Translations under genes and position numbers: made by a program
NCBI GenBank assembly: GCA_944384405.1
Contig: CALWTH010000015.1
Coordinates: 90 to 64,089, forward strand
Length of the DNA: 64,000 bases
Direction: 5' to 3'
Source of the DNA: an uncultured Clostridia bacterium
Lineage (GTDB): Bacteria; Bacillota; Clostridia; Christensenellales; UBA1242
Notes under the pieces: generated by a model
What the model was told of the DNA's origin: nothing
Database searches by the model: none
Seen by the model: only the letters and a program-made list of their open reading frames with translations
Shown: piece after piece, positions 1 to 64,000 of the stretch
Layout: each line of letters begins with the position of its first letter
Numbering within the stretch: the first letter of the stretch is position 1

Positions 1-67
1 TATTAATTTTTTGTCCAACTTTTGGGGTGCACCCCATACAAGGTTGATTTTATTTACAATTTATTCA

Positions 68-1264
68 TTATTCTTGTTCATTATCTTGCTGCAATTTTTT
101 TTGTCTGTGTTTTTCTTCGCGCTGTTTTCTTTCAATAATTGCCTCACGTTCATTTTTAATTTGCTTTGCCACCACAAGTCCGAATATAATATTTCCAATC
201 AAAGAAATGATAATAATCTTTTTTGCTTCTTTGTTGCCCTCATTAAACATACTTTCATCGTCTAATTCTGCTTGTTTTTGCATCTCATATGCAGTCCAAA
301 CACAAAATATTGTCATTATTAAAGGAATAAGACAAAATAGTCCCCAAAGTGTTCCGAGAGGATTTCTTGTTACAGTGCCAAGTATTATTAAAATCAAAAG
401 TCCTTGCATACAGCAAAGTGATTTTGTCGCAAAAGAGTACAAGTCAAAAAATTCATTTCTGTGTCTGTATTCAAGCGTTACTGGATCATGTGTAACTTTT
501 TTATAAATGAAAGTAACAATATAGTAGCAAATAAAGCAAATAATTAAAAATGAAGGAATTGTTATAAGTAAAAACCATGGAAAATTGATTCTTGCGCCAA
601 GCAAGGCAAGGGAAGATGAGTAAGTCATTTCAGCGATGTTGCCACTTCTTGTGACTATTGAAAGTGTCATACATAAACTTGCCATCATGGTGTAACCAGA
701 AATTGCTAGCCAAAATTTTGAAAGGCTTGGTTTAAGTTCGCCAATTTTAATAAAATAAATTGGCACATAAAAGGTGAGAACTGTAAAAATGATTGAAATA
801 ATATTTAAAATGTGATAAGCACTGTCAACTGCGTTTATAATAAGATCAGCCCTAAATAATTGGATAACGACAAAAGGAAGTCCAATTCCAAGAAGCGTGT
901 GCTTACAAAAATCTAAAAAGGCATTGTCTTTTTTTGAAAAAGCACTGACATAAAGGCAAACCATTGCGATTATCATCAAAAGTGTTGTGATTGCATAATT
1001 TGAGTTTAAGCCTAGTGAAAGTAAAAATGAAGAAAATGAATATGTGTTATTAAGATTTAAAAGTCTTACTGTCCAAAATACAAATCTAAACAATAATAGA
1101 AAGGCAATGACGCTTGCAAGCACAATTTTTGTAATCTTTTTTGATTTGTCTGATTTGCCATAGATAGCAAAGAAAAGTCCCACTGTGACGGCGACAATTG
1201 CTATTGGTAATAAAATTCTTAGTAGTGTTGAAATTGGTGTGTTTGAATATTCTAAATTAAACAT
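68..1264 (-). CDS. polytopic integral membrane protein, function unknown (Lys/Glu-rich C-terminal tail)
   Basis: ORF 68..1306 with about 10 hydrophobic segments. Start trimmed to Met15 (MFNLEYS, ATG at 1264) because AAGGA lies about 10 nt upstream, whereas the first ATG sits inside a TATAAT-like box. No family recognised. Confidence 0.5.
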   Translation of the reverse strand: MFNLEYSNTPISTLLRILLPIAIVAVTVGLFFAIYGKSDKSKKITKIVLASVIAFLLLFRFVFWTVRLLNLNNTYSFSSFLLSLGLNSNYAITTLLMIIAMVCLYVSAFSKKDNAFLDFCKHTLLGIGLPFVVIQLFRADLIINAVDSAYHILNIISIIFTVLTFYVPIYFIKIGELKPSLSKFWLAISGYTMMASLCMTLSIVTRSGNIAEMTYSSSLALLGARINFPWFLLITIPSFLIICFICYYIVTFIYKKVTHDPVTLEYRHRNEFFDLYSFATKSLCCMQGLLILIILGTVTRNPLGTLWGLFCLIPLIMTIFCVWTAYEMQKQAELDDESMFNEGNKEAKKIIIISLIGNIIFGLVVAKQIKNEREAIIERKQREEKHRQKKLQQDNEQE

Positions 1265-1330
1265 AAAAAAAATCCTTAAAACTGGTATCTTAATTAGATT
1301 ATACACAATTTTAAAGATTTATCAAACATT

Positions 1331-3415
1331 TTAATAAGTTTTAGAATTATCAAGTTTATTTTCGCGTTCAAAATCGCAAGTCGCCGTTATTTCTCGTTTT
1401 GTTCTGTCTGCTTTTTTGATAACTATTGGAATATTATCTGTTATTTTAAGTTTTGTTCCATCGTATCTTACAAGCTCTTGCTTTTTAACATCACATTTAT
1501 ATCCCATTCTATTAAATTCATGCATTGGTATATTGAACATAATCAAGTCGCATTTAACAACAACTTTTGTTGGTTCTATATCAAATATTTTTGCTTCAAA
1601 CTTTTCTCCTATGTGATTTTCAGCCCAAATAGCATTCATTAGGTTGTTGCTTTCGATTTCAGCATCTTTTGCATCAAGTTCTTTTTTGCTTAGGTGAAGT
1701 CCCATAACTTCAAGTTGTTCAATTGAAGGTATATAATTTTTATTGGTTAAATAACTGTAAAGTATTCTGTGTGCGACAAGGTCAGGATATCTTCTGATTG
1801 GTGAAGTGAATTGAATATAGTCTTTGCTTGCAAGTCCAAAATGTCCGACCATTTCTGGTGAATAAAACGCCTTTTGTAAACTTTTTAATAATTTGTATGT
1901 TACATATTCTTCATAATTTTTGTTTTTTATTACATCAATTAAATGATGATAACTATTTACATCTTTTGTAACAAGAGGCAAGTCAAATTGCTTTAATACT
2001 TGATTTAGTTCGTCAATTTGAAAATCGTTTGGGGCATAGTGAACTCTTCGTAAAGTTAGTAAATCATTATTTTTGAAATAATCGCCAATTGCTTCATTCA
2101 TTGCGAGCATAAACGCTTCGATTATTTTTGTTGAAATAAGAGAAGAATGATTTTCAATATTTTCAACATTTGTCTTTGTTTCATCTAAATCATAGTCAGG
2201 TTCTTGTGTGTTGACCATTATTGCTCCACGTTTGTTTCGTTCCATAGTCAACAGGTCAGCAAGTTCAAACATTAAGTTAATTTCTTTATTGATGTCAGCA
2301 AATTTATTATGCATATCATTTTGCTTTAAATATATTTGATCAACAACATTATAACTTAATTTGTGTTTGCTATTTATCACTGCTGGCTTAATCGAATATC
2401 TAAGTCTGTTACCATTATTATCAAAATCAATTGCAACAGTAATGGCGAGCCTATCAACTTTTTCATTCAAAGAGCAAATACCATTTGAAAGTTTTTCTGG
2501 GAGCATAGGATAAACTCCATCTCCAAGATAGCAACTTGTTCCACGTTTGTATGCCTCTTTGTCAAGCTCGCTTCCAATTTTGACATAGTGTCCCACATCT
2601 GCGATTGCTCCAACAAGGCGATAGCCATTGTCTGTTTTTTCAACATAAACAGCATCGTCCATATCTTTGCAAGTTATTGGATCAATTGTTACGATATTTA
2701 GTTTTCTTAAGTCGACTCTGCCAACAATATCATTTTCCTCAACATTTTCAGGTATTTGTTCAAGTTCTTTTTCAATTTTGCTGTTAAAATGTTTTTTAAA
2801 GCCATGTTTTTCTGCAATTACAACATTTTCAACAATAGGATCATCTGCGTTTCCATAAACTTTAACAATAGACGCAAGGGGTATTTGACCTTTTCTTTCT
2901 TGTTCAATTTTAACGCTTACTTTTTTGCCAACTAGATTTGTTGTTGCCTCATCATTTGGAAGTAAAAATTTGTTGTTGTCATCATCAATAAGAACAATTG
3001 CATTTGATTTAAGTTTGACAACTCTACCAAATATGACTTCGTCTTGCTTTTGTAAAATTTTATTAACAATAGCAATTCTGTTTGAACCATCGTTGACTAT
3101 ATATGCACTTACTTCGTCTCCATCTTGTGCTCCATTAACATTGGAAATTTTAATAAACTCTTGTGGGTTGGAAATTTCTATATAAAATTTATTTTTGTTG
3201 CCATGTATTTTTCCTGCAACCGGCTGTAAAGCGCATATGTATTTTTTGTTTTTCAGTTTTATGATTTTTTCTTGATAAAGTTTTGATAAACAAAGTGATA
3301 GCATTTTGTCACTTATTTTAATTTCTTTTGTTATTCTGTTAAAAGCAGTATTATAATTTTTGCCAAAAAGATTATTCACAACGAGTTGTTCGAATACTTT
3401 ATTTTTTAATTCCAT
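1331..3415 (-). CDS. rnr: ribonuclease R (RNB-family 3'-5' exoribonuclease)
   Basis: 694 aa with RNB signature HFGLASKDYIQFTSPIRRYPDLVAHR. AGGAAGG RBS before the ATG at 3415. Confidence 0.9.
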   Translation of the reverse strand: MELKNKVFEQLVVNNLFGKNYNTAFNRITKEIKISDKMLSLCLSKLYQEKIIKLKNKKYICALQPVAGKIHGNKNKFYIEISNPQEFIKISNVNGAQDGDEVSAYIVNDGSNRIAIVNKILQKQDEVIFGRVVKLKSNAIVLIDDDNNKFLLPNDEATTNLVGKKVSVKIEQERKGQIPLASIVKVYGNADDPIVENVVIAEKHGFKKHFNSKIEKELEQIPENVEENDIVGRVDLRKLNIVTIDPITCKDMDDAVYVEKTDNGYRLVGAIADVGHYVKIGSELDKEAYKRGTSCYLGDGVYPMLPEKLSNGICSLNEKVDRLAITVAIDFDNNGNRLRYSIKPAVINSKHKLSYNVVDQIYLKQNDMHNKFADINKEINLMFELADLLTMERNKRGAIMVNTQEPDYDLDETKTNVENIENHSSLISTKIIEAFMLAMNEAIGDYFKNNDLLTLRRVHYAPNDFQIDELNQVLKQFDLPLVTKDVNSYHHLIDVIKNKNYEEYVTYKLLKSLQKAFYSPEMVGHFGLASKDYIQFTSPIRRYPDLVAHRILYSYLTNKNYIPSIEQLEVMGLHLSKKELDAKDAEIESNNLMNAIWAENHIGEKFEAKIFDIEPTKVVVKCDLIMFNIPMHEFNRMGYKCDVKKQELVRYDGTKLKITDNIPIVIKKADRTKREITATCDFERENKLDNSKTY

Positions 3416-3473
3416 GGCAACCTTCCTTACCTAAGAATATCATATTATGAGCATATTTGCAAGTGTCGATTTG

Positions 3474-4031
3474 TTAATCTCTTTTTTCAAGCATACTAAA
3501 ATTCTCATGACTTAAATATGCAATAAAACGTTGTTGTGTGTTGTCAATGTTGCCTTTGTAAAAAAATTTCGCTTTTTGTTTGCCTTTGTTTTCTTCCAGA
3601 TTTTCAAATGTTATGTCATAGAAATTATATCCCAAGATATTCAAAAAAGGATTTATATAGAAAAGATCATTTTTTACATAAACAATACCAATTAAAATTA
3701 TAACGAGCACAAAAACAACAAACATACTTACTTTTTCAAGTTCAAAACTTAAAGCAAAAAGAACAAACAATGAAAAATAGCCTAGAAAGTATTTTTCAGT
3801 GATATTTGTTGCGTTTACTATTTTTATTAAAGATTTTGGTGTGCTTTCATGTTTTATTGACATTTTTGCCCCGTATACTCCAAGAATTATTAAAAATGAA
3901 AACGATATTATTGTAAATGTATTTAAAAAATTGAATGTAAGGTTGAAAAAAATAATGTCAATTAAAATTTTGATAATGACGAGTACATAAAGTGGCACAA
4001 ACGCACTAAGATATAATAATATTTTTTTCAT
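3474..4031 (-). CDS. small multi-pass membrane protein, unknown function
   Basis: 185 aa with four to five hydrophobic helices. No recognisable motif and a weak RBS. Confidence 0.4.
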   Translation of the reverse strand: MKKILLYLSAFVPLYVLVIIKILIDIIFFNLTFNFLNTFTIISFSFLIILGVYGAKMSIKHESTPKSLIKIVNATNITEKYFLGYFSLFVLFALSFELEKVSMFVVFVLVIILIGIVYVKNDLFYINPFLNILGYNFYDITFENLEENKGKQKAKFFYKGNIDNTQQRFIAYLSHENFSMLEKRD

Positions 4032-4068
4032 ATATGTTTATAATGTGTAAATTATAAAATTATAACCA

Positions 4069-4096
4069 TTGACAATTTTTAACGATATGTTAAACT
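4069..4096 (+). promoter_or_regulatory. putative sigma-70-type promoter of the antitoxin-fic operon
   Basis: TTGACA (4069..4074), 16-nt spacer, TAAACT (4091..4096), about 20 nt upstream of the small ORF. Confidence 0.3.
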
Positions 4097-4114
4097 TATA
4101 AAAAAGGGGTAGGA

Positions 4115-4291
4115 ATGAATAACGATTTGTCTTATAGTCAAAAGAAAAATATCAAAAAAGTGATTGATATATGGAAAGTTCAAGGTCATGATTTGTCTAA
4201 AGAAGATGAGAATATGTTAAAAAATGTTGTTTTATCTAAAAGCGCAGATTCACAAATTAAAAACATTTTAAAAAATGAGGAAAGAAAATGA
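4115..4291 (+). CDS. VbhA-type Fic antitoxin (58 aa, not in the supplied ORF track)
   Basis: My translation: MNNDLSYSQKKNIKKVIDIWKVQGHDLSKEDENMLKNVVLSKSADSQIKNILKNEERK. SKEDEN matches the Fic-inhibitory motif [S/T]xxxE[G/N]. GGGGTAGG RBS upstream. Its stop overlaps the fic start (ATGA at 4288..4291). Confidence 0.7.
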   Translation: MNNDLSYSQKKNIKKVIDIWKVQGHDLSKEDENMLKNVVLSKSADSQIKNILKNEERK

Positions 4292-5205
4292 TTTTAAAAT
4301 ATGATTTAGTACGCGATGAAGAAAAAGGCAAATTGCCTTATCTTGACAACATGCTTAATATAATTGATGAAAAAGAGTGTGAGAAAGTTGAAAGAAAATT
4401 ATCCGCATGTCGTGCAGTTGAACTTTTGGAAAGTAAAAAACTTCAAAAATTGCCTCTTGATGAAAAAACACTCAAATATATTCATAAAACTCTTTTTCAG
4501 GATATTTACCCATGGGCAGGCACATTTAGATCTTGTAACATAACAAAGGGCAGTAGCACGTTTTTTAATGTTGATTTTTTAGATTATGGCTTAAAAGAAT
4601 TTTTTTGCAATTTGCAAAAAGATGATTTTCTGCAAGGATTAACAAGAACAGAGTTTGTAGACTTGTTTAGTTATTATTCTAACGAATTAAATTTCTTGCA
4701 TCCATTTAGAGAGGGTAATGGTAGGACAAAAAAAATATTTATGTCAGAACTTGCCAAAAGGGCGGGATTTGAAGTTGATTACAGTAAAATAACACATAGC
4801 CAACTTCGAAGTGCGGAAATTGCCGCTTTTGGCGTCTATAACGATGACGGGACAATTATGCGTTCAATGTATCAACTCAAAAAAATTTATAATGATAATA
4901 TCGTAAGTATAAAAGATATTTCAGCACCGCAAACAAAAACAATTGAAGAATTAATCAATCGTCTATTGTGGATATATGATAGAGAAAGTCAAGTAAATTG
5001 GATGTCGAACCACGCTAGCAAACTTGATGGGGAAAAAGATGTTAAGAGTTTATTGCAAACAAAAGATGGAAGGGAAAAACTTAAAACATATCTAGGTTGT
5101 GCTAAAAGTGGTGTGAAACCTCAAAAGGTTGTAAATTTAATTGATGAAATTATTTTAAAATTAAATTGTATAGAAAAGCCAAAAAGCCAAGATTTAGAAT
5201 ATTAA
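4288..5205 (+). CDS. fic: Fic-domain protein (putative AMP-transferase toxin, class I)
   Basis: 305 aa with active-site loop HPFREGNGRTKK (canonical HxFx[D/E]GNGRxxR, final Arg replaced by Lys). Translationally coupled to the upstream antitoxin ORF. Confidence 0.85.
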   Translation: MILKYDLVRDEEKGKLPYLDNMLNIIDEKECEKVERKLSACRAVELLESKKLQKLPLDEKTLKYIHKTLFQDIYPWAGTFRSCNITKGSSTFFNVDFLDYGLKEFFCNLQKDDFLQGLTRTEFVDLFSYYSNELNFLHPFREGNGRTKKIFMSELAKRAGFEVDYSKITHSQLRSAEIAAFGVYNDDGTIMRSMYQLKKIYNDNIVSIKDISAPQTKTIEELINRLLWIYDRESQVNWMSNHASKLDGEKDVKSLLQTKDGREKLKTYLGCAKSGVKPQKVVNLIDEIILKLNCIEKPKSQDLEY

Positions 5206-5213
5206 ATAAAAAA

Positions 5214-5258
5214 ATAAGGTAAATTTGTGATTTTTTCAAATTTTACCTTATTTTTTTG
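5214..5258. terminator. bidirectional rho-independent terminator between fic and the DUF378 gene
   Basis: ATAAGGTAAATTTG / CAAATTTTACCTTAT stem (one bulge), flanked by an A-run and a T-run. Confidence 0.6.
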
Positions 5259-5264
5259 TGTTTT

Positions 5265-5483
5265 TTACAAACTTCTGAACAAAATGTAGCCACCACTGTA
5301 TATGATTGAAAATATAAGCCAAAGCATTGAAATAAACACCAAAATATAAATTATGCTGCTTCCAATATTTCTTTCGGAACCAAAAATAGCACTGACCAGG
5401 TTAAAATCAAATAGTCCAATAAGCCCCCAGTTTAGTCCTCCAATTGCCAAAAGAATAAAGGCTATGTAATTTACTACTATCAT
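5265..5483 (-). CDS. DUF378-family small membrane protein
   Basis: Characteristic GGLNWGLIGLFDFNLV motif. Start trimmed to MIVVNY (ATG at 5483), which is preceded by GGAGAG; the 33-codon N-terminal extension of the ORF track has no RBS. Confidence 0.7.
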   Translation of the reverse strand: MIVVNYIAFILLAIGGLNWGLIGLFDFNLVSAIFGSERNIGSSIIYILVFISMLWLIFSIIYSGGYILFRSL

Positions 5484-5541
5484 ATTTTTCTCTCCTTTCT
5501 TTTTTATTGTGTGAGAAATTTTTTCTAATATACATTTTTTA

Positions 5542-5570
5542 TTGACAATTATTATTTGTAGATTTATAAT
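5542..5570 (+). promoter_or_regulatory. consensus sigma-70 promoter of the arsR-family gene
   Basis: TTGACA (5542..5547), 17 nt, TATAAT (5565..5570). Confidence 0.6.
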
Positions 5571-5573
5571 ATG

Positions 5574-5591
5574 ATTGAACATTTATTCAAT
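5574..5591 (+). promoter_or_regulatory. candidate ArsR/SmtB operator (inverted repeat)
   Basis: ATTGAACATTTATTCAAT, a TGAA..TTCA-type palindrome immediately after the -10 box, as in known ArsR/SmtB (CzrA-type) operators. Confidence 0.4.
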
Positions 5592-5603
5592 TAAGGAGAA
5601 TAT

Positions 5604-5966
5604 ATGGGTAAAGTAGAAAAAACTTGTGATTGTCGAATATTGCATGCTGATGTCGTCAAGATGTTTAAAAAGGGATTAAGTCAAAATCCACTTTTATTAA
5701 AACTTGCAGACTTTTTTCATATACTTAGTGATAACACAAGAATTGGCATTTTAAGTGTTTTAGACCAAAATGAAATTTGCGTTAGTGACCTGTCGTCAAT
5801 TTTGAACATGACAAAAAGTGCGGTATCACACCAGCTTAAAGTTTTAAAAGATGCCGGATTTATTAAATGTGAAAAAAGGGGAAAAGAAATATTTTATTCA
5901 TATGCTAGTGATGACATAAGGGAAATTTTTGAAATTGCCTTAAATCACATAAGTCAACATTTGTAA
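5604..5966 (+). CDS. ArsR/SmtB-family metal-responsive transcriptional repressor
   Basis: 120 aa with winged-HTH signature LSDNTRIGILSVL...ICVSDLSSILNMTKSAVSHQLKVLKDAGFI and an N-terminal CDC pair. AAGGAG RBS. Confidence 0.8.
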   Translation: MGKVEKTCDCRILHADVVKMFKKGLSQNPLLLKLADFFHILSDNTRIGILSVLDQNEICVSDLSSILNMTKSAVSHQLKVLKDAGFIKCEKRGKEIFYSYASDDIREIFEIALNHISQHL

Positions 5967-6014
5967 TATTGACTTAGATGTTGATTTGTGATAATATAAC
6001 CACAAGGGGAATTT

Positions 6015-6239
6015 ATGGAAAAATTTTTTAATGATATTGTTACTGGTATTGCGCAAATGAATAGTGCTTTAAAAATTTCCATTGTTGCTTTGCTTGCAAT
6101 AATTGATATTTTACTTTTAATTGCGTTTGTAAAAAATATTTCAAATAAAAGTAATAAACCTAAAATAAAAGTAGTAAATGTTTTGCTTTTTATAATAATT
6201 TCAGGTATTATATTACTGTTTAGCATATATGGATTTTAA
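6015..6239 (+). CDS. small two-TM membrane protein, unknown function
   Basis: 74 aa with two hydrophobic helices separated by a Lys-rich loop. AGGGG RBS. Confidence 0.4.
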   Translation: MEKFFNDIVTGIAQMNSALKISIVALLAIIDILLLIAFVKNISNKSNKPKIKVVNVLLFIIISGIILLFSIYGF

Positions 6240-6251
6240 AAAGGAGAAAAA

Positions 6252-6569
6252 ATGAAATACTTATCACAAATTTTAGCATCGCTAGCACCGGACTGGGTTA
6301 TCTCATCTTTTCCGATTATAAGAATTGTGTTAATTTGTATAGCAGTTCTTTGTTCAATCATGATGATAATCACAACGCTTTTGCAGTCAAATTCAAATGA
6401 AGATGGAAGTAACGCCCTTAGTGGCAGTGTTGGTCAAGAAAGTTATTATGCACAAAACAAAGGTGAGTCAAGAAATGTTCGTCTTTCTCGTGCAACAATT
6501 GCGCTTATGTCAATCATAGCAATTTGCGTTGTTTTGTATTTTGTAAGTCTGATAATATATCAAGGCTAA
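6252..6569 (+). CDS. secG: SecG-like preprotein translocase subunit
   Basis: Two TM helices with the SecG-like central pattern TLLQS...LSGS.G...K......L.R.T. AAGGAG RBS. It is longer at the N-terminus than B. subtilis SecG, as I recall that sequence. Confidence 0.55.
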   Translation: MKYLSQILASLAPDWVISSFPIIRIVLICIAVLCSIMMIITTLLQSNSNEDGSNALSGSVGQESYYAQNKGESRNVRLSRATIALMSIIAICVVLYFVSLIIYQG

Positions 6570-6650
6570 TTGAAAGTGAATATGTAAGTATATATTCAGT
6601 TTTTAAACAAATATAACAAGTTGTTCAAAAACAAATTTACTATTGCAAGT

Positions 6651-6697
6651 GCCCAAAAGTAGAAGTTTAGTTATCTAAATGACTTTTGGGCGTTTTA
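6651..6697 (+). terminator. rho-independent terminator after the secG-like gene
   Basis: GCCCAAAAGT (6651..6660) pairs with ACTTTTGGGC (6682..6691), with an inner TTTAG/CTAAA helix, followed by GTTTTAT. Confidence 0.55.
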
Positions 6698-6751
6698 TAG
6701 TTATAATAATAATTGTTGAAACAAAATTGTCTTAGATTATTGGAGGCTATT

Positions 6752-8392
6752 ATGAAAAATGTTTTTATTGGCGGTGCTTGGCCCTATGCAAATAATTCAA
6801 TGCACATAGGACACTTGGCGGCACTTTTGCCGGGTGACGTTTTGGCACGATTTTTTAGGATGTGTGGCAAAAATGTTATCTATGTATCTGGTTCTGATTG
6901 TCATGGAACACCAATAACACAAAGAGCACAAACTTTGGGTATTTCTCCAAGTGAAATAGCAACACACTATCATGAAGAGTTTGCAAAAAATTTCACTGAT
7001 CTTGGATTTACCTATGATGTTTACTCAAATACCATGACTGACCAACATAAACAAAATGTACAAAATATTTTGAAAATAATTAATCAAAAAGGTTATTTGT
7101 TTGAAAAAACTGAACTTAATGATTATTGTCCAACATGTAAAAAATTTGTTGTGGATAGGGAAATTAAAGGAATATGTCCAGTTTGTGGCAGTGTTGCAAA
7201 TGGTGACCAGTGTGACAAGTGCTTGACTGCTCTTTCTCCACAAATGCTTAAAGAAAAAACTTGCAAAATTTGTGGAACAAAAACAATTTTGAAAGAAGAC
7301 ACTAACCTTTATTTCAAGTTATCTGCTTTTGAAGATGTTATTTCAAAATATCTTGATGCAAATAAAAAGTCTTGGCGACCAACAGCAATAAACGAAACAC
7401 AAAAATATCTTAATCAAGGGCTTGTTGATAGAGCAATAACTCGTGCACTAAATTGGGGTATTGAACTTCCTTTTGAAGGTTACTCAGATAAGCGTGTCTA
7501 TGTTTGGATTGATGCTGTGCTTGGTTATTTGACGACATGTGAAATGGCGTGCAAACAAAAAGGCTTAAATTACCCTGACTTTTTAATGTCAAAAGATACA
7601 GTGTCTTATTATGTTCATGGCAAAGATAACATTGTTTTTCATACCATTATTTTGCCAGCACTACTTGACTCAATTGACAAAAAGTTAAACAAACCACAAA
7701 TGATTGTCTCTTGTGAATATGTCAACTTAAATAATGATAAAATGAGCAAAAGCAAAGGCAATTTAATCACAGTGAACACACTGATTGAAAATTTTGACTC
7801 TGATAGTATAAGATATTTCTTTATATTAAATAACCCAGAAAGAAAAGATTGCTCTTTTAGTTTGGAAGACTTTGTTCTTATTCACAATAAGCACATAGTA
7901 GGGGGCTTTGGAAATTTTGCAAATCGTAATCTTGCCTTTTTAGAGAAAAAATTTGAAGGAAAACTTCCAAAAGTTGATGTTGACGATGAAATAAAGAAAT
8001 ATGTTCAAAGCACATATGATGAAATTGGCAAACTTTTTGAAGCAGGTGAACTCAAGACTGCTTGCACAAAACTTTATGATTATATACAGTTTGCAAATAA
8101 ATATTATGACACAAATACACCTTGGACTTTTGCAAAAACTGATTTGGATAAATTCAACAAAATCACATCAAACTGTCTTTATCTAATGGCAAATATGGCG
8201 AATTTGTATAGTCCAATCATTCCAAAAGGTTGCAAAAAATTAAAAGATTTGCTTGGTGTAGTAGATGACAAGTGGAAACCTGTTTGCTATGATGAAAAAA
8301 TTGTTCTTCATGATGTTGGGGTCCTTTATCAAAGACTTAAACTGGAAGATGTTGATATGACGAAAGGCACTAATGACACTTTAAAAGTTTAA
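6752..8392 (+). CDS. metG: methionyl-tRNA synthetase
   Basis: HIGH motif (MHIGH), KMSKS motif and zinc knuckles CPTC...CPVC...CDKC. Start set to MKNVFIGGAWPY (ATG 6752) after TGGAGG. Confidence 0.9.
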   Translation: MKNVFIGGAWPYANNSMHIGHLAALLPGDVLARFFRMCGKNVIYVSGSDCHGTPITQRAQTLGISPSEIATHYHEEFAKNFTDLGFTYDVYSNTMTDQHKQNVQNILKIINQKGYLFEKTELNDYCPTCKKFVVDREIKGICPVCGSVANGDQCDKCLTALSPQMLKEKTCKICGTKTILKEDTNLYFKLSAFEDVISKYLDANKKSWRPTAINETQKYLNQGLVDRAITRALNWGIELPFEGYSDKRVYVWIDAVLGYLTTCEMACKQKGLNYPDFLMSKDTVSYYVHGKDNIVFHTIILPALLDSIDKKLNKPQMIVSCEYVNLNNDKMSKSKGNLITVNTLIENFDSDSIRYFFILNNPERKDCSFSLEDFVLIHNKHIVGGFGNFANRNLAFLEKKFEGKLPKVDVDDEIKKYVQSTYDEIGKLFEAGELKTACTKLYDYIQFANKYYDTNTPWTFAKTDLDKFNKITSNCLYLMANMANLYSPIIPKGCKKLKDLLGVVDDKWKPVCYDEKIVLHDVGVLYQRLKLEDVDMTKGTNDTLKV

Positions 8393-8400
8393 TTGAATAC

Positions 8401-8441
8401 AAAATACACCATTAATGGGAAACCTAAAAGGTGTATTTTTT
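8401..8441 (+). terminator. rho-independent terminator after metG
   Basis: AAAATACACC / GGTGTATTTT stem followed by a T-run. Confidence 0.55.
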
Positions 8442-8490
8442 ATACGTAAATTCATTGTAAGTTAATGTTGGTTGTGGTATTATTACATGT

Positions 8491-9729
8491 ATGATTACAA
8501 ATATATTAAGATATGGAAATAATGGTGAAGGCATCGCTTTAAATAACGGCAAGGTGATATTTGTCAAAGACGCACTTATGGGCGAAAAAGTTGATATAAA
8601 AATAACAAAACAGTCAAATAACCTTGATTATGCCGAAGTGACAAATATCATAACTTCAAGTCCAAATAGGATTATTCCAGCATGTCCATATTATGATGTT
8701 TGTGGTGGTTGCCAGTTGCAGCACGCAAATTATGAAGAACAACTAAAAATAAAACGAATAAAAATTAACGGAAATTTAAAAAAATATGCTAATTTTGATG
8801 CAAATGTTGAAATAGTGGCAAGCAAACATGAGTTTAATTATAGAAATCATATGCGCTTTGCTGTCACAAATGGTACTCTTGGCTTGCATAAAAACAAAAG
8901 TTCAAATTGCGTTGATGTTGATTATTGCTTAATAGCAAGTGATGAGATAAATTTTTGTGTAGAGGCAATAAATAACTTTTTAAAAGTATCAAAAATAAAT
9001 ATAAGTGAAGTTGATATCAAAGCCATAAAAAATCAAGTGCTCATAACATTTATTGCTGAAAAAAATGCAAATATTGATGTCAATATACTTAAACAATTTT
9101 TATCACCATATTCAAGTTATGGATTTTATTTTTACAATAAAAACAATAAACAATTAAAACACATATATGGAATAAAAAAAATTGAATATTATGACGACAT
9201 CAAATGTTATGTTAGACCACTAAGTTTTTTGCAAGTAAATGACCAAGTTGCCCATGAAATGTATGATTATGTTTGCGGACTTGTCAAAGATGAAGTGGTT
9301 GTTGATGCATATTGTGGAAGAGGGATTTTAACTAGCAAACTTGCAAAAAATGCTAAAAAAGTATATGGAATTGAAATTGAAAAGTCCTCTATTGATGATG
9401 CCGTTGACATTAAGACAATAAACAATATACAAAATGTAACATTCATATTGGGCGATACTAAAAAAGAGTTGCCAAAAATTACCCAAAAAGTTGATACTAT
9501 TGTTCTTGATCCGCCTAGAGCAGGTGCAAAACAAATCATGCAAACAGTTGCTGACATTGGTGCAAATAAATTGATTTACATTTCTTGCGCTTCAAACACA
9601 TTAGCAAGAGATTTGAAAATGATTTTGAATAAATATTCAATTAAGATTGTCAAAGCGTTTGATATGTTCCCTCAAACAGACGAAGTTGAAACAGTTGTTT
9701 TATTGGAGAAAATAAATGAAAAACACTAA
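8491..9729 (+). CDS. rlmD: RumA/TrmA-family RNA (uracil-C5)-methyltransferase
   Basis: TRAM-like N-terminus, Fe-S cysteines CPYYDVCGGCQLQH and SAM-MTase motif LDPPRAGA. Confidence 0.8.
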   Translation: MITNILRYGNNGEGIALNNGKVIFVKDALMGEKVDIKITKQSNNLDYAEVTNIITSSPNRIIPACPYYDVCGGCQLQHANYEEQLKIKRIKINGNLKKYANFDANVEIVASKHEFNYRNHMRFAVTNGTLGLHKNKSSNCVDVDYCLIASDEINFCVEAINNFLKVSKINISEVDIKAIKNQVLITFIAEKNANIDVNILKQFLSPYSSYGFYFYNKNNKQLKHIYGIKKIEYYDDIKCYVRPLSFLQVNDQVAHEMYDYVCGLVKDEVVVDAYCGRGILTSKLAKNAKKVYGIEIEKSSIDDAVDIKTINNIQNVTFILGDTKKELPKITQKVDTIVLDPPRAGAKQIMQTVADIGANKLIYISCASNTLARDLKMILNKYSIKIVKAFDMFPQTDEVETVVLLEKINEKH

Positions 9730-9877
9730 AAATAACAAAAAAATAAATCAAAAATTCAAACAATCATATTTTAATTACTATGATGATATTAAGGACACGA
9801 CGAAGTATAGTCGAGAAGATTGGTAAATAATTATAAATAATTATGCATAAATATTCATTTTGTGAATGGAGTTAAGT

Positions 9878-10564
9878 ATGGACAAGTTTGAAAAGGTAAT
9901 TAACTTAATAGGTAAAGAAAAGTTTGATATGTTGCAAAAATGTAATGTCATAATTTTTGGTGTTGGTGGAGTTGGTGGCTATGTTATTGAAGCACTTACT
10001 AGATGTGGAATAAATAACTTGACAATAGTTGATTTTGACAAAGTTGAACAATCAAATATTAATAGGCAAATCATAGCCCTTGATAGTACAGTTGGTGAGT
10101 ACAAAGTTGATGTTATGCAAAAAAGAATAGTTGACATAAATCAAAATTGCAAGGTAAAAAAAATTTGCAAAAAAATTGACATTAACAACATAGGAGAAAT
10201 AAATTTTAGTGATTATGATTTTGTGATTGACGCAGTTGACATGGTGTCTACAAAAGTTGCTATAATCAAAAAGGCAAAAGAATGTGGGGTAAAAATTATT
10301 TCATGTATGGGTACTGGAAACAAAATTGATGCAACAAAGATAAAAATTGATGATATATCAAAAACTGCAATGTGTCCACTTGCACGTGTTATGCGAAAGT
10401 TATTAAAAGAAGAGAACATAAAAGACGTACCTGTGCTTTTTTCAACTGAACAGCCAAGTGCAAAACTTATAGAACACAAGCCACAAAGTGTGATATTTGT
10501 TCCGGCATCTTCTGGTATACTTATAGCAAACTATGTATTTAATAAACTTTTGGAGGAAAAATGA
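9878..10564 (+). CDS. tcdA: tRNA threonylcarbamoyladenosine dehydratase (ThiF/MoeB-like E1 fold)
   Basis: GVGGVGGYVIEALTRCGINNLTIVDFDKVEQSNINRQ. Start moved to the ATG at 9878 because the ATG at 9866 lies inside the TGGAG RBS. Confidence 0.75.
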   Translation: MDKFEKVINLIGKEKFDMLQKCNVIIFGVGGVGGYVIEALTRCGINNLTIVDFDKVEQSNINRQIIALDSTVGEYKVDVMQKRIVDINQNCKVKKICKKIDINNIGEINFSDYDFVIDAVDMVSTKVAIIKKAKECGVKIISCMGTGNKIDATKIKIDDISKTAMCPLARVMRKLLKEENIKDVPVLFSTEQPSAKLIEHKPQSVIFVPASSGILIANYVFNKLLEEK

Positions 10565-11373
10565 ACGCTGATGATGTTATGCATAGCATAACTAAAAAAT
10601 TCAAAAAAACAATATACAAAAGATTTGTCCATGCTGTTGACCAGTACAAATTAATCCAAGATGGTGATGTGATAGCGGTGTGTATTTCTGGCGGAAAAGA
10701 TAGTTTTTTGCTTGCCAAATGTATGCAGGTATTAAAAGCACATTGGAACAAAAATTTTGAAATAAAATATGTATGCATGGATCCAGGTTATTTACCAAAA
10801 AATAGAAAACTCATTGAAGACAATGCCAAAAATCTTGGTATTGATTTACACATTTTTTCTAGTCCAATTTTTGATGTTGTTAGTGATGTAACAAAATCTC
10901 CATGCTATCTTTGTGCAAGGATGCGCAGAGGGTATTTATATGAATATGCAAAATCTTTGGGTTGCAACAAAATTGCACTTGGACATCATTTTGATGACGC
11001 TATTGAAACAACGCTACTTAGTATGTTTTATGGTGGGCAGTTTAAGACAATGATGCCAAAGTTAAAGAGCACAAACCATAAGGGAATGGAGTTAATTAGG
11101 CCACTTTATATGGTTCGTGAGCAAGATATTATTCATTGGGCAAAATATAATAATCTAACTTTTTTGAATTGTGCATGCAAACTTACAGAAGGTGTGAGTA
11201 CGGGTAAGTTAAGTTCAAAGCGAAAAGAAATTAAAGACTTGATTGCGACACTAAAGCAAACAATACCGGCAGTTGACAATAATATTTTTAAAAGTTTGGA
11301 TAGTGTTTGTCTTGATACTATACTTGGCTATGTCAAAAATCAAAAGCACATAAGTTTTTTAGACGAGTATTAA
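10561..11373 (+). CDS. ttcA: TtcA-family PP-loop tRNA thiolase
   Basis: PP-loop SGGKDS and SPCYLCARMRRG motif. ATGA overlap with tcdA. Confidence 0.8.
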   Translation: MNADDVMHSITKKFKKTIYKRFVHAVDQYKLIQDGDVIAVCISGGKDSFLLAKCMQVLKAHWNKNFEIKYVCMDPGYLPKNRKLIEDNAKNLGIDLHIFSSPIFDVVSDVTKSPCYLCARMRRGYLYEYAKSLGCNKIALGHHFDDAIETTLLSMFYGGQFKTMMPKLKSTNHKGMELIRPLYMVREQDIIHWAKYNNLTFLNCACKLTEGVSTGKLSSKRKEIKDLIATLKQTIPAVDNNIFKSLDSVCLDTILGYVKNQKHISFLDEY

Positions 11374-11894
11374 AATTCAACACCAAATTTTTTATATAAG
11401 TAGTCGTTTAAAATACCATTGAGCATCTCTAATTTTTCACTTTCACTACCTTTATTTTCAAATAGAATGTGAGATGCTCCATATATGAAAAATGAGATAT
11501 AAAGTTGTTTTTCAGTTGTGTTAATAGTGTTTTTATAGTCTTCAAAAAGTTTTTTCTCACATTTTTTTATGAGAACATCATATCTATTTTTGAAAAGGAT
11601 ATGGATTTGTTCGCAGTTGAATGAGTTGTATATTTCATACACAAGTTTTTTAATGTTCAAAAGAGCACCACTATGCTTTGGCAGTATTTTAAATTTTTCT
11701 TCAATAACTTTGTTTTCAATATAGTCAGAAAAAGCATACACATCACAAAAATAATTGTAAAATGTAGTTTTATTTACCATGGCATTTTCACAAAGCGTTT
11801 TTATTTTAATTTGTTCAAGGGAATTAACTTTTCTTAATTCATAAAACGCTTTTTCAAGTCCCGAAAGTGTCTTTTTTACTCTTAAATCTTGCAA
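11370..11894 (-). CDS. TetR-family transcriptional regulator
   Basis: HTH segment IKTLCENAMVNKTTFYNYF. Start set to the TTG at 11894 because AAAGGAGAA lies 7 nt upstream; the ORF-track start at 11912 would place that RBS inside the coding region. Confidence 0.7.
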   Translation of the reverse strand: MQDLRVKKTLSGLEKAFYELRKVNSLEQIKIKTLCENAMVNKTTFYNYFCDVYAFSDYIENKVIEEKFKILPKHSGALLNIKKLVYEIYNSFNCEQIHILFKNRYDVLIKKCEKKLFEDYKNTINTTEKQLYISFFIYGASHILFENKGSESEKLEMLNGILNDYLYKKFGVEF

Positions 11895-11967
11895 TGTACT
11901 TCTCCTTTTCAACTTTTTTTAAAAAAAGTTTAATAAGCAACTTATATATTAAACTGTAGTTGTTTAA

Positions 11968-11996
11968 TTGACACAAGTTTGATATAAATATATTAT
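11968..11996 (+). promoter_or_regulatory. promoter of the MacB-like ABC operon
   Basis: TTGACA (11968..11973), 17 nt, TATTAT (11991..11996). Confidence 0.5.
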
Positions 11997-12006
11997 CATA
12001 AAGATG

Positions 12007-12028
12007 TAAACTTATCAAGTAAAGTTTA
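12007..12028 (+). promoter_or_regulatory. candidate TetR operator
   Basis: TAAACTT (12007..12013) and AAGTTTA (12022..12028) form an inverted repeat just downstream of the -10 box, next to the divergent TetR gene. Confidence 0.35.
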
Positions 12029-12047
12029 TAAAGAAAAGGAGTTCAAA

Positions 12048-12749
12048 ATGGCATACTTAAAACTTGAACATGTGAAAAAGGTATACACTTCACAGGCTGG
12101 AAGTTATGTAGCACTTGATGATATAAATTTTGAATTGGACAAAGGAAAATTTGTTGTGATTTTGGGTCCTAGTGGTGCTGGGAAGACCACACTACTTAAC
12201 CTTCTTGGTGGCATGGATAGTGCAACAGAAGGAGAAATTATTGTTGACGATAGTGATATAGCGCGTTATGACAAAAAGAAACTCACATTATATAGACGAA
12301 AAGATGTGGGATTTGTATTTCAATTTTATAATCTTATGCCTAATTTGACGGCACTTGAAAATGTTGAACTTGCAACTGAAATATGCAAAGATGCACTTGA
12401 TCCCAAAAAAGTTCTTGAAGATGTTGGGCTTGGTGACAGACTAAAATATTTTCCAGCACAATTAAGTGGTGGGGAGCAACAACGCGTATCAATTGCAAGG
12501 GCGATTGCAAAAAACGCACAAATTCTGCTTTGTGATGAGCCAACAGGAGCGCTTGATTACAATACAGGCAAAAATGTATTGAAAATTTTATATGAAGTTT
12601 CAAAACAGCAAAATAAACTTGTCATTGTTGTCACGCACAACCAGGCTTTAAAAGATATGGCAGATGAAGTAATCAGCATAAAAAATGGTAAAATTGAAAG
12701 TATTGTTCTAAACAAAAATCCAAAGCCTATCATGGAGATTGAATGGTAA
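12048..12749 (+). CDS. ABC transporter ATP-binding protein (MacB/LolD-like)
   Basis: Walker A GPSGAGKTT, signature LSGGEQQR, Walker B LLCDEPTGALD. Confidence 0.9.
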   Translation: MAYLKLEHVKKVYTSQAGSYVALDDINFELDKGKFVVILGPSGAGKTTLLNLLGGMDSATEGEIIVDDSDIARYDKKKLTLYRRKDVGFVFQFYNLMPNLTALENVELATEICKDALDPKKVLEDVGLGDRLKYFPAQLSGGEQQRVSIARAIAKNAQILLCDEPTGALDYNTGKNVLKILYEVSKQQNKLVIVVTHNQALKDMADEVISIKNGKIESIVLNKNPKPIMEIEW

Positions 12750-14524
12750 TGAAAAAGTATGACAAAACAACTTTCAGACTTTTCAAAAGTCAAATAACAA
12801 GATTTTTGACGCTTATTGCTATGATTTTCATAAGCGTGAGTTTTATGTCGGGGATTGGGGAAAGTCAAAGCAAAATTCAAAGTTCACTTACACAGTATTA
12901 TCAAGAACAAAACATTCCTGACTTCATCTTGAAAAGTAATAGTGGTAATTTCACTGATGAAGATATTGAAAATTACAAACAGCAGTTTGGAGAAGATAAT
13001 GTTTTGCCTCTTTTTAATTTGGACTTTGAAATAGGCGGTAAAATTTATAGAATATATAAGTATGACATTGAAAACTCACAAATAAATAAACTTGAACTTT
13101 TGGACGGAGAGTATCCAAAAAGTGCAAATGAAATTGTTGTTGAACAAAAAAAAGACAACTTATATAGTTATGAAATAGGGGAAAATGTTGAAGTTGACTT
13201 GTTTGGTTTCAAACAAAATTTCACAGTAAGTGGTATTGTCCAAAATCCACTTCTTATAAACAAATACAAAGAGCCAAGCACAAATTATCCAGATCGCTCA
13301 ATTGATTATGTTTTATACCTATCAGATAAAACTATGTTGCCATTGCCAAGCACTGACATTTATATTAAAATTGATGATAGAACGCTTTTTGAAAACTATT
13401 CAGGAGCGTATAAAGATTTTATAGATAACCAAGTTATTACACTTGAAAGCAACAATGTAACAGTTCTCACTTTATACCAAAACTACGGACTATATTCACT
13501 AAATGAGTATGCAAAAAAAGTTGGCATGATTGGTGTGATATTTTCAGTGTTTTTTATGCTGGTAACAATTTTGGTTGTGTATTCAAGTATGACAAGGCTT
13601 TTTGACGAAGAACGTTCACAAATTGCGTGTTTAAAAACGCTAGGGTATTCAAGTTTAAGAATACTTAGTAAATATCTATTGTTCATCACTTTGGTAACAA
13701 TCATAGGCTCATTACTTGCATTTGGAGTCGCAACAGGTCTTACAAATATCCTTTACAGTACATTTGAAATACAATTTGTTATGCCACCAAGCATTGAAAC
13801 GGCGACCTTTTTAAATTTTGTGATGATTGCGTGTGCGTACATTTTGGTTGATTTCTTTGTCACACTATTTACAGGGCTTAATATAACAAAAAATAAGCCG
13901 GCGACATTATTATTACCAAAAGCGCCACCATCAGGAAGAAGAACTTTACTTGAAAAAATACCTTTTATATGGAATAGACTAAGTTTTAAATACAAATCCA
14001 GTTTCAGAAATGTATTCTTGTTTCGTAGCAGGTTTTTTATGACACTTATATCAATTATTGGTTCAACAATACTTGTTTTTGCAGGGCTTGGGCTTTTAGA
14101 TTGTGCCATAGCACAAAGCGAACTTGGCTCAATAGAATATATATCTGTATTTTTGATAGTGTTTGCAGCACTTTTGTGTGCACTTGTGATATACAATCTT
14201 TCAAACATCAACATAAGCGAGAGAAGGCGAGAGATTGCAACACTTATGGTGCTTGGCTACACGAATAGAGAAGTGACGGGGTATATTTTCCGTGAAATAT
14301 ATATTATCAGCATAATCGCAGCAATTTTAGGTGTGCCGCTTGGTGTGGGATTTTTGTACTTTTTGTTTAACTACATTTCATTTGGAGCGCTTTCAAGTGT
14401 GAATTGGTGGTCATATGTTTTGGCACCAATTGCAACAATATTCTTTACATTTTTATCTACGCTTATGCTTAGACGCAAAATTACAAAAACAGATATGAAC
14501 GCATCACTTAAATCTGTTGAATAA
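12743..14524 (+). CDS. FtsX-family ABC transporter permease
   Basis: 593 aa with an N-terminal TM, an extracytoplasmic domain and two FtsX-like helix bundles. Overlaps the ATPase stop; the start could be the ATG at 12743 or 12749. Confidence 0.75.
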   Translation: MVMKKYDKTTFRLFKSQITRFLTLIAMIFISVSFMSGIGESQSKIQSSLTQYYQEQNIPDFILKSNSGNFTDEDIENYKQQFGEDNVLPLFNLDFEIGGKIYRIYKYDIENSQINKLELLDGEYPKSANEIVVEQKKDNLYSYEIGENVEVDLFGFKQNFTVSGIVQNPLLINKYKEPSTNYPDRSIDYVLYLSDKTMLPLPSTDIYIKIDDRTLFENYSGAYKDFIDNQVITLESNNVTVLTLYQNYGLYSLNEYAKKVGMIGVIFSVFFMLVTILVVYSSMTRLFDEERSQIACLKTLGYSSLRILSKYLLFITLVTIIGSLLAFGVATGLTNILYSTFEIQFVMPPSIETATFLNFVMIACAYILVDFFVTLFTGLNITKNKPATLLLPKAPPSGRRTLLEKIPFIWNRLSFKYKSSFRNVFLFRSRFFMTLISIIGSTILVFAGLGLLDCAIAQSELGSIEYISVFLIVFAALLCALVIYNLSNINISERRREIATLMVLGYTNREVTGYIFREIYIISIIAAILGVPLGVGFLYFLFNYISFGALSSVNWWSYVLAPIATIFFTFLSTLMLRRKITKTDMNASLKSVE

Positions 14525-14579
14525 CTTGACTTTTTTTAAAAAAATATGTATACAAAGATGTATAAACTTTCAAGGAGTT

Positions 14580-15581
14580 ATGATGAAAAAAGTACTTACC
14601 GGAATTAAGCCAACAGGCATTGCACACCTTGGAAATTATTTTGGTGCGATTAAACCTGCCATTGAACTTAGCAAAAATAGCGAATATGAGTGTTATTATT
14701 TCATTGCGGATTATCATGCGCTAACCACTGTGCAAAACAAAGAAGAATTATATGAATACACATACCATATCGCATGCACATGGCTTGCATGCGGACTTGA
14801 TCCTGAAAAAGTTGTTTTATATAAGCAGTCAGATGTTCCACAAACTTTTGAACTTTCAACAATACTCTCAAACTTAACACCAAAAGGGCTTATGAATAGG
14901 GCACATGCCTATAAAGCAAAAGTTGAAGCAAATGAAGAGTTGGGTGAAGACAAAGATAACGGCGTAAACATGGGACTATATTGCTATCCAATTCTTATGA
15001 CGGCGGATATTTTGCTTCTTGATTCTGACTTTGTCCCAGTTGGTGTTGACCAAAAACAACATATTGAGATTGCTCGTGATGTTGCTGGCTATTTTAACAA
15101 AAAGTTTGGCAACACATTTTCATTACCACAAGAACTAATTTCTGAAAGCGTTGGAGTACTTACTGGAATTGATGGCAGAAAAATGAGTAAAAGTTATGGC
15201 AATACTATTCCAATTTTTGCTGATGAAGGAAAACTTAAAAAACTTGTAAACAGAATTGTCACAGATAGCACGGCACCAGATGAACCAAAGTCGTTAGATA
15301 ACACAATTTTCAAACTTTACAAACTTTTTGCAACAAAACAACAAACCGAAGAGTTCGCCGAAAAACTTCAAAAAGGTATTTCATGGGGCGAGGCAAAATC
15401 AGAACTTTTTACACTTATGAATAGTTATCTTTCACCAATGCGTGAAAAATACAACTATCTGCAATCACATCGTGAAGTTGTTGACGAAATATTGAAAAAG
15501 GGTGCAGAAAAAGCACGCCAAATTGCACAGAACACAATAGCCAAAGTTCGTAACGCTATTGGGGTAGTGGAAATAAAATAA
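14580..15581 (+). CDS. trpS: tryptophanyl-tRNA synthetase
   Basis: HLGN (HIGH-class) and KMSKS motifs. Start at MMKKVLTGIKPTG after AAGGAG. Confidence 0.9.
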   Translation: MMKKVLTGIKPTGIAHLGNYFGAIKPAIELSKNSEYECYYFIADYHALTTVQNKEELYEYTYHIACTWLACGLDPEKVVLYKQSDVPQTFELSTILSNLTPKGLMNRAHAYKAKVEANEELGEDKDNGVNMGLYCYPILMTADILLLDSDFVPVGVDQKQHIEIARDVAGYFNKKFGNTFSLPQELISESVGVLTGIDGRKMSKSYGNTIPIFADEGKLKKLVNRIVTDSTAPDEPKSLDNTIFKLYKLFATKQQTEEFAEKLQKGISWGEAKSELFTLMNSYLSPMREKYNYLQSHREVVDEILKKGAEKARQIAQNTIAKVRNAIGVVEIK

Positions 15582-15591
15582 AAGAAATAAA

Positions 15592-15626
15592 AAATCTAAA
15601 ACGTTATATGTTTTAGATTTTTTTTA
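15592..15626 (+). terminator. rho-independent terminator after trpS
   Basis: AAATCTAAAAC / GTTTTAGATTT stem followed by a T-run. Confidence 0.7.
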
Positions 15627-15705
15627 CATTTACAAAATATTTGTAGATGTGAAATTTAAGTTGAATTAGGTATATTTTAACACATAAGATGATTTTATGT
15701 TTTTA

Positions 15706-15772
15706 TGTTATAATTTATAATATGAAATATCATTATTTGAAAATTCCTATTATTAAATGAATATTCCTATTA
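15706..15772 (+). promoter_or_regulatory. putative promoter/operator region of the XRE gene
   Basis: Extended -10 TGTTATAAT (15706..15714). Direct repeats ATTCCTATTA at 15743..15752 and 15763..15772, 20 bp apart. Confidence 0.25.
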
Positions 15773-15846
15773 AAAATATGTTTTCTTTTTACTACTAATC
15801 TATATAATTTATAGTGTTTAATCAAATTTTAAAAGGAGAACAATTT

Positions 15847-16935
15847 ATGTTTAAGTTTAACAAAGTTAGGCAAAAAATTGGTAAAAATCTATGTAATTTA
15901 AGAAAGTCAAAGGGGCAAAGGCAAGGAGATTTTGCAGTTATGTTAAATAGAGTCTTAAAAGACAAATATTTAATAGATTATAATTATGACTGCAAAACTA
16001 TCAGCAATTGGGAACAGGGCAAGTCGATGCCAAAACTTGATGTGCTTATTGCAATTTGTAAGGAGTATAACTTAAGTTTGGATGAGTTGCTAAAAGACAA
16101 AATTGATGATGTTGTATCACATTCCAGTTTCTCAGCATCTGATGAAGAAATTCTAAATAATTTTTTAGATAATAAATATGTTTGTGTAAAGTCAAACAAT
16201 AATTTCGTCAGCAGTTTCAACCCAGAAATGTATAAATATGGACAACTGTCATATTTGGCAGACAACATTGTAGAATATAGAAGTTCATTAAGTAAAAATT
16301 TTAGTTTTACAAACGCAACAAAAGAAGTTCAAATTGTTGTTGGGATATTGGATGTAAACGAGGGAAAAAGAGAATTGCATTATTTGGGCAATGGAGAAAA
16401 TGACATTGTGAGTGTAGAAAATATTCCGAGTAATTATTCCATTTTTGAAATTGAAAACAATTATATAATTAATTCAATACTTTATTCACAAATAAAAAAT
16501 GAAAATATGGATAAAGTTATTAAATTGGGGAATGGCAAAACTTACATTTTAAGTGGAAACGATATAAGTTTTGACTATGATGTACAACAATTCAAATTCA
16601 AAAAAGAAGAAATACCAGAAGACTTAGAATTTTATGGATTGACAAAAGATGATGATTGGACAAACTATGCCATATTAAAAGGACATTACATATTAGATGA
16701 TGTTAATTTGTTTGATTTTGTTAGTTCTGGAATTTGTTATCACGAAAAGTCAAAAGTTTTTGAAGTTGTTTTAACTGGAAAAATAAAGGTTACCGATGCT
16801 CAACTTGTAAAGATATTATCAGATGATTATAAACATAGATTAATTCAATGTTTATCTATAATATCAGATGATTCAATTTGCGGACAATTAAAAAATGAAA
16901 TAATAAATTATGAAATAAAGAAGAGAAATGATTAG
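15847..16935 (+). CDS. XRE-family HTH protein with a ~290-aa uncharacterised C-terminal domain
   Basis: HTH segment LRKSKGQRQGDFAVML...TISNWEQGKSMPKLDVLIAICKEYNLSLDELL. Start at MFKFNK after AAAGGAG. No recognisable motif in the C-terminal domain. Confidence 0.65.
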   Translation: MFKFNKVRQKIGKNLCNLRKSKGQRQGDFAVMLNRVLKDKYLIDYNYDCKTISNWEQGKSMPKLDVLIAICKEYNLSLDELLKDKIDDVVSHSSFSASDEEILNNFLDNKYVCVKSNNNFVSSFNPEMYKYGQLSYLADNIVEYRSSLSKNFSFTNATKEVQIVVGILDVNEGKRELHYLGNGENDIVSVENIPSNYSIFEIENNYIINSILYSQIKNENMDKVIKLGNGKTYILSGNDISFDYDVQQFKFKKEEIPEDLEFYGLTKDDDWTNYAILKGHYILDDVNLFDFVSSGICYHEKSKVFEVVLTGKIKVTDAQLVKILSDDYKHRLIQCLSIISDDSICGQLKNEIINYEIKKRND

Positions 16936-17018
16936 TATTTTTTGATTTATTATTAAAAATATAAAAAAATAAGAACGAAAAAATTTTAAAAAATAATAAA
17001 CAAATTTAGGAGATAAAT

Positions 17019-18329
17019 ATGAAAAAATACATAATTGAAACATTATTAAAATTAAATCAAAATGATAAAAATCAAATTTTAAAAATAAATAGTGAGAATC
17101 TATATAAAAATGGTGGAATGCTTGAAAATGAAGGTATATTACCATATGATTATATTGTAGTTGCAAGATTAAACGAAGATATAATTGCTTATTGTTATTT
17201 GAGAAAAAACTTTGATAAAGAAAAGGATATGTATGTGCCACAAATCGCCATAGGTAAAGATTATCAAGGCTATGGAATTGGTAAAAAAATATATGAATAT
17301 GTTTTTAAACATTTAAAAGGTTTTGATTCAATAAGTTGTCATATAAGAATTTATAATCCAGAGTCAAAATCTTTTCACGAAAGTTGTGGTTTTTCTGTTA
17401 AACTTGATATGCGATTTATAAATAATTATATTGCAACAAAAAAAGTTACTGAAAATGATTTGCTTAGTTTTGACGAGGCGCAACCAGAAGAACAATTCAT
17501 TGACGATAGTAGTTTAAAACTTATGGGTGCCATAATCGGAGATATAGTGGGCTCACCATATGAATTTATGAGTTTGAAATTAAAAAATTTTCCATTATTC
17601 AATAACTATTGCCGCTTTACTGATGATACCATTATGACCTGTGCAATTGCTCAAAGTTTAATTGACTGCAATGGAAATTATAGCAATCTTGGTAAAATAA
17701 CAATAGTCAATATGCATGAAATAGGTAAACATTATTACAAAACAGCGGGATATGGTGGAATGTTCTATGAGTGGCTTATTTCAGGTAGTGTAAAGCCTTA
17801 TAATTCTTTTGGTAATGGAAGTGCAATGCGCATAAGTGCTATTCCTTATGTTGCAAAAAGTTTGGAAGAAGTAAAAGAATTGTCAAGAAAAGTAACCGAG
17901 ATAACACATAATCACCCAGAAGGAATAAAAGGAGCAGAAGCAACAGCCGTCGCTGAATGGATGGCCTTAAATGGAAGTAGCAAAGAAGAAATTAGAAAGT
18001 ATATTGATGAAAATTATTATCCAATGAATTATGACGAAAATGATTTGTTAGAGAATTATAAATTTGAAGGTTCATGTCAGGAAAGTGTTCCACAAAGTAT
18101 TTTTGCCTTTTTGATTTCAACATCATACGAGGACGCCATAAGAAAAGTTATTTCATGGGGTGGGGACACCGATACCATGGGTGCAATAACCGGTGGGATT
18201 GCAGGAGCATATTATGGCATTCCAAAAGACATTGAAAGAAAAGGACTGGAATATTTAGATGAAAGAATGCTAAAAATCGTTAAAGATTTCAATAAGATGA
18301 TAAATAAAAAGTACAATGAAAAAACATGA
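17019..18329 (+). CDS. GNAT acetyltransferase fused to an ADP-ribosylglycohydrolase (ARH/DraG-family) domain
   Basis: N-terminal GNAT motif A (QIAIGKDYQGYGIGKKIYEYV). C-terminal ARH motifs GAIIGDIVGSPYEF, FTDDTIMT, GNGSAMRI and GGDTDTMGAITGGIAGAYYG. AGGAG RBS. Confidence 0.75.
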   Translation: MKKYIIETLLKLNQNDKNQILKINSENLYKNGGMLENEGILPYDYIVVARLNEDIIAYCYLRKNFDKEKDMYVPQIAIGKDYQGYGIGKKIYEYVFKHLKGFDSISCHIRIYNPESKSFHESCGFSVKLDMRFINNYIATKKVTENDLLSFDEAQPEEQFIDDSSLKLMGAIIGDIVGSPYEFMSLKLKNFPLFNNYCRFTDDTIMTCAIAQSLIDCNGNYSNLGKITIVNMHEIGKHYYKTAGYGGMFYEWLISGSVKPYNSFGNGSAMRISAIPYVAKSLEEVKELSRKVTEITHNHPEGIKGAEATAVAEWMALNGSSKEEIRKYIDENYYPMNYDENDLLENYKFEGSCQESVPQSIFAFLISTSYEDAIRKVISWGGDTDTMGAITGGIAGAYYGIPKDIERKGLEYLDERMLKIVKDFNKMINKKYNEKT

Positions 18330-18395
18330 AGCAAAGTGAATTATTGAAAATTTGATGTGATACCAAAAATTTAGATTTAATGTGGTGAGGTTAAT

Positions 18396-19526
18396 ATGTT
18401 TTTTGCTTGGAAATTATTCGATGAAGAAATAGATAAATTATTAGAAAGAAAGTCAAAGTATAGTGGTGATGACTTTTATAATAAATATTTTCTTAATGAT
18501 TTGCAAAAAAAGATTGAAAAACACTTTTTTTTAGAACAACGAGTAAATGAGGTGTTTAATTTATTACAAAGTCAATTCAAACTTAGTGAAGAAACATTAA
18601 AAAGTATTTTTCTTCCAAATTCAAGTTTGTTTAAATTGTCAAACAAAGAAATAATGTTAAGATTTAGATATTACATTGATTTTTTTGGAAACATAGACCT
18701 TTTATGTAAAGTTATAAAAAATTCAAGCGTGATATATCGTAAAAATATATTATTTAGTTGGAAGGATATGCATCAAGCCCAAAAACAATTTGATTGGTTA
18801 AAAGATTTTTTTAATTTAAACGAAAATGAAACAAGGCTTTTTATAATTTATAATACATATTTTTTTGTAACAGAACCTAAAAAACTAGAAGAAAAAGTAA
18901 ATGATTATGCAAGAGTTCTTGGAGTAGGTATTGATGTTATAAAACATATTTGTTTATTTTCTCCAATAAGATTTTATAGCATAGTCGAGAGCTTAGAAGA
19001 AAATATAAATGGTTTTTCAAAAATTTTTGATATAGATATAAGTAAAACAAAAGAAATATTTGTAAAATATCCATTTATAATAGATAGGCAAATTACAACA
19101 TTTAGGTATTGTTTTAACATATTAAAAAAATATTCAAAAAATATTTCTTTATTGATGACAGAAAATCCCTTTATTATCAATTTACTTGATTATGAAGGGA
19201 AAAAATACAATGGCGATTTTGACACTTTTGAAGAATTTATTGAGAGTATTGAGTTTATAGAACAAAATATTGGGACAATTATTAGGACATATACTTATGT
19301 ATGCTATAGCAAATTGTATTCATTTTGTATTGTGAAAAAAAATAACGATGTTATAGAATGTATAATTTTTGGGCTGAAGAGTGATAAATTTAACACTAAA
19401 GTTTCAAATTCGTATGCTTATAGAAAATGGATTTTTCCATACTATACTCTTAAAAGTTGCCGAGAAATCTATGTTGAAGAGAGAATTAAAGAAATATTAT
19501 TAGATATTTCTGCGCAAGTAGAATAA
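18396..19526 (+). CDS. hypothetical protein with mTERF-like ~32-aa helical repeats
   Basis: Repeating pattern such as LGVGIDVIKHICLFSPIRFYSIVESLEENINGF / FDIDISKTKEIFVKYPFIIDRQITTFRYCFNIL / SKNISLLMTENPFIINLL. The assignment is by eye only. Confidence 0.35.
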   Translation: MFFAWKLFDEEIDKLLERKSKYSGDDFYNKYFLNDLQKKIEKHFFLEQRVNEVFNLLQSQFKLSEETLKSIFLPNSSLFKLSNKEIMLRFRYYIDFFGNIDLLCKVIKNSSVIYRKNILFSWKDMHQAQKQFDWLKDFFNLNENETRLFIIYNTYFFVTEPKKLEEKVNDYARVLGVGIDVIKHICLFSPIRFYSIVESLEENINGFSKIFDIDISKTKEIFVKYPFIIDRQITTFRYCFNILKKYSKNISLLMTENPFIINLLDYEGKKYNGDFDTFEEFIESIEFIEQNIGTIIRTYTYVCYSKLYSFCIVKKNNDVIECIIFGLKSDKFNTKVSNSYAYRKWIFPYYTLKSCREIYVEERIKEILLDISAQVE

Positions 19527-19544
19527 AAATTTTTATAAAAAGTT

Positions 19545-19587
19545 GCTTGTGGTGGGATTTGAACCCACATGAAGTTGCCCTCGCGGG
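19545..19587 (-). pseudogene. orphan 3' half of a tRNA-Leu gene (variable arm, T-arm, acceptor 3' strand)
   Basis: 19561..19587 is identical over 27 nt to 19751..19777 of the intact tRNA-Leu. The T-loop (TTCAAAT) and acceptor strand (CACAAGC) differ, there is no CCA, and no 5' half is present. Confidence 0.7.
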
Positions 19588-19601
19588 GGCGACGCGTAAA
19601 G

Positions 19602-19626
19602 AAAACAACCCTGTGAGGTTGTTTTT
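19602..19626. terminator. bidirectional terminator hairpin
   Basis: AAAACAACC / GGTTGTTTT 9-bp stem with loop CTGTGA. T-runs follow on both strands. Confidence 0.5.
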
Positions 19627-19730
19627 AGCCAAAGCCGGAAGCTATTGCGAAGGCAATAGCGGTCTGGCTCCGACAGGAGTTGATGTCCCGTAGGGACTCA
19701 AAATCCCGCAAAAATATCTAAATAAAAAAA

Positions 19731-19816
19731 TGGTGCTGGTGGTGGGAGTCGAACCCACATGAAGTTGCCCTCGCGGGATTTTGAGTCCCGTGCGTCTGCC
19801 ATTTCGCCACACCAGC
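19731..19816 (-). tRNA. tRNA-Leu (anticodon CAA), class II with long variable arm, CCA encoded
   Basis: Folded by hand: acceptor GCTGGTG/CACCAGC, anticodon stem CGGGA/TCCCG with loop CTCAAAA, 15-nt variable arm, T-arm GTGGG-TTCGACT-CCCAC, discriminator A, CCA. Confidence 0.9.
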
Positions 19817-19835
19817 AAATATTTAAGTCCTGATT

Positions 19836-19864
19836 ATCTTACCACATCAAAAGAATATTTGCAA
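19836..19864 (-). promoter_or_regulatory. putative promoter of tRNA-Leu
   Basis: On the minus strand: TTGCAA, 17 nt, TAAGAT, ending 19 nt before the tRNA 5' end. Confidence 0.4.
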
Positions 19865-19881
19865 CAAGTTTTTACAAATTA

Positions 19882-19910
19882 TTGACATCACAGTTTGTAT
19901 ATTCTAAAAT
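19882..19910 (+). promoter_or_regulatory. promoter of mcsA-mcsB-clpC
   Basis: TTGACA (19882..19887), 17 nt, TAAAAT (19905..19910). The mcsA ATG is only 7 nt downstream. Confidence 0.5.
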
Positions 19911-19917
19911 TGTATAT

Positions 19918-20358
19918 ATGTTATGTGAAAATTGTCAGGAAAGGAATGCGACATCGTACTGTCAAATCAATGTTGGTGGGAAAGTAGTCCAAAAATATTT
20001 ATGTCAACAGTGTAGGGCTGCACTTGTGCCAAGTGATGAACTTTCTGTTAATCCTGAATTTCAAATTAAAAATCAATATTGTCACAATTGTGGTACCACA
20101 CTCAAAGATTTTGTTGCCTCTGGCTATGTTGGGTGTGAATATTGTTATATCGAATTTTATCCAATAATTAAGCAAGCACTGCATGGCGTGCAAAAAGAAA
20201 TAAAAAATATGGGCAAAGTGCCAAAGCGTTTTGAACTTAAAACACAAATTGAAGACACTGAAAAACTTTTGGAGCAGGCAATTTCAAATTCCGACCTTAT
20301 GCAAGTGAATAGGCTTTCTGCAAAGCTTAGGCAGTTAAAAGGAGAGTATCATGATTGA
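19918..20358 (+). CDS. mcsA: McsA-like protein arginine kinase activator (zinc-finger/UVR)
   Basis: Starts MLCENCQERNA. Four CxxC pairs (CENC, CQQC, CHNC, CEYC). Overlaps mcsB by 8 nt. Confidence 0.75.
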   Translation: MLCENCQERNATSYCQINVGGKVVQKYLCQQCRAALVPSDELSVNPEFQIKNQYCHNCGTTLKDFVASGYVGCEYCYIEFYPIIKQALHGVQKEIKNMGKVPKRFELKTQIEDTEKLLEQAISNSDLMQVNRLSAKLRQLKGEYHD

Positions 20359-21352
20359 ACCAGTGGTGATATCTTCTCGAATAAGGCTTGCAAGAAATTT
20401 TCATGACCTTCCTTTTCCAAACAAACTTAGTGACCTTGAATCTGCCACCAGTGTTTCAAAGGCGATTTTCGCTATTCTTGGTGATGACTTTGAATTTAGA
20501 AGGCTAAAACACATGAATTCAAACTCATGCCTTAAACTTCTTGAAAATCATACAATAAGCAAAGAGCTTATTGACAATAAAGACATCTCAGGCTATGCAA
20601 TGTCACCAGATGGACAGGTGACTGTTATGATTAACGAAGAAGACCATCTAAGACTTCAATGTATAATAAACGAGTTTGATTTAAAAAAGTGTTACTTAAA
20701 ACTTAGTGAGATTGATGACAAAATTTTAGACAAAATAGACATGGCATATTCAAAAGAACTAGGCTTTTTAACGGCATGTCCCACAAATGTGGGAACAGCT
20801 ATGCGTGCATCGGTTATGCTCTTTTTGCCAGCACTTTCTTTTAATGGAGTCATGAAACAACTTGTTGAAACTCTTTCTCAAAACGGGCTTGTTGTTAGGG
20901 GACTTTTTGGTGAAGATAGTGCATGCGAAGGGTATTTTTATCAAATTTCAAATAGATATACGCTTGGGCTAACCGAAGAAGAAATAATTGATTTAGTTAC
21001 TAAAAATGTGTCAAAAATAATTGAAATGGAACTTTCTTCAAGAAAAACTTTAAAACAAGTCAACAAAAATGTTATAATAGATATGTGTTATAGAGCATAT
21101 GGGCTGCTCACAAATTCATATATGATGCCACTTGATGAGGCTATTATGCAACTTTCAAAGCTTAGATTTGGCGTGGTTTTGGGACTTGTGAAATTGAAAA
21201 ACCCCAAAATTATAGATGATCTTTACACCCTCATTCAACCGGCACACCTTGAAGATTATTATTCGCTTGACTTAAATCCATTGGAACAGCGCATATTTAG
21301 AGCGAAGTTCTTATCTGAAAATTTGGAAAATAAACTAATCAAAGGAGTTTAA
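20351..21352 (+). CDS. mcsB: protein arginine kinase
   Basis: Phosphagen-kinase motifs NEEDHLRLQ and CPTNVGTAMRASV. Confidence 0.85.
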   Translation: MIEPVVISSRIRLARNFHDLPFPNKLSDLESATSVSKAIFAILGDDFEFRRLKHMNSNSCLKLLENHTISKELIDNKDISGYAMSPDGQVTVMINEEDHLRLQCIINEFDLKKCYLKLSEIDDKILDKIDMAYSKELGFLTACPTNVGTAMRASVMLFLPALSFNGVMKQLVETLSQNGLVVRGLFGEDSACEGYFYQISNRYTLGLTEEEIIDLVTKNVSKIIEMELSSRKTLKQVNKNVIIDMCYRAYGLLTNSYMMPLDEAIMQLSKLRFGVVLGLVKLKNPKIIDDLYTLIQPAHLEDYYSLDLNPLEQRIFRAKFLSENLENKLIKGV

Positions 21353-21353
21353 A

Positions 21354-23771
21354 ATGCAAAATCCAGCATCGGATAGTTTGGAAAAAGTTATAAAAAACGC
21401 TGGCAAAGTGGCGTTAAAATATGGAAGTAACCAAGTTGGTACTGAGCATATTTTGTATGGGCTTTGCAGCGTAAAAGATTGCATGGCGTCTAAAATACTT
21501 AAAGAGTATGGAATAACAAGCGAAGGCTTGACTGAAATTTTTAACGACAATTCGCAGGGAGTTTTTGTAGGCGTTGATGTTGAACTCACACCACGAAGCA
21601 AAGAGATAATCAGCATGGCAAAACAAGTTGCAATGCAACTAGGACATAACTTTGTCGGACCTGAGCATCTTCTTTTTGCACTTTTGTCCAGTCCAAATTG
21701 TTTTGCAGTTAGACTAATAACTTCATATTTTCGTGCAAATTTGACGGAAATTAAGTCAAAACTTGTTGTGTTTTTGCAAGGTAGCAATGACCTTTCTTCT
21801 GACTTGCCACAAGATGCGCAAAGAAGTTCACTTCCTGAAAAATTGCTTGATATGGGCTATGATGTCACACTTAAAGCAAGACAGGGTAAAATTGACCCCA
21901 TAATTGGTAGGGAAACGGAAATTGAACGCATAATTGAAATACTATGCAGAAAGACCAAAAACAATCCTATTTTGATTGGTGAAGCAGGGGTTGGGAAAAC
22001 GGCTATTGTTGAAGGACTTGCACAGGCGATTGTCAGCGGTAATGTACCTGAGATATTAAAAGATAAGATAATATATTCTCTCGAAATTGGTGGACTTATG
22101 GCAGGCACTAAATATCGTGGCAGTATGGAAGAAAAGCTTAAAGACACCATTGAAACAATAATTGCAAGTAAAAACATCATTGTGTTTATTGACGAAATTC
22201 ACACACTTGCACAAGCAGGTAGTGAAAAAGGCGAAACAAGCCCAAAAGATATGCTAAAGCCATATCTTGCTCGTGGAGAACTTCAAACGATTGGAGCGAC
22301 AACAACAGATGAATATGCAAAATTTATTGAAAGTGACAAGGCACTAGAAAGAAGATTTCAACCAATCATGGTCAATCCACCAACTGTTGAACAGACCATT
22401 GAAATATTAAAGGGACTAAAAGATAGTTATGAGGCATTTCATAACGTCACAATAACCGATGAGGCGATTGAAGCGGCTGCCACACTCTCAGATAGATACA
22501 TTATGGACAGGAGTTTGCCAGATAAGGCAATTGACTTAATTGATGAGGCTAGCAGTAAAGCAAAAGTCAGTTTCAACTTAAAGCCAAGTGCAATAAGGGA
22601 AAAAGAAGAAAAAATCAAGCAACTATCTGCCAATAGAGATGAGGCAAGTATTCAACGCAACTACGAAAAGGCAGCAAAAATACAGACGCAAATTTTGGAA
22701 CTTGAAGACGAACTGAAAAAACTAAATGAGAATTTCAGCAGAACATCAAACTCAAATTCAAACTCAATAGGAGCAAATGAAATTGCAGAAGTTGTTTCAA
22801 AGTGGACAGGAATACCAGTTACCAAAATAACAGAAACAGAGCGTGAAAAACTTATAAATCTTGAAAACATTCTTCATAAACGCGTAGTTGGTCAAGATGA
22901 GGCAGTTAGCGCTGTTGCAAAAGCAATTCGTAGGTCAAGAGTTGGACTTCATGACAATAAACGACCAATAGGTTCATTCTTGTTCTTAGGTCCAACGGGA
23001 GTTGGAAAGACAGAACTGTGCAAAGCAATAGCAGAAGCTATGTTTGATGACGAAAATAACATAATAAGAATAGATATGAGTGAATACATGGAGCCACATA
23101 GTGTTTCAAAGCTCATAGGTGCTCCACCGGGATATGTTGGCTTCGATGAAGGCGGACAACTGACCGAACAGGTAAGACGAAGACCATATAGCGTTGTGCT
23201 TTTTGATGAAATTGAAAAGGCACATCCAGATATATTCAACTCACTTTTGCAAGTGCTTGACGATGGAAGATTGACCGATAGTCAAGGCAGAACAGTAAAT
23301 TTCAAAAATACAATCATAATAATGACAAGTAACATTGGCAGTGAAGAAATGAATGAAAGGCATCTTGGCTTCAATTCACAGAGCATCGAAGAAGAAGATG
23401 AAATTAAAGATATATACTATCAAGCACTAAGAAGAAAACTTAAACCAGAATTTTTGAATAGGATAGATGTCATATGTGTGTTTAAACCATTAAATGAAAA
23501 TGACCTAGTGAAAATTGCAACAATTATGATATCTAATATAAATAAGCGTTTAACAAGAAGTGGACTAGAACTAAAACTCACCAATAGGGCACTTGACTAC
23601 ATCGTCAGAAGTGGAACAAATCTTCAATATGGCGCAAGACCACTTAAAAGGTATATCCAGCAAGAAGTTGAAGACAGAATTGCAGAAAAGATACTTCTTG
23701 GACAAATTAGTTCCACAGGTAGCGTAATTATTGACTGCGTTGACGGCGAATTGACATTTAAAAGTCAGTGA
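21354..23771 (+). CDS. clpC: ATP-dependent Clp protease ATP-binding subunit ClpC
   Basis: 805 aa with Clp_N repeats, two Walker A loops (GEAGVGKTA, GPTGVGKTE) and a UVR-like middle segment. Confidence 0.9.
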   Translation: MQNPASDSLEKVIKNAGKVALKYGSNQVGTEHILYGLCSVKDCMASKILKEYGITSEGLTEIFNDNSQGVFVGVDVELTPRSKEIISMAKQVAMQLGHNFVGPEHLLFALLSSPNCFAVRLITSYFRANLTEIKSKLVVFLQGSNDLSSDLPQDAQRSSLPEKLLDMGYDVTLKARQGKIDPIIGRETEIERIIEILCRKTKNNPILIGEAGVGKTAIVEGLAQAIVSGNVPEILKDKIIYSLEIGGLMAGTKYRGSMEEKLKDTIETIIASKNIIVFIDEIHTLAQAGSEKGETSPKDMLKPYLARGELQTIGATTTDEYAKFIESDKALERRFQPIMVNPPTVEQTIEILKGLKDSYEAFHNVTITDEAIEAAATLSDRYIMDRSLPDKAIDLIDEASSKAKVSFNLKPSAIREKEEKIKQLSANRDEASIQRNYEKAAKIQTQILELEDELKKLNENFSRTSNSNSNSIGANEIAEVVSKWTGIPVTKITETEREKLINLENILHKRVVGQDEAVSAVAKAIRRSRVGLHDNKRPIGSFLFLGPTGVGKTELCKAIAEAMFDDENNIIRIDMSEYMEPHSVSKLIGAPPGYVGFDEGGQLTEQVRRRPYSVVLFDEIEKAHPDIFNSLLQVLDDGRLTDSQGRTVNFKNTIIIMTSNIGSEEMNERHLGFNSQSIEEEDEIKDIYYQALRRKLKPEFLNRIDVICVFKPLNENDLVKIATIMISNINKRLTRSGLELKLTNRALDYIVRSGTNLQYGARPLKRYIQQEVEDRIAEKILLGQISSTGSVIIDCVDGELTFKSQ

Positions 23772-23813
23772 CTCATAAATCTTAAATACAATCTTTTTTG
23801 ATTATTTTTATAA

Positions 23814-23851
23814 AAAAATACTCGTAAAATTTGATTTTACGAGTATTTTTC
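23814..23851 (+). terminator. rho-independent terminator after clpC
   Basis: 17-bp stem AAAAATACTCGTAAAAT / ATTTTACGAGTATTTTT. Confidence 0.7.
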
Positions 23852-23932
23852 GTATATAATAATTACAACTAACTCTCAAAATTGTTTTTTAAAACTGAAA
23901 TTATAAAAAATAAAAAAACTTTGTGTAAAAAC

Positions 23933-23967
23933 TTGACAACTGGGGGGGGGGGGGGGGCTACTATAAA
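23933..23967 (+). promoter_or_regulatory. promoter of the giant LRR gene with a homopolymer in its spacer
   Basis: TTGACA (23933..23938). -10 candidates TACTAT (23959..23964) and TATAAA (23962..23967). The spacer is occupied by G16. Confidence 0.5.
23942..23957 (+). repeat. poly-G homopolymer, 16 nt
   Basis: Counted directly: t + 9 g, then 7 g + cta. Confidence 0.95.
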
Positions 23968-24030
23968 AATAGCCTAGGGAATGTGCAAAAACTTACCTAG
24001 GTTCTCCCATAAAAAACAAGGAGTGTAAAA

Positions 24031-27000
24031 ATGAAAAATTCCTTAAAATTAATTATCACGATTGCTATGTGTTGCATCTCAACTGCTTTGCTCGTCTTTG
24101 GTGTGTATAGTGCAAATCAAATTGATTATTCACTAACGGGCAATATTTTTTATGAGGTCAACTCTCTTTACACAGATGTGTCAACATCACTTTATGCGTT
24201 GACACAAACACAAGAACAAAGTGAGATTGATTCATATTTAAAAATGGTGGAACTGAAAGATAGTTTGGACAATAATCAATCCCTTCCTGATGATATTGTC
24301 AAATTGGACTATTCTAGTTTTTATTCAACAATGAACAATAACATAAGTGAAGAGGATACTCTGCTAGCTAGCGAAACATTTGGGGTCAGTTATGATGACT
24401 ATGATCCAGTTTTGGTGACGCCAACGGCATACACTTTTTATTTGGTGTTTGAAGTAAAAAACTATTCAAGCGAAACAATAAGTGCACTACTCGATTTTTC
24501 AAATATAACCAATAATACGACCAACACCACAGTAAATTCATTATTCACTAAGGCAAACATATACGGCAAAACAGGGGAAGAGGAATATGGAACATTTTAT
24601 TTTGTGTCGTCACTATCTTTTGATAAGCACTCTATATTAAAATCGTATAATTTTGATAACATAACATTTACAGTAAATACTGGGGAATTGGTGTCAACAC
24701 CATTGTCACAATTTACCTTCACCACAAGCAATGGTCAAGCAACATTGACGTCATATGTAGGCGATAGTACCGATGTGGTTATCCCATCTCACCTTGATGA
24801 CGGAACACCCGTCACAGAATTAGGTGGAAATGCGTTTAGAAACAAAACTATCCAAAATGTTTACATACCAGATACTATTAGTGTAATCAATGATGCTGCT
24901 TTTAGTGGTTGCACAAATTTATCTAATGTTGACATTCAAAGTAATTGTTTGACAAGCATAGGGTATTCAGTTTTTTCTGGTTGCAGTAGTTTACAAAGTA
25001 TAACAATACCAAACTCAGTGATAAGTATAGGAAGATATGCATTTAATAATTGCAGTAGTTTGCAAGGAGTGACATTGCCAAATAACGATAATTTTACAAC
25101 GATAGAAGGTGATATGTTTTATAATTGCAAGAATTTACAAAGTATCACAGTGCCAGGCTCGGTAACAAGTATAGGCAGTTATGCGTTTCGTGGTTGCAGT
25201 AGTCTGCAAGAGGTGACATTGCCAAATAACGATAACTTCACAACGATAGAAAGAGATACATTTAATGGTTGCAGTAGTTTACAAACCATCACAATACCAA
25301 AATCGGTAACAAGTATAGGATATTCTGCGTTTTCTGAATGTAGCAGCATAAAAAGAGTGCACTATTTGGGAACGGTCAACGATTGGCTTAATATAAGTTT
25401 TCATGATGGGACTTCAAACCCCATATGGTATGGTGCAAATTTGTATATAAATGGTACCTTATTTGAAGAGATCAAGGCAGAGGATTTCACTGATGGCAAA
25501 GAGGTCACAAAGATAAATGATTATGCATTTTCTGGTTGTGTCAGTTTAAAAAGTGTCACAATACCAAGTGGTGTGACAAGTATAGGAAGTTCTGCATTTT
25601 ATAGATGTAGTAGCATAAAAGATGTGTACTATTTGGGAACAGTCAATGACTGGCTTAACATAAGTTTTGGTGCTTCATCTTCAAATCCATTGAATAATGG
25701 AGCAAATTTGTATATAAATGGCACCTTATTACTTGAAGAAATAAAGGCAGAGGACTTTACTATTGGCAAAGAGGTAACAGCAATAAGCGATTATGCTTTT
25801 TATAATTGCAAAACTTTAAAAAGTGTCACAATACCAAGTGGTGTAACAAGTATAGGCAGTTATGCGTTTCGTGGTTGCAGAAGTTTACAAAGTATCACAG
25901 TGCCAGGCTCAGTAACAAGTATAGGAAGTTATGCGTTTTATGGTTGCAGTAGTTTACAAGAAGTGACGCTGCCAGATAACAATAACTTATCAACTATAGA
26001 AAATTATACATTTTATGGTTGTAATGGTTTAACAAGTATAACAATACCAGACTCAGTAACAAGTATAGGAAGTTATGCATTTGATGCTTGCAGTAATATA
26101 AAAGAAGTGTACTATTTGGGAACAGTCAATGACTGGTTTAACATAAGTTTTAGTGGTTCATCTTCAAATCCATTGAATAATGGAGCAAATTTGTATATAA
26201 ATGACACCTTACTTGAAGAGATTAGGGCAGAGGATTTTACTATTGGCAAAGAGGTAACAGCAATAAGCGAATATGCTTTTTATAATTGCAAAACTTTAAA
26301 AAGTGTTACAATACCAAGTGGTGTAACAAGTATAGGAAGTTATGCATTTAATGATTGCAGTAGTTTGCAAAGTATTATAGTGCCCGATACGGTAACAAGC
26401 ATAAGATATCAAGCGTTTACGGGTTGCAGTAATATAAAAGAAGTGTACTATTTGGGAACAGTCAATGACTGGCTTAACATAAGTTTTGGTGATTTATATT
26501 CAAATCCATTGAATAATGGAGCAAATTTGCATATAAATGATACCTTACTTGAAGAAATAAAGGCAGAGGACTTTACTGATGGTAATGAGGTCACAAAGAT
26601 AGGTTATGCATTTTATGGTTGTAATAGTTTAAAAACCATTACAATACCAGAAACGGTAACAAGTATAGGAAGTTCTGCATTTTATGGTTGCAGTAATTTA
26701 CAAGAAGTGACACTGCCAGATAACGATAAATTTACAACGATAGAAAGAAATACATTTGATGGTTGCAGTAGTTTACAAACCATCACAATCCCAGCAAATG
26801 TAACAAGTATAGGAAGTCAAGCATTTTATAATTGCAGTAGTTTACAAGAAGTGACACTGCCAGATAACGATAAATTTACAACGATAGAAAGTAATACATT
26901 TTATAATTGCTGTAGTTTATCTAGCATCACAATCCCAGCAAATGTAACAACTATAGGAAGTCAAGCATTTTGGGGTTGCAGTAATTTGTTTCTTGTTATT

Positions 27001-29007
27001 AATTTATCTACTAGTATAACAATTAGTTTGAAAAGCAGTTCAAACGGATATGTTGGATATTATGCCAAGAAAATAACAAATACTTTAAGTCAGGATAATT
27101 TTTATACTCAAGATGGAATACATTATTATGAAGATAATGAAATAAAGATTATATTAGGAATTGACATTGAGGGCTACACAATGACAATACCAGAGGGAAC
27201 AGTTGCAATAACTTCGGGACTTGTCCTTGGTTTACTTCCTGAGAGTGCTGGGAAAAACGTGATAGCAAAAGTTGTTATACCAAGTTCAGTAACAAGCATA
27301 GGGAGTTCGGCATTCAGTGGTTTTGGAAATTTAAAAGAAGTTTATTATTTGGGAACAGTCAACGACTGGCTCAATATAAGGTTTTCTAATGATACTTCGA
27401 ACCCAATGAGTTATGGTGCAAATTTGTATATAAATGATACCTTACTTGAAGAAATAAAGGCGAATGACTTTACTGATGGCAAAAATATAACTAGAATAAG
27501 CGACTATGCTTTTTATAATTGTAAAAGTTTACAAAGTATCACAATAGCGGATACTGTTGAGACCATAGGAAGTCGAGCATTTTCTGGTTGCAGTAGTTTA
27601 CAAAGTATCACAGTGCCGGGCTCGGTAACAAGTATAGGAAGTCTAGTGTTTTATGGTTGCAGTAGTATAACAGAAGTGCACTATCTTGGAACAGTCAACG
27701 ACTGGCTCAATATAAGTTTTTTTGATTCCTATGCAAATCCATTATATTTTGGTAATGCTATTTGGTATATGAACGATACATTACTTGAAGAAATAACTGT
27801 AGAGGATTTTACTAATGGTAAAGAGATAAATACGATAAGCGAATATGCATTTTATGGATGTGCCAGTTTAAAAAGCATCACAATCCCAGCAAATGTAACA
27901 AGTATAGGCAGTTCTGCGTTTGATGGTTGCAGTAATTTACAAGAAGTGACATTGCCAAATAACACTGATTTTACAACGATAGGAAGTAATACATTTTCTA
28001 ATTGCAGTAGTTTACAAACCATTACAATACCAGAAACGGTAACAAGTATAGGACGTTCTGCATTTTATAATTGCAGTAGTTTACAAAGTATTATAGTGCC
28101 AAAATCGGTAACAAGTATAGGACGTTCTGCATTTTATAATTGCAGTAGTTTACAAAGTATTATAGTGCCAAAATCGGTAACAAGTATAGGCAGTTCTGCG
28201 TTTAATGGTTGCAGTAGTTTACAAGAAGTGACATTGCCAGATAACGATAAATTTACAACTATAGAAAATCATACATTTTCTGAGTGCAGTGATTTGCAAA
28301 TCATAACAATACCAGGCTCGGTAACAAGTATAGGAGATTCAGCATTTTATAGTTGCTATGATTTGCAAACCATAACAATACCAGGCTCGGTAACAAGTAT
28401 AGGAAGTTATGCATTTTATAGTTGCAGTAGTATAAAAGAAGTGCGTTATTTGGGAACAGTCAACGACTGGCTCAATATAAGTTTTTCTATGAAAGAGTCA
28501 AATCCGATGCGCTTTACTGATAATGTGTACATAAATGATAGCCTGCTTGAAGAGATAACGGCAGAGGATTTTACGGATGGAACAAATAAAATAACAAAAA
28601 TAAACAATTATGCTTTTTATGGCTATTATAGTTTAAAAAAGGTCACAATACCGGACTTTGTGGAAAGTATCGGAAATCAAGCATTTTATAATTGCTATAA
28701 TTTACAAACCATCACAATACCAAACACTGTTGAAAACATAGGAAATTATGCATTTGATACTGATTATAGAGCTTCTTCAATTTACAGAATAATTGTTGAA
28801 AGCGAAACAGTTTTAAAAGGTTTGACGGGAACTGGAACAAGCACAATGGGTGCTTTACTTTCAACAGTGGAAGATAACTTGGATAGAATATACATTCCAG
28901 AATCTATTGAGGATTCTGTGCCTGATTATATTAAAAACAACTGGACAAAGTTTGACAAAACTGAAACAGTTAATGGAACGATATATGTTATTTATGGAAA
29001 AATATAG
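24031..29007 (+). CDS. giant BspA-type leucine-rich-repeat surface protein (1658 aa)
   Basis: N-terminal signal-anchor, then dozens of ~23-aa units of the form ITIPxSVTSIGxxAFxxCSSLQ (BspA/LRR_5 type), plus seven 58-aa YLGTVNDWLNISF modules. No LPXTG or other C-terminal anchor seen. AAGGAG RBS. Confidence 0.85.
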   Translation: MKNSLKLIITIAMCCISTALLVFGVYSANQIDYSLTGNIFYEVNSLYTDVSTSLYALTQTQEQSEIDSYLKMVELKDSLDNNQSLPDDIVKLDYSSFYSTMNNNISEEDTLLASETFGVSYDDYDPVLVTPTAYTFYLVFEVKNYSSETISALLDFSNITNNTTNTTVNSLFTKANIYGKTGEEEYGTFYFVSSLSFDKHSILKSYNFDNITFTVNTGELVSTPLSQFTFTTSNGQATLTSYVGDSTDVVIPSHLDDGTPVTELGGNAFRNKTIQNVYIPDTISVINDAAFSGCTNLSNVDIQSNCLTSIGYSVFSGCSSLQSITIPNSVISIGRYAFNNCSSLQGVTLPNNDNFTTIEGDMFYNCKNLQSITVPGSVTSIGSYAFRGCSSLQEVTLPNNDNFTTIERDTFNGCSSLQTITIPKSVTSIGYSAFSECSSIKRVHYLGTVNDWLNISFHDGTSNPIWYGANLYINGTLFEEIKAEDFTDGKEVTKINDYAFSGCVSLKSVTIPSGVTSIGSSAFYRCSSIKDVYYLGTVNDWLNISFGASSSNPLNNGANLYINGTLLLEEIKAEDFTIGKEVTAISDYAFYNCKTLKSVTIPSGVTSIGSYAFRGCRSLQSITVPGSVTSIGSYAFYGCSSLQEVTLPDNNNLSTIENYTFYGCNGLTSITIPDSVTSIGSYAFDACSNIKEVYYLGTVNDWFNISFSGSSSNPLNNGANLYINDTLLEEIRAEDFTIGKEVTAISEYAFYNCKTLKSVTIPSGVTSIGSYAFNDCSSLQSIIVPDTVTSIRYQAFTGCSNIKEVYYLGTVNDWLNISFGDLYSNPLNNGANLHINDTLLEEIKAEDFTDGNEVTKIGYAFYGCNSLKTITIPETVTSIGSSAFYGCSNLQEVTLPDNDKFTTIERNTFDGCSSLQTITIPANVTSIGSQAFYNCSSLQEVTLPDNDKFTTIESNTFYNCCSLSSITIPANVTTIGSQAFWGCSNLFLVINLSTSITISLKSSSNGYVGYYAKKITNTLSQDNFYTQDGIHYYEDNEIKIILGIDIEGYTMTIPEGTVAITSGLVLGLLPESAGKNVIAKVVIPSSVTSIGSSAFSGFGNLKEVYYLGTVNDWLNIRFSNDTSNPMSYGANLYINDTLLEEIKANDFTDGKNITRISDYAFYNCKSLQSITIADTVETIGSRAFSGCSSLQSITVPGSVTSIGSLVFYGCSSITEVHYLGTVNDWLNISFFDSYANPLYFGNAIWYMNDTLLEEITVEDFTNGKEINTISEYAFYGCASLKSITIPANVTSIGSSAFDGCSNLQEVTLPNNTDFTTIGSNTFSNCSSLQTITIPETVTSIGRSAFYNCSSLQSIIVPKSVTSIGRSAFYNCSSLQSIIVPKSVTSIGSSAFNGCSSLQEVTLPDNDKFTTIENHTFSECSDLQIITIPGSVTSIGDSAFYSCYDLQTITIPGSVTSIGSYAFYSCSSIKEVRYLGTVNDWLNISFSMKESNPMRFTDNVYINDSLLEEITAEDFTDGTNKITKINNYAFYGYYSLKKVTIPDFVESIGNQAFYNCYNLQTITIPNTVENIGNYAFDTDYRASSIYRIIVESETVLKGLTGTGTSTMGALLSTVEDNLDRIYIPESIEDSVPDYIKNNWTKFDKTETVNGTIYVIYGKI
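28037..28174 (+). repeat. perfect 69-bp tandem duplication inside the LRR gene
   Basis: 28037..28105 is identical to 28106..28174 (encoding SVTSIGRSAFYNCSSLQSIIVPK twice). The next 16 nt repeat again before diverging. Confidence 0.9.
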
Positions 29008-29012
29008 TAATT

Positions 29013-29038
29013 AAAAAACGCACATTGGTGCGTTTTTT
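29013..29038. terminator. bidirectional terminator between the convergent LRR and kinase genes
   Basis: AAAAAACGCAC-ATTG-GTGCGTTTTTT. Confidence 0.7.
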
Positions 29039-29043
29039 AATTA

Positions 29044-29952
29044 CTAAACATTTAAAAATTCGCGAAGAAGTGAATTTTTTGGGACAAGACTATTTGTCAT
29101 TGGCTCAAATTTTTTCAATTTTTGAACTAAATCTATGCAAGTAGATAAACTCTCTTTTTGAAGAAGTGGGGAAAGATAGTATGCGTATAATAATGGCTCA
29201 TACATATGAACACTATCAACAGAAAAATCTGCATCGTCTTTATATGGGTCAATATATTTTTTTTCGCCTTCAAGCACTTCATGCCAAGTACTTAGCGTTG
29301 TTTTAACATTCCTGCCACGCGTTAGACTGTCACGAAGAAGGCGTCTAAGTAGCCTTATTTCAGTACTAGACAAGACACATTTGTCATTTTCATAGAAATC
29401 TGACTGAGTGCAAATATAAATTTTATACACATATTCTGTATATCCGTTGATAAGAAGTGGATTAAGTGCATGCAAACCTTCAATAATCACTATTGTGTCG
29501 TCATCTATATCAATGTGGGTATAATTTTCTTCTCGCATACCAGTCAAAAAATTATACTTTGGCATATCAGCTTCAGTGGTGGATAGAAGAGCATGCAAAA
29601 AACTATGAAAATATTCAATATCAAGTGCAGTGACATTTTCATAATCATAATTGCCGTTTGGAAGAAGTGGTGTGTTTTCTCTATTTAAAAAGAAGTCATC
29701 AAGTGAAACATATATACTTGTTTTGTGTTTCTCGGTGAGTCTATCTGCCAAAATTTTGCTAGTGGTTGTTTTTCCAGAAGATGATGGACCCGCTAAAAGC
29801 ACAATTTTGACTTTTTTTTCTAATATTTCATCAACAATATCGTCAATTTGATTGTGAAACATATTTTCTGACATATCAACTAAAAGTTGTTCATCAGTGT
29901 TTTTTAAATTGTTCAATTCATCGACATAGTAAATATTTTTATTCGCCTGCAT
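29044..29952 (-). CDS. uridine kinase-family P-loop nucleoside kinase
   Basis: Walker A GPSSSGKTTT, then DDFF, PKYNF, IIEGLHALNP and RLLRDSLTRGR, matching the Udk/PRK fold pattern. AAGGAG RBS. Confidence 0.65.
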   Translation of the reverse strand: MQANKNIYYVDELNNLKNTDEQLLVDMSENMFHNQIDDIVDEILEKKVKIVLLAGPSSSGKTTTSKILADRLTEKHKTSIYVSLDDFFLNRENTPLLPNGNYDYENVTALDIEYFHSFLHALLSTTEADMPKYNFLTGMREENYTHIDIDDDTIVIIEGLHALNPLLINGYTEYVYKIYICTQSDFYENDKCVLSSTEIRLLRRLLRDSLTRGRNVKTTLSTWHEVLEGEKKYIDPYKDDADFSVDSVHMYEPLLYAYYLSPLLQKESLSTCIDLVQKLKKFEPMTNSLVPKNSLLREFLNV

Positions 29953-30120
29953 TATATCTCCTTAAGGTTGCCATAAAAGAATAACATATTTTTGCTTATT
30001 TTTGAAATATTTTAACTAAAAATTTTAAATTTATCATAATTTAATTGTTTTTGACTTTTTTTGCTTATTGGGGACATTTGGATTTTATTTGAACTATATT
30101 ATATACGAAAAGAGGTATTT

Positions 30121-31539
30121 ATGAAGCTAAAAGATTTATTAAAAGACATAAAAGTAAAAAACGATATTTCAAAAATACAAGACATGGAAATTACAAATCT
30201 TAGCACACACGCACAAGATGATTTAACTGGTTGTTTATTCTTTTGTTACAGTGGTTCACATGATGCTTTTAGCGTGGCACAAAAAGCGCAAGAAAATGGA
30301 GCACTTGCAATTGTTTGTGACAGACTTTATGATGTGAATGTTGCAAAAATTTTAGTCGATGATGTCCGTCAGGTTATGGCGACGATGGCACAAACTTTTT
30401 ATGATACAAAAGATGTAAAGGTGATAGGCATAACAGGTACAAACGGCAAGACAACAACTAGTTTCATAATCAAAAACATCTTATCAAGTGCTGGCAAAAA
30501 AGTGGGGCTTATTGGTACAAATGGCATATATTACAAAGATAATTTTTTGCCCGCAAAACTCACTACGCCTGATGTTTTAGACTTGCATCAAATTTTTTCA
30601 ATAATGAAAAAAGGCGGTGTTGATTATATTGTTATGGAAGTGTCGGCGCACGCAATAGCATTGAAAAAAGTTTCGGGTGTGGATTTTGTTTGCAAAATTT
30701 TAACAAATGTATCACAAGACCATCTTGACTATTTCAAAACGCTTGAAGAATACAAAAAAGTCAAACAAAGTTTTTTTGACAATCCACAGGACCTTATGGT
30801 AATAAACGCCGACGATGAAGTTGGTCAAATCATACTCGCAAAATACGATAGTGCAATTTCATATGGCATAAATTGTCCAAGTGATAGTTTTTGTATTGAT
30901 ATAAATGGTGATGCAACGCAGTATGTGATGAACATATGTGACAATGTAATAAAAATAAAGTCGCATCTATATGGGCTTTTTAATGTTTATAACTGTCTTG
31001 CTGCGGCAACATGTTGCTATTTTCTTGGAATAAGCATTGACCAGATTCAAAGTGCGTTATGTAATGTTTGTGAAGTGGAGGGGAGATTTAACGTAATTAA
31101 ACACAATGACAAGACAATAATAATAGATTTTGCGCACACACCAGACGGACTTGAAAACGTGCTTAAAACGGCAAAAAGAATGTGCAAAAATAAACTCATT
31201 TGCGTGTTTGGGTGTGGAGGAGACAGAGATAAATCGAAGCGTAGACTTATGGGCGCAGTTGCTGAAAAGTACTGTGATTATTGTTTCATCACAAGCGATA
31301 ACCCACGCTTTGAAAAGCCAGAAAGCATCATTGAAGACATACAAAAGGGCTTTAATGGAAAAAATTATTATGTGGCAGTTGATAGAAAAATTGCTATTTC
31401 ACTTGCAATAAAATATTTAAAAGATGGCGATGTTCTTATAATTTGTGGAAAAGGTGGGGAAAATTATATTGACATAAAAGGTGAGAAATTGCCATATAGT
31501 GATTTTGAAACTGTTAAAGAGATATTGAAAGGTCAATGA
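30121..31539 (+). CDS. murE: UDP-MurNAc-L-Ala-D-Glu:meso-diaminopimelate ligase
   Basis: GITGTNGKTTT. The DNPR motif (SDNPRFE) is typical of DAP-adding MurE. Start at MKLKDLL after AGAGG. Confidence 0.85.
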   Translation: MKLKDLLKDIKVKNDISKIQDMEITNLSTHAQDDLTGCLFFCYSGSHDAFSVAQKAQENGALAIVCDRLYDVNVAKILVDDVRQVMATMAQTFYDTKDVKVIGITGTNGKTTTSFIIKNILSSAGKKVGLIGTNGIYYKDNFLPAKLTTPDVLDLHQIFSIMKKGGVDYIVMEVSAHAIALKKVSGVDFVCKILTNVSQDHLDYFKTLEEYKKVKQSFFDNPQDLMVINADDEVGQIILAKYDSAISYGINCPSDSFCIDINGDATQYVMNICDNVIKIKSHLYGLFNVYNCLAAATCCYFLGISIDQIQSALCNVCEVEGRFNVIKHNDKTIIIDFAHTPDGLENVLKTAKRMCKNKLICVFGCGGDRDKSKRRLMGAVAEKYCDYCFITSDNPRFEKPESIIEDIQKGFNGKNYYVAVDRKIAISLAIKYLKDGDVLIICGKGGENYIDIKGEKLPYSDFETVKEILKGQ

Positions 31540-32537
31540 TAGAAAGAAATTTATTTATTTTTTTAATGGGGTTTTTGGTTGCGGGACTTTTGTCTCCACT
31601 TGTTTTGTCGCTCAGCAAAAAGTTAAAAGCAAGGCAAACAATACTTCAATATGTTAAAGAGCATGAGGCAAAAAATGGCACGCCAACAATGGGTGGTATA
31701 ATTTTTATTGTTGCGTGTGCACTAGTTTGTCTATTCTTTTTGTGGCAAGATTTCACGCTTGGTATAATCACCATTGCCGTTATGGTTGCGTATGGAGTTT
31801 TGGGCTTTTTAGATGATTTTTTAAAAGTGCACTATAAACATAATCTAGGCCTTAGAGCATATCAAAAAATAATTGGACAAGTAGGCATTGCCGTCATAAT
31901 TGCAGTTTTTGTATACAATTCAAACTTGGTAGGGACAAGCATATTTATACCCTTCACTTCAATAAGTTTAGACATAGGCTTTTGGATTATTCCGCTAATA
32001 ATTTTTGTATATTTGGCTGTGGTGAACAGTGTCAATTTGCTTGACGGACTTGACGGACTTTGCAGTGGTGTCACTTTTGTCTATCTTTTGAGTTTTGTAT
32101 GTGTTATGCTGATATATTCAAATCTTCCACAGGTGGACTTTGGGCAGTGGCAAAATCTTATTCAAATAACATTTGCGATGGCAGGGTGCTTGCTTGCTTA
32201 TTTCGTGCTAAACTGTTATCCTGCAAAAATTTTTATGGGAGATACCGGCTCGCTTGCACTTGGCGGACTTGTCACCACTCTAGCAGTTTTTACTGGGCTT
32301 GAACTATATATTCCAATACTAGGCATACCATATGTTGTTACTGCACTAAGTGATATAATCCAAGTGTTGTATTATAAAAAGACGCATAAGAGAGTGTTTT
32401 TAATGGCTCCGCTTCATCATCACTTTCAAAAAAAAGGTGTGAATGAAAGTAAGATTGTCACCATATATATAATATCGACAATGGTTGTTTGTTTAATTAC
32501 AATCACGTTGATCTTATATTTTGGTGGGATAGTGTGA
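31536..32537 (+). CDS. mraY: phospho-N-acetylmuramoyl-pentapeptide transferase
   Basis: Polytopic, with NSVNLLDGLDGL and MGDTGSLALGG motifs. Confidence 0.9.
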   Translation: MIERNLFIFLMGFLVAGLLSPLVLSLSKKLKARQTILQYVKEHEAKNGTPTMGGIIFIVACALVCLFFLWQDFTLGIITIAVMVAYGVLGFLDDFLKVHYKHNLGLRAYQKIIGQVGIAVIIAVFVYNSNLVGTSIFIPFTSISLDIGFWIIPLIIFVYLAVVNSVNLLDGLDGLCSGVTFVYLLSFVCVMLIYSNLPQVDFGQWQNLIQITFAMAGCLLAYFVLNCYPAKIFMGDTGSLALGGLVTTLAVFTGLELYIPILGIPYVVTALSDIIQVLYYKKTHKRVFLMAPLHHHFQKKGVNESKIVTIYIISTMVVCLITITLILYFGGIV

Positions 32538-33835
32538 ACATATTAACAAAAAATTTTTTAGTTTATGGAACAGGGAAAAGTGGTAAAAGTGCAGTTTTAT
32601 TTTTGTTATCTCGTGGAGCAAAAAATGTTTACACTTTTGACGACGATAATAACAGTGAAAGCGTAAAAAATACAACAAAACTAAATAGTTTAGATGATAT
32701 AGAAAATTATGATATTGAGTGTGCAATATTGAGTCCCGGTGTTAATGTTCTTGGCAACCCAAACATTGATTTACTTTCAAAAAAGGGCATTAAATTTATT
32801 AGCGAGTTTTATCTTGGCTTTATGTTTTCATACGGCAAAAAGATATGTATAACAGGAACAAATGGAAAGACAACAACAGTGAACTTAATATATGAGATGC
32901 TCAGACAAAAATATAAAGATGTTTTTCTTTGTGGCAACACCGATACACCAATAACAAAAATAGCAAATCTCACTTCTTTAAATAGCATTTTGGTTTGCGA
33001 AGTTAGTAGTTTTGCACTTGAAACATGTGAAGAAATTAAGCCTGATGTTAGTGCAATATTAAACATAGGCGTGGACCACATTGCTAGGCATGGTACATTT
33101 GAAAATTATAGTCAAATAAAGAAGAAGATAACGGCATATCAAGACGCAAAAGACTATTTTGTTTGCAGTGAAAATTTTGACATTGTGACAAACGCCAATG
33201 TTGTTTTGTATTCTTTAAATCAGCATTCTTGTGGTGCATATGCTTCAAAAGGATATGTCTGCTTTAATGGCCATAAGATAATAAAAAGAAAAGACATAAA
33301 ACTTTTAGGTGATAAAAACTTAGAAAATGTGCTTTGTGCAGTTTCAATAGCAAAACTTTTTAAGGTTAGAAATGGAAAGATAAAAAAGGTTTTAAAAAAC
33401 TTTAAGGGGTTAAAGCACAGAATTCAAGTTGTTTTGAAAAAAAATAATATTACATACATAGATGATAGCAAGGCGACCAATCCTGACAGCACAATTTGTG
33501 CACTGGATAGCATACATGATGAAACAATTCTTCTTTTGGGTGGAAGTGATAAGGGCTATGATTATGACGAAATTTTTGAACATACACAACACACAAAAAC
33601 TATTTTGACTTTTGGACAGATGGGCGAAAAAATAAAGCAAACTGCACAAAAAAGTGGTTTCAATGATGTTTTGTCTTTCAAAAAGATGAGTGATGCCACA
33701 CTTTACGCAATAAGTATTGCACGCTCTGGCGATGTTGTTCTTTTGTCGCCTGCGTGTGCTAGTTATGATGAATTTAGTTCATATGCAGAAAGAGGTGATA
33801 GCTTTGCGAAAATTGTTGCAGAAAATGAAGATTAA
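32534..33835 (+). CDS. murD: UDP-MurNAc-L-alanine:D-glutamate ligase
   Basis: ITGTNGKTTT with a Rossmann-like N-terminus (VYGTGKSGKS). GTG start overlaps the mraY stop (GTGTGA). Confidence 0.85.
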   Translation: MNILTKNFLVYGTGKSGKSAVLFLLSRGAKNVYTFDDDNNSESVKNTTKLNSLDDIENYDIECAILSPGVNVLGNPNIDLLSKKGIKFISEFYLGFMFSYGKKICITGTNGKTTTVNLIYEMLRQKYKDVFLCGNTDTPITKIANLTSLNSILVCEVSSFALETCEEIKPDVSAILNIGVDHIARHGTFENYSQIKKKITAYQDAKDYFVCSENFDIVTNANVVLYSLNQHSCGAYASKGYVCFNGHKIIKRKDIKLLGDKNLENVLCAVSIAKLFKVRNGKIKKVLKNFKGLKHRIQVVLKKNNITYIDDSKATNPDSTICALDSIHDETILLLGGSDKGYDYDEIFEHTQHTKTILTFGQMGEKIKQTAQKSGFNDVLSFKKMSDATLYAISIARSGDVVLLSPACASYDEFSSYAERGDSFAKIVAENED

Positions 33836-34925
33836 GTTTGACAAAACAACTGTCCTTGTGGTTTTGTGCACACTTGCGCTTTGCACGTTTGGGTGCATAA
33901 TGGTTTATAGTGCAAGTTTTTATTCAGCGCAAAAAAATTATGATAACTCGACTTTTTTTCTTGTGAAGCAAATTATAGGTGTTTTGCTTGGCTTTTGTGG
34001 CATGATATTTTTCACATTTTTTGATTACAAAAAGCTTCAAAAATTTAAATGGATTGCTGTTATAGTCGCAACTGTTTTTCTTATTCTTGTATTTATTCCA
34101 GGAATTGGAATATCAAATTATGGTGCAAAAAGATGGATAGGATTTGCAGGATTTTCTTTTCAGCCTAGTGAAATAGCAAAGTTTGCACTTGTGCTTTTTT
34201 GTGCTTGCCATTTTTCAAAACACAAAGATGATGCAAAAAAATTCAAAACAATTATTCCGCCTTTGGCAGTTGGTGGACTATTTTGTCTACTTGTTATATT
34301 AGAGCCAAATATGAGTATAACTATGTGTCTTGGAATAGTGATGCTTGCAATGTTGTTCTTTGGTGGAACGAAATTCAAGTATTTTATTTACATAGGAATA
34401 CCAGCACTTTGTCTTGTACCTGTACTTATCATAATTGAGCCCTATAGACTTTTAAGACTAATGGCTTTTTTGGACCCTTGGGCTTCGCCACAAGGTGAGG
34501 GATTTCAGCTTATTCAGTCACTTTATTCACTTGGCAATGGTGGACTGTTTGGCGTAGGGCTATTTTCTTCAAGACAAAAATATCTTTATTTGCCTTTTGC
34601 AGAAAGTGATTTCATTTTCTCAATCATATGCGAAGAATGTGGATTTTTTGGAGCAACAATGCTCATTTTAGCATTCGCACTTTTGTGCTATTTGCTTGTA
34701 AAAATTGCACTAAACGCAAAAGATAGGTTTGCAAGTTTACTTGTCGTGGGTATTGCGTGCGTGATATGTACTCAAGTTGTTTTGAATATTGCAGTTGTCA
34801 CAGGCTCAATCCCGCCAACAGGACTTCCACTTCCATTTATAAGTGCAGGAAGTACTTCTCTTATGGTGTTTATGTCTGCAATAGGGGTTTGTTTAAATGT
34901 TGCAAGGCAGAGTAAAAAACAATAA
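33825..34925 (+). CDS. ftsW: SEDS-family peptidoglycan polymerase FtsW
   Basis: Polytopic, with SEDS motifs (GAKRWI, QPSE, LPLPFISAGSTS). Start at MKIKFDK overlaps the murD end by 11 nt. Confidence 0.85.
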   Translation: MKIKFDKTTVLVVLCTLALCTFGCIMVYSASFYSAQKNYDNSTFFLVKQIIGVLLGFCGMIFFTFFDYKKLQKFKWIAVIVATVFLILVFIPGIGISNYGAKRWIGFAGFSFQPSEIAKFALVLFCACHFSKHKDDAKKFKTIIPPLAVGGLFCLLVILEPNMSITMCLGIVMLAMLFFGGTKFKYFIYIGIPALCLVPVLIIIEPYRLLRLMAFLDPWASPQGEGFQLIQSLYSLGNGGLFGVGLFSSRQKYLYLPFAESDFIFSIICEECGFFGATMLILAFALLCYLLVKIALNAKDRFASLLVVGIACVICTQVVLNIAVVTGSIPPTGLPLPFISAGSTSLMVFMSAIGVCLNVARQSKKQ

Positions 34926-35015
34926 CAAAAAAAAGATAAATTTTAAAAAATATAATAAAACAACACAAAAATTAAATATCAACTTTAATATCAAAATAGG
35001 TCTTAAATTTTAACA

Positions 35016-35044
35016 TTGACGTTTATTATAATTTGAGTTAAAAT
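35016..35044 (+). promoter_or_regulatory. promoter of the inserted LRR cassette
   Basis: TTGACG (35016..35021), 17 nt, TAAAAT (35039..35044). Confidence 0.5.
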
Positions 35045-35061
35045 ATAGCAGAGGCAAAAGT

Positions 35062-37290
35062 ATGATAGTTGAAAATGGAATATTGCTTAAAGTTGATGAA
35101 AAGGATATTGAACTCCTAAACAAAAATCCCAAAAAATTTTGGGAAGGTATATATCACATTGGTGACGGAGCTTTTCAAGATTGTACAAGTTTAAAAAACA
35201 TAGAGATACCAAATAGTGTAACAAGTATAGGTAAAGAAGCTTTTCAAGATTGTTCAAATTTAGAGAATATAGTTATACCAAACAGTGTAACAGCTATTGG
35301 AGATTTTGCGTTTTCTTATTGTACAAATTTAAAAAAAATAGAGATACCAAATAGTGTAAAAAGTATTGGAAATTCTGCTTTTGCGAGTTGTACAAGTTTA
35401 AATGATATAGAGATACCCAATAGTGTAACAGCTATTGGAGATTCTGCGTTTTTTAATTGTACAAGTTTAAAAGAAATAGATATACCAAATAGTGTGACAG
35501 CTATTGGAAATTCTGCGTTTGTTAATTGTACAAGTTTAAAAGAAATAAATATACCAAATAGTGTGACAGCTATTGGAGATTCTGTGTTTGAAAATTGTAG
35601 CAATTTAAAAGAAATAGATATACCAAATAGTGTGACGGCTATTGGAAATTCTGCGTTTGTTAATTGTACAAGTTTAAAAGAAATAAATATACCAAATAGT
35701 GTGACAGCTATTGGGGATTCTGCGTTTGAAAATTGTATAAACACAAGAAATATAGAGATACCAAATAGTGTAACAAGTATTGGTGACAGAGCTTTTCAAT
35801 ATTGTACAAGTTTAGGAAATATAGAGATACCAAATAGTGTAACAAGTATTGGAAAATCTGCCTTTTATGGAGTAAGGAATGTACAAATTCAAGATAAACA
35901 TATAATAGGAGATATATTAAGCACCGGAATATTTGAACTTATTAAAAATAATCCAAACATTAATTTAAAACAACTAACAAAAATATATTCAATCGCCAAA
36001 AATAAGGGCATCAATGTTGATAATACAAATGACTTTTTAGCATTATGCTATAATATTGGCATGCTTGAAAATAGGTCTTCAACGCTTACTATCAATAAAA
36101 ATGGCAAGACAAACAATGTCCCTATATGTGATTTGGCATATACTTTTATTCAAGGTTTAATTAATCATAATGAATTGGCTCTTAATGACTTGCATATGAA
36201 TTTGCAAGATTTAAAATTCAATAAATTTAATATAAATTTTGCAAGGTTTGTTGTGAACAAAAATAATTGGTCAGATATAAAAGAAAATTTACATTTATTA
36301 TCACGTATTTATGCATGGTTTGATTCAAGGGCAAATTTGGATTTAGAAAATAATGAATATTCGCTTTTGCCAACAACTGAAGAAAATAGATATAAAATTT
36401 TGGTATACGAAACTGCAGAAAATGGGATAGATAGAATGCATTGGAGAAATCCCACTGTTGAGCTTTTATTAAAAGAATTTGCCAATAATAAATTTGTTGG
36501 AATAAATACCCCAAGAGAAAAAGAAATAGCAGAGTATTTAACACAGTATAACATTTACACGCAGAAACATTTTGAAAAAGCAAAAGAAATCGATGAAGAA
36601 AGAAGGAATAGTGGAGTTCAAGATATTTTACGTAAACCTATTTCACAAGATAGAATTTCAAGTCTAGACGAATATAGAGAAAAAACTAAACAAATGAGAG
36701 AAAAAATTTTAAGTGATGCTTCGGAAGTTCTTTCAAAACAAATTGAAGATACATCTTCAATTTTCACTTATGAAGTTTTGTCTAAAGATTCTGTTGAAAA
36801 CTTTGCTATGGGATGTATGACGAGTTGTTGTGCAACATTATATGGTGCAGGAGCGGGAGCAATGAGAGCAATGATAAATCACCCTGATATTCAACCATTT
36901 GTCATAAGAGATTTTGATAACAAGATAATATCTTTTGGTATCATATATGTAAATAGGGAACAGGGATATGCAGTTGTGAATGATTTTGAAGTAAATAAAA
37001 AGTATATGGATAGAGATGAACAGAGAAAGGCAATTTATGATAAAGCAATGGAAGGTATACGCGCTTTTGTAAAAGAGTATAATTTAGAAAATCCGGAAAA
37101 GCCCATAAGAAAAGTGACAAGTGGCATCTCTCCAAACTGGACTGCAATTAATGATTATATACGTCAAAATCCAAAAAGTGAAATCTTAAAAGCACCAAAT
37201 TTTAATGATTTTAAATATGCAGGTAGTGGGTTATGGCCAGGAGATTGGCATAGAGAACAATACAAGATATTTGACATGGGGGGAAAATGA
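35062..37290 (+). CDS. signal-less BspA-type LRR protein with a ~470-aa uncharacterised C-terminal domain
   Basis: About 11 units of IEIPNSVTAIGxSAFxNCTSLKEI follow an N-terminus with no hydrophobic leader. The C-terminal domain contains GCMTSCCATLYGAGAGAMRAM; no family recognised. Confidence 0.7.
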   Translation: MIVENGILLKVDEKDIELLNKNPKKFWEGIYHIGDGAFQDCTSLKNIEIPNSVTSIGKEAFQDCSNLENIVIPNSVTAIGDFAFSYCTNLKKIEIPNSVKSIGNSAFASCTSLNDIEIPNSVTAIGDSAFFNCTSLKEIDIPNSVTAIGNSAFVNCTSLKEINIPNSVTAIGDSVFENCSNLKEIDIPNSVTAIGNSAFVNCTSLKEINIPNSVTAIGDSAFENCINTRNIEIPNSVTSIGDRAFQYCTSLGNIEIPNSVTSIGKSAFYGVRNVQIQDKHIIGDILSTGIFELIKNNPNINLKQLTKIYSIAKNKGINVDNTNDFLALCYNIGMLENRSSTLTINKNGKTNNVPICDLAYTFIQGLINHNELALNDLHMNLQDLKFNKFNINFARFVVNKNNWSDIKENLHLLSRIYAWFDSRANLDLENNEYSLLPTTEENRYKILVYETAENGIDRMHWRNPTVELLLKEFANNKFVGINTPREKEIAEYLTQYNIYTQKHFEKAKEIDEERRNSGVQDILRKPISQDRISSLDEYREKTKQMREKILSDASEVLSKQIEDTSSIFTYEVLSKDSVENFAMGCMTSCCATLYGAGAGAMRAMINHPDIQPFVIRDFDNKIISFGIIYVNREQGYAVVNDFEVNKKYMDRDEQRKAIYDKAMEGIRAFVKEYNLENPEKPIRKVTSGISPNWTAINDYIRQNPKSEILKAPNFNDFKYAGSGLWPGDWHREQYKIFDMGGK
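35466..35741 (+). repeat. near-perfect 138-bp tandem duplication (two LRR units each)
   Basis: 35466..35603 versus 35604..35741; I counted about 3 mismatches. Confidence 0.85.
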
Positions 37291-37532
37291 GTATGAAAAA
37301 TAAAATTGATATTTGGATAAAAGTAGATGCGTTGTTACAAAAGCGATTAAAGGAACTTGAAGCATTGGATTCTCAAAGGGAAGAGATAATACAAAAAGCA
37401 GAAAAAATGGGTACTCTTACTGAAGAGCTAAAGCAAGAAATGGAAGAGAATTTAGCAAAGTATAATAATTTGGCAAAAAATGTAGAAGACTTGAAAAATA
37501 GAGTACAAAAGATGAAGAACAATAAAGGTTAA
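37287..37532 (+). CDS. small coiled-coil protein, translationally coupled to the LRR gene
   Basis: 81 aa, Glu/Lys/Leu-rich heptad-like sequence. ATGA overlap with the upstream stop; GGGGGGA RBS. Confidence 0.45.
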   Translation: MSMKNKIDIWIKVDALLQKRLKELEALDSQREEIIQKAEKMGTLTEELKQEMEENLAKYNNLAKNVEDLKNRVQKMKNNKG

Positions 37533-37536
37533 TAAG

Positions 37537-37669
37537 TTTGTCTTTGCATTGGCCTTTTTGATGATGCCACTACTTTACAACCACCATTCATCGGTCAGAA
37601 AGCACATCGCTTATGGTTTTTATGTTTGCAATAGGGGTTTCATTAATGTTCTCAGAAAAAGTAAAATAG
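37537..37669 (+). pseudogene. degenerate duplicate of the ftsW 3' end
   Basis: 37610..37640 matches 34860..34890 at 29 of 31 nt. It translates (with a frameshift) to LQPPFIG...STSLMVFMFAIGVSLMFSEKVK, compared with the FtsW C-terminus LPLPFISAGSTSLMVFMSAIGVCLNVARQSKKQ. Confidence 0.7.
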
Positions 37670-37707
37670 TTTACATACAATGAAGTAAATTTAAGGGATA
37701 GTTTGAT

Positions 37708-38388
37708 ATGATAAAAGAAAGCAAATATGCAATTTTTGAATATGAAGAACAAGATGAAAATATTATAAATGATTTAATAGATTGGTTAGATAAGAATGCT
37801 ATTATGATTTTTAATTTTTTTGATATAACATTAAACAATAATAAAGTAAAAATTCAAATCTTAAAAAACAAACATGAATTTGACAAGGATTATATAATAA
37901 GTAATAAATTACAAAAAGATTATACTGTTCCTGATTGGTGTATTGGATTTTCAAACAATAATCAAATAAAAATTGTCTCTTTTAATGACTATGTCAATAT
38001 TCCAAGCCATAAAAATGATACTTTTGAGTTATACAAAAAAACAATCTTACATGAGTATGTGCACTATGTAAATTTCTTATTTAATCAATCAAAAAATTGT
38101 GATGACACAGAAAAATATTTAGTCGAGGGTATCGCTTGCTTTTTAAGTAAACAATACGATGGACAAAAGTTAGAATTAAATAGTTCTATAGAAAATATAT
38201 TGAATGAAAATTTCGCATCTTATAGTAGTTATTACCTTCTTACGAAATATTTAGTTGAAAATTATGACAAAAATTTCGTTTTGAAACTTTTTAAAAATAA
38301 AAAACAAGCAAGAGAATTTTTAGTAACTGAATTATACAACAAGGTTAAAGAACAATATGCAATTAATCAGTTTTATAAAATTATATAA
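37708..38388 (+). CDS. putative gluzincin metallopeptidase (peptidase-MA-like)
   Basis: HEYVH (HExxH), followed 24 residues after its second His by EGIACF (the EGxAxY-type third ligand). No signal peptide. Confidence 0.4.
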   Translation: MIKESKYAIFEYEEQDENIINDLIDWLDKNAIMIFNFFDITLNNNKVKIQILKNKHEFDKDYIISNKLQKDYTVPDWCIGFSNNNQIKIVSFNDYVNIPSHKNDTFELYKKTILHEYVHYVNFLFNQSKNCDDTEKYLVEGIACFLSKQYDGQKLELNSSIENILNENFASYSSYYLLTKYLVENYDKNFVLKLFKNKKQAREFLVTELYNKVKEQYAINQFYKII

Positions 38389-38453
38389 CTCACTTTGATA
38401 TTTTACACAAAAATTAAAAAACGTCGACGTCGTCACTTTTTTAAAATCAAAAG

Positions 38454-38482
38454 TTGACAAATAATATTAAATTACATATACT
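38454..38482 (+). promoter_or_regulatory. orphan consensus promoter
   Basis: TTGACA (38454..38459), 17 nt, TATACT (38477..38482). No ORF follows. Confidence 0.5.
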
Positions 38483-38486
38483 AATT

Positions 38487-38551
38487 AAAATTCAACCAAG
38501 CCCAAAAGGCGAGTACTTGTGGTAACACAGCACGGGGGTTGAATTTTTTTT
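38487..38551 (+). ncRNA. candidate small structured RNA or murA leader
   Basis: AAAATTCAACC (38487..38497) pairs with GGTTGAATTTT (38537..38547), enclosing two short hairpins (GCC-CAAAA-GGC; TTGTG-GTAA-CACAG), followed by a T-run. No known family recognised. Confidence 0.3.
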
Positions 38552-38716
38552 ATTTAACCATATTGTATTTAATTAAAAAATAAATGTATAAGTTACAGAT
38601 TTAGAAATAATTCATATGACTATAGTTATGATGAAGTTTTAAAAGGTAATTTCACAAAAAATATACTGATGACACAGGAAAAAGAGTTTTGGCATAAGTT
38701 AATGTGGAGAATTATA

Positions 38717-39976
38717 ATGGAAAGTTTTTTTATTTGTGGAGGCAATAAACTTGAAGGAGAACTTAGTATTAATACATCAAAAAATGCCGTTTTGCCAATT
38801 TTAGCAGGCTGTATTTTATGCGATAAAGATATAATATTACATAAATTTCCTAAATATGAAGACACACTTACAATGTTAAATATTTTGGAAGACCTTGGCG
38901 CAAAGACATTTATTTACGACGATTGCGTAAAAATTCAATGTGAGAGTATTTCAAAAAGTGAAATTCCTGTTAGTTTGGCGTCAAAAATAAGGTCATCAAT
39001 ATTTAGTCTTGGAGCAATACTTTCTCGTTTCAAAAAGGCAAAAGTACCATACCCAGGTGGTTGTGCTATTGGTGCAAGACCAATAGATTTACATATTAAA
39101 GGATTAAAGCAACTAGGTGCAAAAATAGTTGATAAACACGGATATCTTTATTGTGACGGAACTAATATGAAAAGTGGGGTTGTGAGCATTGACTTCCCGT
39201 CAGTTGGAGCGACAGAAAACATAATGCTTGCATCTGTGTTTTTAAAAGGGACAACAAAGATAATAAACTGCGCAAGAGAACCGGAAATTGTTGACCTCGC
39301 GAACTTTTTAAATAGTCTTGGTGCAAAAATAAGTGGTGCAGGAAATAGCATAATAGAAATAGAAGGTGTGACAAAACTTGAAGGCGGAGAATACACTCCA
39401 ATAACTGACAGAATAACGACAGGTACATATGTTTTAGCAACGATAATGTGCGGAGGAGATGTTACATTTAGTGGTGTGAACTGCGAACATATTTCGTCAC
39501 TCATACATAATCTTAAAAATAATTGTTGCAAGTTAGACATAAAAGGTGATAAACTAAGGGTGATTGCAAACAAAAGACCAAAAGCTATTTCAAAAATTGA
39601 AACTCAGCCATATCCGGGCTTTCCAACAGACCTTCAACCACAAATAATGGCAATGCTAAGTGTGGCACGTGGTACTTCTGTTGTTGTTGAAAATTTGTTT
39701 GAATCTAGATTTAAACACGTTAGTGAACTTAAAAAACTTGGTGCTGACATTTTAGTAAATGACAAAACTGCAATAATAAAGGGCAAAAGTATGCTTTATG
39801 GTGCAAATGTCGTATGCCAAGATTTGCGTGGTGGTGCTGGCTTGGTGCTTGCGGGACTTGTTGCAAAAGGTTACACAACTGTCGATGATGTTTTTCATAT
39901 TGATAGGGGATACTATCATATGGAAAAAGATTTACAAAAGTTAGGAGCAAACATTGAAAGGATTACTAAAGCATAA
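38717..39976 (+). CDS. murA: UDP-N-acetylglucosamine 1-carboxyvinyltransferase
   Basis: Starts MESFFICGGNKLEGEL. Active-site Cys present (YPGGCAIGARPIDLH). GTGGAGA RBS. Confidence 0.9.
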   Translation: MESFFICGGNKLEGELSINTSKNAVLPILAGCILCDKDIILHKFPKYEDTLTMLNILEDLGAKTFIYDDCVKIQCESISKSEIPVSLASKIRSSIFSLGAILSRFKKAKVPYPGGCAIGARPIDLHIKGLKQLGAKIVDKHGYLYCDGTNMKSGVVSIDFPSVGATENIMLASVFLKGTTKIINCAREPEIVDLANFLNSLGAKISGAGNSIIEIEGVTKLEGGEYTPITDRITTGTYVLATIMCGGDVTFSGVNCEHISSLIHNLKNNCCKLDIKGDKLRVIANKRPKAISKIETQPYPGFPTDLQPQIMAMLSVARGTSVVVENLFESRFKHVSELKKLGADILVNDKTAIIKGKSMLYGANVVCQDLRGGAGLVLAGLVAKGYTTVDDVFHIDRGYYHMEKDLQKLGANIERITKA

Positions 39977-40886
39977 AAAATGGCTTATATTTGGTGGCGT
40001 AATACTTGGACTTGTTCTGGTATTGGTCATTTTAAATTTTACATTATTTTCATTAAAAGATGTTGAAATTGATTTCAAAAATCAATCAACTATTTTCTCC
40101 GATGAGGCAAAAGAGAATATAGCACAAAATAGTGTAGTTAAGCGTGGTACATCAATTTTTGCTTTAAATAAAAAATATATACAAGATCAACTTGAAAGAG
40201 ATAATCCTTATTTAAAAGTAATAAACATTGAAACTGTATTTCCAAACAAAATAGTAATCCACTGTGCAGAAAGAGAAGAAACATATGCAATAAGAGCCGG
40301 TGTAAACGCAGGTGGGAATGAAGAATATTTTATTTGTGATGCGGAGTTTAAAGTTTTGTACACAAGCACGACACAACTTCCATATCAAAGCAAGCAAACC
40401 GATCCGATATTATTTTTAGGGTTAGAAGATTATATTGAAGATAGTGACCATTTGGTTCAACCTGGTGAGTTTTTGACGTTTAGCTTTGCTCAAGACATTT
40501 TGAATGAACTTGGAAAGGCGTTGCTTTTGAACAACAAAACCGTAGCAGAGCAAAGGGGACTTATAAGTCAAATAACGCTCACATCTGATATATATCCGTT
40601 CACTGCAACTAGATTACCATATTTTATAATTGAAGATTTCAACGGCTTTGTCACAAATATCTACAAGCCTGACACACTTCTTGCAGAGAAGTTGCAGTAT
40701 ATGTTCGCAACACTTTCACAAGTCGTCTATAACCCAAGTGTGTTCTACAAAAAAGATTTGACTGATGGCAATATAACTATGGAACAAATTGACGAAAACT
40801 ATTACCTTGACTATACGTTGCAGATTTTAGAGAATAATAACTCTAAGCTTGTGATAAGACTTGAAAAGTTAAACGCGACAGTTTAA
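39954..40886 (+). CDS. ftsQ: FtsQ/DivIB-like cell division protein
   Basis: Single N-terminal TM followed by a POTRA-like region (LKDVEIDF...). Position is upstream of ftsA. TTG start after AGGAG, overlapping the murA end. Confidence 0.6.
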   Translation: MKGLLKHKKWLIFGGVILGLVLVLVILNFTLFSLKDVEIDFKNQSTIFSDEAKENIAQNSVVKRGTSIFALNKKYIQDQLERDNPYLKVINIETVFPNKIVIHCAEREETYAIRAGVNAGGNEEYFICDAEFKVLYTSTTQLPYQSKQTDPILFLGLEDYIEDSDHLVQPGEFLTFSFAQDILNELGKALLLNNKTVAEQRGLISQITLTSDIYPFTATRLPYFIIEDFNGFVTNIYKPDTLLAEKLQYMFATLSQVVYNPSVFYKKDLTDGNITMEQIDENYYLDYTLQILENNNSKLVIRLEKLNATV

Positions 40887-40920
40887 CTTTTTTAATTTTC
40901 TTTTATTATATGTTTTTATG

Positions 40921-40949
40921 TTGACAACATAAAATTTTGCGTTTATAAT
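40921..40949 (+). promoter_or_regulatory. consensus promoter of ftsA-ftsZ
   Basis: TTGACA (40921..40926), 17 nt, TATAAT (40944..40949). Confidence 0.6.
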
Positions 40950-40998
40950 TATAAAAAAATGTTATAAATATACATTTTGTCAAAAAAAGGAGAAAAAA

Positions 40999-42159
40999 GT
41001 GCCAAAAGCAAAAGTAACAGTCATAGATATTGGTTCAAAGAGCATCAGAGTGCTTATTGCAAGTCATGGCACAGTCAATGCACTTTCAGTTTGTGGATAT
41101 GCAGAATGTGAGTATGGCGGATATTATGAAGGCGAATTTTTGGAAGAGGACAAGCTTCAAGATGTATTTTCAAAAGCGCTGATGAACGCCCAAAGTGTTG
41201 CAAATTTTTATGTTGACAAAGTTTATGTTGGAGTCCCAGCAAACTTCACATTTTGCAAGACAAAGACATTGACTCAAAACTTTGGTCAAAAAGTTAGAAT
41301 CCTTGAGGAAGACATCGCTCAAATTTATACAATGGCTGATGACTTGAAAAATCCTGATTATGTACTTATAAGTGCAACGCCGATTGCGTTTGAACTTGAT
41401 GATGGAACAACAACGGTGACTCCTATTGGGAAAAAGAGCAATAAGTTGACTGCAACTGTCAGCCTTATTTATGCGGAAAGAGGCTTTATTGAAAAGATAA
41501 ACTCAATATTGAAAAACATAGGCGTTGGAAGTGTTGAATACATTTCAAGTACACTTTGTGAAGACTTATATTTGCTTTCAAAAGAGCGTAGGGCAGAGCC
41601 AAATGTCGTTATTGATTGTGGATACATTGAAACATCTGTTAGCATAGTCCAAGGTGAAGGACTTTGGGACTTAAAATCGTTTGCCGTTGGTGGCGGACAC
41701 ATTTCGGCAGACCTTATGGAGTGTTTAAACATAACTTTTGAAGAAGCGGAACAACTCCGTAAAAAACTTGTGCTTTCAGTCAACGCAAGTGATGATGATG
41801 ACTATGAAATTTCACGTGGTGGAAACATTGTTCCAATCAGCATGAAAAAAGCAAATGACATCACATATGCACGACTTGAAATGATGGCGCAACTCATCCA
41901 AAAGTGCATAAAGACTGACGATGACACATTGCCATATTATTTAACTGGTGGTGGAATTAGTTACATAAAAGGTGCAAAAGAGATATTGTCTTCATGCTTA
42001 GACAAAAATATCAATATTTTGTATCCAAAAGATTTACATCTAAACAAACCACATTATTCAGCACTTCTTGGTATGGCAGAATATGTGCTCAGTACAAGAC
42101 AAGACGAAAAAGAAAAAAGTTTTATTTCAAGGCTTTTAGAAAAAATTATAAAAAGGTGA
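40999..42159 (+). CDS. ftsA: cell division protein FtsA
   Basis: Actin-fold start [17 protein letters not shown] start after AAGGAG. Sits immediately upstream of ftsZ. Confidence 0.8.
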
Positions 42160-42169
42160 GGAGAAAAAA

Positions 42170-43396
42170 ATGTATAGTAATATGAATGTTGGCCCAGTAG
42201 CAAATATTAAGGTCATAGGAGTAGGTGGCGGTGGGAATAATGCTGTCAACCGTATGATCGATGCAAACATAACGAGTGCACAATTTATTGCAATAAACAC
42301 AGATAAACAAGCACTTTTGCTTTCAAAAGCTGATCACAGACTTCAAATAGGTGAAAAATTGACTCGTGGACTTGGTGCAGGAGCAGATCCAGATGTTGGT
42401 CAAAAAGCAGCAGAAGAGAGCAAGAGCAGTATTAGCGAAATGCTTAAAGACTGTGACCTTGTTTTCATTACCGCAGGTATGGGTGGTGGAACAGGGACAG
42501 GTGCTGCTCCTGTTGTTGCACAAATAGCAAAAGAAATGGGAATTCTCACAATAGCAGTTGTTACAAAGCCATTTGGTTTTGAAGGTAGAAAACGTCAAGA
42601 AAACGCAGAAAAAGGTCTTGAAAATTTAAGGAAATATGTGGACACGTTGGTTATAATTCCAAACAACAAACTTTTGGAAATCGTTCCACAAAAGACACCA
42701 ATTATTGAAGCCTTTTTGTACGCTGACGATGTTTTAAGACAAGGTATTCAAGGAATAAGTGACTTGATTGTTACACCAAGTTTAATCAACCTTGATTTTG
42801 CTGATGTTAGGTCAATAATGAAAAATACCGGGCTTGCACACATGGGCATAGGTCATGCAAAAGGTGAAAACAAGACAATAGAAGCAGTTAGACAAGCAGT
42901 TTCTTCTCCTCTTCTTGAAACAACAATTGAAGGAGCAACTGGAGTTATACTTAATGTCAAAGGTGGTCTTGATTTGCCTCTTGATGAAGTCTATGAAGCT
43001 GCTAACCTCGTTCGTGAAGTTGTTGATCCAGCATGTAACATCATCTTCGGTGCAGGAATTGATGAGGGCATGAACGACGAAGTTGAAATAACAATTATCG
43101 CAACTGGCTTCCAAAATAAACTAACAGGACAAGAAAAAGATTTATCAAAAGTAAAGAAAGATGTTGAAGCTGCAAATAATTTCTCTGATCATAGATATGA
43201 TGGCTTCCCAACAACAAAAAGATTGTTCCCTCGTGAAGAAGAACAACCAAAGCCACAGCCTCAACCACAACCACAACATGTTGAACCACCAAAAGCAGAA
43301 TTTAGAAAAAATTCTGATGGAACAGAATCTTCAAGACTTCATGTTGACGACGCATATGTCCCTCCATTCTTAAGAAAGTATAGAGATAATAAATAA
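42170..43396 (+). CDS. ftsZ: cell division GTPase FtsZ
   Basis: [13 protein letters not shown] and [10 protein letters not shown] motifs, a PQ-repeat linker and a C-terminal PPFLRKY peptide. Confidence 0.95.
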
Positions 43397-43397
43397 C

Positions 43398-43430
43398 AAA
43401 AAGTCCTTGGCAAAAGTCCAAGGATTTTTT
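43398..43430 (+). terminator. rho-independent terminator after ftsZ
   Basis: AAAAGTCCTTGG / CCAAGGATTTTT stem followed by a T-run. Confidence 0.65.
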
Positions 43431-43487
43431 GTATCTTTCTCACACATAGAGTATTTTTTGAATACTATATTCTAGTGAGGAGGATAA

Positions 43488-44504
43488 ATGAAAAAACTAG
43501 CACTAATTGTTATGGCGTTTATGTTAGTCATCTCTGCTACTTTGTATGGTTGTGGGGAAAGTGCAGGTGACGAGTATGTCAAAATAAGAGTAAATGAAGT
43601 GACACATAGTATATTTTATGCACCACTTTATGTTGCAATCAACAACGGCTACTTTGAACAAGAGGGCATAGAGATTGAACTTGCCAACGGAGGTGGGGCA
43701 GATAAATCTATGACAGCAATTCTTTCTGGAGATGCAGATATTGGCTTGATGGGACCAGAAGCAGCAATTTATGTCACCGAAGGTGGAGCAAAGGATAGAC
43801 CAGTCGTGTTTGGACAGTTGACAAAACGAGATGGTTCATTCATAGTGTCAAAGACAGCGATAGAAGATTTCACTGTTGCCGATCTTGTTGGAAAAGAAAT
43901 AATTGGTGGTCGAAAAGGTGGAGTTCCTGCTATGACACTTGAATATGTAATAAAAGAAGCAGGATATTCAATTGGAACAGCTGCAGACCAAGTAAATTTA
44001 AGGACAGATGTTGCCTTTGACTTAACTGCAAGTGTTTTTGACTCGACTAATGCTGATTTTTGTACACTTTTTGAACCAACTGCGAGTGAACTTTGCGCCG
44101 AAAGAGGATATCACATAGTTGCATCGGTAGGCGAAGTTAGTGGAGAAGTTCCATACACCGCCTTTATGGCAAGAAAGGGATATATTGAAGAAAATAGTTT
44201 GACAGTTGAAAGATTTTTGCGTGCAGTGTATCGTGGTTACAGATTTTTGCTTACAGCAGATGTTGATGCAATTGCACAAAGTTTAAAGCCATCTTTTGCA
44301 GGTGTTTCTGATGAAAGTATTGTAACTTCAATTCAAAGTTATGTTGCTTGTGACGCTTGGGTTGATAGTCCAGCCATGACAGAAACTGCATTCAATAGAT
44401 TGCAAGATATAATGATATCAGCAGGAGAACTTGACCAAAAAGTAGAATTTTCAAGTGTTGTTGATAACACAATTGCAAATAGAGTTTATCAGTATTTTGC
44501 ATAA
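43488..44504 (+). CDS. ABC substrate-binding lipoprotein (NMT1/THI5-, SsuA-like)
   Basis: Lipobox LYGC, followed by an NMT1-like fold pattern (VTHSIFYAPLYVA...). Confidence 0.65.
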   Translation: MKKLALIVMAFMLVISATLYGCGESAGDEYVKIRVNEVTHSIFYAPLYVAINNGYFEQEGIEIELANGGGADKSMTAILSGDADIGLMGPEAAIYVTEGGAKDRPVVFGQLTKRDGSFIVSKTAIEDFTVADLVGKEIIGGRKGGVPAMTLEYVIKEAGYSIGTAADQVNLRTDVAFDLTASVFDSTNADFCTLFEPTASELCAERGYHIVASVGEVSGEVPYTAFMARKGYIEENSLTVERFLRAVYRGYRFLLTADVDAIAQSLKPSFAGVSDESIVTSIQSYVACDAWVDSPAMTETAFNRLQDIMISAGELDQKVEFSSVVDNTIANRVYQYFA

Positions 44505-44549
44505 AATAGACAAAAAACGATAGAAAAAATAAATACAAAAATTTATAAG

Positions 44550-44576
44550 CACTCAATAATTATTGGGTGTTTTTTT
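44550..44576 (+). terminator. intra-operon attenuating terminator after the binding-protein gene
   Basis: CACTCAAT-AATT-ATTGGGTG followed by T7. Confidence 0.45.
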
Positions 44577-44626
44577 CACACTTTTTTTGTTGTTTAAGTA
44601 CAATGATTTGAGGAGGTGAAAAATAA

Positions 44627-45394
44627 TTGGACAATTATTTGCAATTAAAAGACATTTCACTTTCATACCACACAAAAGAAGGTGAGGTACTTGCGCTTAA
44701 AAATATTGATTTTAATGTTAAAAAAAATGAGTTTGTAAGCATTGTTGGCCCAAGTGGTTGTGGTAAGACGACAATATTATCTTTAATTTCAGGACTATTA
44801 AAGCCATCTTCGGGCGAAGTGCTTTTAGATGGTGAAAAGATAACAAAAGATACCAGCATTGGATATATGTTTCAAAGGGACAATTTATTCCCTTGGCGAA
44901 CAATATACAAAAATGTGACGATTGGACTTGAAATTAAACATCAGAAAAAAGACAAAGAGAGTTTAAGACATGTTGACGAATTGTTAAACAAGTATGGACT
45001 TCATGACTTCAAAAACAGTTATCCAAGTCAACTTTCAGGGGGTATGCGTCAGCGTGCGGCACTAATTCGTACTCTTTGTTTAAAGCCAAAAATTTTGCTT
45101 CTTGATGAGCCATTTTCGGCACTTGATTATCAAACAAAACTTAGTGTTTGTGACGATGTTCATTCAATAATAACAAAAGAAAATCAAACTGCAATTTTGG
45201 TTACGCATGACATTTCAGAAGCTATTTCAGTTTCTGATAGGATAATTGTGTTATCAAAAAGACCAGCCACGGTCAAATGTATACAAAAGATTGAAATTGA
45301 CAGAGCATTGACGCCATTAAAGCGTCGAGAAAGTCCTGAATTTTCAAAATATTTTGATTTAATTTACAGGGAGCTAACAAGTGAAAAACAATAA
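44627..45394 (+). CDS. ABC transporter ATP-binding protein (nitrate/sulfonate/taurine family)
   Basis: Walker A GPSGCGKTT, signature LSGGMRQR, Walker B LLLDEPFSALD. TTG start after GAGGAGG. Confidence 0.85.
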   Translation: MDNYLQLKDISLSYHTKEGEVLALKNIDFNVKKNEFVSIVGPSGCGKTTILSLISGLLKPSSGEVLLDGEKITKDTSIGYMFQRDNLFPWRTIYKNVTIGLEIKHQKKDKESLRHVDELLNKYGLHDFKNSYPSQLSGGMRQRAALIRTLCLKPKILLLDEPFSALDYQTKLSVCDDVHSIITKENQTAILVTHDISEAISVSDRIIVLSKRPATVKCIQKIEIDRALTPLKRRESPEFSKYFDLIYRELTSEKQ

Positions 45395-46193
45395 AATAAA
45401 TTATTCAAAAGAACACAAAAAATACCTAAAAAAAATAAAGGTAGATAAGTTTACAACACTGATTGCTCAAATACTGCTTCTTGGAGTGTTTGTTGGACTA
45501 TGGGAATTGTTGACCTATGTTGGCGTATTAGATGCCTTCTTCATAAGTTCACCATCAAGAATGATAAACGAACTTGCAGAACTATTTAAAGATGGCATGC
45601 TATTTTATCACATAGGAGTCACGCTATATGAAACTTTGATTGGCTTTTTAATTGCTACAGTTCTTGGAACTCTTATTGCGATAATTTTGTGGTGGAGCAG
45701 AAAACTAAGAAAAATTTTGGAGCCATACATTGTCATATTAAACGCATTGCCTAAAATTGCTCTAGGGCCTGTAATCATCATTTGGGTTGGAGCGGGTACT
45801 GGTGCGATTATAACAATGTGTATACTCATTTGTATTGTCATAACAACTCTATCAATGCTTTCAGCATTTTTGGAGTGCGATGAAGATAAGATTTCTCTCA
45901 TGCGTTCAATGGGTGCAAATAAATTTCAAATACTTGTTAAACTAGTCATTCCAAACGCACTTACGGAGTTTGTTTCAGTACTTAAAATAAATGTTGGAAT
46001 GAGTTGGGTAGGAACAATTATGGGAGAGTATCTTGTGAGTAAAGCAGGACTTGGATATTTGATTGTATACGGCGGTCAAGTGTTTCAACTCGACCTTGTC
46101 ATGGCAAGTACATTAATACTTTGTATCCTTGCCTGTGTAATGTACCTCTTTGTTGGACTTTTGGAGAAAAAAGTTAGGAAACATAAGGAATAG
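45381..46193 (+). CDS. ABC transporter permease (SsuC/TauC-like)
   Basis: Six TM helices with an EAA-like loop. GTG start overlaps the ATPase end. Confidence 0.75.
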   Translation: MKNNKINYSKEHKKYLKKIKVDKFTTLIAQILLLGVFVGLWELLTYVGVLDAFFISSPSRMINELAELFKDGMLFYHIGVTLYETLIGFLIATVLGTLIAIILWWSRKLRKILEPYIVILNALPKIALGPVIIIWVGAGTGAIITMCILICIVITTLSMLSAFLECDEDKISLMRSMGANKFQILVKLVIPNALTEFVSVLKINVGMSWVGTIMGEYLVSKAGLGYLIVYGGQVFQLDLVMASTLILCILACVMYLFVGLLEKKVRKHKE

Positions 46194-47144
46194 CACAAGA
46201 TAACCGCCCAATATTCCTATTATTGGATAGAAGTATTTGATTAAATAATCAAATTGAACGAAAGAGCAAATCACGCACACCACAACTGCACATATGCAAT
46301 TTAATATTTTTGACTTAAAATTAAAAAATGATTTTACTGTTATTGTTGTGCTTATTAGTGTGGTGATAATTGCAAACTCAATCAAAATAGAATAAATCAT
46401 ATAAAGCGCATCATGACTTTGGGCGAGCGACAGCATTGGTATGCTGTCGCTTATTGTTTGTTGGTTGCACAGTCCAGCAAGTATCATAACAGCCATTAAA
46501 AGACACAAGATAAATGATGTCCAAAAACTTATTTTTTTGCATTGATTTTTTGTTAAGTTATATGCCGATGAAGATATCACAAAATAGCACAAAAAAACAT
46601 TGCGGGTGACATATGTTATTGCATTATACGGCAAAAGTACAATGTGCGAAACTATTGCGTTATTTATTCCATCAAAACTTGAAAAACAAATGATTAAAAT
46701 AATCACAATTGTTATTGGAATTGTAATCATACAAATTAAATTCAAATATTTTAAATTTTTATTTATTAAAAAACAAAGTAAAATTGAAATAATAATAGTA
46801 AAAAAAATTTCAAATAACATTGAAGAAATTTCAAGTGATTGTTTAAGTCCGCTAATCATAGTTGATGATATTATTGAAAAAGAAATAAATGTAAATATTT
46901 TAATTAATTTATTATTTTTTTTAAATATTATTAAATTTAATTGTTCGGTATTTTCTATTTTATTTTTTGTACCTATATCTAAAAGTTTAAATATACAAAA
47001 ATAAAATCCAAAAAACACAATGGGAAGGCATAAAAATGAATAATAGCCAAATATAGTAAAAAAAGTGGTTATTTCTTTACCGCTCGCAAAACCAGCGCCG
47101 ATTATTGTCCCCAAAATCAGTAAAGTTATTTTTATACTTCTCAT
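46113..47144 (-). CDS. YkvI-family membrane protein
   Basis: N-terminal GTIIGAGFASGKEITTFF, typical of YkvI-like transporters. About 11 TM helices. Confidence 0.55.
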   Translation of the reverse strand: MRSIKITLLILGTIIGAGFASGKEITTFFTIFGYYSFLCLPIVFFGFYFCIFKLLDIGTKNKIENTEQLNLIIFKKNNKLIKIFTFISFSIISSTMISGLKQSLEISSMLFEIFFTIIISILLCFLINKNLKYLNLICMITIPITIVIILIICFSSFDGINNAIVSHIVLLPYNAITYVTRNVFLCYFVISSSAYNLTKNQCKKISFWTSFILCLLMAVMILAGLCNQQTISDSIPMLSLAQSHDALYMIYSILIEFAIITTLISTTITVKSFFNFKSKILNCICAVVVCVICSFVQFDYLIKYFYPIIGILGGYLVLFLMFPNFFLQKSNKEVHYTGKDTKY

Positions 47145-47210
47145 AACATATATTTATTTTTTATATACAAAAAATATAATAAAAAATTATTATTTATATA
47201 AAATAACAAT

Positions 47211-47816
47211 ATGAATTCAAAAGTTGTTAGTATATTTTTGCTTATTCTATTATTTGCATTTTGCGTATCAAGCGTGATACCATATCCTAATTTTGTCAGC
47301 GACAACTATTTACTTGCAAAAGATCAACAAAATATAAATGATAAATATGAAGATGAAAATAAAAATGTAATTGATACGGCGAGTGAAGTTGATGTTTTGT
47401 CATACGATTGGTTCGAATTTATGGACGAGCATTTTACAAAATATGTGACAGTTAGGGTGATAGACATATGGAGTGAAACTGAATATTTTGTTCAACGCTT
47501 TGGCGGTTACAATCACGCTGATGTTCAAACCATTGACCAAGAAAATACCAACATATTCAAAAATGTATATGGTGGTGAGTGGTCATGGACTAGAAGACCA
47601 GTTTGGGTAGAGATTGACGGACAGTTTTATGCAGGTTCAACAAATGGTATGCCTCATGGATTTTCAATTTTGGATAATGGTGAGGGCGGACACACTTGCA
47701 TTCATTTTTTAAATAGTAAAACTCATGGGACAAAAAGAGTAGATGAACAGCACCAAGAATGTGTTGCCTTTGCAAAAAAAAGCAAGGACCTTTTAAATCA
47801 GTACCTTGCTAAATAA
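47211..47816 (+). CDS. secreted hypothetical protein
   Basis: Signal-peptide-like N-terminus. No motif recognised and a weak RBS. Confidence 0.4.
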   Translation: MNSKVVSIFLLILLFAFCVSSVIPYPNFVSDNYLLAKDQQNINDKYEDENKNVIDTASEVDVLSYDWFEFMDEHFTKYVTVRVIDIWSETEYFVQRFGGYNHADVQTIDQENTNIFKNVYGGEWSWTRRPVWVEIDGQFYAGSTNGMPHGFSILDNGEGGHTCIHFLNSKTHGTKRVDEQHQECVAFAKKSKDLLNQYLAK

Positions 47817-49535
47817 TTATGTGATATCTCTTTGTTTAAATATTAAATGTGAAAGTGAATTAAACACAACAATCATGAGGCCAATAACTAGTGCACTTGT
47901 CAAAAAGTCGCTGTCAGGTAGTATATTCATACTAAATATTCCAAGTTTTGAATTGCCAAAGTATTTAAACAAGTCAAAGTGGCCAAATGGTGTGTACTTA
48001 AGCCATGCACTGCCAACAAGTCCGCTTAGCACAACTTGTGTTGCATATAAAATTGTTGTCAAAAATACAGAAAGTGTGTTGGACTTAAATAGTAGGCAAA
48101 TGAGCATAGCAAGCGAAATATAAAATAACAAGTTGATAACAATAGAAATAAGGTAAATAAACATAAGTAGTATAGGGTGAATTGATATCACTGAAGAAGA
48201 GTTAAACACCACCAGGCATTGTGACATAGGAACGCCATACATTATTGCACCAACAACAAATGATGCGACTGTTGAAATAATTATAAGCATAACTCCAAAC
48301 ATTAAACAAGAAAGATATTTTCCAGTGAACAACTTGTTTCTTGTGTAAGGTCTTATTGCAATCATTTTCATTGTTCCGCTTGATTGATCGCCGGCAATAC
48401 TGCTACATGCGTAAAATATTGTGAATATTATGATAAGCACACTAAGTATTTGCATTGAATACACAGTGTAGTCATAGGCGTTGCTTGTTGCACCAGAGGC
48501 TACATCATAGTTGAAAGATGTGAGATAGTTATATTGAAAATCATTATTTTCAAGGAGATAATCATAAATTGTGTCTTGTTCATTTAGAGCATATTTTGAA
48601 ACTTCTGTGTAGCCAATTAAATTGTCAAGTTCGGTGTCAGATTTATTGCCAATTCTAAGTAGCATAAACTTGTTATTTAACACTGTCATATTCATATCGG
48701 CATATGAATAATACTGTGCAATATATTCGTTTATTTGTGCAATGTCATCTTCGTTTGTACTCTCATAATGTTCATTCCAGAAAGTTTCAATTTGAGTTTC
48801 ATAAACATTAGCAAGAGTTTGCTTTGCATCTGTGTAGTATTTTTGAACAAGTTCATCATATGTATCGATGTCTATTGTTAGGCGTTCAAGATTGCTAACT
48901 ATTTGTCGGGAAGATTGCAAAGTGTAATTTTGTCTTATAGTGTTTGCTAATCCAATGTAATCATCGATTGTCTTATAAGCATCAAAATTTAGAGGTATTG
49001 AGTCATACAAATCTTCAATTTCGGCATAGACAGTGTTATAATTATTTACAGTAAAATAAAAGTTTAGTGTTTGGCCACGAAGTGCGGCAAGATAACTTAA
49101 CAAGTTTGAACACTTTTCTTTTAATTCTTTAAAAGCATTTTCAAAAGACGCCGTTCCACCAGTTGAAGCGGAAATTTGGTCTTCTTTTAGGTCATTTGTA
49201 ATATATGAATAAATAGCGAAAACTCTATCTCTAAGTTCGGTTAATTTGTCGTCCATTGTTATGCTATCGAACTGTTCATCAATATCGTCATGATTTTTTT
49301 TAAATTGGTTCTTTATCACTATTATATTGATTGAGTTTGAAGTATTATTAAATTCTTGGTAAACAGCGTTTACCGAGTTGCCAGAATAAGAAAGTTTGGT
49401 TGTGTTTTGAGTTGGAGAGTAGAGCATATTGGTTAGTATCAGTGTTATGATTAAAAGGGCAGTCAAAATAAATATTGACGGTCTATAAAATATCTTATTA
49501 AATTCTGCACTTGCAAGTCTAAAAACTTTTCTCAT
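47817..49535 (-). CDS. ABC-2-type permease with a large extracytoplasmic domain
   Basis: N-terminal TM, ~330-aa soluble domain, then five C-terminal TM helices. AGGAGA RBS. Follows the ATPase gene. Confidence 0.6.
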   Translation of the reverse strand: MRKVFRLASAEFNKIFYRPSIFILTALLIITLILTNMLYSPTQNTTKLSYSGNSVNAVYQEFNNTSNSINIIVIKNQFKKNHDDIDEQFDSITMDDKLTELRDRVFAIYSYITNDLKEDQISASTGGTASFENAFKELKEKCSNLLSYLAALRGQTLNFYFTVNNYNTVYAEIEDLYDSIPLNFDAYKTIDDYIGLANTIRQNYTLQSSRQIVSNLERLTIDIDTYDELVQKYYTDAKQTLANVYETQIETFWNEHYESTNEDDIAQINEYIAQYYSYADMNMTVLNNKFMLLRIGNKSDTELDNLIGYTEVSKYALNEQDTIYDYLLENNDFQYNYLTSFNYDVASGATSNAYDYTVYSMQILSVLIIIFTIFYACSSIAGDQSSGTMKMIAIRPYTRNKLFTGKYLSCLMFGVMLIIISTVASFVVGAIMYGVPMSQCLVVFNSSSVISIHPILLMFIYLISIVINLLFYISLAMLICLLFKSNTLSVFLTTILYATQVVLSGLVGSAWLKYTPFGHFDLFKYFGNSKLGIFSMNILPDSDFLTSALVIGLMIVVFNSLSHLIFKQRDIT

Positions 49536-49543
49536 AATTTCTC

Positions 49544-50509
49544 CTAACTTATTGAAGTGTTGTGACTTTGATTGATTATACTTAAAAAGACATCTTCAAG
49601 TGAATAGTCAACGTCGCCAGCACCATAAACAAGAACTTTTTTTTGCGTCAACATAACAATCATCTGAGGTAAAAGATTTTTGTCTTTTGCAGTGATGTAT
49701 ACATTGTTGCCTTGAATTTTACATTGTGCACCGAAGAATTGAGTGATTAGTTTTCCAGAGTAGTTAGGTGCGTTGCACTTGATGTATTGTGAACCCGCCT
49801 TAAGGCAACTATGCTTGATTTCTTCCATTGTTTTTACTTGAATGATTTTTCCTTTATCAATTATTGCAACGACATCGCAAAGATTTTCCATTTCTCCAAG
49901 AATGTGGCTTGAAATCAATATTGATATTCCTTCTTTATAGGCAAGTTGTTTTAGCATCATTCTAAATTCTCTTATTCCATTTGCGTCAAGTCCATTTGTT
50001 GGCTCGTCCAAAATTAGAAGCTTTGGTTTGCTAAGTAGTGCCTGTGCAACGCCAAGACGCTGTTTCATGCCAAGTGAATATTTACCAACTTTGTCTTTTA
50101 TTCTGTTTGAAAGTCCAACAAGTGTTGCAACTTCATTTATTCTTTGAGTTGATACATTGCCTGAAAGTTTAGCAAAAAACTTCAAGTTGTTGTATCCCGA
50201 AAGGTATGGATAAAAAACAGGTGTTTCAATCATTGCTCCAACATTTTTAATTGCTTGTTCAAAAGATGTTTTTACTGATTTGCCACAAATATAGGCATTA
50301 CCAGAAGTTATGTGAGCAAGTCCGGTTAGCATTTTTATTGTTGTGCTTTTGCCGGCGCCATTTGCACCCAAAAATCCCATTATCTGCCCAGGAAAAACGC
50401 TTAGTGATATGTTGTCAACAGCAACTCTATCACCATACTTTTTGGTGAGATTGACAATGTTTAGTATTGGTTTTACACTTTGTTGTTTTGTTTCCACTAT
50501 TTTCTCCAT
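49544..50509 (-). CDS. ABC transporter ATP-binding protein (ABC-2 type)
   Basis: Walker A GANGAGKST, signature SLGMKQR, Walker B LILDEPTNGLD. Confidence 0.85.
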   Translation of the reverse strand: MEKIVETKQQSVKPILNIVNLTKKYGDRVAVDNISLSVFPGQIMGFLGANGAGKSTTIKMLTGLAHITSGNAYICGKSVKTSFEQAIKNVGAMIETPVFYPYLSGYNNLKFFAKLSGNVSTQRINEVATLVGLSNRIKDKVGKYSLGMKQRLGVAQALLSKPKLLILDEPTNGLDANGIREFRMMLKQLAYKEGISILISSHILGEMENLCDVVAIIDKGKIIQVKTMEEIKHSCLKAGSQYIKCNAPNYSGKLITQFFGAQCKIQGNNVYITAKDKNLLPQMIVMLTQKKVLVYGAGDVDYSLEDVFLSIINQSHNTSIS

Positions 50510-51060
50510 TATTCTTCTTCAATATCAATTAGAGTTTCATAAACATTTTCATATATCAAGTGTGCTTTATCTCGCCAAATGTTTGTTGCACCAATTGCAC
50601 TTTGTCTTGATGGTGCTTTTATTTTGATTTCAAACATAGGTTCGTCAATGAGTGCAGAGCGAATTTTAAGACAAACTGTGTAGCTTCCGTCAGAATTTCT
50701 GTCAATTGTACTGACATATTCTTGTGAGCGTTTAAAAGCCATTCTGTTTTCTTTGACATATTCAGTTATTTGATCGCGAAGATCTTTGTCAATTCTTTCA
50801 TAAAAATGCGAAAGGCAATTTCTTCCTGTGTAGGTGATAGTGTAACGATCTTCTTCGCTGTTGCCATTTGTTTTATATATAAATCCCGCTTCGACCAAAC
50901 TAAATATAATTTCTTTGCACTCCATATAGTTGTCTATCCAGTTGTTTTTTCCGTAGCATATATCTATTATGGATTGTTCAGTCAAAGGTATTTCAATCTT
51001 TTCCAACACAAACAAAACTATAAGTTTATGTAATGTTGTCTCTTGTTCTCGGTTGTCCAT
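50509..51060 (-). CDS. DUF4364-like putative winged-helix regulator
   Basis: Pattern KLIVLFVLEKIEIPLTE...YTITYTGRNCL resembles DUF4364 proteins as I recall them. Start at MDNREQ after GGAGAA. TAATG coupling to the ABC ATPase gene. Confidence 0.4.
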   Translation of the reverse strand: MDNREQETTLHKLIVLFVLEKIEIPLTEQSIIDICYGKNNWIDNYMECKEIIFSLVEAGFIYKTNGNSEEDRYTITYTGRNCLSHFYERIDKDLRDQITEYVKENRMAFKRSQEYVSTIDRNSDGSYTVCLKIRSALIDEPMFEIKIKAPSRQSAIGATNIWRDKAHLIYENVYETLIDIEEE

Positions 51061-51183
51061 TTTTTCTCCGTTTTTTATATGATAACACATGGCAATATTT
51101 TCGTCAAATATATTAATTTATAATATTAAGTTGAATATTTTATATGGTTATGATAAAATACAAAAAAATACTAAGGAGAAAAA

Positions 51184-51978
51184 ATGTTAAGTGACAGTGC
51201 ATTAAAAAATGTTCACGCTTGCATCGCAAGTTGTGATGAATTAATAAATGGTAGATTTATTTTCGCAGAAAATTTAATTGCAAAAATTTTGCAAAATATA
51301 AGTGATTCAAAAGAAATTTATGAACTTATTGCAGAGTGTATGCAAAACTTCAATTTTGATAGGGAATTCAATAGAGCAAAAGTTAAATTGCCAACCAAAG
51401 ACGGATATTTTGTTATGCCAGAAAGTAAGGCGATTGTTCTTCCACTTGTTTTTTGTATTTTTGTGGACATAAGAGATAAAAAACTCAACTTTCACGAGTT
51501 TTTGAAAAATTATTTTACAAGCGAAGATATGAACGAATTTGAAAATTTTGCACAAACAGTGGTTGTTCCGTTTAAAGAAGCGATTAAATATTGTTTTGAC
51601 CTAGACAATCAAAATCACACATTAGTTGCACAAAAGCCTAATGAACAAAATAACAATGTTGAGCAAACTGAGGCTGATGAGCAAAAACCAAAACCAAAGC
51701 AATATACTGACACCCCACTTTCAAAGTTTATGGCAGATGCCGAAATTATTTTGAAGCAAATGAATGACGAACTGAATTCTTATAAAAAAGTCAAACAAGA
51801 CTTAAAAAACGATTTGCAATATTTGATACTATGTATGCAAGATTGCGTAAACAAGCTCGATATAAAAAATCTTAGTGCGTATGTTGTTGCTCTTTCTTAT
51901 ATGTCAGTCAAAGCTCACCCAATAAGATTTTTGGTTGCAGATTTAAAGCAAAAACTAGGTGAATATTATTCAAATTAG
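51184..51978 (+). CDS. hypothetical cytoplasmic protein
   Basis: 264 aa. AAGGAG RBS and an extended -10 promoter (TTGAAT 51131..51136, TGATAAAAT 51151..51159). No motif recognised. Confidence 0.45.
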   Translation: MLSDSALKNVHACIASCDELINGRFIFAENLIAKILQNISDSKEIYELIAECMQNFNFDREFNRAKVKLPTKDGYFVMPESKAIVLPLVFCIFVDIRDKKLNFHEFLKNYFTSEDMNEFENFAQTVVVPFKEAIKYCFDLDNQNHTLVAQKPNEQNNNVEQTEADEQKPKPKQYTDTPLSKFMADAEIILKQMNDELNSYKKVKQDLKNDLQYLILCMQDCVNKLDIKNLSAYVVALSYMSVKAHPIRFLVADLKQKLGEYYSN

Positions 51979-52920
51979 TGCAATGGCAAGTATGGCACAT
52001 ATGATGCAAGAAAATATCATATGTGTCATTTTTTGTTTAATGAAATATCCATACCCAGTTATGTCTTTTAAAAAAGCCATAGATTGCATCGCTGTTGAAA
52101 TTCCGCCAAAAGATATGATAGCACTGCACAAAACAGTCTTTGTATATAAAGACAGTGAAAGAGAAGATATGTCAATACACCCTTTTGTTATTTCTAGCAT
52201 ACCACTAAGCACTGCTGATGAAATACTTTTGTCAACACCAACATAGTTAAGTAGTGTTACGATAGGATAGAATACGTTCAAACTATTCAATATTTCAATG
52301 AGAATAAAAGCCACTGCGACAATTCCGCCAATAAGTAGCACAGAAAAAATACTATCCATAACGCAACTTGATAGCGTTGCATCACTTTTCATATCTTTTA
52401 TCTCATATGGCAAGTTTATATTTTGACTTTTTTTGCCCCTGTATAAAAGTCCGTTTAAAAGTGCCCCAAGTATGTGAGATGCATACAAAATGTACCCAGC
52501 CTGAGCCGATAAAAGCATACCCACACCAACGCTTCCAAGTATGAACATGGGACCTGAATTGGAAGTGAAAGCAATACACTTTTTTGCATCGTCTTTTGAA
52601 AGCATTTTGTTTTTGTATAGGTCAGATATGAGTTTGCTTCCAACTGGATATCCAGTTAAGATGCTCATGATAAAGGCATATGAAGAAATTGGTGGGGCGT
52701 TATATGTCTTGTACATTAGTTTGCCGAAATAATTTGAAATATTCTTTACGTATCCAAGCGATGTTAAAAGTTTTGTAAAAATAAAAAATGGCAATAATGA
52801 GGGGAGAAGCACAGTTGCCCAAACAGTAATTGCATCAAAGCAAACACCAATGTATTTTGTTGGTGATAAAATTATTGCTATCAATATGATAATTATGGCG
52901 ATAGATAAAAATTTTTTCAT
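51970..52920 (-). CDS. YlbJ-like nucleoside-recognition (Gate) domain membrane protein
   Basis: WATVLLPSLLPFFIFTKLL and LTGYPVGSKL...FTSNSGPMFILG match the YlbJ pattern as I recall it. Confidence 0.5.
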   Translation of the reverse strand: MKKFLSIAIIIILIAIILSPTKYIGVCFDAITVWATVLLPSLLPFFIFTKLLTSLGYVKNISNYFGKLMYKTYNAPPISSYAFIMSILTGYPVGSKLISDLYKNKMLSKDDAKKCIAFTSNSGPMFILGSVGVGMLLSAQAGYILYASHILGALLNGLLYRGKKSQNINLPYEIKDMKSDATLSSCVMDSIFSVLLIGGIVAVAFILIEILNSLNVFYPIVTLLNYVGVDKSISSAVLSGMLEITKGCIDISSLSLSLYTKTVLCSAIISFGGISTAMQSMAFLKDITGYGYFIKQKMTHMIFSCIICAILAIALI

Positions 52921-52991
52921 AAAAACTTTTTGACAAAGTAGTTGTCGTTATTGTACTATATGTGTAAAGTGTTTTACTTAGAAGAGGGCAT

Positions 52992-53969
52992 ATGAATTTT
53001 TTTAAATATCTAAGAAACAAAGCAAAGCAGTGTAAAAAAACACTAATATTTCCAGAAGCGGCTTTTTCTGATAGAATAAAACAAGCTGTTTTGTATCTTA
53101 AAAAACATAATATTTGTGATGTGATTTTGATTGGTGATGAAAGCTCACTAATTATGCAAAATAAAAAGTTTAAATCGTTCAAGATATTAAACCCAAAAAC
53201 ATTTGAAAAGACAGATGAATTATCACAAGCCTTGTATGAGGCAAGAAAAGATAAGGGTATGACGGCGGATGAGGCCAAAAAACTTATTTTGGATTCTTTT
53301 TACTTTGCAACAATGTTATTAAAGTTTGATTATGCTGATGGTATGGTTGCAGGTGCAGAAGTTCCGACGGCGACTACATTTAGACCTGCTTTACAACTTT
53401 TACGTGGTGATGACTTTGTCAGTTCATATATGCTTATGGTTGGCAAAAATAGTTTAACAGATAATCCATTTGCTTTAGCGGACTGTGGGCTCACCATTGA
53501 GCCAACAAGTGACCAGCTTTGTAAAATTGCACTTAGGACTGCCGAAGAGTTTAATAAACTTACAAATATTGTTCCAAAAGTTGCCTTTTTGTCTTATTCC
53601 ACTAATTCAAGTGCAAAAGGTGATAGCGTTGACAAAGTAAAAAGTGCATATCAGCAGTTTACAAAGCAAAGTGATATTTTGGCACAGGGTGAAGTGCAAC
53701 TTGATTGTGCACTTCTTGAAAATGTCGCAAAAACAAAACTTGGCGAAAACGCCAAGTACTATGGAAAAAATAATGTTTTGATATTTCCCGATTTGAATTC
53801 GGCAAATATATGCTATAAGGCAATTTCATATTTTGGAAACCTTAGCGCAATTGGTCCAATAGCGGTTGGCTTTTCAAAGCCAGTCAATGACTTGTCGAGG
53901 GGAGCAACTGTTATGGATATAGTTAATTTATCAGCAATCACAGTATTGCAATGTAAGGAGAAAAAATGA
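52992..53969 (+). CDS. pta: phosphate acetyltransferase
   Basis: 325 aa with ADGMVAGA and GFSKPVNDLSRG motifs. Followed by ackA. Confidence 0.85.
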   Translation: MNFFKYLRNKAKQCKKTLIFPEAAFSDRIKQAVLYLKKHNICDVILIGDESSLIMQNKKFKSFKILNPKTFEKTDELSQALYEARKDKGMTADEAKKLILDSFYFATMLLKFDYADGMVAGAEVPTATTFRPALQLLRGDDFVSSYMLMVGKNSLTDNPFALADCGLTIEPTSDQLCKIALRTAEEFNKLTNIVPKVAFLSYSTNSSAKGDSVDKVKSAYQQFTKQSDILAQGEVQLDCALLENVAKTKLGENAKYYGKNNVLIFPDLNSANICYKAISYFGNLSAIGPIAVGFSKPVNDLSRGATVMDIVNLSAITVLQCKEKK

Positions 53970-55162
53970 AGGTATTAGTTATCAATGCAGGAAGTAGTTC
54001 ACTCAAATATCAGCTTTTTGATATGGACGGAGAAAAAGTAATTGCAAAAGGCAATTGCGAAAAAATTGGATTAGCTGACTCATTTGTTGTGTATAAGGCA
54101 AATGGACAAGAAAGGGAATTTAAAGTCTATATGCCAACACACACCGAAGCAATTGGTGAGGTGTTTAAAGTTCTCACAAATAAAGAATATGGAGTTTTGA
54201 AGTCACTTGATGAAGTAAATGTATTTGGACATCGCGTTCTTCATGGTGGAGAAATTTATAAAGACAGTGCCGTCGTTGATAATGAAGTTTTGAAAAATCT
54301 TGAAGAACTTAAACCACTTGGTCCACTTCATATGCCAGCAAACATTGCTGGTATAAGGGCATGTATGAAACTTTGTCCAGATAAGCCAAATGTCGCAGTT
54401 TTTGACACTGCTTTTCATCAAACAATGCCAGATTATGCCTATCTTTATGGCCTACCATATGAAGCATATAAAGAGTGGAAGATAAGAAAATACGGTTTTC
54501 ATGGTACTTCACACAAGTATGTTTCTGGTGAACTTGCTAAGTGTATAGGCAAGCCTATTGAAGAACTTAAACTCATAACAATTCACCTTGGAAACGGTTC
54601 AAGCGTTTGCGCAGTCAAGAACGGCAAAAGTATTGATACTTCAATGGGATTTACGCCACTTGAAGGGCTCATAATGGGTACAAGATGCGGAGATTTGGAC
54701 GCATCAGTTCTTGAATACATCGCAAATAAGACTGGTTGGACACTTAAAGAGATAACAAACTATTTAAACAAAAAAAGTGGTGTTCTTGGTATAAATGGTG
54801 TTTCATCAGATATGCGTGACAACAATGCACAAATTGAAGAAGGCAACGAAAAGGCGAAATTAGTCATTGAGATGCTTTCATATAGAATAAAAAAATACAT
54901 TGGTTCGTATGCCGCTGCAATGGGTGGACTTGACGGAATTGCGTTTACTGGTGGTGTTGGAGAAAATCAAGAAGATGTTCGTGATTACAGCACATCTGAT
55001 CTTGAATTTTTGGGAATAAAACTTGACAAACACAAAAACTATAATTTGCCACGTGGTACTGTTGAAGAGTTATCTACTCCAGACAGCAAAGTGAAAATTT
55101 ATAGAATACCAACAAACGAAGAACTAGTTATTGCACGTGATTGCGTTAGACTTTGCAAATAA
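53966..55162 (+). CDS. ackA: acetate kinase
   Basis: Starts MKVLVINAGSSSLKYQLF; also FHGTSH motif. Confidence 0.95.
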   Translation: MKVLVINAGSSSLKYQLFDMDGEKVIAKGNCEKIGLADSFVVYKANGQEREFKVYMPTHTEAIGEVFKVLTNKEYGVLKSLDEVNVFGHRVLHGGEIYKDSAVVDNEVLKNLEELKPLGPLHMPANIAGIRACMKLCPDKPNVAVFDTAFHQTMPDYAYLYGLPYEAYKEWKIRKYGFHGTSHKYVSGELAKCIGKPIEELKLITIHLGNGSSVCAVKNGKSIDTSMGFTPLEGLIMGTRCGDLDASVLEYIANKTGWTLKEITNYLNKKSGVLGINGVSSDMRDNNAQIEEGNEKAKLVIEMLSYRIKKYIGSYAAAMGGLDGIAFTGGVGENQEDVRDYSTSDLEFLGIKLDKHKNYNLPRGTVEELSTPDSKVKIYRIPTNEELVIARDCVRLCK

Positions 55163-55173
55163 TAAAATTTTTG

Positions 55174-55202
55174 TTGACATGTTGCAAAATTGATATTATA
55201 AT
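55174..55202 (+). promoter_or_regulatory. consensus promoter of rpmF
   Basis: TTGACA (55174..55179), 17 nt, TATAAT (55197..55202). Confidence 0.6.
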
Positions 55203-55256
55203 AAAAAAGTTAAAAATAAACTGCCTTTATTGGCAAGTTGAATATAGGAGGAAAAA

Positions 55257-55454
55257 ATGGCAGTTCCAAAACGTAAAGTGTCAAAAGCAAGAAGAAACAC
55301 AAGAAATTCTGCAAACTTCAAGGCAAGTGTTCCAACACTTGTTGAGTGCCCAGAGTGTCACGCACAAAAACAGCCACACAAGGTTTGTCCACATTGCGGA
55401 TATTACAATGGTAAAAAAGTAGTTGAAACTGAGAAACAAGCCAAGGCAGAATAA
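55257..55454 (+). CDS. rpmF: 50S ribosomal protein L32
   Basis: Starts MAVPKRKVSKARRNTR. Zinc-ribbon cysteines CPEC...CPHC. Confidence 0.95.
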   Translation: MAVPKRKVSKARRNTRNSANFKASVPTLVECPECHAQKQPHKVCPHCGYYNGKKVVETEKQAKAE

Positions 55455-55475
55455 CTTAATTTTGAATTAAAAACA

Positions 55476-55512
55476 GAAAAGCAAGTTGTATCTTAAATAC
55501 TTGCTTTTTTTT
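55476..55512 (+). terminator. rho-independent terminator after rpmF
   Basis: GAAAAGCAAGT / ACTTGCTTTTT stem followed by a T-run. Confidence 0.6.
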
Positions 55513-55563
55513 ATTGATTATATTATGATATAATATGGTAAAATTTGCTTAGGGAGTTGCCTT

Positions 55564-56598
55564 ATGAAAATAGTTATTGATGCCTTTGGCGGTGACCATG
55601 CACCAAACTGCGTGATTGACGGCACAATTATGGCACTTAAAAAATTTGATGATATAGAAATCGTTTTAACAGGTGATGAAAATATTTTAAAAAACTTGTT
55701 AAAAACAAAAAAATATGACAGTTCACGACTCACAATTATTCATGCACCTGATGTGATTACAAACGACGATATTCCAACAGACGCAATAAAGCACAAGACC
55801 GAATCTTCACTTGTTGTCGCTTTTGATTATTTAAAAAACAATGATGACTGTGTTGCTTTAATCAGTGCAGGTTCAACAGGGGCAGTGCTTACAGGTGGCT
55901 TTTTGAAAATTGGCAGAATAAAAGGAGTTTCACGTCCAGCGCTTGCACCATTTTTCCCAACTGCAAAGGGCGGAATGGTATGTCTTATTGACTGTGGCGC
56001 AAATGTCGAGTGTAAACCACTAAATTTATGTCACTTTGCTTTGATGGGCTCACTTTATTATAAAATTATGTTTGGAGTGGAAAATCCAAAAGTTGCACTT
56101 TTGTCAAATGGTAGTGAAGAGAAAAAGGGTAACGAACTTTGCAAACAAACATATCCACTACTTAAACAACTTCCAATAAACTTTATTGGAAATGTCGAGG
56201 CGAGATATTTCATGACGGGTGATGTTGATGTCATGGTAACTGACGGATTTTCAGGGAATATACTTTTAAAGTCAGTTGAAGGTGCAGTCAAATTCACAAC
56301 CAAAGTTATGAAACAAGCTATGCTCAGCACTTTGATTAGTAAAATTGGAGCACTTTTTTGCAAACGAGCTCTTGGCAAGGTGAAAGATAAACTTGATTAT
56401 AACAAATACGGCGGTTCAATATTTATTGGTTGCAAAAAGACTATAATAAAATCTCATGGTTCAAGCAAAGATGTCACAATTTGTGCTGCCATTGAACAGG
56501 CAAGAAAATTGGAGATAAACAAAGTCAACGAACACATAAAAAACATGATTGAAAATATGCCAGAAATTAATTTAGAAATTGGAGAACATAATGATTAA
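55564..56598 (+). CDS. plsX: phosphate acyltransferase PlsX
   Basis: Starts MKIVIDAFGGDHAP. Typical PlsX length and pattern. Confidence 0.9.
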   Translation: MKIVIDAFGGDHAPNCVIDGTIMALKKFDDIEIVLTGDENILKNLLKTKKYDSSRLTIIHAPDVITNDDIPTDAIKHKTESSLVVAFDYLKNNDDCVALISAGSTGAVLTGGFLKIGRIKGVSRPALAPFFPTAKGGMVCLIDCGANVECKPLNLCHFALMGSLYYKIMFGVENPKVALLSNGSEEKKGNELCKQTYPLLKQLPINFIGNVEARYFMTGDVDVMVTDGFSGNILLKSVEGAVKFTTKVMKQAMLSTLISKIGALFCKRALGKVKDKLDYNKYGGSIFIGCKKTIIKSHGSSKDVTICAAIEQARKLEINKVNEHIKNMIENMPEINLEIGEHND

Positions 56599-57217
56599 AT
56601 TAAAAAACTATGTTTTTCATGATGAAAATCTTTTTCATAAGGCATTGACTCATTCATCTTATGGCTTAGATAATTATGAGCGACTTGAATTTTTAGGAGA
56701 TAGCATACTAGACTTTTTGATTGCAAAATATTATTTTCAAGATAAGTCATACGACGAGGGCGAACTGTCGAGAATGAGAGCACACACTGTATCAATGGAA
56801 AACTTGTGTCAAGTGTTTGACGGACTTGAAGTTGGTGAGTATGTTAAACTTGGAAAAAGTTGTAAAAGTTTAACTGATTCAATCAAATGTGATATGTTTG
56901 AAGCACTTGTTGCGGCGATATATCTTGATTCAAACTTAGATGAGTGCGAAAAGTTTGTTTTAAGTAACATTTTTTTGGACAATGAAGAAAATCTTGAACT
57001 TTTGGACAGTAAATCTAAATTACAAGAATACGCACAAAAATATAATTTAACTGTAAATTATGAATTAATAGATCAAACAGGTCAATCACATAACCCAACT
57101 TTCACAATTCGTGCAGTTATGGGTGAATATAGTGCCACTGCAAAAAGCAGTAGCAAGCAAATTGCCGAAAAACAATGTGCACAAATGATACTGGATAAAA
57201 TCGAGGAGAAACAATGA
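56591..57217 (+). CDS. rnc: ribonuclease III
   Basis: ERLEFLGDSILDF signature and a C-terminal dsRBD. The ATG at 56591 overlaps the plsX stop. Confidence 0.9.
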   Translation: MIKLKNYVFHDENLFHKALTHSSYGLDNYERLEFLGDSILDFLIAKYYFQDKSYDEGELSRMRAHTVSMENLCQVFDGLEVGEYVKLGKSCKSLTDSIKCDMFEALVAAIYLDSNLDECEKFVLSNIFLDNEENLELLDSKSKLQEYAQKYNLTVNYELIDQTGQSHNPTFTIRAVMGEYSATAKSSSKQIAEKQCAQMILDKIEEKQ

Positions 57218-60200
57218 ATTTTAAACAAATTGAACTAGCAGGATTCAAGTCGTTTGCAGATAAAACTGTCATTAAGTTTGATTCAGGAATAACGGCTATT
57301 GTTGGACCAAACGGCTGTGGAAAAAGCAATGTCAGTGATGCAATAAGGTGGGTTCTTGGTGAACAAAGCAGTAAACTTCTTCGTGGTTCATCTATGCAAG
57401 ATGTTATTTTTAACGGAACAGAAAAGCGTAAAAGTTTGTCTTATTGCGAAGTTACACTCATATTTAACAACACAGATAGATATTTTAACTATGACAATGA
57501 CGAAGTTGCAATAACTCGTAAACTATACCGCAGTGGCGAAAGTGCATACCTTATCAACAGAACGCCAGTTAGATTAAAAGATATAACAAATCTTTTGTAT
57601 GACTCTGGTATTGGTAAAGACGGCTATTCTATAATTGGTCAGGGTAAAGTTGATGAAATAATCTCCTCAAAGCCAGAAGATAGGCGTGCTATTTTTGAAG
57701 ATGCGGCAGGTATTTCGAAGTTTAAGTCAAGAAAAGTAGACGCAGAGCGAAAACTTGCACGTACTCGTGACAATCTTTCACGTGCAGGTGATATTCTTGC
57801 TGAACTTGAAAGACAGATGGGACCACTTAAAAAACAGGCAGAAAATGCTAAAATTTGGCTTGGACTTAAAGATAGATTAAAAGACCTTGAAGTCAATACA
57901 TATGTTTATAGTTACAATAACGCCAACACAACAAAACAACAGATAAACACAAAACTTAGTGCCATTGAAGAAGAACTTATTCAAAGGCAAGAAGAACTTT
58001 CTGATTGCACAAAGCAATACGATAGGCACACAGAAGAAGTAAATAACATTGACCAAGAGATAAACGCAAGCCATGAATCTATATTACATTTGACAGTTGA
58101 ACTTGAAAAGCAGTCAGGTGAGGCAAATGTCATTCGTGAGCGTATTTCAAACCTTAACGAAACAAAGGCAAAAATTGGAATTGACCTATTGAATAGCACA
58201 AACACAATTCAAAAAGATAGTGCAGAACTCAAATTCAAAAAAGATAAGTATGATGAAGTTGTGGAAAGTTTGCAAAAACTTAACGCATCATATGATGAAT
58301 TATCAAATGACTACTTAAAAATTGTTGATGAACTTAGTTTGCATGAGGACCAAACGCAAGATTCACAACAAAAAATGATTGATGCTTTGGATAGATTAAC
58401 AGATATTAAAGCAAATTTCAGCAAGTACAAAGCTGAAAGAGATATGCTAAAACAAAACCTTGAAGAATTGACTTCAAAACTTGAAGAAATTGAAAAAAGT
58501 GTTACCGAAAAGACAAAGGCTAAAAAAGAAGTTGAAGATGAAGTTGAAAAGTTAAAGCAAAAGCAAGATGAGGCAGTTTTAAACTTAAATAATGCAAGAA
58601 AAAAACAAGAACAATTAAGACAAGATATTCAAACATTGCAAGAAGAGCGTTATCGTGAAAGTTCAAAGTTGCAAGTTTATGAAAACCGCAAAACTCTTTT
58701 GGAAGAAATGCAAAAAGAATATGACGGATATTCATATGCAGTTAAAAAATTGTTGAAAGAGAGCGAAAAAAATTCGCAGGTTAGAGCAAAGATGGTTGGC
58801 GTTTTAGCATCACTTATCAAAGTGCCAGAAAAGTATGAAACTGCTATTGAAATTGCACTTGGAAGCGCTGTTCAAAATATTGTTACATTTGATGAGCAAA
58901 ACGCAAAAGACCTTATCAATTTCTTAAAGTATAATGAGTTTGGTCGTGCAACATTTTTACCTATTACAAAACTTAGACCAAGAGCAATAGCGCAGGAAGA
59001 TGCAAAAGCACTAACATATGCAGGTTGTTTTGGACTTGCTAGCGACCTAATTCAATACGATGACAATATTAAAAATGTTATTTCAAACCTTCTTGGAACA
59101 ACAATTATTGTGGACAATCTTGACACTGCAATTTCTATTTCTAATAAGACAAAACTTTCATATAAAATTGTGACGTTAGACGGAGATGTCATCAATCCAC
59201 AAGGTTCAATGACTGGTGGTTCAAAAAAGCACGAAGTTGCAAACCTTATTAGTCGTGACCGTGAAATAAAGACGCTAACTCAAGAACTTGACAAACTTAA
59301 AAAAGATTTGGAACTCAAAACACAAAACATAACATCTTCTCAAAAACAATACGAACAATTAAAATTTGAAATAAATAAACTTTTTGAAGTTAAAAATTCA
59401 ACAGAGATTGGTTATGCTAAAGAAAATGAAAAACTTGCATCATTCACGTCAATATTAAATGACGAGATTGAAGAGCAAACAAGTTTAAAAAATCAGCACA
59501 ACGCAACAGCAATTAGGATTGAAACACTAACCAAAGAACTTGAAAGTATTGATGAACTTGAAAGCACTGCAATGCAAAATAGGTCATCGGCAAACAAGTT
59601 CATTGAAGAAAGACAGGCAAAATATCAAGAGTTAAGCAAAAAAAGAGACGAAATTAACGAAAATATGACAAAAGTCAAAGTCGAAATTGCATCAAGAGAA
59701 GCACAAAAGACATCATATGAACAGGATTTTGACCGTTTAAATGAAGAAATTAGAGTCAATAATGCACTTAAAGTCAACTATCAAAATGACATTGACAAAC
59801 TGGACAAGACAATATATGAAGCTGAAAATATCATAAAAGCCCAAATTGAAACAGAGGCGAATCAAGAGGCAAAGAACAAACTTGCTACTCTTCGTGCCGA
59901 AATGCAGAATTTTGAATCAAAAAAGCAACAATTACAGACTGAAATACAAAAATTAAACGACAAAAAGATGAAAGTTATGGACGATATCACAAAACTTAGT
60001 GATAGGCGTACAAATGCACAACATCAACTTGAAAAAGTTGATACTGAAATCGAGCAAATGCAAGAGCGTATTTATGAAGAATATTCTCTCACATATGCGT
60101 CATGTCAACAATTTGTTCGTCAAGATTTTGATATTGATAAAGCAATGCCTGAAATTGCCGAGGTTAAGCGTGATATTTCAAAACTAGGATATGTAAACGT

Positions 60201-60807
60201 TCATGCTATTGAAGATATTAAACTCATATCAGAGCGTTATGACGGATTAAAAGAACAAGCTGATGACCTTGAAAAAGCAGAACAAAATCTTTTGCAGGTG
60301 ATTGAAGAGTTGTCGGCAGAGATGACTCAGAGATTCAAAACTGAATTTGACAAAATTAATGAGCACTTCAAAACAACATTCCGTGAATTGTTTGGTGGTG
60401 GAAATGCAAGGCTGGAACTTACTGATCCAGGCAATCTTTTGGAGTCTGGTGTCGATATTGTTGCAGAGCCACCAGGCAAAAAACTACAAAATATAACACT
60501 TTTGTCAGGTGGAGAAAAGGCACTCACTGCAATTGCAATATTGTTTGCAATTCTTAAACTTAGACCAATGCCATTTTGTCTTCTTGACGAAATTGAAGCA
60601 GCACTTGATGATTCAAATGTTGGAAGATTTGCTGAATATCTTAGAAGATTTAGTAAAATCACACAGTTTATTGTCATTACACACAGAAAGCCAACGATGG
60701 AACTTGCTGACTGTTTGTATGGTGTCACAATGGAAGAAAAAGGTGTTTCAAAGATGGTTAGCGTTCAACTTGCTGATGCACTTAAAAATGTTGAGGAGAA
60801 TAAATAA
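57214..60807 (+). CDS. smc: chromosome partition protein Smc
   Basis: 1197 aa with Walker A GPNGCGKSN, long coiled coils, a hinge, LSGGEKALTAIA and LLDEIEAALD. Confidence 0.95.
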   Translation: MNFKQIELAGFKSFADKTVIKFDSGITAIVGPNGCGKSNVSDAIRWVLGEQSSKLLRGSSMQDVIFNGTEKRKSLSYCEVTLIFNNTDRYFNYDNDEVAITRKLYRSGESAYLINRTPVRLKDITNLLYDSGIGKDGYSIIGQGKVDEIISSKPEDRRAIFEDAAGISKFKSRKVDAERKLARTRDNLSRAGDILAELERQMGPLKKQAENAKIWLGLKDRLKDLEVNTYVYSYNNANTTKQQINTKLSAIEEELIQRQEELSDCTKQYDRHTEEVNNIDQEINASHESILHLTVELEKQSGEANVIRERISNLNETKAKIGIDLLNSTNTIQKDSAELKFKKDKYDEVVESLQKLNASYDELSNDYLKIVDELSLHEDQTQDSQQKMIDALDRLTDIKANFSKYKAERDMLKQNLEELTSKLEEIEKSVTEKTKAKKEVEDEVEKLKQKQDEAVLNLNNARKKQEQLRQDIQTLQEERYRESSKLQVYENRKTLLEEMQKEYDGYSYAVKKLLKESEKNSQVRAKMVGVLASLIKVPEKYETAIEIALGSAVQNIVTFDEQNAKDLINFLKYNEFGRATFLPITKLRPRAIAQEDAKALTYAGCFGLASDLIQYDDNIKNVISNLLGTTIIVDNLDTAISISNKTKLSYKIVTLDGDVINPQGSMTGGSKKHEVANLISRDREIKTLTQELDKLKKDLELKTQNITSSQKQYEQLKFEINKLFEVKNSTEIGYAKENEKLASFTSILNDEIEEQTSLKNQHNATAIRIETLTKELESIDELESTAMQNRSSANKFIEERQAKYQELSKKRDEINENMTKVKVEIASREAQKTSYEQDFDRLNEEIRVNNALKVNYQNDIDKLDKTIYEAENIIKAQIETEANQEAKNKLATLRAEMQNFESKKQQLQTEIQKLNDKKMKVMDDITKLSDRRTNAQHQLEKVDTEIEQMQERIYEEYSLTYASCQQFVRQDFDIDKAMPEIAEVKRDISKLGYVNVHAIEDIKLISERYDGLKEQADDLEKAEQNLLQVIEELSAEMTQRFKTEFDKINEHFKTTFRELFGGGNARLELTDPGNLLESGVDIVAEPPGKKLQNITLLSGGEKALTAIAILFAILKLRPMPFCLLDEIEAALDDSNVGRFAEYLRRFSKITQFIVITHRKPTMELADCLYGVTMEEKGVSKMVSVQLADALKNVEENK

Positions 60808-61703
60808 TGGGACTTTTTAAAAAAATATCAGAGGCTTTAAAAAAGACAAAGGAAGCGTTCGCTCGCAAACTTGACGCTTTGCTTTCCGGCGGTGAACTAA
60901 ATGATGAGTTTTATGAAGAACTAACTGACATATTAATTTCATCTGATGTTGGCTTTGAATGTAGTGAAAAAATTGTTGATAGACTTCGCTTATATGCAAG
61001 AAAAAACAAGATAAGAACATCTGCAGAAGTCAAAAACGCCTTAAAGACAATACTTGTTGAAATTATGCAACAATTACCAACAGTTGAAATAAAATATCCT
61101 GCAATAATAACAATTGTTGGTGTCAATGGGGTTGGAAAGACCACAACAATAGGCAAATTAGCAAAATTTTTCAAAAGTCAAAAAAAAGAAGTCACTTTGG
61201 TTGCAGGCGACACGTTTCGTGCCGCTGCGAGCGACCAACTCACCGAATGGGCGAATAGAAATAAAGTGCGAATAGTCAAACACGCAGAGGGAACAGATGC
61301 TGCAGCAGTTGTTTTTGATGGTGTTTCAAGTGCAAAAGCCAAAAATACTGATGTTCTCATCATTGACACTGCGGGCAGACTTCAAACAAAAACCAATTTA
61401 ATGGAAGAACTTAAAAAAATTGATAAGGTTATTGATAAAGAGTATAGTGAGGCAAATAAATACACATTCATTGTCCTTGACGCAACAACAGGGCAAAACG
61501 CACTTAGCCAAATTAAACACTTTGATGAATATGTTAAAATTGATGGAATAATTTTAACAAAACTTGACGGAACGGCAAAAGGTGGAGTTGTGTTTGCTAT
61601 TGCAGACGAACTTGAACTTCCTGTTGTTTTTGTCGGAACAGGTGAAACTATTGACGACATTGATGTATTCGATGCAAAAGAGTTTGTTGAAAACATTATT
61701 TAA
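60807..61703 (+). CDS. ftsY: signal recognition particle receptor FtsY (short form, NG domain only)
   Basis: GVNGVGKTTTIGKLA, DTAGR and TKLDGTAKGG motifs. Confidence 0.95.
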   Translation: MGLFKKISEALKKTKEAFARKLDALLSGGELNDEFYEELTDILISSDVGFECSEKIVDRLRLYARKNKIRTSAEVKNALKTILVEIMQQLPTVEIKYPAIITIVGVNGVGKTTTIGKLAKFFKSQKKEVTLVAGDTFRAAASDQLTEWANRNKVRIVKHAEGTDAAAVVFDGVSSAKAKNTDVLIIDTAGRLQTKTNLMEELKKIDKVIDKEYSEANKYTFIVLDATTGQNALSQIKHFDEYVKIDGIILTKLDGTAKGGVVFAIADELELPVVFVGTGETIDDIDVFDAKEFVENII

Positions 61704-61714
61704 TATCAAATTTT

Positions 61715-61745
61715 ACACACTGATTTGTTCAGTGTGTATTTTTTA
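61715..61745 (+). terminator. rho-independent terminator after ftsY
   Basis: ACACACTGA-TTTGT-TCAGTGTGT followed by ATTTTTT. Confidence 0.7.
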
Positions 61746-61750
61746 TGATT

Positions 61751-61790
61751 TTCGACATCATTCGACACATTTCGACACCGTTCGACACGG
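61751..61790 (+). repeat. four tandem 10-bp repeats TTCGACAYNN
   Basis: TTCGACATCA TTCGACACAT TTCGACACCG TTCGACACGG, read directly. A fifth TTCGACA lies at 61993..61999. Confidence 0.9.
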
Positions 61791-61801
61791 TAAGGAAAGG
61801 T

Positions 61802-62004
61802 GGTGTCATTCTGAGATACCAGTGCAGTTTTTGCCCAATGTCATTCTGAGCCGAAGGCGAAGAATCTCCAAGAGCAAGAGATGCTTCCTCTCCGTCAGGT
61901 AGGCAAAGGTCAGCATGACAAAAGGGTGTCATTCTGACCATATTTATTGTCATTTCGAGCGTAGCGAGAAATCTTATAGATGTCTCACTTCATTCGACAT
62001 GACA
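61802..62004 (+). repeat. cluster of TGTCATTCTGAG-type repeats forming imperfect hairpins
   Basis: Motif copies at 61804, 61839, 61927 and 61948. Hairpins at 61859..61887, 61908..61939, 61966..61986 and 61948..62004. Confidence 0.7.
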
Positions 62005-62030
62005 TGAGAGAGTGCTATAAAAAAATGGTA

Positions 62031-62054
62031 CATCTAATTTATTATTAGGTGTAC
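62031..62054 (+). repeat. left arm of a perfect 24-bp inverted repeat
   Basis: CATCTAATTTATTATTAGGTGTAC, exact reverse complement of 62155..62178. It is also part of a local A5-hairpin-T5 terminator-like palindrome (62021..62060). Confidence 0.9.
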
Positions 62055-62110
62055 CATTTTTGTAAATATTATGTATATATTTTGTCTAATCACTAAAAGA
62101 ATATCACCTT

Positions 62111-62140
62111 TTGACCTGTTTTCAAAATAAATTTAATAAT
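62111..62140 (+). promoter_or_regulatory. putative promoter inside the IR-flanked segment, facing the LRR gene
   Basis: TTGACC (62111..62116), 18 nt, AATAAT (62135..62140); alternatively a 17-nt spacer to TAATAA. Confidence 0.35.
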
Positions 62141-62154
62141 TTTTTTTTAAAGAA

Positions 62155-62178
62155 GTACACCTAATAATAAATTAGATG
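62155..62178 (+). repeat. right arm of the perfect 24-bp inverted repeat
   Basis: GTACACCTAATAATAAATTAGATG, 31 nt upstream of the LRR gene ATG. Confidence 0.9.
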
Positions 62179-62208
62179 GTCCGGGGAAATGGGAAAAGGA
62201 GAAAAAGT

Positions 62209-64000
62209 ATGAACAGAAAGTCTAAGTTATTCTTTAGTTTAGTATCGTTATGTTTTAGTATAGCAGTACTATGTTTTGGAGTATACAGTGCACTAAGTGT
62301 AAGTTACTCCATAAGTGGTAGTGTAAGTTATGAAATAAACGATGTGTTTGTTGAACTAGATTTAAGTGTGTATAGAGCATTATCTACAACACCAGTTAAT
62401 AGTACAACACATAATCAAAACGTAAGCACAATAAAGGATGCAGGAGATAATATCTCCGAAACAGACTTTGGCAAACTATCATACACCGATCATGAATCCA
62501 CATACGAGGATGAAGTAGTAACAAAGCCAGGACAAAAGTGGAGTGCTTCATCACCAGACTTAGACCTAACATACGGCTCACCAACAAACGACAATCAAGG
62601 TTATGCATTTTATATAGTAATAGATATACATAACCTAGGCAGTGAGATAATAAACGCACAAATAACAGCACCAACATCACTAGAAAACACCATTTTGCGT
62701 GACTCAGGCAATATCGAAATAGCAGCAGACGGCACAGAGCGAATAGTCCTAGGTTTAGCCCTAGACGATGTAACAACAGGTATAAAAAGTGCCGGCTTTA
62801 CCTACACAATAACAATCTCTCGTGGTGAATTGCCAATAGAAGAAATAACAGATATGGTTTTTTCTGTTGATGAAGGGACCGCTACGCTAAGATCTTACGG
62901 TGGATCAGGCGGAGATGTTGTTATACCAGAGACAATAGGATATGATATAGTTTCTTCAAGGACTTTGATATTTGGAACAATGGAAGATACAGAATCTGAA
63001 ATGAATGCGATTTATTTTTATCAAGATTTAAATATAAAACTTCCAAATCAGAAAACACAACTTATTGAAAATCCACTATTATGGCGCAATGAAAATGCGG
63101 AGGCCATGGAAGCAACACCACAAAATTATTTTCCAATGACTATACAAACTGTAGATAGTTATACAATTGATCAAGAAGATTATACTTCATATGCTACATT
63201 AGATCAAGATGCGGCTATGATGGCTACTATTATGCCAATACAAATGATAATTGGAGGTTTATTATATAATTCAGTAGATGTACAATATGGTCCAGAAAAA
63301 CAATCTTTTACTTTTAATATGGAAAACTATAATGCTGCCATAACAGGTGTCGAAAGTCCAACAAGTACAGCAATACTAGACTTTATACCAAAAGCATACT
63401 CTGTTCCCGAGTCGTTATTGCCAGTAACCTATAGCAATTTTGGATATAATGTAGCTGTAAAAGGGAATGAATATTCTGTGACAAGTATAGGAGATGGAGC
63501 CTTCCGTGATTGCGATGCATTAACCAGTATAGAGATCCCAAGCGGTGTGAAAAGTATAGGAGAATATGCCTTCTTTTCTTGCTCCAACTTAACCAGTATA
63601 GAGATCCCAAGCGGTGTGACAAGTATAGGAGAAGAGGCCTTCGGTAATTGCTCTGCACTAGAAACAGTAACCTTTGGAGCAAACTCACAACTAGAAAGTA
63701 TAGGATATATGACCTTCTATTATTGCTCCAACTTAACCAGTATAACCATCCCAAGCAGTGTGACAAGTATAGGAGAAGAGGCCTTCTGGAATTGTTACGC
63801 ATTAGCGGAAATATACAACTATTCAACACATATACCAGAAGTTACAATAGGAAATTCAAGTTCAAGTACAAATGGTTATTTGGGGCAATATGCCAAAGAA
63901 GTATATAACCCAAGTGATTTAACAGGAGGTAAACCAGTAACAAGGATACAACCAATAGGTAATGTTCAATACTATATAGATGGAGAAGATTTTATAGCAT
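62209..64000 (+). CDS. BspA-type LRR surface protein, paralog of 24031..29007 (5' part; runs off the window)
   Basis: Not in the ORF track because it has no stop in the window. My translation is open for 597 codons: MNRKSKLFFSLVSLCFSIAVLCFGVYSALSVSYSISGSVSYEIN..., with LRR units IEIPSGVTSIGEEAF from about 63480. AAAGGAG RBS. Confidence 0.8.
   Translation, partial: MNRKSKLFFSLVSLCFSIAVLCFGVYSALSVSYSISGSVSYEINDVFVELDLSVYRALSTTPVNSTTHNQNVSTIKDAGDNISETDFGKLSYTDHESTYEDEVVTKPGQKWSASSPDLDLTYGSPTNDNQGYAFYIVIDIHNLGSEIINAQITAPTSLENTILRDSGNIEIAADGTERIVLGLALDDVTTGIKSAGFTYTITISRGELPIEEITDMVFSVDEGTATLRSYGGSGGDVVIPETIGYDIVSSRTLIFGTMEDTESEMNAIYFYQDLNIKLPNQKTQLIENPLLWRNENAEAMEATPQNYFPMTIQTVDSYTIDQEDYTSYATLDQDAAMMATIMPIQMIIGGLLYNSVDVQYGPEKQSFTFNMENYNAAITGVESPTSTAILDFIPKAYSVPESLLPVTYSNFGYNVAVKGNEYSVTSIGDGAFRDCDALTSIEIPSGVKSIGEYAFFSCSNLTSIEIPSGVTSIGEEAFGNCSALETVTFGANSQLESIGYMTFYYCSNLTSITIPSSVTSIGEEAFWNCYALAEIYNYSTHIPEVTIGNSSSSTNGYLGQYAKEVYNPSDLTGGKPVTRIQPIGNVQYYIDGEDFIA

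What the first reader, a model, noticed from the sequence alone, without database searches (positions are those of the whole stretch)
15627..19526. AT-rich three-gene island (XRE-HTH, GNAT::ARH fusion, mTERF-like repeat protein) between trpS and a scarred tRNA-Leu gene
Three same-strand genes lie between the trpS terminator and the tRNA-Leu locus. They are visibly more AT-rich than their neighbours, and none is a housekeeping function. The first is a 362-aa XRE-type HTH protein with an unknown C-terminal domain; its leader carries an extended -10 box and a 20-bp-spaced direct repeat ATTCCTATTA. The second fuses an acetyltransferase to an ADP-ribosyl hydrolase. The third looks like a nucleic-acid-binding helical repeat protein. 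The combination of a tRNA-adjacent position, an HTH regulator and ADP-ribosylation chemistry resembles toxin-antitoxin or phage-defence/counter-defence islands (compare DarTG and the GNAT toxins TacT/AtaT). I know of no described system with this composition.
Basis: inference. Interest (0 to 1): 0.7.

Follow-up and report, generated by a model that had tools for sequence, protein, structure and literature searches.

The report
Regulator plus ADP-ribose hydrolase conflict module
The three genes are real, but only the first two form a conserved unit: a self-regulating DNA-binding protein paired with an enzyme that removes ADP-ribose, found in a few uncultured gut Clostridia with swappable extra genes, and best read as an undescribed phage- or toxin-conflict module.

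Summary
Three same-strand genes lie between the trpS terminator and tRNA-Leu(CAA). They are an XRE-HTH protein of 362 aa (g1), a GNAT::ADP-ribosylhydrolase fusion of 436 aa (g2), and an mTERF-fold protein of 376 aa (g3). The region is AT-rich (25.9% GC against 32.5% for the window), but the hydrolase (ARH) domain is not.

The three-gene system reading is only partly right. The trio occurs only in the same species. The conserved unit is g1 plus an ARH gene, adjacent on one strand in all 8 distinct genomic contexts recovered. The ARH N-terminus is swappable (GNAT, an unknown 166-aa domain, or none). Accessory genes between or after the pair are also swappable, and g3 is one such cargo.

No ADP-ribosyltransferase, no PADLOC hit and no integrase were found. 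The tRNA scar encloses only 140 bp and is unrelated to the island. Close stand-alone ARH relatives sit in defence islands or are fused to HsdM. One g3 relative sits inside a type I R-M operon.

Best reading: an inducible module that removes ADP-ribose added by an outside enzyme. This is a new variant of the ARG-centric systems predicted by Iyer et al. 2022. Function is inferred, not shown.

The parts
15591..15625 (+). trpS intrinsic terminator: an AT-rich hairpin followed by a T run. It forms the left border of the island.
   Evidence: Read directly from the sequence. Homology with L009 ends at 15582.
15709..15717 (+). It is not conserved outside this species.
   Evidence: Homology with L009 only begins at 15720.
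15743..15772 (+). Two direct repeats of ATTCCTATTA with a 20-bp period. Predicted operator of g1.
   Evidence: One match in the window and none in 100 shuffles. The motif ATTC[CG]TAT-N12-A[AT]TC[CG]TAT occurs once, just upstream of the g1 homolog, in 9 loci (5 distinct) and nowhere else in the 42 loci. Degenerate copies lie in the same place in L018, L020, L021 and L026.
15780..15808 (+). Conserved promoter core: GTTTTC (-35-like), a 17-nt spacer, then TATAAT (15803-15808).
   Evidence: The -10 box and its spacing to the repeats are aligned in the 8 loci, with TATAAT itself in 7 of them (L026 reads TATTGT). L001 reads TTGTCA-N17-TATAAT.
15847..16935 (+). g1: XRE-family HTH (residues 1-82), a linker, a beta-rich domain of unknown fold (about 113-313) and a long C-terminal helix (317-361). 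Predicted one-component regulator and sensor.
   Evidence: Pfam HTH_3. The family has 41 clusters conserved end to end. The model has pLDDT 84. Only the HTH finds relatives in PDB or BFVD. The C-domain has no Pfam hit and no PDB sequence relative.
17019..18329 (+). g2: a GNAT acetyltransferase domain (about residues 1-150) fused to an ADP-ribosylhydrolase domain (about 166-434) with a complete active site.
   Evidence: Pfam hits. The motifs GD..GS..E, TDD, GNG.AMR, THNH and GGD.DT are invariant in 10 relatives and align to ARH3 and Lmo0067. The acetyl-CoA motif QGYGIGKK is visible in the translation.
18396..19526 (+). g3: an mTERF-fold helical-repeat protein (residues 1-263) with a small alpha/beta C-terminal domain (278-375). 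Exchangeable cargo gene.
   Evidence: Model and Foldseek search. Pfam mTERF in relatives. The family is rare: 5 clusters among 5.8 billion proteins, and 65 representatives at E<=1e-3.
19537..19730 (-). tRNA-Leu scar. It consists of a 51-nt copy of the tRNA from the anticodon stem to the 3' end (19537-19587) plus a 143-nt structured insert. The insert holds a bidirectional terminator hairpin (19602-19626) and an inverted anticodon-arm copy (19693-19709). It is not part of the module.
   Evidence: Present in L009, absent in L016 and in runs X3/X4.
19731..19816 (-). Intact tRNA-Leu(CAA). It forms the right border.
   Evidence: ARAGORN. Rfam tRNA, 59 bits.

Best explanation
The functional unit is a two-gene core with add-ons.

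1. g1 is an autoregulated one-component regulator. It has an XRE HTH, a novel beta-rich sensor domain and a C-terminal helix that may mediate dimerisation. It is predicted to bind the two direct repeats that abut the -35 of its own promoter, and so to control the g1-g2(-g3) operon.
2. g2 supplies the constant enzyme, a metal-dependent ADP-ribosylhydrolase with an intact active site.
3. No ADP-ribosyltransferase is encoded beside it in any relative. The hydrolase is therefore predicted to remove ADP-ribose that an outside enzyme has attached to host macromolecules. That enzyme could be a phage Alt/Mod-type transferase or an injected toxin.
4. The fused GNAT domain and the mTERF-fold protein g3 are exchangeable accessories. 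They would modify or target this activity. g3 is plausibly a nucleic-acid-binding subunit.

Shown here: gene structure, domains, active-site conservation, g1-ARH co-occurrence, the conserved operator-promoter, cargo variability and the defence-island context of relatives.

Inferred: repression or induction by g1, the substrate, and the protective role.
For: **g1-ARH linkage.** Every g1 locus with enough flank has an ARH-domain gene on the same strand within about 2.2 kb. The 8 distinct contexts are WIN/L016, L009, L001/L023/L028, L024, L020, L018, L021 and L026. Further g1 and ARH clusters share longest-contig lengths.

**Conserved promoter.** The repeat-promoter architecture is conserved upstream of g1 across loci whose proteins are only 50-72% identical.

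**Active enzyme.** The ARH catalytic motifs are invariant.

**No partner transferase.** No ART, sirtuin or DarT was found by Pfam, PADLOC or NCBIfam in the window genes or in the accessory genes scanned from relatives.

**Hallmarks of a conflict system**
- The ARH N-terminus is swapped between GNAT, an unknown 166-aa domain and nothing.
- Accessory genes are swapped: a 97-aa family, a 350-aa HSDR_N_2/PD-(D/E)XK-like family, a 173-225-aa family, a 111+158-aa pair, a 178-aa protein and g3.
- g1 and GNAT evolve faster than ARH (72% and 78% against 87% identity between WIN and L009).
- Distribution is patchy: 2 of 185,579 GTDB species representatives.

**Defence context**
- Mrr_cat lies next to g1 in L009.
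- Fic, Abi_2 and HsdM lie downstream in L001.
- The 56%-identical stand-alone ARH P0114 sits among PvuRts1I/SRA, GmrSD, AbiE, RE_MjaI and AIPR genes.
- ARH of the same subfamily is fused to HsdM_N/N6_Mtase.
- g3 relatives lie next to an ARH in the reverse gene order (L012), next to GmrSD_N-HNH (L005), next to serine recombinases (L040) and inside a type I R-M operon (L041).

**Precedent.** Iyer et al. 2022 (PMC9503650, section 3.8) predicted ART-less, TF-regulated ARG systems with variable effectors as counters to viral ADP-ribosylation.
Against: - There is no experimental or expression data. No RNA runs hold the region.
- The ligand and DNA binding of g1 are untested.
- Several accessory proteins have unknown folds and could hide a transferase or a toxin.
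- L018, L020 and L026 sit between housekeeping genes with no recognisable defence gene nearby.
- g1 and g2 look vertically inherited at this locus within the genus, so the module is not obviously mobile.
- Most contexts come from short metagenomic contigs of a narrow clade. The 8 contexts are therefore not fully independent in phylogeny.
- PADLOC 2.0 dates from 2023, so newer catalogues were not checked.
Confidence: 0.45

Rival explanations
1. Orphan immunity against interbacterial ADP-ribosylating toxins. The hydrolase would act like Tri1 of the Tre1-Tri1 pair, or like Lmo0067, and reverse modification by toxins that competitors deliver through T6SS, T7SS or CDI rather than by phages.
For: The closest solved relative is Lmo0067 (8za7, E 4.6e-18). 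The protein weakly matches the NCBIfam Tri1 model (E 4.4e-10). The absence of a linked transferase fits orphan immunity, and the dense gut habitat is consistent.
Against: The Tri1 score of 38.8 bits is far below the model cut-off of 490. The neighbours of relatives are restriction, Abi and R-M genes, not secretion or toxin loci. A dedicated sensor-regulator and nuclease-like accessories are not typical of immunity genes.
Confidence: 0.15
2. The hydrolase acts on nucleic acid or on a small molecule rather than on protein. It could strip ADP-ribose or a related glycosyl group from DNA or RNA, or degrade an ADP-ribose-derived signal. It would work together with restriction enzymes, with g3 as its nucleic-acid-binding partner.
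For: g3 has the mTERF fold, which binds DNA or RNA in the best-matching solved structures. g3-family genes lie next to an ARH in two different gene orders (window and L012) and inside a type I R-M operon. ARH is fused to HsdM and sits beside type IV restriction genes for modified DNA: PvuRts1I/SRA, GmrSD and Mrr. An ARH-type DarG3 has been described for DNA ADP-ribosylation (PMC13069673).
Against: g3 is absent from most g1-ARH loci. L005 and L040 have g3 relatives without an ARH. There is no biochemical evidence for a nucleic-acid substrate in this ARH subfamily.
Confidence: 0.15
3. Toxin-antitoxin or abortive-infection system. The GNAT domain would be a TacT/AtaT-like toxin, or an unrecognised accessory protein would be the toxin. 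g1 would be the DNA-binding antitoxin, or the ARH would be the neutraliser.
For: An autoregulated HTH gene followed by an enzyme gene resembles type II TA operon logic. g1 weakly hits the HipB/Y4mF antitoxin HTH model and the RstR repressor model. A MazF toxin and Fic/Abi genes are neighbours in some loci.
Against: The GNAT domain is missing from half of the g1-ARH loci, so it cannot be the essential toxin. The best GNAT matches are RimI-like, and there is no PADLOC or NCBIfam toxin hit. No DarT or other ART was found. At 362 aa with a large conserved C-domain, g1 is unlike small labile antitoxins.
Confidence: 0.07
4. This is not a system. It is a locally regulated housekeeping ADP-ribosylhydrolase (DraG-like reversal of an endogenous modification, or O-acetyl-ADP-ribose clearance), with unrelated genes inserted at a permissive intergenic spot.
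For: g1 and g2 are as old as the flanking core genes at this locus. Several loci lie between aminoacyl-tRNA synthetase or ribosomal-protein genes. Stand-alone ARH genes of this subfamily are very common in Bacillota.
Against: The g1 family is extremely patchy: 41 clusters, and 2 GTDB species representatives. Domains and cargo are swapped, and one copy of g1 has decayed (L028). The stand-alone ARH relatives have defence-island contexts.
Confidence: 0.12

Closest known systems
ARG-centric host systems predicted to counter viral ADP-ribosylation (Iyer, Burroughs, Anantharaman and Aravind 2022, Viruses 14:1977, section 3.8)
   Same: An ADP-ribosylglycohydrolase without any linked transferase. A one-component HTH regulator in the operon. 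A conserved core decorated with variable, exchangeable genes that include restriction-endonuclease-fold proteins. Functionally equivalent domains displace one another. Distribution is patchy.
   Different: The described systems are in Actinobacteria, Planctomycetes and Proteobacteria. Their regulators use Nudix or WYL sensors, and they commonly carry rhodanese or other phosphatases and TY/vWA chaperones. The present module is in gut Clostridia. Its XRE HTH is fused to a domain with no detectable relative. It has no phosphatase and no recognised chaperone. It adds a GNAT fusion and an mTERF-fold partner. Both the described systems and this one are predictions without experimental proof.
DarTG, including the ARH-type DarG3 of DarHTG (NAR 2026, gkag308)
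   Same: ADP-ribosylation chemistry in a defence context. An ARH-fold enzyme can serve as the reversing partner.
   Different: No DarT (DUF4433) or any other transferase is present, and neither is a macrodomain or a helicase. There are no PADLOC DarTG hits.
DraT-DraG, Tre1-Tri1 and Lmo0067-type ARH proteins
   Same: The same enzyme fold and metal-binding motifs. They reverse protein arginine ADP-ribosylation.
   Different: Sequence relatedness is only distant: 62.7 bits against a cut-off of 337 for DraG, 38.8 against 490 for Tri1, and E 4.6e-18 to Lmo0067. No cognate transferase is adjacent.
GNAT toxins TacT, AtaT, ItaT and KacT
   Same: A GNAT fold with an intact acetyl-CoA motif, next to a DNA-binding protein.
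   Different: Here the GNAT is a domain fused to an ARH, and it is dispensable across the family. It is most similar to RimI-type models. No RHH or DUF1778 antitoxin is present.
mTERF family (PF02536; human MTERF1/3/4)
   Same: g3 has the same left-handed helical-repeat fold. Most of its relatives score above the Pfam threshold.
   Different: g3 is bacterial and carries an extra alpha/beta C-terminal domain. It is encoded in defence or mobile-element contexts. g3 itself falls below the Pfam threshold.

Membership tests
ADP-ribosylglycohydrolase (PF03747, ARH/ARG/DraG fold) | Pfam match above threshold, with the binuclear-metal motifs present. | tested here: met
   141.8 bits against a cut-off of 26.2. 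The motifs GD..GS..E, TDD, GNG.AMR, THNH and GGD.DT are invariant.
GNAT acetyltransferase (PF00583) | Pfam match above threshold, with the Q/R-x-x-G-x-G/A acetyl-CoA motif. | tested here: met
   44.3 bits against a cut-off of 20.7. QGYGIGKK is in the translation.
mTERF (PF02536), for g3 | Pfam match above the gathering score. | tested here: inconclusive
   g3 itself has no hit at E<=1. Seven of 12 aligned relatives match mTERF at E<=1. P0005, which is 49% identical to g3, scores 30 bits against a cut-off of 23.1, and P0167 scores 44.6 bits.
mTERF (PF02536), for g3 | The mTERF superhelical repeat fold. | tested here: met
   The model has pLDDT 86. The top 15 PDB matches are MTERF1/3/4 or a mitoribosomal chain, with probability 0.99-1.0.
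ARG-centric anti-viral-ART systems (Iyer et al. 2022) | An ARG gene with no genomically coupled ART or sirtuin. | tested here: met
   No ART or sirtuin family was found in the window genes or in the accessory genes scanned. Proteins of unknown fold could still hide one.
ARG-centric anti-viral-ART systems (Iyer et al. 2022) | A one-component HTH regulator with a Nudix or WYL sensor. | tested here: not met
   g1 has an XRE HTH plus a C-domain with no Pfam, PDB-sequence or fold relative.
ARG-centric anti-viral-ART systems (Iyer et al. 2022) | A coupled phosphatase (about 55% of systems) or a peptide-binding chaperone. | tested here: not met
   Pfam recognised none in the window or in the module genes of relatives. 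The Metallophos gene in L026 lies about 3 kb away among housekeeping genes.
ARG-centric anti-viral-ART systems (Iyer et al. 2022) | A conserved core with variable accessory genes that include REase-fold proteins. | tested here: met
   There are six different accessory sets. These include a 350-aa HSDR_N_2/PD-(D/E)XK-like protein (26 bits against a cut-off of 25) in L021 and L024, and Mrr_cat in L009.
DarTG toxin-antitoxin | A DarT (DUF4433) ADP-ribosyltransferase adjacent to the hydrolase. | tested here: not met
   No Pfam or PADLOC hit in any neighbour.
GNAT-toxin type II TA (TacT/AtaT) | A stand-alone GNAT toxin of about 160-180 aa paired with a small RHH or DUF1778 antitoxin. | tested here: not met
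   The GNAT is fused to the ARH. The upstream gene is a 362-aa XRE protein. The GNAT is absent in L018, L020, L021 and L026.
GNAT-toxin type II TA (TacT/AtaT) | Toxicity through acetylation of aminoacyl-tRNA. | not testable with these tools
   This needs expression and biochemical assays.
tRNA-integrated genomic island | An integrase gene, and the island bounded by a direct repeat of the tRNA 3' part. | tested here: not met
   There is no recombinase among the three genes. The only tRNA-derived repeat pair (19537-19587 and 19727-19777) encloses 140 bp to the right of g3. No copy lies near trpS. L016 has the island without the scar.
Known anti-phage systems (PADLOC-DB 2.0) | A significant match of a component to a system model. 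| tested here: not met
   Only weak HTH-level hits for g1 (E 1.8e-4 to 2e-3). Nothing for g2 or g3.

The most novel reading that the evidence does not exclude
The mTERF-fold protein g3 and the ARH act together on nucleic acid. g3 would bind DNA or RNA and expose an ADP-ribosylated or otherwise glycosylated nucleotide, as mTERF1 flips bases. The ARH would then cleave the adduct. This could repair host nucleic acid after phage attack, or unmask modified phage DNA for the restriction enzymes with which both gene families associate. That would be a new class of accessory to R-M and type IV restriction, and the first function for bacterial mTERF proteins.
Probability: 0.1. Interest if true: 0.8.

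Novelty: new variant of a known kind. Interest (0 to 1): 0.55.

Why it matters
Phages and competing bacteria commonly ADP-ribosylate host proteins and nucleic acids. No host system dedicated to undoing that damage has yet been demonstrated; such systems exist only as a 2022 prediction in other phyla.

This locus gives a compact, testable Bacillota version:
- a regulator with a defined operator and an unknown sensor domain;
- an obviously active hydrolase;
- natural domain swaps (GNAT, an unknown domain, or none) that point to what modulates the activity.

It also places bacterial mTERF-fold proteins, whose function is unknown, in defence and R-M contexts. If confirmed, it would add a de-modification arm to bacterial immunity and a new ligand-sensing domain.

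Tried and rejected
**Searches that found nothing**
- PADLOC, NCBIfam and PHROGs gave no system-level hit. PHROGs only confirmed generic repressor, ARH and acetyltransferase families.
- IMG/VR holds no relative of g1 or g3.
- GenBank phages hold no g3 relative, and only 8 records with ARH at 40-49% identity.
- JGI metagenomes hold no g3 relative. The wider g3 alignment was too divergent to scan.
- The g1 C-domain found nothing in Pfam at E<=10, nothing credible in PDB sequences by profile, and only HTH matches by Foldseek in PDB and BFVD. Whole-chain fold searches are dominated by the HTH.
- No public RNA run holds the region.
- Literature searches for mTERF in bacterial defence and for an ARH-HsdM link found nothing relevant.

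**Ideas rejected**
- The three genes as a tRNA-integrated island: there are no bounding repeats and no integrase, and the scar is independent of the island.
- The g1 C-domain as a hidden ADP-ribosyltransferase: the domain has no invariant glutamate, and its conserved set is C113, H178, D186, D259 and others. This is weak negative evidence only.
- The 151-aa gene of L001 and the 152-aa gene of L005 as one shared family: they are unrelated.
- The GNAT of L034 as an ortholog of the g2 GNAT: the two share only the generic motif.

Full report
**1. What is in the window**

The interval between trpS (stop at 15581) and tRNA-Leu(CAA) (19731-19816, - strand) holds three + strand genes:
- g1, 15847-16935, 362 aa, preceded by an AAGGAGA ribosome-binding site;
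- g2, 17019-18329, 436 aa;
- g3, 18396-19526, 376 aa.

trpS ends in an AT-rich hairpin followed by a T run (15591-15625). Downstream of the tRNA lie mcsA, mcsB and clpC.

GC content:

| Region | GC |
|---|---|
| Whole window | 32.5% (sd 3.3% for 1.1-kb windows) |
| Island 15582-19526 | 25.9% |
| g3 | 23.3% (includes the lowest-GC 1.1-kb window of the 64 kb) |
| GNAT part of g2 | 24.1% |
| g1 | 27.3% |
| ARH part of g2 | 33.6%, not AT-rich |

The source organism is an uncultured low-GC member of the Clostridia. The sequence is held by chicken-gut metagenomes. The only species-level genomes with a g1 relative are two MAGs named uncultured Clostridium and uncultured Clostridia.

**2. The three proteins**

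*g1.* The N-terminus is an XRE/Cro-type HTH (Pfam HTH_3, 6.6e-07; PHROG repressor families). The remaining 260 residues have no family in any library searched. The family has 41 clusters at 90% identity among 5.8 billion proteins. Nearly all are about 360 aa and conserved along the whole length, with motifs such as YGQLSYLADNL, GKRELHYLGNGENDIV, KLGNGK and DAQLVKVLxDDYKHRL. The AlphaFold model (pLDDT 84) shows four parts:
- an HTH, residues 1-82;
- a disordered linker;
- a beta-rich domain, residues 113-313;
- a 45-residue terminal helix.

Foldseek against PDB and BFVD, and a profile search of PDB sequences, find relatives only for the HTH.

*g2.* This is a GNAT (Acetyltransf_1, 2.5e-11, with the QGYGIGKK acetyl-CoA motif) fused to an ADP-ribosylglycohydrolase (4.7e-41). 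All metal-binding and catalytic motifs are conserved, both among relatives and against ARH3 and Lmo0067. The full-length fusion exists in only 8 clusters at 80-100% identity. The ARH domain alone belongs to a very large Bacillota subfamily of proteins of about 265 aa at 54-77% identity.

*g3.* It has no direct family hit. The model is confident (pLDDT 86, pTM 0.77). Its 15 best PDB matches are MTERF1, MTERF3, MTERF4 or a mitoribosomal chain of the same fold. Seven of 12 aligned relatives hit Pfam mTERF. Residues 278-375 form an extra alpha/beta domain. The family is rare: 5 clusters by the word-indexed search, and 65 representatives at E<=1e-3 in an exhaustive profile search.

**3. Do the genes belong together?**

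I recovered DNA around relatives of each gene and clustered all ORFs.

*The trio.* All three genes together occur only in L016/L017. These are the same species: 90% DNA identity and 97-100% protein identity.

*The g1-ARH pair.* g1 and an ARH-domain gene are neighbours on the same strand in every g1 locus with enough flank. There are 8 distinct contexts.

| Locus | Arrangement |
|---|---|
| Window / L016 | g1, GNAT::ARH, g3 |
| L009 | Mrr_cat, g1, 225 aa, GNAT::ARH |
| L001 / L023 / L028 | g1, 97 aa, GNAT::ARH, 151 aa, 100 aa, then a second HTH protein; Fic, Abi_2 and HsdM follow where the contig extends (L001/L002) |
| L024 | g1, 350 aa, 178 aa, GNAT::ARH |
| L020 | g1, Ndom::ARH, 97 aa |
| L018 | g1, 111 aa, 158 aa, ARH |
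| L021 | 97 aa (unrelated to the 97-aa family of L001/L020), g1, ARH, 350 aa |
| L026 | ARH, g1, 106 aa, 173 aa |

*Recurring accessory families.* Three families recur: the 97-aa protein, the 350-aa HSDR_N_2/PD-(D/E)XK-like protein, and the 173-225-aa protein.

*Swappable ARH N-terminus.* It is GNAT, an unrelated 166-aa domain shared by L020 and L012 (42% identity), or nothing.

*Decay.* In L028, g1 has decayed to a C-terminal remnant.

*g3.* It is one exchangeable cargo gene. Its relatives lie:
- before an Ndom::ARH gene on an element with T5orf172, KilA-N and a rolling-circle Rep (L011-L015);
- after GmrSD_N-HNH with no ARH (L005);
- beside two large serine recombinases (L040);
- between hsdM/hsdS-like genes and hsdR in a type I R-M operon (L041).

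**4. A conserved operator-promoter**

ATTCCTATTA lies at 15743 and 15763, with 0 of 100 shuffles matching.

It is also conserved. Upstream of g1 in 8 loci whose proteins are only 50-72% identical, the same 42-nt element is found: AAATTC[CG]TATTAyTrAAsGA.TAwTC[CG]TATyrAAAA..GGTT. It is followed by a 17-nt spacer and a -10 box, which reads TATAAT in 7 of the 8 loci (TATTGT in L026). In the window the -35-like GTTTTC is at 15780 and TATAAT at 15803-15808.

A strict form of the repeat pattern occurs once, at that place, in 9 loci (5 distinct) and nowhere else in about 370 kb of fetched DNA. I infer that g1 binds these repeats and controls its own operon.

No terminator-like hairpin was detected between g1 and g2 or between g2 and g3, whose spacers are 83 and 66 bp. 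Co-transcription is therefore likely but not shown.

**5. The locus and the tRNA scar**

Against L009, homology runs through trpS to 15582. It resumes at 15720 with the g1 promoter and g1 (76% identity), skips L009's 225-aa gene, covers g2 (82%), skips g3, and resumes at 19544 (83%). L009 additionally carries a block of DUF4279, HTH_26, two small ORFs and Mrr_cat between trpS and g1.

g1 and g2 are as diverged as the flanking core genes. They are old residents of this site, and cargo has been gained or lost at three positions.

The scar is a 51-nt copy of the tRNA from the 3' strand of the anticodon stem to the acceptor end. This matches, from my own knowledge, the pattern left by integrases that cross over in the anticodon loop. 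It is followed by 143 nt that fold very stably (z about -5.6).

The scar lies to the right of g3 and encloses nothing else. It is shared with L009 at 90% identity, but absent from L016 and from two metagenomic populations. It is therefore unrelated to the three genes. There is no integrase.

**6. What it most likely does**

No ADP-ribosyltransferase, sirtuin or DarT is detectable in the window genes or in the accessory genes scanned from related loci. The hydrolase is catalytically intact everywhere.

Relatives of both ARH and g3 are embedded in defence loci. The stand-alone ARH P0114 is found with an identical sequence in many contigs. It sits among PvuRts1I/SRA, GmrSD, AbiE, RE_MjaI with its methylase, AIPR and Fic genes. 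Several members of the same ARH subfamily are fused to HsdM.

The combination of features is the signature that Iyer et al. 2022 described for ARG-centric systems, which they predicted to undo ADP-ribosylation imposed by viral enzymes:
- an ART-less ARH;
- a dedicated one-component regulator;
- domain displacement;
- variable accessories, including nuclease-fold proteins;
- patchy distribution.

I adopt that mechanism as the best explanation, with confidence 0.45. In this model g1 senses a signal through its novel domain and controls the operon, and the ARH removes foreign ADP-ribose. GNAT and g3 are modulators.

The roles of GNAT and g3 are speculative. Possibilities for GNAT are acetylation of the freed acceptor or of ADP-ribose. 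A possibility for g3 is nucleic-acid binding that directs the hydrolase to DNA or RNA.

**7. Rivals**

The rival readings and their confidences are:
- orphan immunity to interbacterial ART toxins, 0.15;
- a nucleic-acid or small-molecule substrate linked to restriction, 0.15;
- a toxin-antitoxin or abortive-infection system, 0.07;
- no system at all, 0.12.

The report sections give evidence and refutation tests for each. The TA reading is weakened because the GNAT domain is dispensable and no transferase or small antitoxin exists.

**8. Comparison with known systems and novelty**

The module fails defining features of four candidates:
- DarTG, because there is no DarT;
- GNAT-toxin TA pairs, because there is no stand-alone toxin or antitoxin;
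- a tRNA-integrated island, because there is no integrase and no bounding repeats;
- any PADLOC 2.0 system.

It meets the core features of the predicted ARG-centric systems but not their specific regulator (Nudix or WYL), phosphatase or chaperone components, and it comes from a different phylum.

I therefore class it as a new variant of a known, and itself only predicted, kind. New elements are the g1 sensor domain, the GNAT::ARH fusion and the association of bacterial mTERF-fold proteins with ARH and R-M loci.

**9. Limits**

All functional statements are inferences from sequence, structure prediction and gene neighbourhood. The contexts come mostly from short metagenomic contigs of a narrow clade. 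Current defence catalogues newer than PADLOC 2.0 were not available. No expression data exist.

Noticed in passing
window 19588-19730 (also L009 11418-11555): The 143 nt between the partial tRNA copy and the intact tRNA-Leu fold very stably on either strand (dG about -52 kcal/mol, z -5.6). One inner hairpin differs between the window and L009 by compensatory changes: CTATTGC/GCAATAG against GCAC(A)TTCGC/GCGAAGTGC. The stretch contains a bidirectional terminator and an inverted copy of the anticodon arm. No Rfam family matches at E<=1. It could be an att-site relic or a small structured RNA.
   Followed up: partly
window 19534-19726; runs X3 and X4; L016 10770-10869: The tRNA scar is polymorphic in natural populations. 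Some chicken-gut populations and L016 carry a single intact tRNA with the 191 bp missing, consistent with recombination between the two repeat copies.
   Followed up: partly
L029-L036 (stand-alone ARH P0114, 56% identical to the g2 ARH domain): A 265-aa ARH with an identical sequence, listed in 350 blocks of the collection, lies next to ever-changing defence genes: PvuRts1I/SRA, GmrSD, AbiEi/AbiEii, RE_MjaI with its methylase, AIPR, Fic, and an AAA plus radical-SAM pair. In 4 of the 8 loci shown a leucyl aminopeptidase gene follows it. It looks like a fixed anchor of a defence hotspot.
   Followed up: partly
proteins P0074, P0088, P0101, P0104, P0107: ARH domains of the same subfamily are fused to the HsdM_N/N6_Mtase modules of type I R-M methyltransferases. 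No paper describing this fusion turned up in the searched library.
   Followed up: no
L041 5001-6137: A g3-family protein (33% identical) is encoded between hsdM/hsdS-like genes and hsdR of a type I R-M operon. As I recall, the anticodon nuclease PrrC occupies the same position in E. coli prr loci.
   Followed up: no
L011-L015 (e.g. L012 3717-8484): A mobile-element segment carries HTH, T5orf172, a g3 homolog, a 446-aa Ndom::ARH and KilA-N, with a rolling-circle Rep nearby. A 446-aa ARH cluster that may correspond to this protein (P0086; not checked) has 2373 member sequences, which would make the element abundant in gut metagenomes.
   Followed up: partly
L028 6001-6233: In one 137-kb contig, g1 is reduced to a C-terminal remnant upstream of an intact 97-aa gene and GNAT::ARH. 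The hydrolase can therefore persist without its regulator.
   Followed up: no
L018 / L019 and L026: In more distant relatives the g1-ARH module lies directly downstream of a class II aminoacyl-tRNA synthetase gene, and in L018 also within 2 kb of trpS. The module repeatedly sits next to aaRS genes.
   Followed up: no
window about 3000-3700, 37200-37900 and 46100-46700: Three further stretches fall below 27% GC in 1.1-kb windows, comparable to the island. They were not examined.
   Followed up: no
window 24031-29007: A 1658-aa ORF downstream of clpC clusters with a protein on locus L011 whose called gene carries Flg_new and LRR_5 Pfam hits. It is probably a large surface protein.
   Followed up: no

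What the first reader, a model, noticed from the sequence alone, without database searches (positions are those of the whole stretch)
23933..23967. G16 homopolymer in the -35/-10 spacer of the 1658-aa LRR surface protein gene: candidate slipped-strand phase switch
The only long G/C homopolymer I saw in this AT-rich window lies between a perfect TTGACA and the -10-like hexamers TACTAT/TATAAA. With 16 G the spacer is 20 nt (to TACTAT) or 23 nt (to TATAAA). Losing 3 or 6 G would restore the optimal 17 nt, so the present allele looks like a low/OFF state. Promoter-spacer homopolymers are an established on/off device for surface antigens (Mycoplasma hyorhinis vlp poly-A, Neisseria porA/opc poly-G/C). 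The downstream gene is a huge repetitive surface protein, the usual kind of target.
Basis: partly seen in the sequence, partly recalled or inferred. Interest (0 to 1): 0.75.

Follow-up and report, generated by a model that had tools for sequence, protein, structure and literature searches.

The report
Poly-G tract inside a surface-protein promoter
A real run of 16 G sits between the two halves of the predicted promoter of a giant surface-protein gene in an uncultured chicken-gut bacterium. It most likely sets the gene's expression level by gaining or losing G's, a known trick of pathogens not so far reported, in the papers I could search, for this group of gut commensals.

Summary
G16 lies at 23942-23957, between a perfect TTGACA and TACTAT (spacer 20), and is the only G/C run above 6 in 64 kb. 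It is not an artefact: contigs from two other studies bridge it with identical flanks. Length variation is only hinted at. The window and two contigs read G16. One contig reads G18-T-G, and that is its sole difference from the window in 7049 nt. Other assemblies break at the tract. No raw reads or RNA were available, so neither switching nor the transcription start is shown.

Comparative evidence supports the promoter reading:
- In 677 kb from relatives, 5 of 6 G/C runs of 9 or more sit in -35/-10 geometry.
- A metagenome scan found at least 89 families of TTGACA-N-G(9-14)-TAnAAT promoters.
- 63% of those families precede secreted or lipoprotein genes.
- Near-identical strains often differ by 1-2 G.

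Two results weaken the "OFF allele" claim. Most alleles in this class have non-17 spacers. One short class (15-16), which includes about 24 promoters of a jumbo phage, keeps a fixed length.

Verdict: a probable new member of the PorA/TP0126-type switch (about 0.55), not demonstrated.

The parts
21354..23771 (+). clpC-type AAA+ chaperone gene, last gene of the upstream mcsA-mcsB-clpC operon. It is the conserved backbone gene.
   Evidence: Pfam Clp_N, AAA, AAA_2, ClpB_D2-small. 805-aa orthologues occur in 80 related MAGs.
23818..23850 (+). Intrinsic-terminator hairpin of clpC (ATACTCGTAAAA-TTTGA-TTTTACGAGTAT followed by T5). It is a repeated element of this genome.
   Evidence: Read. Inverted repeat I1. 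Many Logan contigs from elsewhere in the genome pile up on 23808-23850. Conserved in L008.
23831..23860 (+). Alternative promoter-like site TTGATT-18-TATAAT overlapping the terminator loop. This is the rival TSS, which would put the G tract in a roughly 165-nt leader.
   Evidence: Consensus scan, 10 of 12 matches. The equivalent TTGATT-18-TATACT is present in L008.
23922..23934 (+). First copy of the 13-nt direct repeat TGTGTAAAAACTT. The second copy is at 23982-23994, and the two bracket the promoter core.
   Evidence: the repeat finder family D2, 92% identity, 60 nt apart.
23933..23938 (+). Predicted -35 hexamer TTGACA (perfect consensus).
   Evidence: Sequence. The same 9-mer TTGACAACT precedes a C9 tract in the L033 promoter.
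23942..23957 (+). G16 homopolymer in the promoter spacer, the candidate slipped-strand tract.
   Evidence: G16 in L002 and L003, G18-T-G in L001. Contig breaks at or in the tract in BRZ_SB and in Logan runs X1, X2 and X7.
23959..23964 (+). Predicted -10 hexamer TACTAT (spacer 20 with G16, 17 with G13).
   Evidence: Sequence. It meets the TAnnnT rule. A TTCACT-17-TACTAT promoter-like sequence follows another copy of the terminator repeat in the same metagenomes (loose ends).
23962..23967 (+). Second -10-like hexamer TATAAA (spacer 23). This is the weaker candidate because it has no T at the last position.
   Evidence: Sequence.
23971..24003 (+). Predicted leader hairpin (AGCCUAGG...CCUAGGUU). 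A second hairpin pairs the RBS AAGGAGU with AUUCCUU in codons 4-6.
   Evidence: RNA fold of 23965-24045: -18.1 kcal/mol, z = -2.9.
24018..24023 (+). Ribosome-binding site AAGGAG, 7 nt before the ATG.
   Evidence: Sequence.
24031..29007 (+). 1658-aa BspA-type leucine-rich-repeat protein with an N-terminal membrane anchor or signal. It is an accessory gene inserted between clpC and a convergent PRK-family kinase gene.
   Evidence: Pfam LRR_5 9e-275 and LRR_8. Absent between clpC and PRK in L005, L006, L007 and L016. Present without a G tract in L008.
28153..28221 (+). One extra 69-nt (23-aa) LRR unit relative to other assemblies of the same species. This is a second, recombinational layer of variation.
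   Evidence: 1658 aa against 1635 aa with a single 23-aa gap. 69-nt tandem arrays.

Best explanation
The G16 run is a hypermutable spacer element of the SigA-type promoter (TTGACA 23933-38 / TACTAT 23959-64) of an accessory BspA-type LRR surface-protein gene. The organism is an uncultured chicken-gut Clostridia (Christensenellales-like) bacterium.

Proposed mechanism: slipped-strand mispairing during replication adds or removes G's. This changes the distance and angle between the -35 and -10 hexamers and so changes promoter strength, stepwise and reversibly. It acts as a rheostat or ON/OFF switch, as in N. meningitidis porA and T. pallidum tp0126. With 16 G the spacer is 20 nt, three steps from the 17-nt optimum that ordinary promoters of this clade show, so the sequenced allele is probably weak.

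Shown: the tract, its promoter-like setting, its presence in independent assemblies, one tract-only length variant, recurrence of the design in relatives and metagenomes, and its association with secreted proteins.

Inferred: that the hexamers are the working promoter, that length changes occur at high rate in this organism, and that they change expression.
For: - Sequence anatomy.
- Independent bridging contigs with identical flanks from two studies.
- L001 differs from the window in 7049 nt only by +4 nt in the tract.
- Assemblies repeatedly break at the tract.
- Perfect TTGACA/-10 pairs in this clade peak at spacer 17: 44 cases against about 8 background.
- In 677 kb of the window plus related loci, G/C runs are bimodal (fourteen of 6, none of 7-8, then 9, 9, 9, 9, 11, 16). 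Five of the six long ones lie between a -35 and a -10, against a background of 1.7%, P about 9e-9 with post hoc criteria.
- Three of those five precede surface-repeat proteins: LRR_5 here and Flg_new in L051 and L059.
- The sister-species orthologue (L008) has the gene but no tract, so the tract is a recent gain, as is typical of contingency loci.
- The metagenome scan found at least 89 families of G9-14 spacer promoters. 10 of 17 multi-sample families differ in spacer length, and some pairs have 0-2 mismatches in about 410 nt of flank.
- 47 of 75 downstream genes have signal or TM N-termini against 104 of 618 neighbouring genes (odds ratio 8.3, P 3e-16).
- The mechanism is established for porA (PMC3639595) and for tp0126/tpr (PMC7864442).
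Against: - No raw reads were available, so within-population heterogeneity is untested.
- No RNA runs were available, so the TSS is unknown.
- The window and two other assemblies all give G16, which suggests either selection for this length or a modest switching rate.
- The only variant is interrupted (G18-T-G). It sits where Illumina reads visibly degrade, with unmatched, apparently garbled contig tails in BRZ_SB, so it may be an error.
- G13, three steps away, is needed for a 17-nt spacer.
- In the wider class 17-nt spacers are rare and 15-16-nt alleles are length-conserved across diverged relatives. A jumbo phage uses G8-9 blocks as a fixed promoter module. So a G tract in a spacer does not by itself prove switching, and the 17-nt rule may not hold for these promoters.
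- A second promoter-like site lies upstream.
Confidence: 0.55

Rival explanations
1. Static G-block promoter. The G run directly upstream of the -10 is a fixed architectural or recognition module of a promoter class, as in the jumbo-phage promoters and the length-conserved 15-16-nt bacterial families. Its length is held by selection, and the gene is simply transcribed from it rather than phase-varied.
For: - About 24 G8-9 blocks occur in one phage contig. Nearly all abut TAnAAT, and most have TTGACA 7-10 nt upstream.
- The L111 family (G10) and L144 family (G9) keep their length across 15-30% flank divergence.
- G16 was read in the window and in two other assemblies.
Against: - The window tract is far longer than the conserved G8-10 blocks, and its spacer (20) falls in the length-variable 18-21 class, not the conserved 15-16 class.
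- The sister-species orthologue has no tract.
- A tract-only variant exists.
- By established knowledge of other bacteria, G runs of this length are intrinsically unstable.
Confidence: 0.2
2. Leader element. Transcription starts at the upstream TTGATT-18-TATAAT site (23831-23860) or reads through from clpC. The G16 then lies in the 5' leader, where it acts through RNA polymerase slippage or pausing, or through a G-quadruplex (G16 can supply four G3 runs with 1-nt loops), rather than through promoter spacing.
For: - The upstream site scores 10 of 12 and has an equivalent in L008.
- The leader has predicted structure, including an RBS-sequestering hairpin.
Against: - The -35 of that site is the loop of a strong terminator hairpin, which is itself a repeated element, so its conservation is explained by termination.
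- The recurrent placement of long G runs exactly between -35 and -10 hexamers in unrelated loci favours the spacer reading.
- In the metagenomic class the RBS and ATG follow the -10 by only 25-45 nt.
Confidence: 0.1
3. Decayed or locked promoter. The tract has expanded beyond any useful range, the gene is effectively silent from this promoter, and the G16 is a neutral remnant.
For: - The spacer of 20 is three steps from the optimum.
- The gene is accessory and absent from several sister species.
- The -35 position that aligns with the L008 promoter has degenerated in the window.
Against: - The 4977-nt ORF is intact, with only 3 substitutions plus an in-frame repeat-unit change between assemblies. 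This argues for continued selection on the protein.
- Spacers of 20-21 are common among intact metagenomic members of the class.
Confidence: 0.1
4. Sequencing or assembly artefact (a two-colour poly-G read tail or a false join).
For: - Contigs often end at the tract.
- Two BRZ_SB contigs carry about 70 nt of unmatched sequence beyond it.
- No Logan contig bridges it.
Against: - Three contigs from two studies and pipelines bridge it with identical flanks.
- Contigs that start inside the tract continue into the right flank. That orientation cannot arise from 3' poly-G read tails.
Confidence: 0.03

Closest known systems
Neisseria meningitidis porA promoter poly-G (also opc and fetA poly-C)
   Same: A homopolymeric G tract sits between the -35 and -10 of a surface-protein gene. 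In porA, 11G, 10G and 9G give graded expression and mediate antibody escape (PMC3639595; summary in PMC7864442).
   Different: The organism here is a Gram-positive-type gut commensal of the Clostridia. The tract is longer (16 against 9-11). The sequenced allele is above the optimal spacing, not at or below it. Neither variation nor an expression effect has been measured here.
Treponema pallidum tp0126 (OmpW homologue) and tprE/G/J/L promoter poly-G tracts
   Same: Poly-G lies within the promoter. For tp0126 it lies between -35 and -10, with best transcription when the spacer is 17 nt. Lengths vary within isolates, and the targets are surface proteins (PMC7864442).
   Different: The phylum differs. 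Tract lengths there are 7-12. That work has fragment-length analysis, TSS mapping and reporter data, none of which exists for this locus.
Mycoplasma hyorhinis vlp promoter poly-A tracts; Bordetella pertussis fim poly-C; Haemophilus influenzae hifA/B TA repeats (from my own knowledge, not checked in a paper here)
   Same: Repeat tracts in or next to the promoter spacer switch surface lipoproteins or fimbriae on and off by changing spacing.
   Different: The repeat base or unit and the organisms differ. Those loci often sit in multigene families, whereas only one tract is visible in this 64-kb window.
Bifidobacterium breve pilus-gene G-tract slippage switch
   Same: It is a gut commensal that uses a G homopolymer to vary a surface structure (PMC9187656, abstract seen).
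   Different: As I recall (not checked here), that switch acts by an intragenic frameshift, whereas this tract lies in a promoter spacer.
BspA-type LRR surface proteins (Tannerella forsythia BspA; Pfam PF13306)
   Same: The product has many LRR_5 units and a secretion or anchor signal.
   Different: There is no evidence of the adhesin function here. The anchoring mode is unknown: no LPXTG is visible in the last 200 residues, and Pfam found no anchor domain.

Membership tests
Promoter-spacer homopolymer phase-variable locus (porA / tp0126 type) | [quoted passage not shown] | tested here: met
   TTGACA-ACT-G16-C-TACTAT. The promoter itself is predicted, not mapped.
Promoter-spacer homopolymer phase-variable locus (porA / tp0126 type) | Tract length varies within and between populations of the same strain | tested here: inconclusive
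   G16 in the window, L002 and L003. G18-T-G in L001, as the only difference in 7049 nt. Several contig breaks at the tract. No raw reads were obtainable.
Promoter-spacer homopolymer phase-variable locus (porA / tp0126 type) | Transcription starts just downstream of the predicted -10 | not testable with these tools
   No RNA run holds the locus.
Promoter-spacer homopolymer phase-variable locus (porA / tp0126 type) | Expression level depends on tract length | not testable with these tools
   This needs reporter fusions or allele-resolved transcript data.
Promoter-spacer homopolymer phase-variable locus (porA / tp0126 type) | The controlled gene encodes a surface or host-interaction product | tested here: met
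   LRR_5 at 9e-275 and an N-terminal hydrophobic anchor. The wider class is enriched for signal peptides.
BspA-type LRR protein (PF13306) | Multiple LRR_5 repeats above the Pfam gathering score | tested here: met
   895 bits against a cut-off of 27.7, 10 stretches.
Invertible promoter (inverton) | Inverted repeats of about 15-30 nt flanking the promoter, usually with a nearby recombinase | tested here: not met
   Only AT-rich low-complexity pairs were found around 23600-24300.
Two-colour-chemistry poly-G artefact or assembly join | Poly-G appears only at read or contig 3' ends, with no reproducible flanks on both sides | tested here: not met
   The tract is bridged with identical flanks in L001, L002 and L003. 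Contigs that start in the tract run into the right flank.
Intramolecular G-quadruplex element | Four G runs of 3 or more with short loops, and demonstrated folding | not tested
   G16 could supply G3-G-G3-G-G3-G-G3 from sequence alone. The folding tools used here do not model G4.

The most novel reading that the evidence does not exclude
The window's tract is one instance of a widespread promoter design in gut Firmicutes that I did not find described in the papers I could search. The design is TTGACA, a short A/T-rich stretch, a G run of 9-14 (here 16) that directly abuts (here, lies one base from) the -10, and then a secreted or lipoprotein gene. It comes in two forms. A short-spacer form (15-16 nt) has a conserved length and is also used about 24 times by one jumbo phage. 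A long-spacer form (18-21 nt) differs in G number between near-identical strains. If the long form switches by slippage, commensal Clostidia would have a multi-locus 'phasome' of surface proteins built on promoter homopolymers, alongside the invertons already known in gut bacteria. The near-absence of 17-nt spacers would then mean either that natural populations sit mostly in low or OFF states, or that G-tract spacers have a different optimal geometry.
Probability: 0.35. Interest if true: 0.75.

Novelty: new member of a known kind. Interest (0 to 1): 0.5.

Why it matters
Phase variation by simple repeats is textbook for Neisseria, Haemophilus, Campylobacter, Mycoplasma and Treponema. [quoted passage not shown] In that review, the Clostridia and Bacteroides examples are all DNA inversions.

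A promoter-homopolymer switch on a BspA-type adhesin-like protein in a chicken-gut Christensenellales-like commensal would extend the mechanism to a major group of uncultured gut anaerobes. This locus comes with at least 89 similar promoter families in front of secreted proteins in metagenomes.

It also matters practically. Such tracts break short-read assemblies and are mis-called in MAGs, so the expression state of surface proteins is invisible in standard metagenomic pipelines.

Tried and rejected
- **Read-level tract histogram.** All runs holding the locus are served only as Logan contigs, and none bridges the tract. No RNA runs were found.
- **Exact-flank scan of JGI metagenomes.** No hits, so the species is apparently absent there.
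- **Exact-protein look-ups for the 1658-aa and 1646-aa LRR protein.** Not on record.
- **Homologue search with the N-terminal 260 aa.** One weak hit only, so it gave no extra assemblies.
- **Look-ups with ClpC, McsB, McsA and the PRK-like kinase.** These returned the same four ENA samples plus one Logan run.
- **Unmatched contig tails in BRZ_SB** (73 nt after the tract in L085, 67 nt before CTACTAT in L088). I considered them as evidence of a structural variant or promoter shuffling. I now treat them as probable garbled read tails. 
- **Inverton.** Rejected because there are no flanking inverted repeats.
- **Rfam.** Nothing at the locus.
- **Sigma-F-like reading of 'GG + TAAAAT'.** Considered and dropped because the -35 does not fit and the gene class is wrong.
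- **A-form helix explanation for the odd spacer distribution.** It does not account for the 15-16 class, so the distribution is left unexplained.

Full report
**1. The observation**

The sequence reads ...AAAAAC-TTGACA-ACT-GGGGGGGGGGGGGGGG-C-TACTAT-AAAAATAGCC....
- TTGACA is at 23933-23938.
- G16 is at 23942-23957.
- TACTAT is at 23959-23964, giving a spacer of 20.
- TATAAA is at 23962-23967, giving a spacer of 23.

The window is 32.5% G+C. The only other G/C run of 6 or more is a G6 inside a coding region, and there are no C runs of 6 or more. About 1e-7 runs of 16 are expected from composition. TACTAT keeps the T-A---T positions of a -10. TATAAA lacks the final T and is the weaker candidate. 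The finding is accurate as described.

**2. The neighbourhood**

Upstream lies an mcsA-mcsB-clpC operon. It ends in a strong terminator hairpin at 23818-23850. That hairpin is a repeated element of this genome, because many unrelated Logan contigs pile up on it.

Downstream, 67 nt after the -10, an AAGGAG RBS precedes a 1658-aa ORF (24031-29007).
- It has ten LRR_5 (BspA-type) stretches, E 9e-275.
- Its N-terminus is hydrophobic: MKNSLKLIITIAMCCISTALLVFGVYSA.

The organism is an uncultured chicken-gut member of the Clostridia. The 80 closest clpC loci are MAGs titled 'uncultured Clostridia', 'Christensenella sp.' or Candidatus Caccopulliclostridium.

The LRR gene is accessory.
- In L016, L005, L006 and L007, clpC is followed directly by the convergent PRK-family kinase gene. 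In the window that gene lies after the LRR gene.
- Only L008 has an orthologue, 59% identical over the N-terminus, and it has no G tract. Its TTGACA aligns with a degenerated position about 50 nt downstream in the window.

So the tract is a recent, species-level feature.

**3. Real or artefact?**

Exact-protein look-ups retrieved four ENA assemblies and one Logan contig of the same species.
- L002 and L003 come from two different studies and assemblers. Both bridge the tract with identical flanks and read G16.
- L001 reads G18-T-G. Over 7049 aligned bases that 4-nt insertion is its only difference from the window.
- In sample BRZ_SB the locus is split. The left contig ends G15-A-G5 plus 73 unmatched bases. 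The right contig begins with 67 unmatched bases and then CTACTAT. The tails match nothing held here. By eye they loosely resemble shifted copies of the true flanks, so I read them as degraded read ends.
- Logan contigs of runs X1 and X2 begin inside the tract and run into the right flank. X7, a roughly 93%-identical strain, begins exactly after the tract. None bridges it.

A contig that starts with G's and continues into the right flank cannot come from 3' poly-G read tails, and three contigs bridge the tract. The artefact reading is therefore rejected. Whether G18-T-G is a true allele or a homopolymer error cannot be decided. No raw reads and no RNA runs are served for this locus.

**4. Is it a promoter?**

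In 677 kb of the window plus related loci, perfect TTGACA followed by a near-consensus -10 peaks sharply at a 17-nt spacer, 44 cases against about 8 per neighbouring length. The clade therefore uses standard SigA geometry.

G/C runs in the same 677 kb are bimodal: fourteen of length 6, none of 7 or 8, then 9, 9, 9, 9, 11 and 16. Five of the six long runs lie between a -35 (5 of 6 matches or better) and a TAnnnT -10.

| Locus | Layout | Spacer |
|---|---|---|
| L021 | TTGACA-10-G9-TAGAAT | 19 |
| L051 | TTGACA-9-G9-TAGAAT | 18 |
| L059 | TTGATA-9-G11-TATAGT | 20 |
| L033 | TTGACAACT-C9-GAG-TATAAT | 15 |
| window | TTGACA-ACT-G16-C-TACTAT | 20 |

That geometry occurs at 1.7% of random positions, which gives P of about 9e-9. 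The criteria were set after seeing the data.

The genes behind the L051 and L059 promoters have signal- or lipoprotein-like N-termini and Listeria-Bacteroides repeats.

A rival promoter-like site, TTGATT-18-TATAAT at 23831-23860, exists. Its -35 is the terminator loop.

**5. The wider class**

These fall into 89 families with 25-66% G+C, and many are from human gut.
- Most are followed within 25-45 nt by an RBS and start codon, so they look like working promoters.
- 47 of 75 downstream proteins have signal or TM-like N-termini, against 104 of 618 neighbouring ORFs (odds ratio 8.3, P 3e-16).
- 19 of 75 have a lipobox, against 19 of 618.
- Pfam content is diverse and includes Big_2, Beta_helix, DUF4352 and one LRR_5.
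- In 10 of 17 families seen in more than one sample the spacer length differs. This includes pairs with 0-2 mismatches in about 410 nt of flank: L116/L202 (G9/G10), L101/L139 and L104/L123. L096/L126 (G11/G9) has five mismatches, all in the upstream flank.

This shows that G number in such promoters changes on the timescale of strain divergence. It is indirect support for the same behaviour here.

**6. Two complications**

*Spacer lengths.* The family-level spacer distribution is 15:12, 16:15, 17:4, 18:21, 19:25, 20:10, 21:2. The textbook optimum of 17 is the rarest value. Part of this is a search effect, because alleles with fewer than 9 G are invisible. That does not explain the scarcity of 6-nt gaps paired with G11.

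*Fixed-length blocks.* The 15-16 class keeps its length. The L111 family holds G10, and the L144 family holds G9, across flanks that are 15-30% diverged. One jumbo-phage contig carries about 24 G8-9 blocks. Nearly all directly precede TAnAAT, and most have TTGACA 7-10 nt upstream.

So a G block next to the -10 can be a fixed promoter module. The window allele belongs by length to the variable 18-21 class.

**7. Mechanism and confidence**

The best-supported reading is a slipped-strand rheostat or switch in the promoter spacer of a surface LRR protein gene. It is analogous to porA, where 11G, 10G and 9G give graded expression and antibody escape (PMC3639595). It is also analogous to T. pallidum tp0126, where transcription is best when the poly-G makes a 17-nt spacer (PMC7864442).

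I put this at about 0.55. The rivals are:
- a static G-block promoter, 0.2;
- a leader or G-quadruplex element behind the upstream site, 0.1;
- a decayed promoter, 0.1;
- an artefact, 0.03.

The gene carries a second layer of variation. The window has one more 69-nt LRR unit (28153-28221) than two other assemblies, which are otherwise 3 substitutions apart. No inverted repeats suggest an inverton.

**8. Novelty**

The mechanism is known. Its occurrence in Christensenellales-like gut commensals was not found in the literature I could search. The 2025 review of phase variation cites only inversion systems for Clostridioides difficile and for Bacteroides. It also asks whether the restriction of multi-locus phase variation to pathogens is a sampling bias.

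I therefore rate the finding as a new member of a known kind with moderate interest. The class-wide pattern is the more novel, and less certain, lead.

Noticed in passing
L219, L229, L234, L235 (all IMGVR_UViG_3300015214_000001, 208 kb): A jumbo-phage contig (about 40% G+C) carries about 24 G8-9 blocks in about 40 kb. Nearly all sit directly before TAGAAT or TAAAAT, and most have TTGACA 7-10 nt upstream (spacer 15-16). This looks like a phage promoter consensus with a built-in G block.
   Followed up: partly
L095-L214 (metagenome loci): Among 89 families of TTGACA-N-G(9 or more)-TAnAAT promoters, the spacer distribution dips at 17 (4 families) and peaks at 15-16 and 18-19. The short class keeps its length across diverged relatives, while the long class varies between near-identical strains. 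This is unexplained.
   Followed up: partly
window 28153-28221: The window has one extra 69-nt (23-aa) LRR unit relative to assemblies L087 and L088 of the same species. The gene contains several 69-, 144-, 267- and 480-nt tandem arrays.
   Followed up: yes
window 23808-23850: The clpC terminator hairpin is a multi-copy element. Many Logan contigs from other genomic places align to it. In those contigs it is followed by promoter-like sequences of the form TTGACT/TTCACT-17-TACTCT/TACTAT.
   Followed up: no
window 23922-23934 and 23982-23994: A 13-nt direct repeat TGTG(T/C)AAAAACTT, 60 nt apart, brackets the -35, the G tract and the -10. It may be a trace of a duplication or insertion that created this promoter. 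The L008 orthologue lacks the intervening segment.
   Followed up: partly
window 24018-24045: A predicted hairpin pairs the RBS AAGGAGU with AUUCCUU in codons 4-6 of the LRR gene. The fold of 23965-24045 has z = -2.9.
   Followed up: no
window 35062-37290: A second BspA-type LRR_5 protein (742 aa) lies downstream of the mur/ftsW genes. It has no homopolymer upstream. Its last codons contain the window's only other G run (G6 at 37278), placed right after a TTGACA.
   Followed up: partly
L085 8107-8179 and L088 12427-12493: Two contigs of sample BRZ_SB end at the tract with about 70 nt that match nothing held here. They are probably degraded reads across the homopolymer. A structural variant with its breakpoint at the tract is not fully excluded.
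   Followed up: partly
L021 60-330: A G+C-rich, structured-looking 200-nt segment with no Rfam hit lies just upstream of the L021 G9 promoter. That promoter points at the 3' end of a convergent dinB-like gene and has no ORF of its own.
   Followed up: no
L005 1200-1250: A G9 run lies next to a sequence that resembles the 3' half of a tRNA (TGGTGGGAGTCGAACCCAC on the minus strand). ARAGORN does not call it. It may be a tRNA fragment or an attachment-site remnant.
   Followed up: partly

Follow-up and report, generated by a model that had tools for sequence, protein, structure and literature searches.

The end of ftsW is duplicated in the 64-kb window studied here (the whole stretch of DNA that was analysed, 64,000 nt), where a decayed copy of its last ~90-100 nt lies downstream of the intact gene, with a two-gene cassette between the two. 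The same recombination scar is found in relatives, so the finding is real, yet it belongs to a familiar kind of gene insertion. The whole is best explained, with a probability that we put at roughly 0.65, by the ftsW-murA junction being a recombination hotspot in this clade of uncultured gut Clostridia. The cluster of division and cell-wall genes in which the junction lies is usually regarded as being among the most stable stretches of the chromosome.

A decayed copy of the ftsW tail in the window

The upstream genes run murE, mraY, murD and ftsW, and ftsW is separated from murA by 3.7 kb that hold, in order, a spacer, a leucine-rich repeat (LRR) gene, an 81-aa gene, the ftsW relic, a 226-aa gene and the scar of an ABC-F gene (Table 1). 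The length of ftsW follows the gene call in another public assembly (L040); the mechanical open reading frame starts at 33717.

Table 1. Features of the ftsW-murA interval, in positions of the window
Feature	Position	Strand	Remarks
ftsW, SEDS family	33825..34925	+	366 aa in public assemblies; Pfam FTSW_RODA_SPOVE, E=1e-98
Intact ftsW tail, proximal copy	34833..34925	+	strongest core 34860-34890
AT-rich spacer, left end of cassette	34926..35061	+	promoter-like TTGACG-17-TAAAAT at 35016-35044
742-aa LRR_5 protein gene	35062..37290	+	Pfam LRR_5, E=1.3e-94
81-aa coiled-coil-like protein gene	37287..37532	+	start overlaps LRR stop (ATGA)
Relic of ftsW 3' end, distal copy, decayed and frameshifted	37566..37669	+	solid part 37584-37668
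226-aa gene with HExxH motif	37708..38388	+	weak Peptidase_MA_2 match, below curated cut-off
ABC-F ATPase gene scar, 46 nt	38596..38641	+	87% nucleotide identity to L001 5628-5673
murA	38669..39976	+	Pfam EPSP_synthase, E=2.9e-81; directly behind ftsW in empty-site relatives

A preliminary description of this DNA had proposed that the 3' end of ftsW reappears downstream, and direct alignment, blastn, a tail HMM and shuffled controls all bear this out. Within the window, blastn pairs 34833-34917 with 37584-37666 (77.6% identity over 85 nt, E=1.3e-10); a profile HMM of 24 ftsW tails, run with nhmmer, finds 37580-37668 as its sole extra match in the window (E=1.8e-12), which makes the resemblance of the remnant to ftsW, a lack of which that description had named as a refutation, significant; and the Smith-Waterman score of the ftsW tail against the relic lies at z=19.6 relative to 100 shuffles. 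The 31-nt core reported there, 34860-34890 against 37610-37640 with 29/31 positions identical, was reproduced. The relic had been placed at 37537..37669, of which the part from ~37566/37584 to 37668 stands; positions 37537-37565 have no significant similarity to ftsW (p~0.45) or to the promoter spacer (p~0.14) and so fall outside the provable relic. A 5' extension of the relic (37533-37566) was rejected on these grounds, and its pairing with the promoter by MAFFT is probably due to chance. The frame of the relic is broken by 1-nt indels, its translation reading ...STSLMVFMFAIGVS(L)NVLRKSKI. Six independent assemblies of the species, and indeed all assemblies of it, share the arrangement, which excludes an assembly artefact, and no alternative junction was seen in assembled contigs of public runs for the species. 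The duplication in the window is real.

Which of the two copies arrived and which was displaced is a separate matter, on which the preliminary description had suggested a comparison with relatives. The intact tail matches theirs: its amino acids are identical to those of the two sister species (L001 and L002) and 91-93% identical to those of L003-L008 and L010, and sliding ftsW identity against eight relatives has no break at the tail that would mark a foreign origin. The relic is 79.5% identical to the intact tail of its own genome and nearest to ftsW tails of its own clade (78-81%), from which it is about equidistant (76-81%), so that no donor clade stands out. In the window, the two tails are too diverged to reveal which was the incoming copy.

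Fresher tail copies in two relatives

Two further loci carry less decayed copies. The first, L042, the one useful locus among 4 returned by a scan of JGI metagenomes, has a single cassette (an RlmA-type methyltransferase gene and a 71-aa gene) between tail 1 and a copy 2 whose 92-nt core shows 97% identity. It shares 99.3% identity with the conspecific L007 over 3075 nt; the match runs to a point within the ftsW tail, beyond which the two are unrelated. In tail 1 the left part is that of the chromosome and the end, NRKSKINQFTL, is new; copy 2 combines a left arm of foreign origin with the canonical, L007-like end ARQSK. By their SNPs the two are reciprocal chimeras with a crossover inside CTTATGGTGTTTATGAG, a segment that lies within the best-kept core of the window. 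This is the pattern expected from a single crossover with tail-bearing DNA, and the canonical old end is the displaced one. The mosaic of L042 and L007 thereby shows directly what the preliminary description had proposed, namely that the incoming DNA brings its own gene end and the former one is moved aside; the window itself is too decayed to speak to it.

The second locus, L021, holds a functional tail and three copies (four tails in all) with three small cassettes between them, whose cargo is RidA+NT5C, a rhomboid and a histidine phosphatase. The copies form mosaics among themselves: the left arm of copy 4 agrees with copy 2 (93%), its right half with copy 3 (82%). The histidine phosphatase gene also occurs on a contig bearing an integrase and MobL, but the homology ends with the ORF and that contig has no tail copy there; the small-gene array at L053, which lacks repeats between its genes, proved unrelated.

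L021 speaks for a rival idea, in which the ftsW tail is the att site of a recombinase encoded elsewhere in the genome or on a helper element. The cassettes would be passengers with no integrase of their own, moved in, out and around at this site in the manner of cis-mobilisable elements or integron cassettes. The array-like cassettes of L021 are single-ORF units in one orientation, each accompanied by a tail copy, a hairpin/T-run and a promoter-like stretch; in two cases the ORF reaches or runs into the left arm of the copy that follows, and the left arm common to copies 2 and 4 is unlike the resident gene. Moreover, the tail copies of two distant lineages (FtsW identity ~57%) start at nearly the same place, 127-135 nt before the stop, as every copy in L021 does, and the crossovers deduced for them fall in the same short central segment. 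Protein constraint (MVFM) makes that segment, however, also the longest stretch that has stayed identical, so homologous recombination between diverged copies would cross over there too. Nor do the tail copies form an attC-like hairpin: for six copies, folded as the top single strand, z ranges from -1.25 to +0.55 relative to shuffled sequences.

The searches for an enzyme and a donor likewise weigh against such a system. The preliminary description had seen no integrase remaining at the locus, and Pfam scans of the window interval agree; they found no recombinase in the scanned proteins of that interval or of L001, L008, L014, L021 and L042, and no transposase at the sites so scanned. Recombinase families were also absent among the window ORFs of at least 150 aa with Pfam matches, and no recombinase was seen on inspection of the ORF translations in the L009, L020 and L029 intervals. 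Two pattern scans of IMG/VR yielded no isolated tail fragment on a mobile element, and the phage and plasmid matches to tblastn, as far as checked or annotated, were complete FtsW genes on contigs that are bacterial or misfiled; neither search turned up a circular form or donor element. A full-text search of the literature returned no report of ftsW as an integration target. Taken together, the missing hairpin, the constrained crossover segment and the searches for a recombinase and a donor leave a site-specific system unlikely in our estimation.

Empty sites, sister species and the age of the event

The preliminary description had suggested looking for empty sites between ftsW and murA in relatives, and these exist in at least 12 related genomes with FtsW identities of 48-90%, so that the arrangement is not one that all relatives carry: murA follows ftsW at ~0-335 nt in L003-L006, L010, L013, L015-L019, L023 and L041. 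At five other loci (L008, L009, L014, L020, and L029) the site is occupied and has no tail copy; either the copies there have decayed or been deleted, or a second insertion route exists. The window comes from a chicken-gut bacterium, and relatives in its clade are labelled Christensenella-like.

The age of the event can be read from the sister species, whose loci L001 and L002 share 96% identity with one another and 92% with the window. In L001 the tail and the relic lie only ~140 nt apart, with a 125-nt spacer between them and no LRR genes. The relic is common to the window and L001, and the duplication is therefore older than the split from the two sister species. Identity between the two relics (80.2%) equals that at third-codon positions (80-81%), which indicates neutral evolution.

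The short interval in L001 raises the further question of what the duplication came with, since a gap of this length means that it may have been made by a cargo other than the LRR pair. Two unrelated events could be envisaged, in which an earlier cargo, since lost, produced tail and relic, and the LRR and small-gene module was inserted later between promoter and relic. The break in L001 falls right after the promoter (~35049/35050), and the differing segment starts at the ribosome-binding site, hence without a promoter of its own. The module also occurs at rpsU-rpsO and after pepF without duplication of the end of the upstream gene; the tail duplication is absent at its other loci (L031 and L034) and was rejected as a property of the module, and its flanks across contexts have promoter consensus elements alone in common. 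Against this, the contig of L002, which is nearer to L001 than to the window, ends with the LRR gene's ribosome-binding site still in place, and a metagenome contig of 92% identity retains an LRR gene with a 1183-nt internal deletion. The absence from L001 is for this reason best read as a secondary deletion, a single step where the alternative needs two gains or a gain and a loss; besides, a 125-nt cassette would be an improbable product of integration. We accordingly regard two unrelated events as doubtful. To judge from these traces, the LRR genes were probably already present in the common ancestor of the window, L001 and L002, and the cassette appears to have been deleted or eroded in the two sister species after an old event.

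It is very improbable that the relic is no by-product of insertion but the remainder of a second SEDS paralogue, since decayed, or of a tandem copy of ftsW made locally. Paralogues such as rodA and spoVE are common in Firmicutes, and since only the 3' end of the relic survives its origin is not directly readable. However, the ftsW tails of its own clade are its nearest matches, and upstream of it there is no SEDS-like sequence. The fresh copies of L021 and L042 all break off near one point, with cargo between them and foreign or mosaic arms, and at none of ~25 sampled loci does a complete second SEDS gene stand between ftsW and murA.

The cassette and its right-hand neighbours

The spacer at the left end of the cassette, also found in L002, is 92% identical to that of L001, against ~80% at neutral (third-codon) sites, and is thus under constraint. 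Its promoter-like element matches at 10/12 positions, and such sites are not enriched in the local AT-rich region. The 742-aa protein encoded behind it is cytoplasmic, with BspA-type LRR_5 repeats at the N-terminus followed by a C-terminal region of ~470 aa. An AlphaFold model of residues 266-742 (pLDDT 86) matched GCN5/PCAF and other GNAT proteins in Foldseek with E~1e-4 and probability 1.0, at TM scores of just ~0.4-0.58 normalised to the target and rmsd of 6-9 A; Pfam matched no GNAT family on the protein. An invariant motif in this region, YGAGAGAMR, resembles in our reading the acetyl-CoA loop of GNAT enzymes (Q/R-x-x-G-x-G/A). The protein may thus end in a GNAT-like acetyltransferase fold. 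Its homologues form 91 clusters, most of the full-length ones having the same LRR_5 N-terminus, and the number of repeats differs among strains (575 vs 742 aa). The ATGA overlap suggests that the 81-aa gene is translationally coupled to the LRR gene; a gene of 79-81 aa follows the LRR gene in 3/3 other genomic contexts examined, and the 81-aa protein has only sub-threshold Pfam matches. Neither Rfam families over the interval nor defence systems in PADLOC were matched.

The 226-aa gene (GC content 22-24%) is present in L001 as two ORFs of 149 and 62 aa and missing from L003-L006 and L010, and is a separate accessory gene, absent from empty-site relatives. At the position of the ABC-F scar, L001 has an intact gene (553 aa), the scar peptide NNSYDYSYDEVL corresponding to NNSYDDSYDQVL there. 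No tail copy lies behind either feature; they are later or earlier additions that are not bracketed by tails.

Proposed mechanism

In the recombination that we favour, the incoming DNA would carry the final ~100-135 nt of ftsW in a copy of its own and would undergo one reciprocal crossover inside the chromosomal ftsW tail. The gene would thereby be kept intact, its end coming partly or wholly from the incoming DNA; the cargo would be placed behind it, and the other recombinant tail copy pushed downstream, before the former neighbour of ftsW. We infer that the incoming DNA was circular (Campbell-type integration), that such tail-bearing circles could arise in the donor by excision between two tail copies, and that the crossover may have been made by host RecA or by a recombinase encoded elsewhere. 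The window would record one such event before the split from the two sister species, with the LRR/GNAT-like gene pair or a predecessor as cargo; the displaced tail has since decayed neutrally to about 80% identity, and the cassette would now be fixed, immobile and transcribed from the conserved promoter predicted in the spacer.

A bolder proposal, which we offer tentatively and would not expect to hold, is that the last ~130 nt of ftsW are the recombination site of a natural cassette-capture system without an integrase of its own. Promoter-bearing, tail-ended cassettes would then be gained, stacked, reshuffled and lost at this site, the window being a fossilised case and L021 an active array.

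Implications

Accessory genes have entered repeatedly at the ftsW-murA junction within this clade, and the insertions duplicate the end of an essential gene so that the gene stays intact. The genes that have entered include an rRNA-methyltransferase-like gene and an ABC-F gene, families of which some members confer antibiotic resistance. Should the tail repeat indeed bring about cassette exchange with no dedicated integrase, uncultured gut bacteria would have a simple, homology-based counterpart to integron-like capture. For the annotation of the window, the locus should be read as an old, fixed insertion with a neutral relic and not as an active mobile element.

Comparison with known systems

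Islands at the 3' ends of conserved protein genes are well known, among them ICESt1/ICESt3 at fda, SGI1 at trmE and SCC at rlmH. Such genomic islands (GI), integrative mobilisable elements (IME) and the derivatives of these that have lost the integrase (CIME) share several traits with the window, L021 and L042: a direct repeat of which one copy is the 3' end of the target, an intact target gene, empty sites in relatives, tandem accretion with repeat copies between elements (as in L021) and decay to immobile remnants. They differ in that the target here is ftsW, inside a cell-wall and division gene cluster, that the units measure 0.8-2.6 kb and carry one or two cargo genes, that no integrase, excisionase or relaxase is found at any of the nine occupied sites, and that the repeat is long (~100-135 nt) and diverged instead of a short exact core. 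Transposons and insertion sequences fit less well, given the lack of a transposase and a duplication of ~100-135 nt with foreign arms.

Campbell-type (insertion-duplication) integration is familiar chiefly from the laboratory, where it serves as a method, and from the integration of plasmids and phages. As in L042 relative to L007, two reciprocal chimeric copies (tail 1 and copy 2) flank the insert, and integrants are predicted to survive only when the end of the essential gene is part of the segment; unlike those cases, the route proposed here is natural and recurrent. Integron arrays resemble L021 in their single-ORF units of one orientation, a repeat of ~140 nt, a fixed upstream gene and miscellaneous cargo, whereas here there is no intI or attI, no tyrosine recombinase among the upstream genes and no attC folding, the repeat derives from coding sequence, and the cassettes appear to bear promoter-like stretches of their own. 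In the rhs and cdiA loci, displaced orphan C-terminal modules lie behind toxin genes, and there too a new 3' end recombines via a short conserved stretch and leaves the old end as a silent downstream stub. The swapped end is in those loci the payload itself (a toxin tip with its immunity gene), whereas at ftsW it is the conserved tail of a membrane protein, with the unrelated DNA that follows as the payload.

Duplication of the ftsW 3′ end

In the window, murE (30061–31539), mraY, murD, and ftsW (to 34925) are followed by a 3.7-kb interval and then by murA (38669–39976), ftsQ, ftsA, and ftsZ. The 3′ end of ftsW (the tail) reappears within this interval as a decayed copy (the relic): ftsW 34833–34917 aligns to 37584–37666 with 77.6% identity over 85 nt (blastn, E=1.3e-10), a profile HMM built from 24 ftsW tails returns 37580–37668 as its single extra match in the window (E=1.8e-12), and relic and intact tail score z=19.6 in Smith-Waterman alignment against shuffles. 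The 31-nt core named in the preliminary description is indeed identical between the copies at 29 of 31 nt; of the remnant claimed there at 37537–37669, ftsW origin holds from about 37566/37584 on, while in the first 30 nt (37537–37565) ftsW ancestry is undetectable. The relic carries 1-nt indels and no tail is encodable from it. The same arrangement is present in six independent same-species assemblies (metagenomes from chicken gut and other sources). The tail duplication downstream of ftsW is confirmed as an observation.

Features between ftsW and murA in the window (window coordinates) and in related loci
Feature	Position	Description
AT-rich spacer, 136 nt	34926–35061	TTGACG-17-TAAAAT at 35016–35044
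742-aa protein, no signal peptide	35062–37290	BspA-type LRR_5 repeats and conserved ~470-aa C-terminal region
81-aa gene, coiled-coil-like	to 37532	overlaps the 742-aa LRR gene
226-aa gene, HExxH	between relic and ABC-F scar	GC 22–24%
ABC-F gene scar, 46 nt	38596–38641	ABC-F gene intact at same position in L001
L001 (sister species) cargo	ftsW–murA	226-aa gene, M20 peptidase, ABC-F
L008, L042 cargo	ftsW–murA	RlmA-type methyltransferase
L009 cargo	ftsW–murA	secreted LRR protein
L020 cargo	ftsW–murA	349-aa ORF and 370-aa ORF, the latter resembling aspartate-ammonia ligase AsnA by eye
L014, L029 cargo	ftsW–murA	unknown proteins
L021 cargo	ftsW–murA	RidA, NT5C nucleotidase, rhomboid, histidine phosphatase

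Empty and occupied sites in relatives

Scanning a single genome for each species yielded 30 loci with a related ftsW. Empty sites, in which murA follows within about 0–335 nt of ftsW, were found in L003–L006, L010, L013, L015–L019, L023, and the metagenome locus L041, so the adjacent ftsW–murA pair is the ground state and the window an occupied one. Occupied sites of other lineages hold unrelated cargo, and none of the cargo proteins scanned matched a recombinase family. When each locus was searched with its own tail, copies were recovered only in the window (z=19.6), L001 (10.9), L042 (54), and L021 (30), and none at L008, L009, L014, L020, or L029.

The few FtsW residues past the conserved ...LNVxxQS motif are highly variable in length and sequence across the clade (P0092–P0211, L001–L042), in keeping with an extreme 3′ end that is often replaced. 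An insertion and a longer FtsW ending occur together in L008, L009, L014, L020, and L042, the correlation being imperfect.

Recombination within the tail

Over 3075 nt, ending at position 9074 of L042 inside the ftsW tail, the conspecific loci L042 and L007 share 99.3% identity; past this point they are unrelated. In L007, ftsW has a canonical end (NVARQSKTKI) and another gene comes next; in L042 the end is novel (NRKSKINQFTL) and is followed by the methyltransferase cassette and then by another copy of the tail, which shares 97% identity with the first across a 92-nt core. The left arm of this second copy is diverged and contains a 9-nt insertion; its end is canonical and resembles that of L007, and murA comes next. 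The tail SNPs of L042 are split reciprocally between its copies, with the switch inside CTTATGGTGTTTATGAG, as expected if an incoming molecule that carried a tail had undergone one reciprocal crossover with the chromosomal tail. The proposal of the preliminary description that incoming DNA displaced the old gene end is matched by the partition of SNPs in this pair. The inferred switch segment falls within the best-preserved core of the window relic.

In L021, the functional tail is accompanied by three copies, each beginning 127–135 nt before the stop and consecutive copies being separated by one cassette. The ftsW terminator hairpin follows each tail, kept by compensatory changes, and a promoter-like stretch lies past the hairpin in the first three of the four. 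The copies are mutually mosaic: in its left arm, copy 4 agrees with copy 2 at 25/27 positions, and in its right half with copy 3 at 82%; copy 2 bears SSGGTSVMVFM, the signature of another subclade. In the fourth copy (12119–12274), the central segment that corresponds to the inferred L042 crossover is interrupted by 30 inserted nt, which may be a recombination scar. The L021 histidine phosphatase and a gene on contig L050 share 91% protein and, over the ORF only, 83% nucleotide identity (L050 1023–1562, 7934–8562); that contig also encodes Bro-N, a MobL relaxase, and a phage-type integrase, so this L021 cargo is common to mobilisable elements.

Cargo of the window cassette

The LRR_5/GNAT-like gene and its overlapping 79–81-aa partner make up a conserved module of two genes (91 protein clusters; 35860–37532 in the window). 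In the model of the C-terminal region (pLDDT 86), the end adopts a GNAT-like fold; Foldseek matches to GCN5/PCAF reach E~1e-4, their TM scores being modest. The LRR repeat count varies between same-species strains (575 vs 742 aa; window, L035, L036), and outside the repeats the protein is ~99.7–100% identical between strains of one species.

In other gut bacteria the module lies at unrelated places in the chromosome, between rpsU and rpsO (L031, L046) or after pepF (L034), and at L031 it has a promoter-like site and a terminator of its own. No duplication of the upstream-gene end was present at these sites, which leaves room for a rival reading, with the module having entered a pre-existing gap between tail and relic by another route.

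A second BspA-type LRR_5 gene (1658 aa, 24031–29007) is flanked by clpC (21354–23771) and a uridine-kinase-like gene (29044–29952, minus strand). These flanking genes lie only 610 nt apart in the relative L003 and 80 nt in L004, which makes the 1658-aa gene another large LRR insertion, ~10 kb upstream of the one behind ftsW. Other window genes, unrelated to the tail duplication, code for a Fic/DOC-family protein (4288–5205) and a GNAT acetyltransferase-ADP-ribosylglycohydrolase fusion (17019–18329).

History in the window lineage

The sister species L001 and L002 share 96% identity with one another and 92% with the window. L001 retains ftsW, spacer, relic, and the 226-aa gene and lacks window ~35050–37565; the L002 contig stops exactly at the LRR start, with the LRR ribosome-binding site kept; and a 92%-identical metagenome contig keeps the LRR gene with a 1183-nt internal deletion, most of the 81-aa gene being gone too. 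The simplest reading of these sequences is that the common ancestor already had both cassette and relic, which are now undergoing erosion in the sister lineages.

Between window and L001 the relic shows 80.2% identity, the same as third-codon positions in ftsW and murA (80–81%), and is therefore neutral DNA. Its 79.5% identity to its own intact tail suggests, as a rough inference, a duplication somewhat older than the window/L001 species split. Because the relic is decayed, the incoming and the old tail are indistinguishable in the window. The spacer, 92% identical to L001 against ~80% at neutral sites, is constrained; promoter-like motifs are not enriched in the interval.

The segment at 38596–38641 shares 87% identity with an internal part of the L001 ABC-F ATPase gene (between the 226-aa gene and murA there); it is a deletion scar and shows that the window lineage formerly had additional cargo at this site. 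Upstream of murA, 38454–38552 contains a near-consensus promoter (TTGACA-17-TATACT, 11/12 positions) and a ~60-nt Y-shaped stem-loop with a T-run (MFE -19.7 kcal/mol, z=-2.6). Neither Rfam nor, by blastn, L001 has a match to this element, which may represent a small RNA or else a murA leader/attenuator.

Mechanism and comparison with known systems

The L042 sequences demonstrate one reciprocal crossover within the tail, and L021 and the window are consistent with such an event. It could be carried out by RecA on the homologous ~130-nt segment, or by a recombinase that is encoded elsewhere and acts at a site in this segment; the preferred crossover region coincides with the longest stretch that protein constraint keeps identical. 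The lack of hairpin folding in the tail copies speaks against an integron-like site. Against a known donor stands the result that the phage, plasmid, and viral contigs searched had no isolated tail fragment. As the preliminary description had noted, no integrase is seen in the window, either by Pfam scans or among the flanking genes; the insertion reading of that description is supported.

The GNAT-like domain and small partner of the module are reminiscent of acetyltransferase toxin pairs, with a different gene order. Island insertion of this general kind is already well known; the insertion in the window is old, fixed, and immobile. More widely, ftsW-tail repeats mark a recurrent hotspot for cassettes that lack an integrase.
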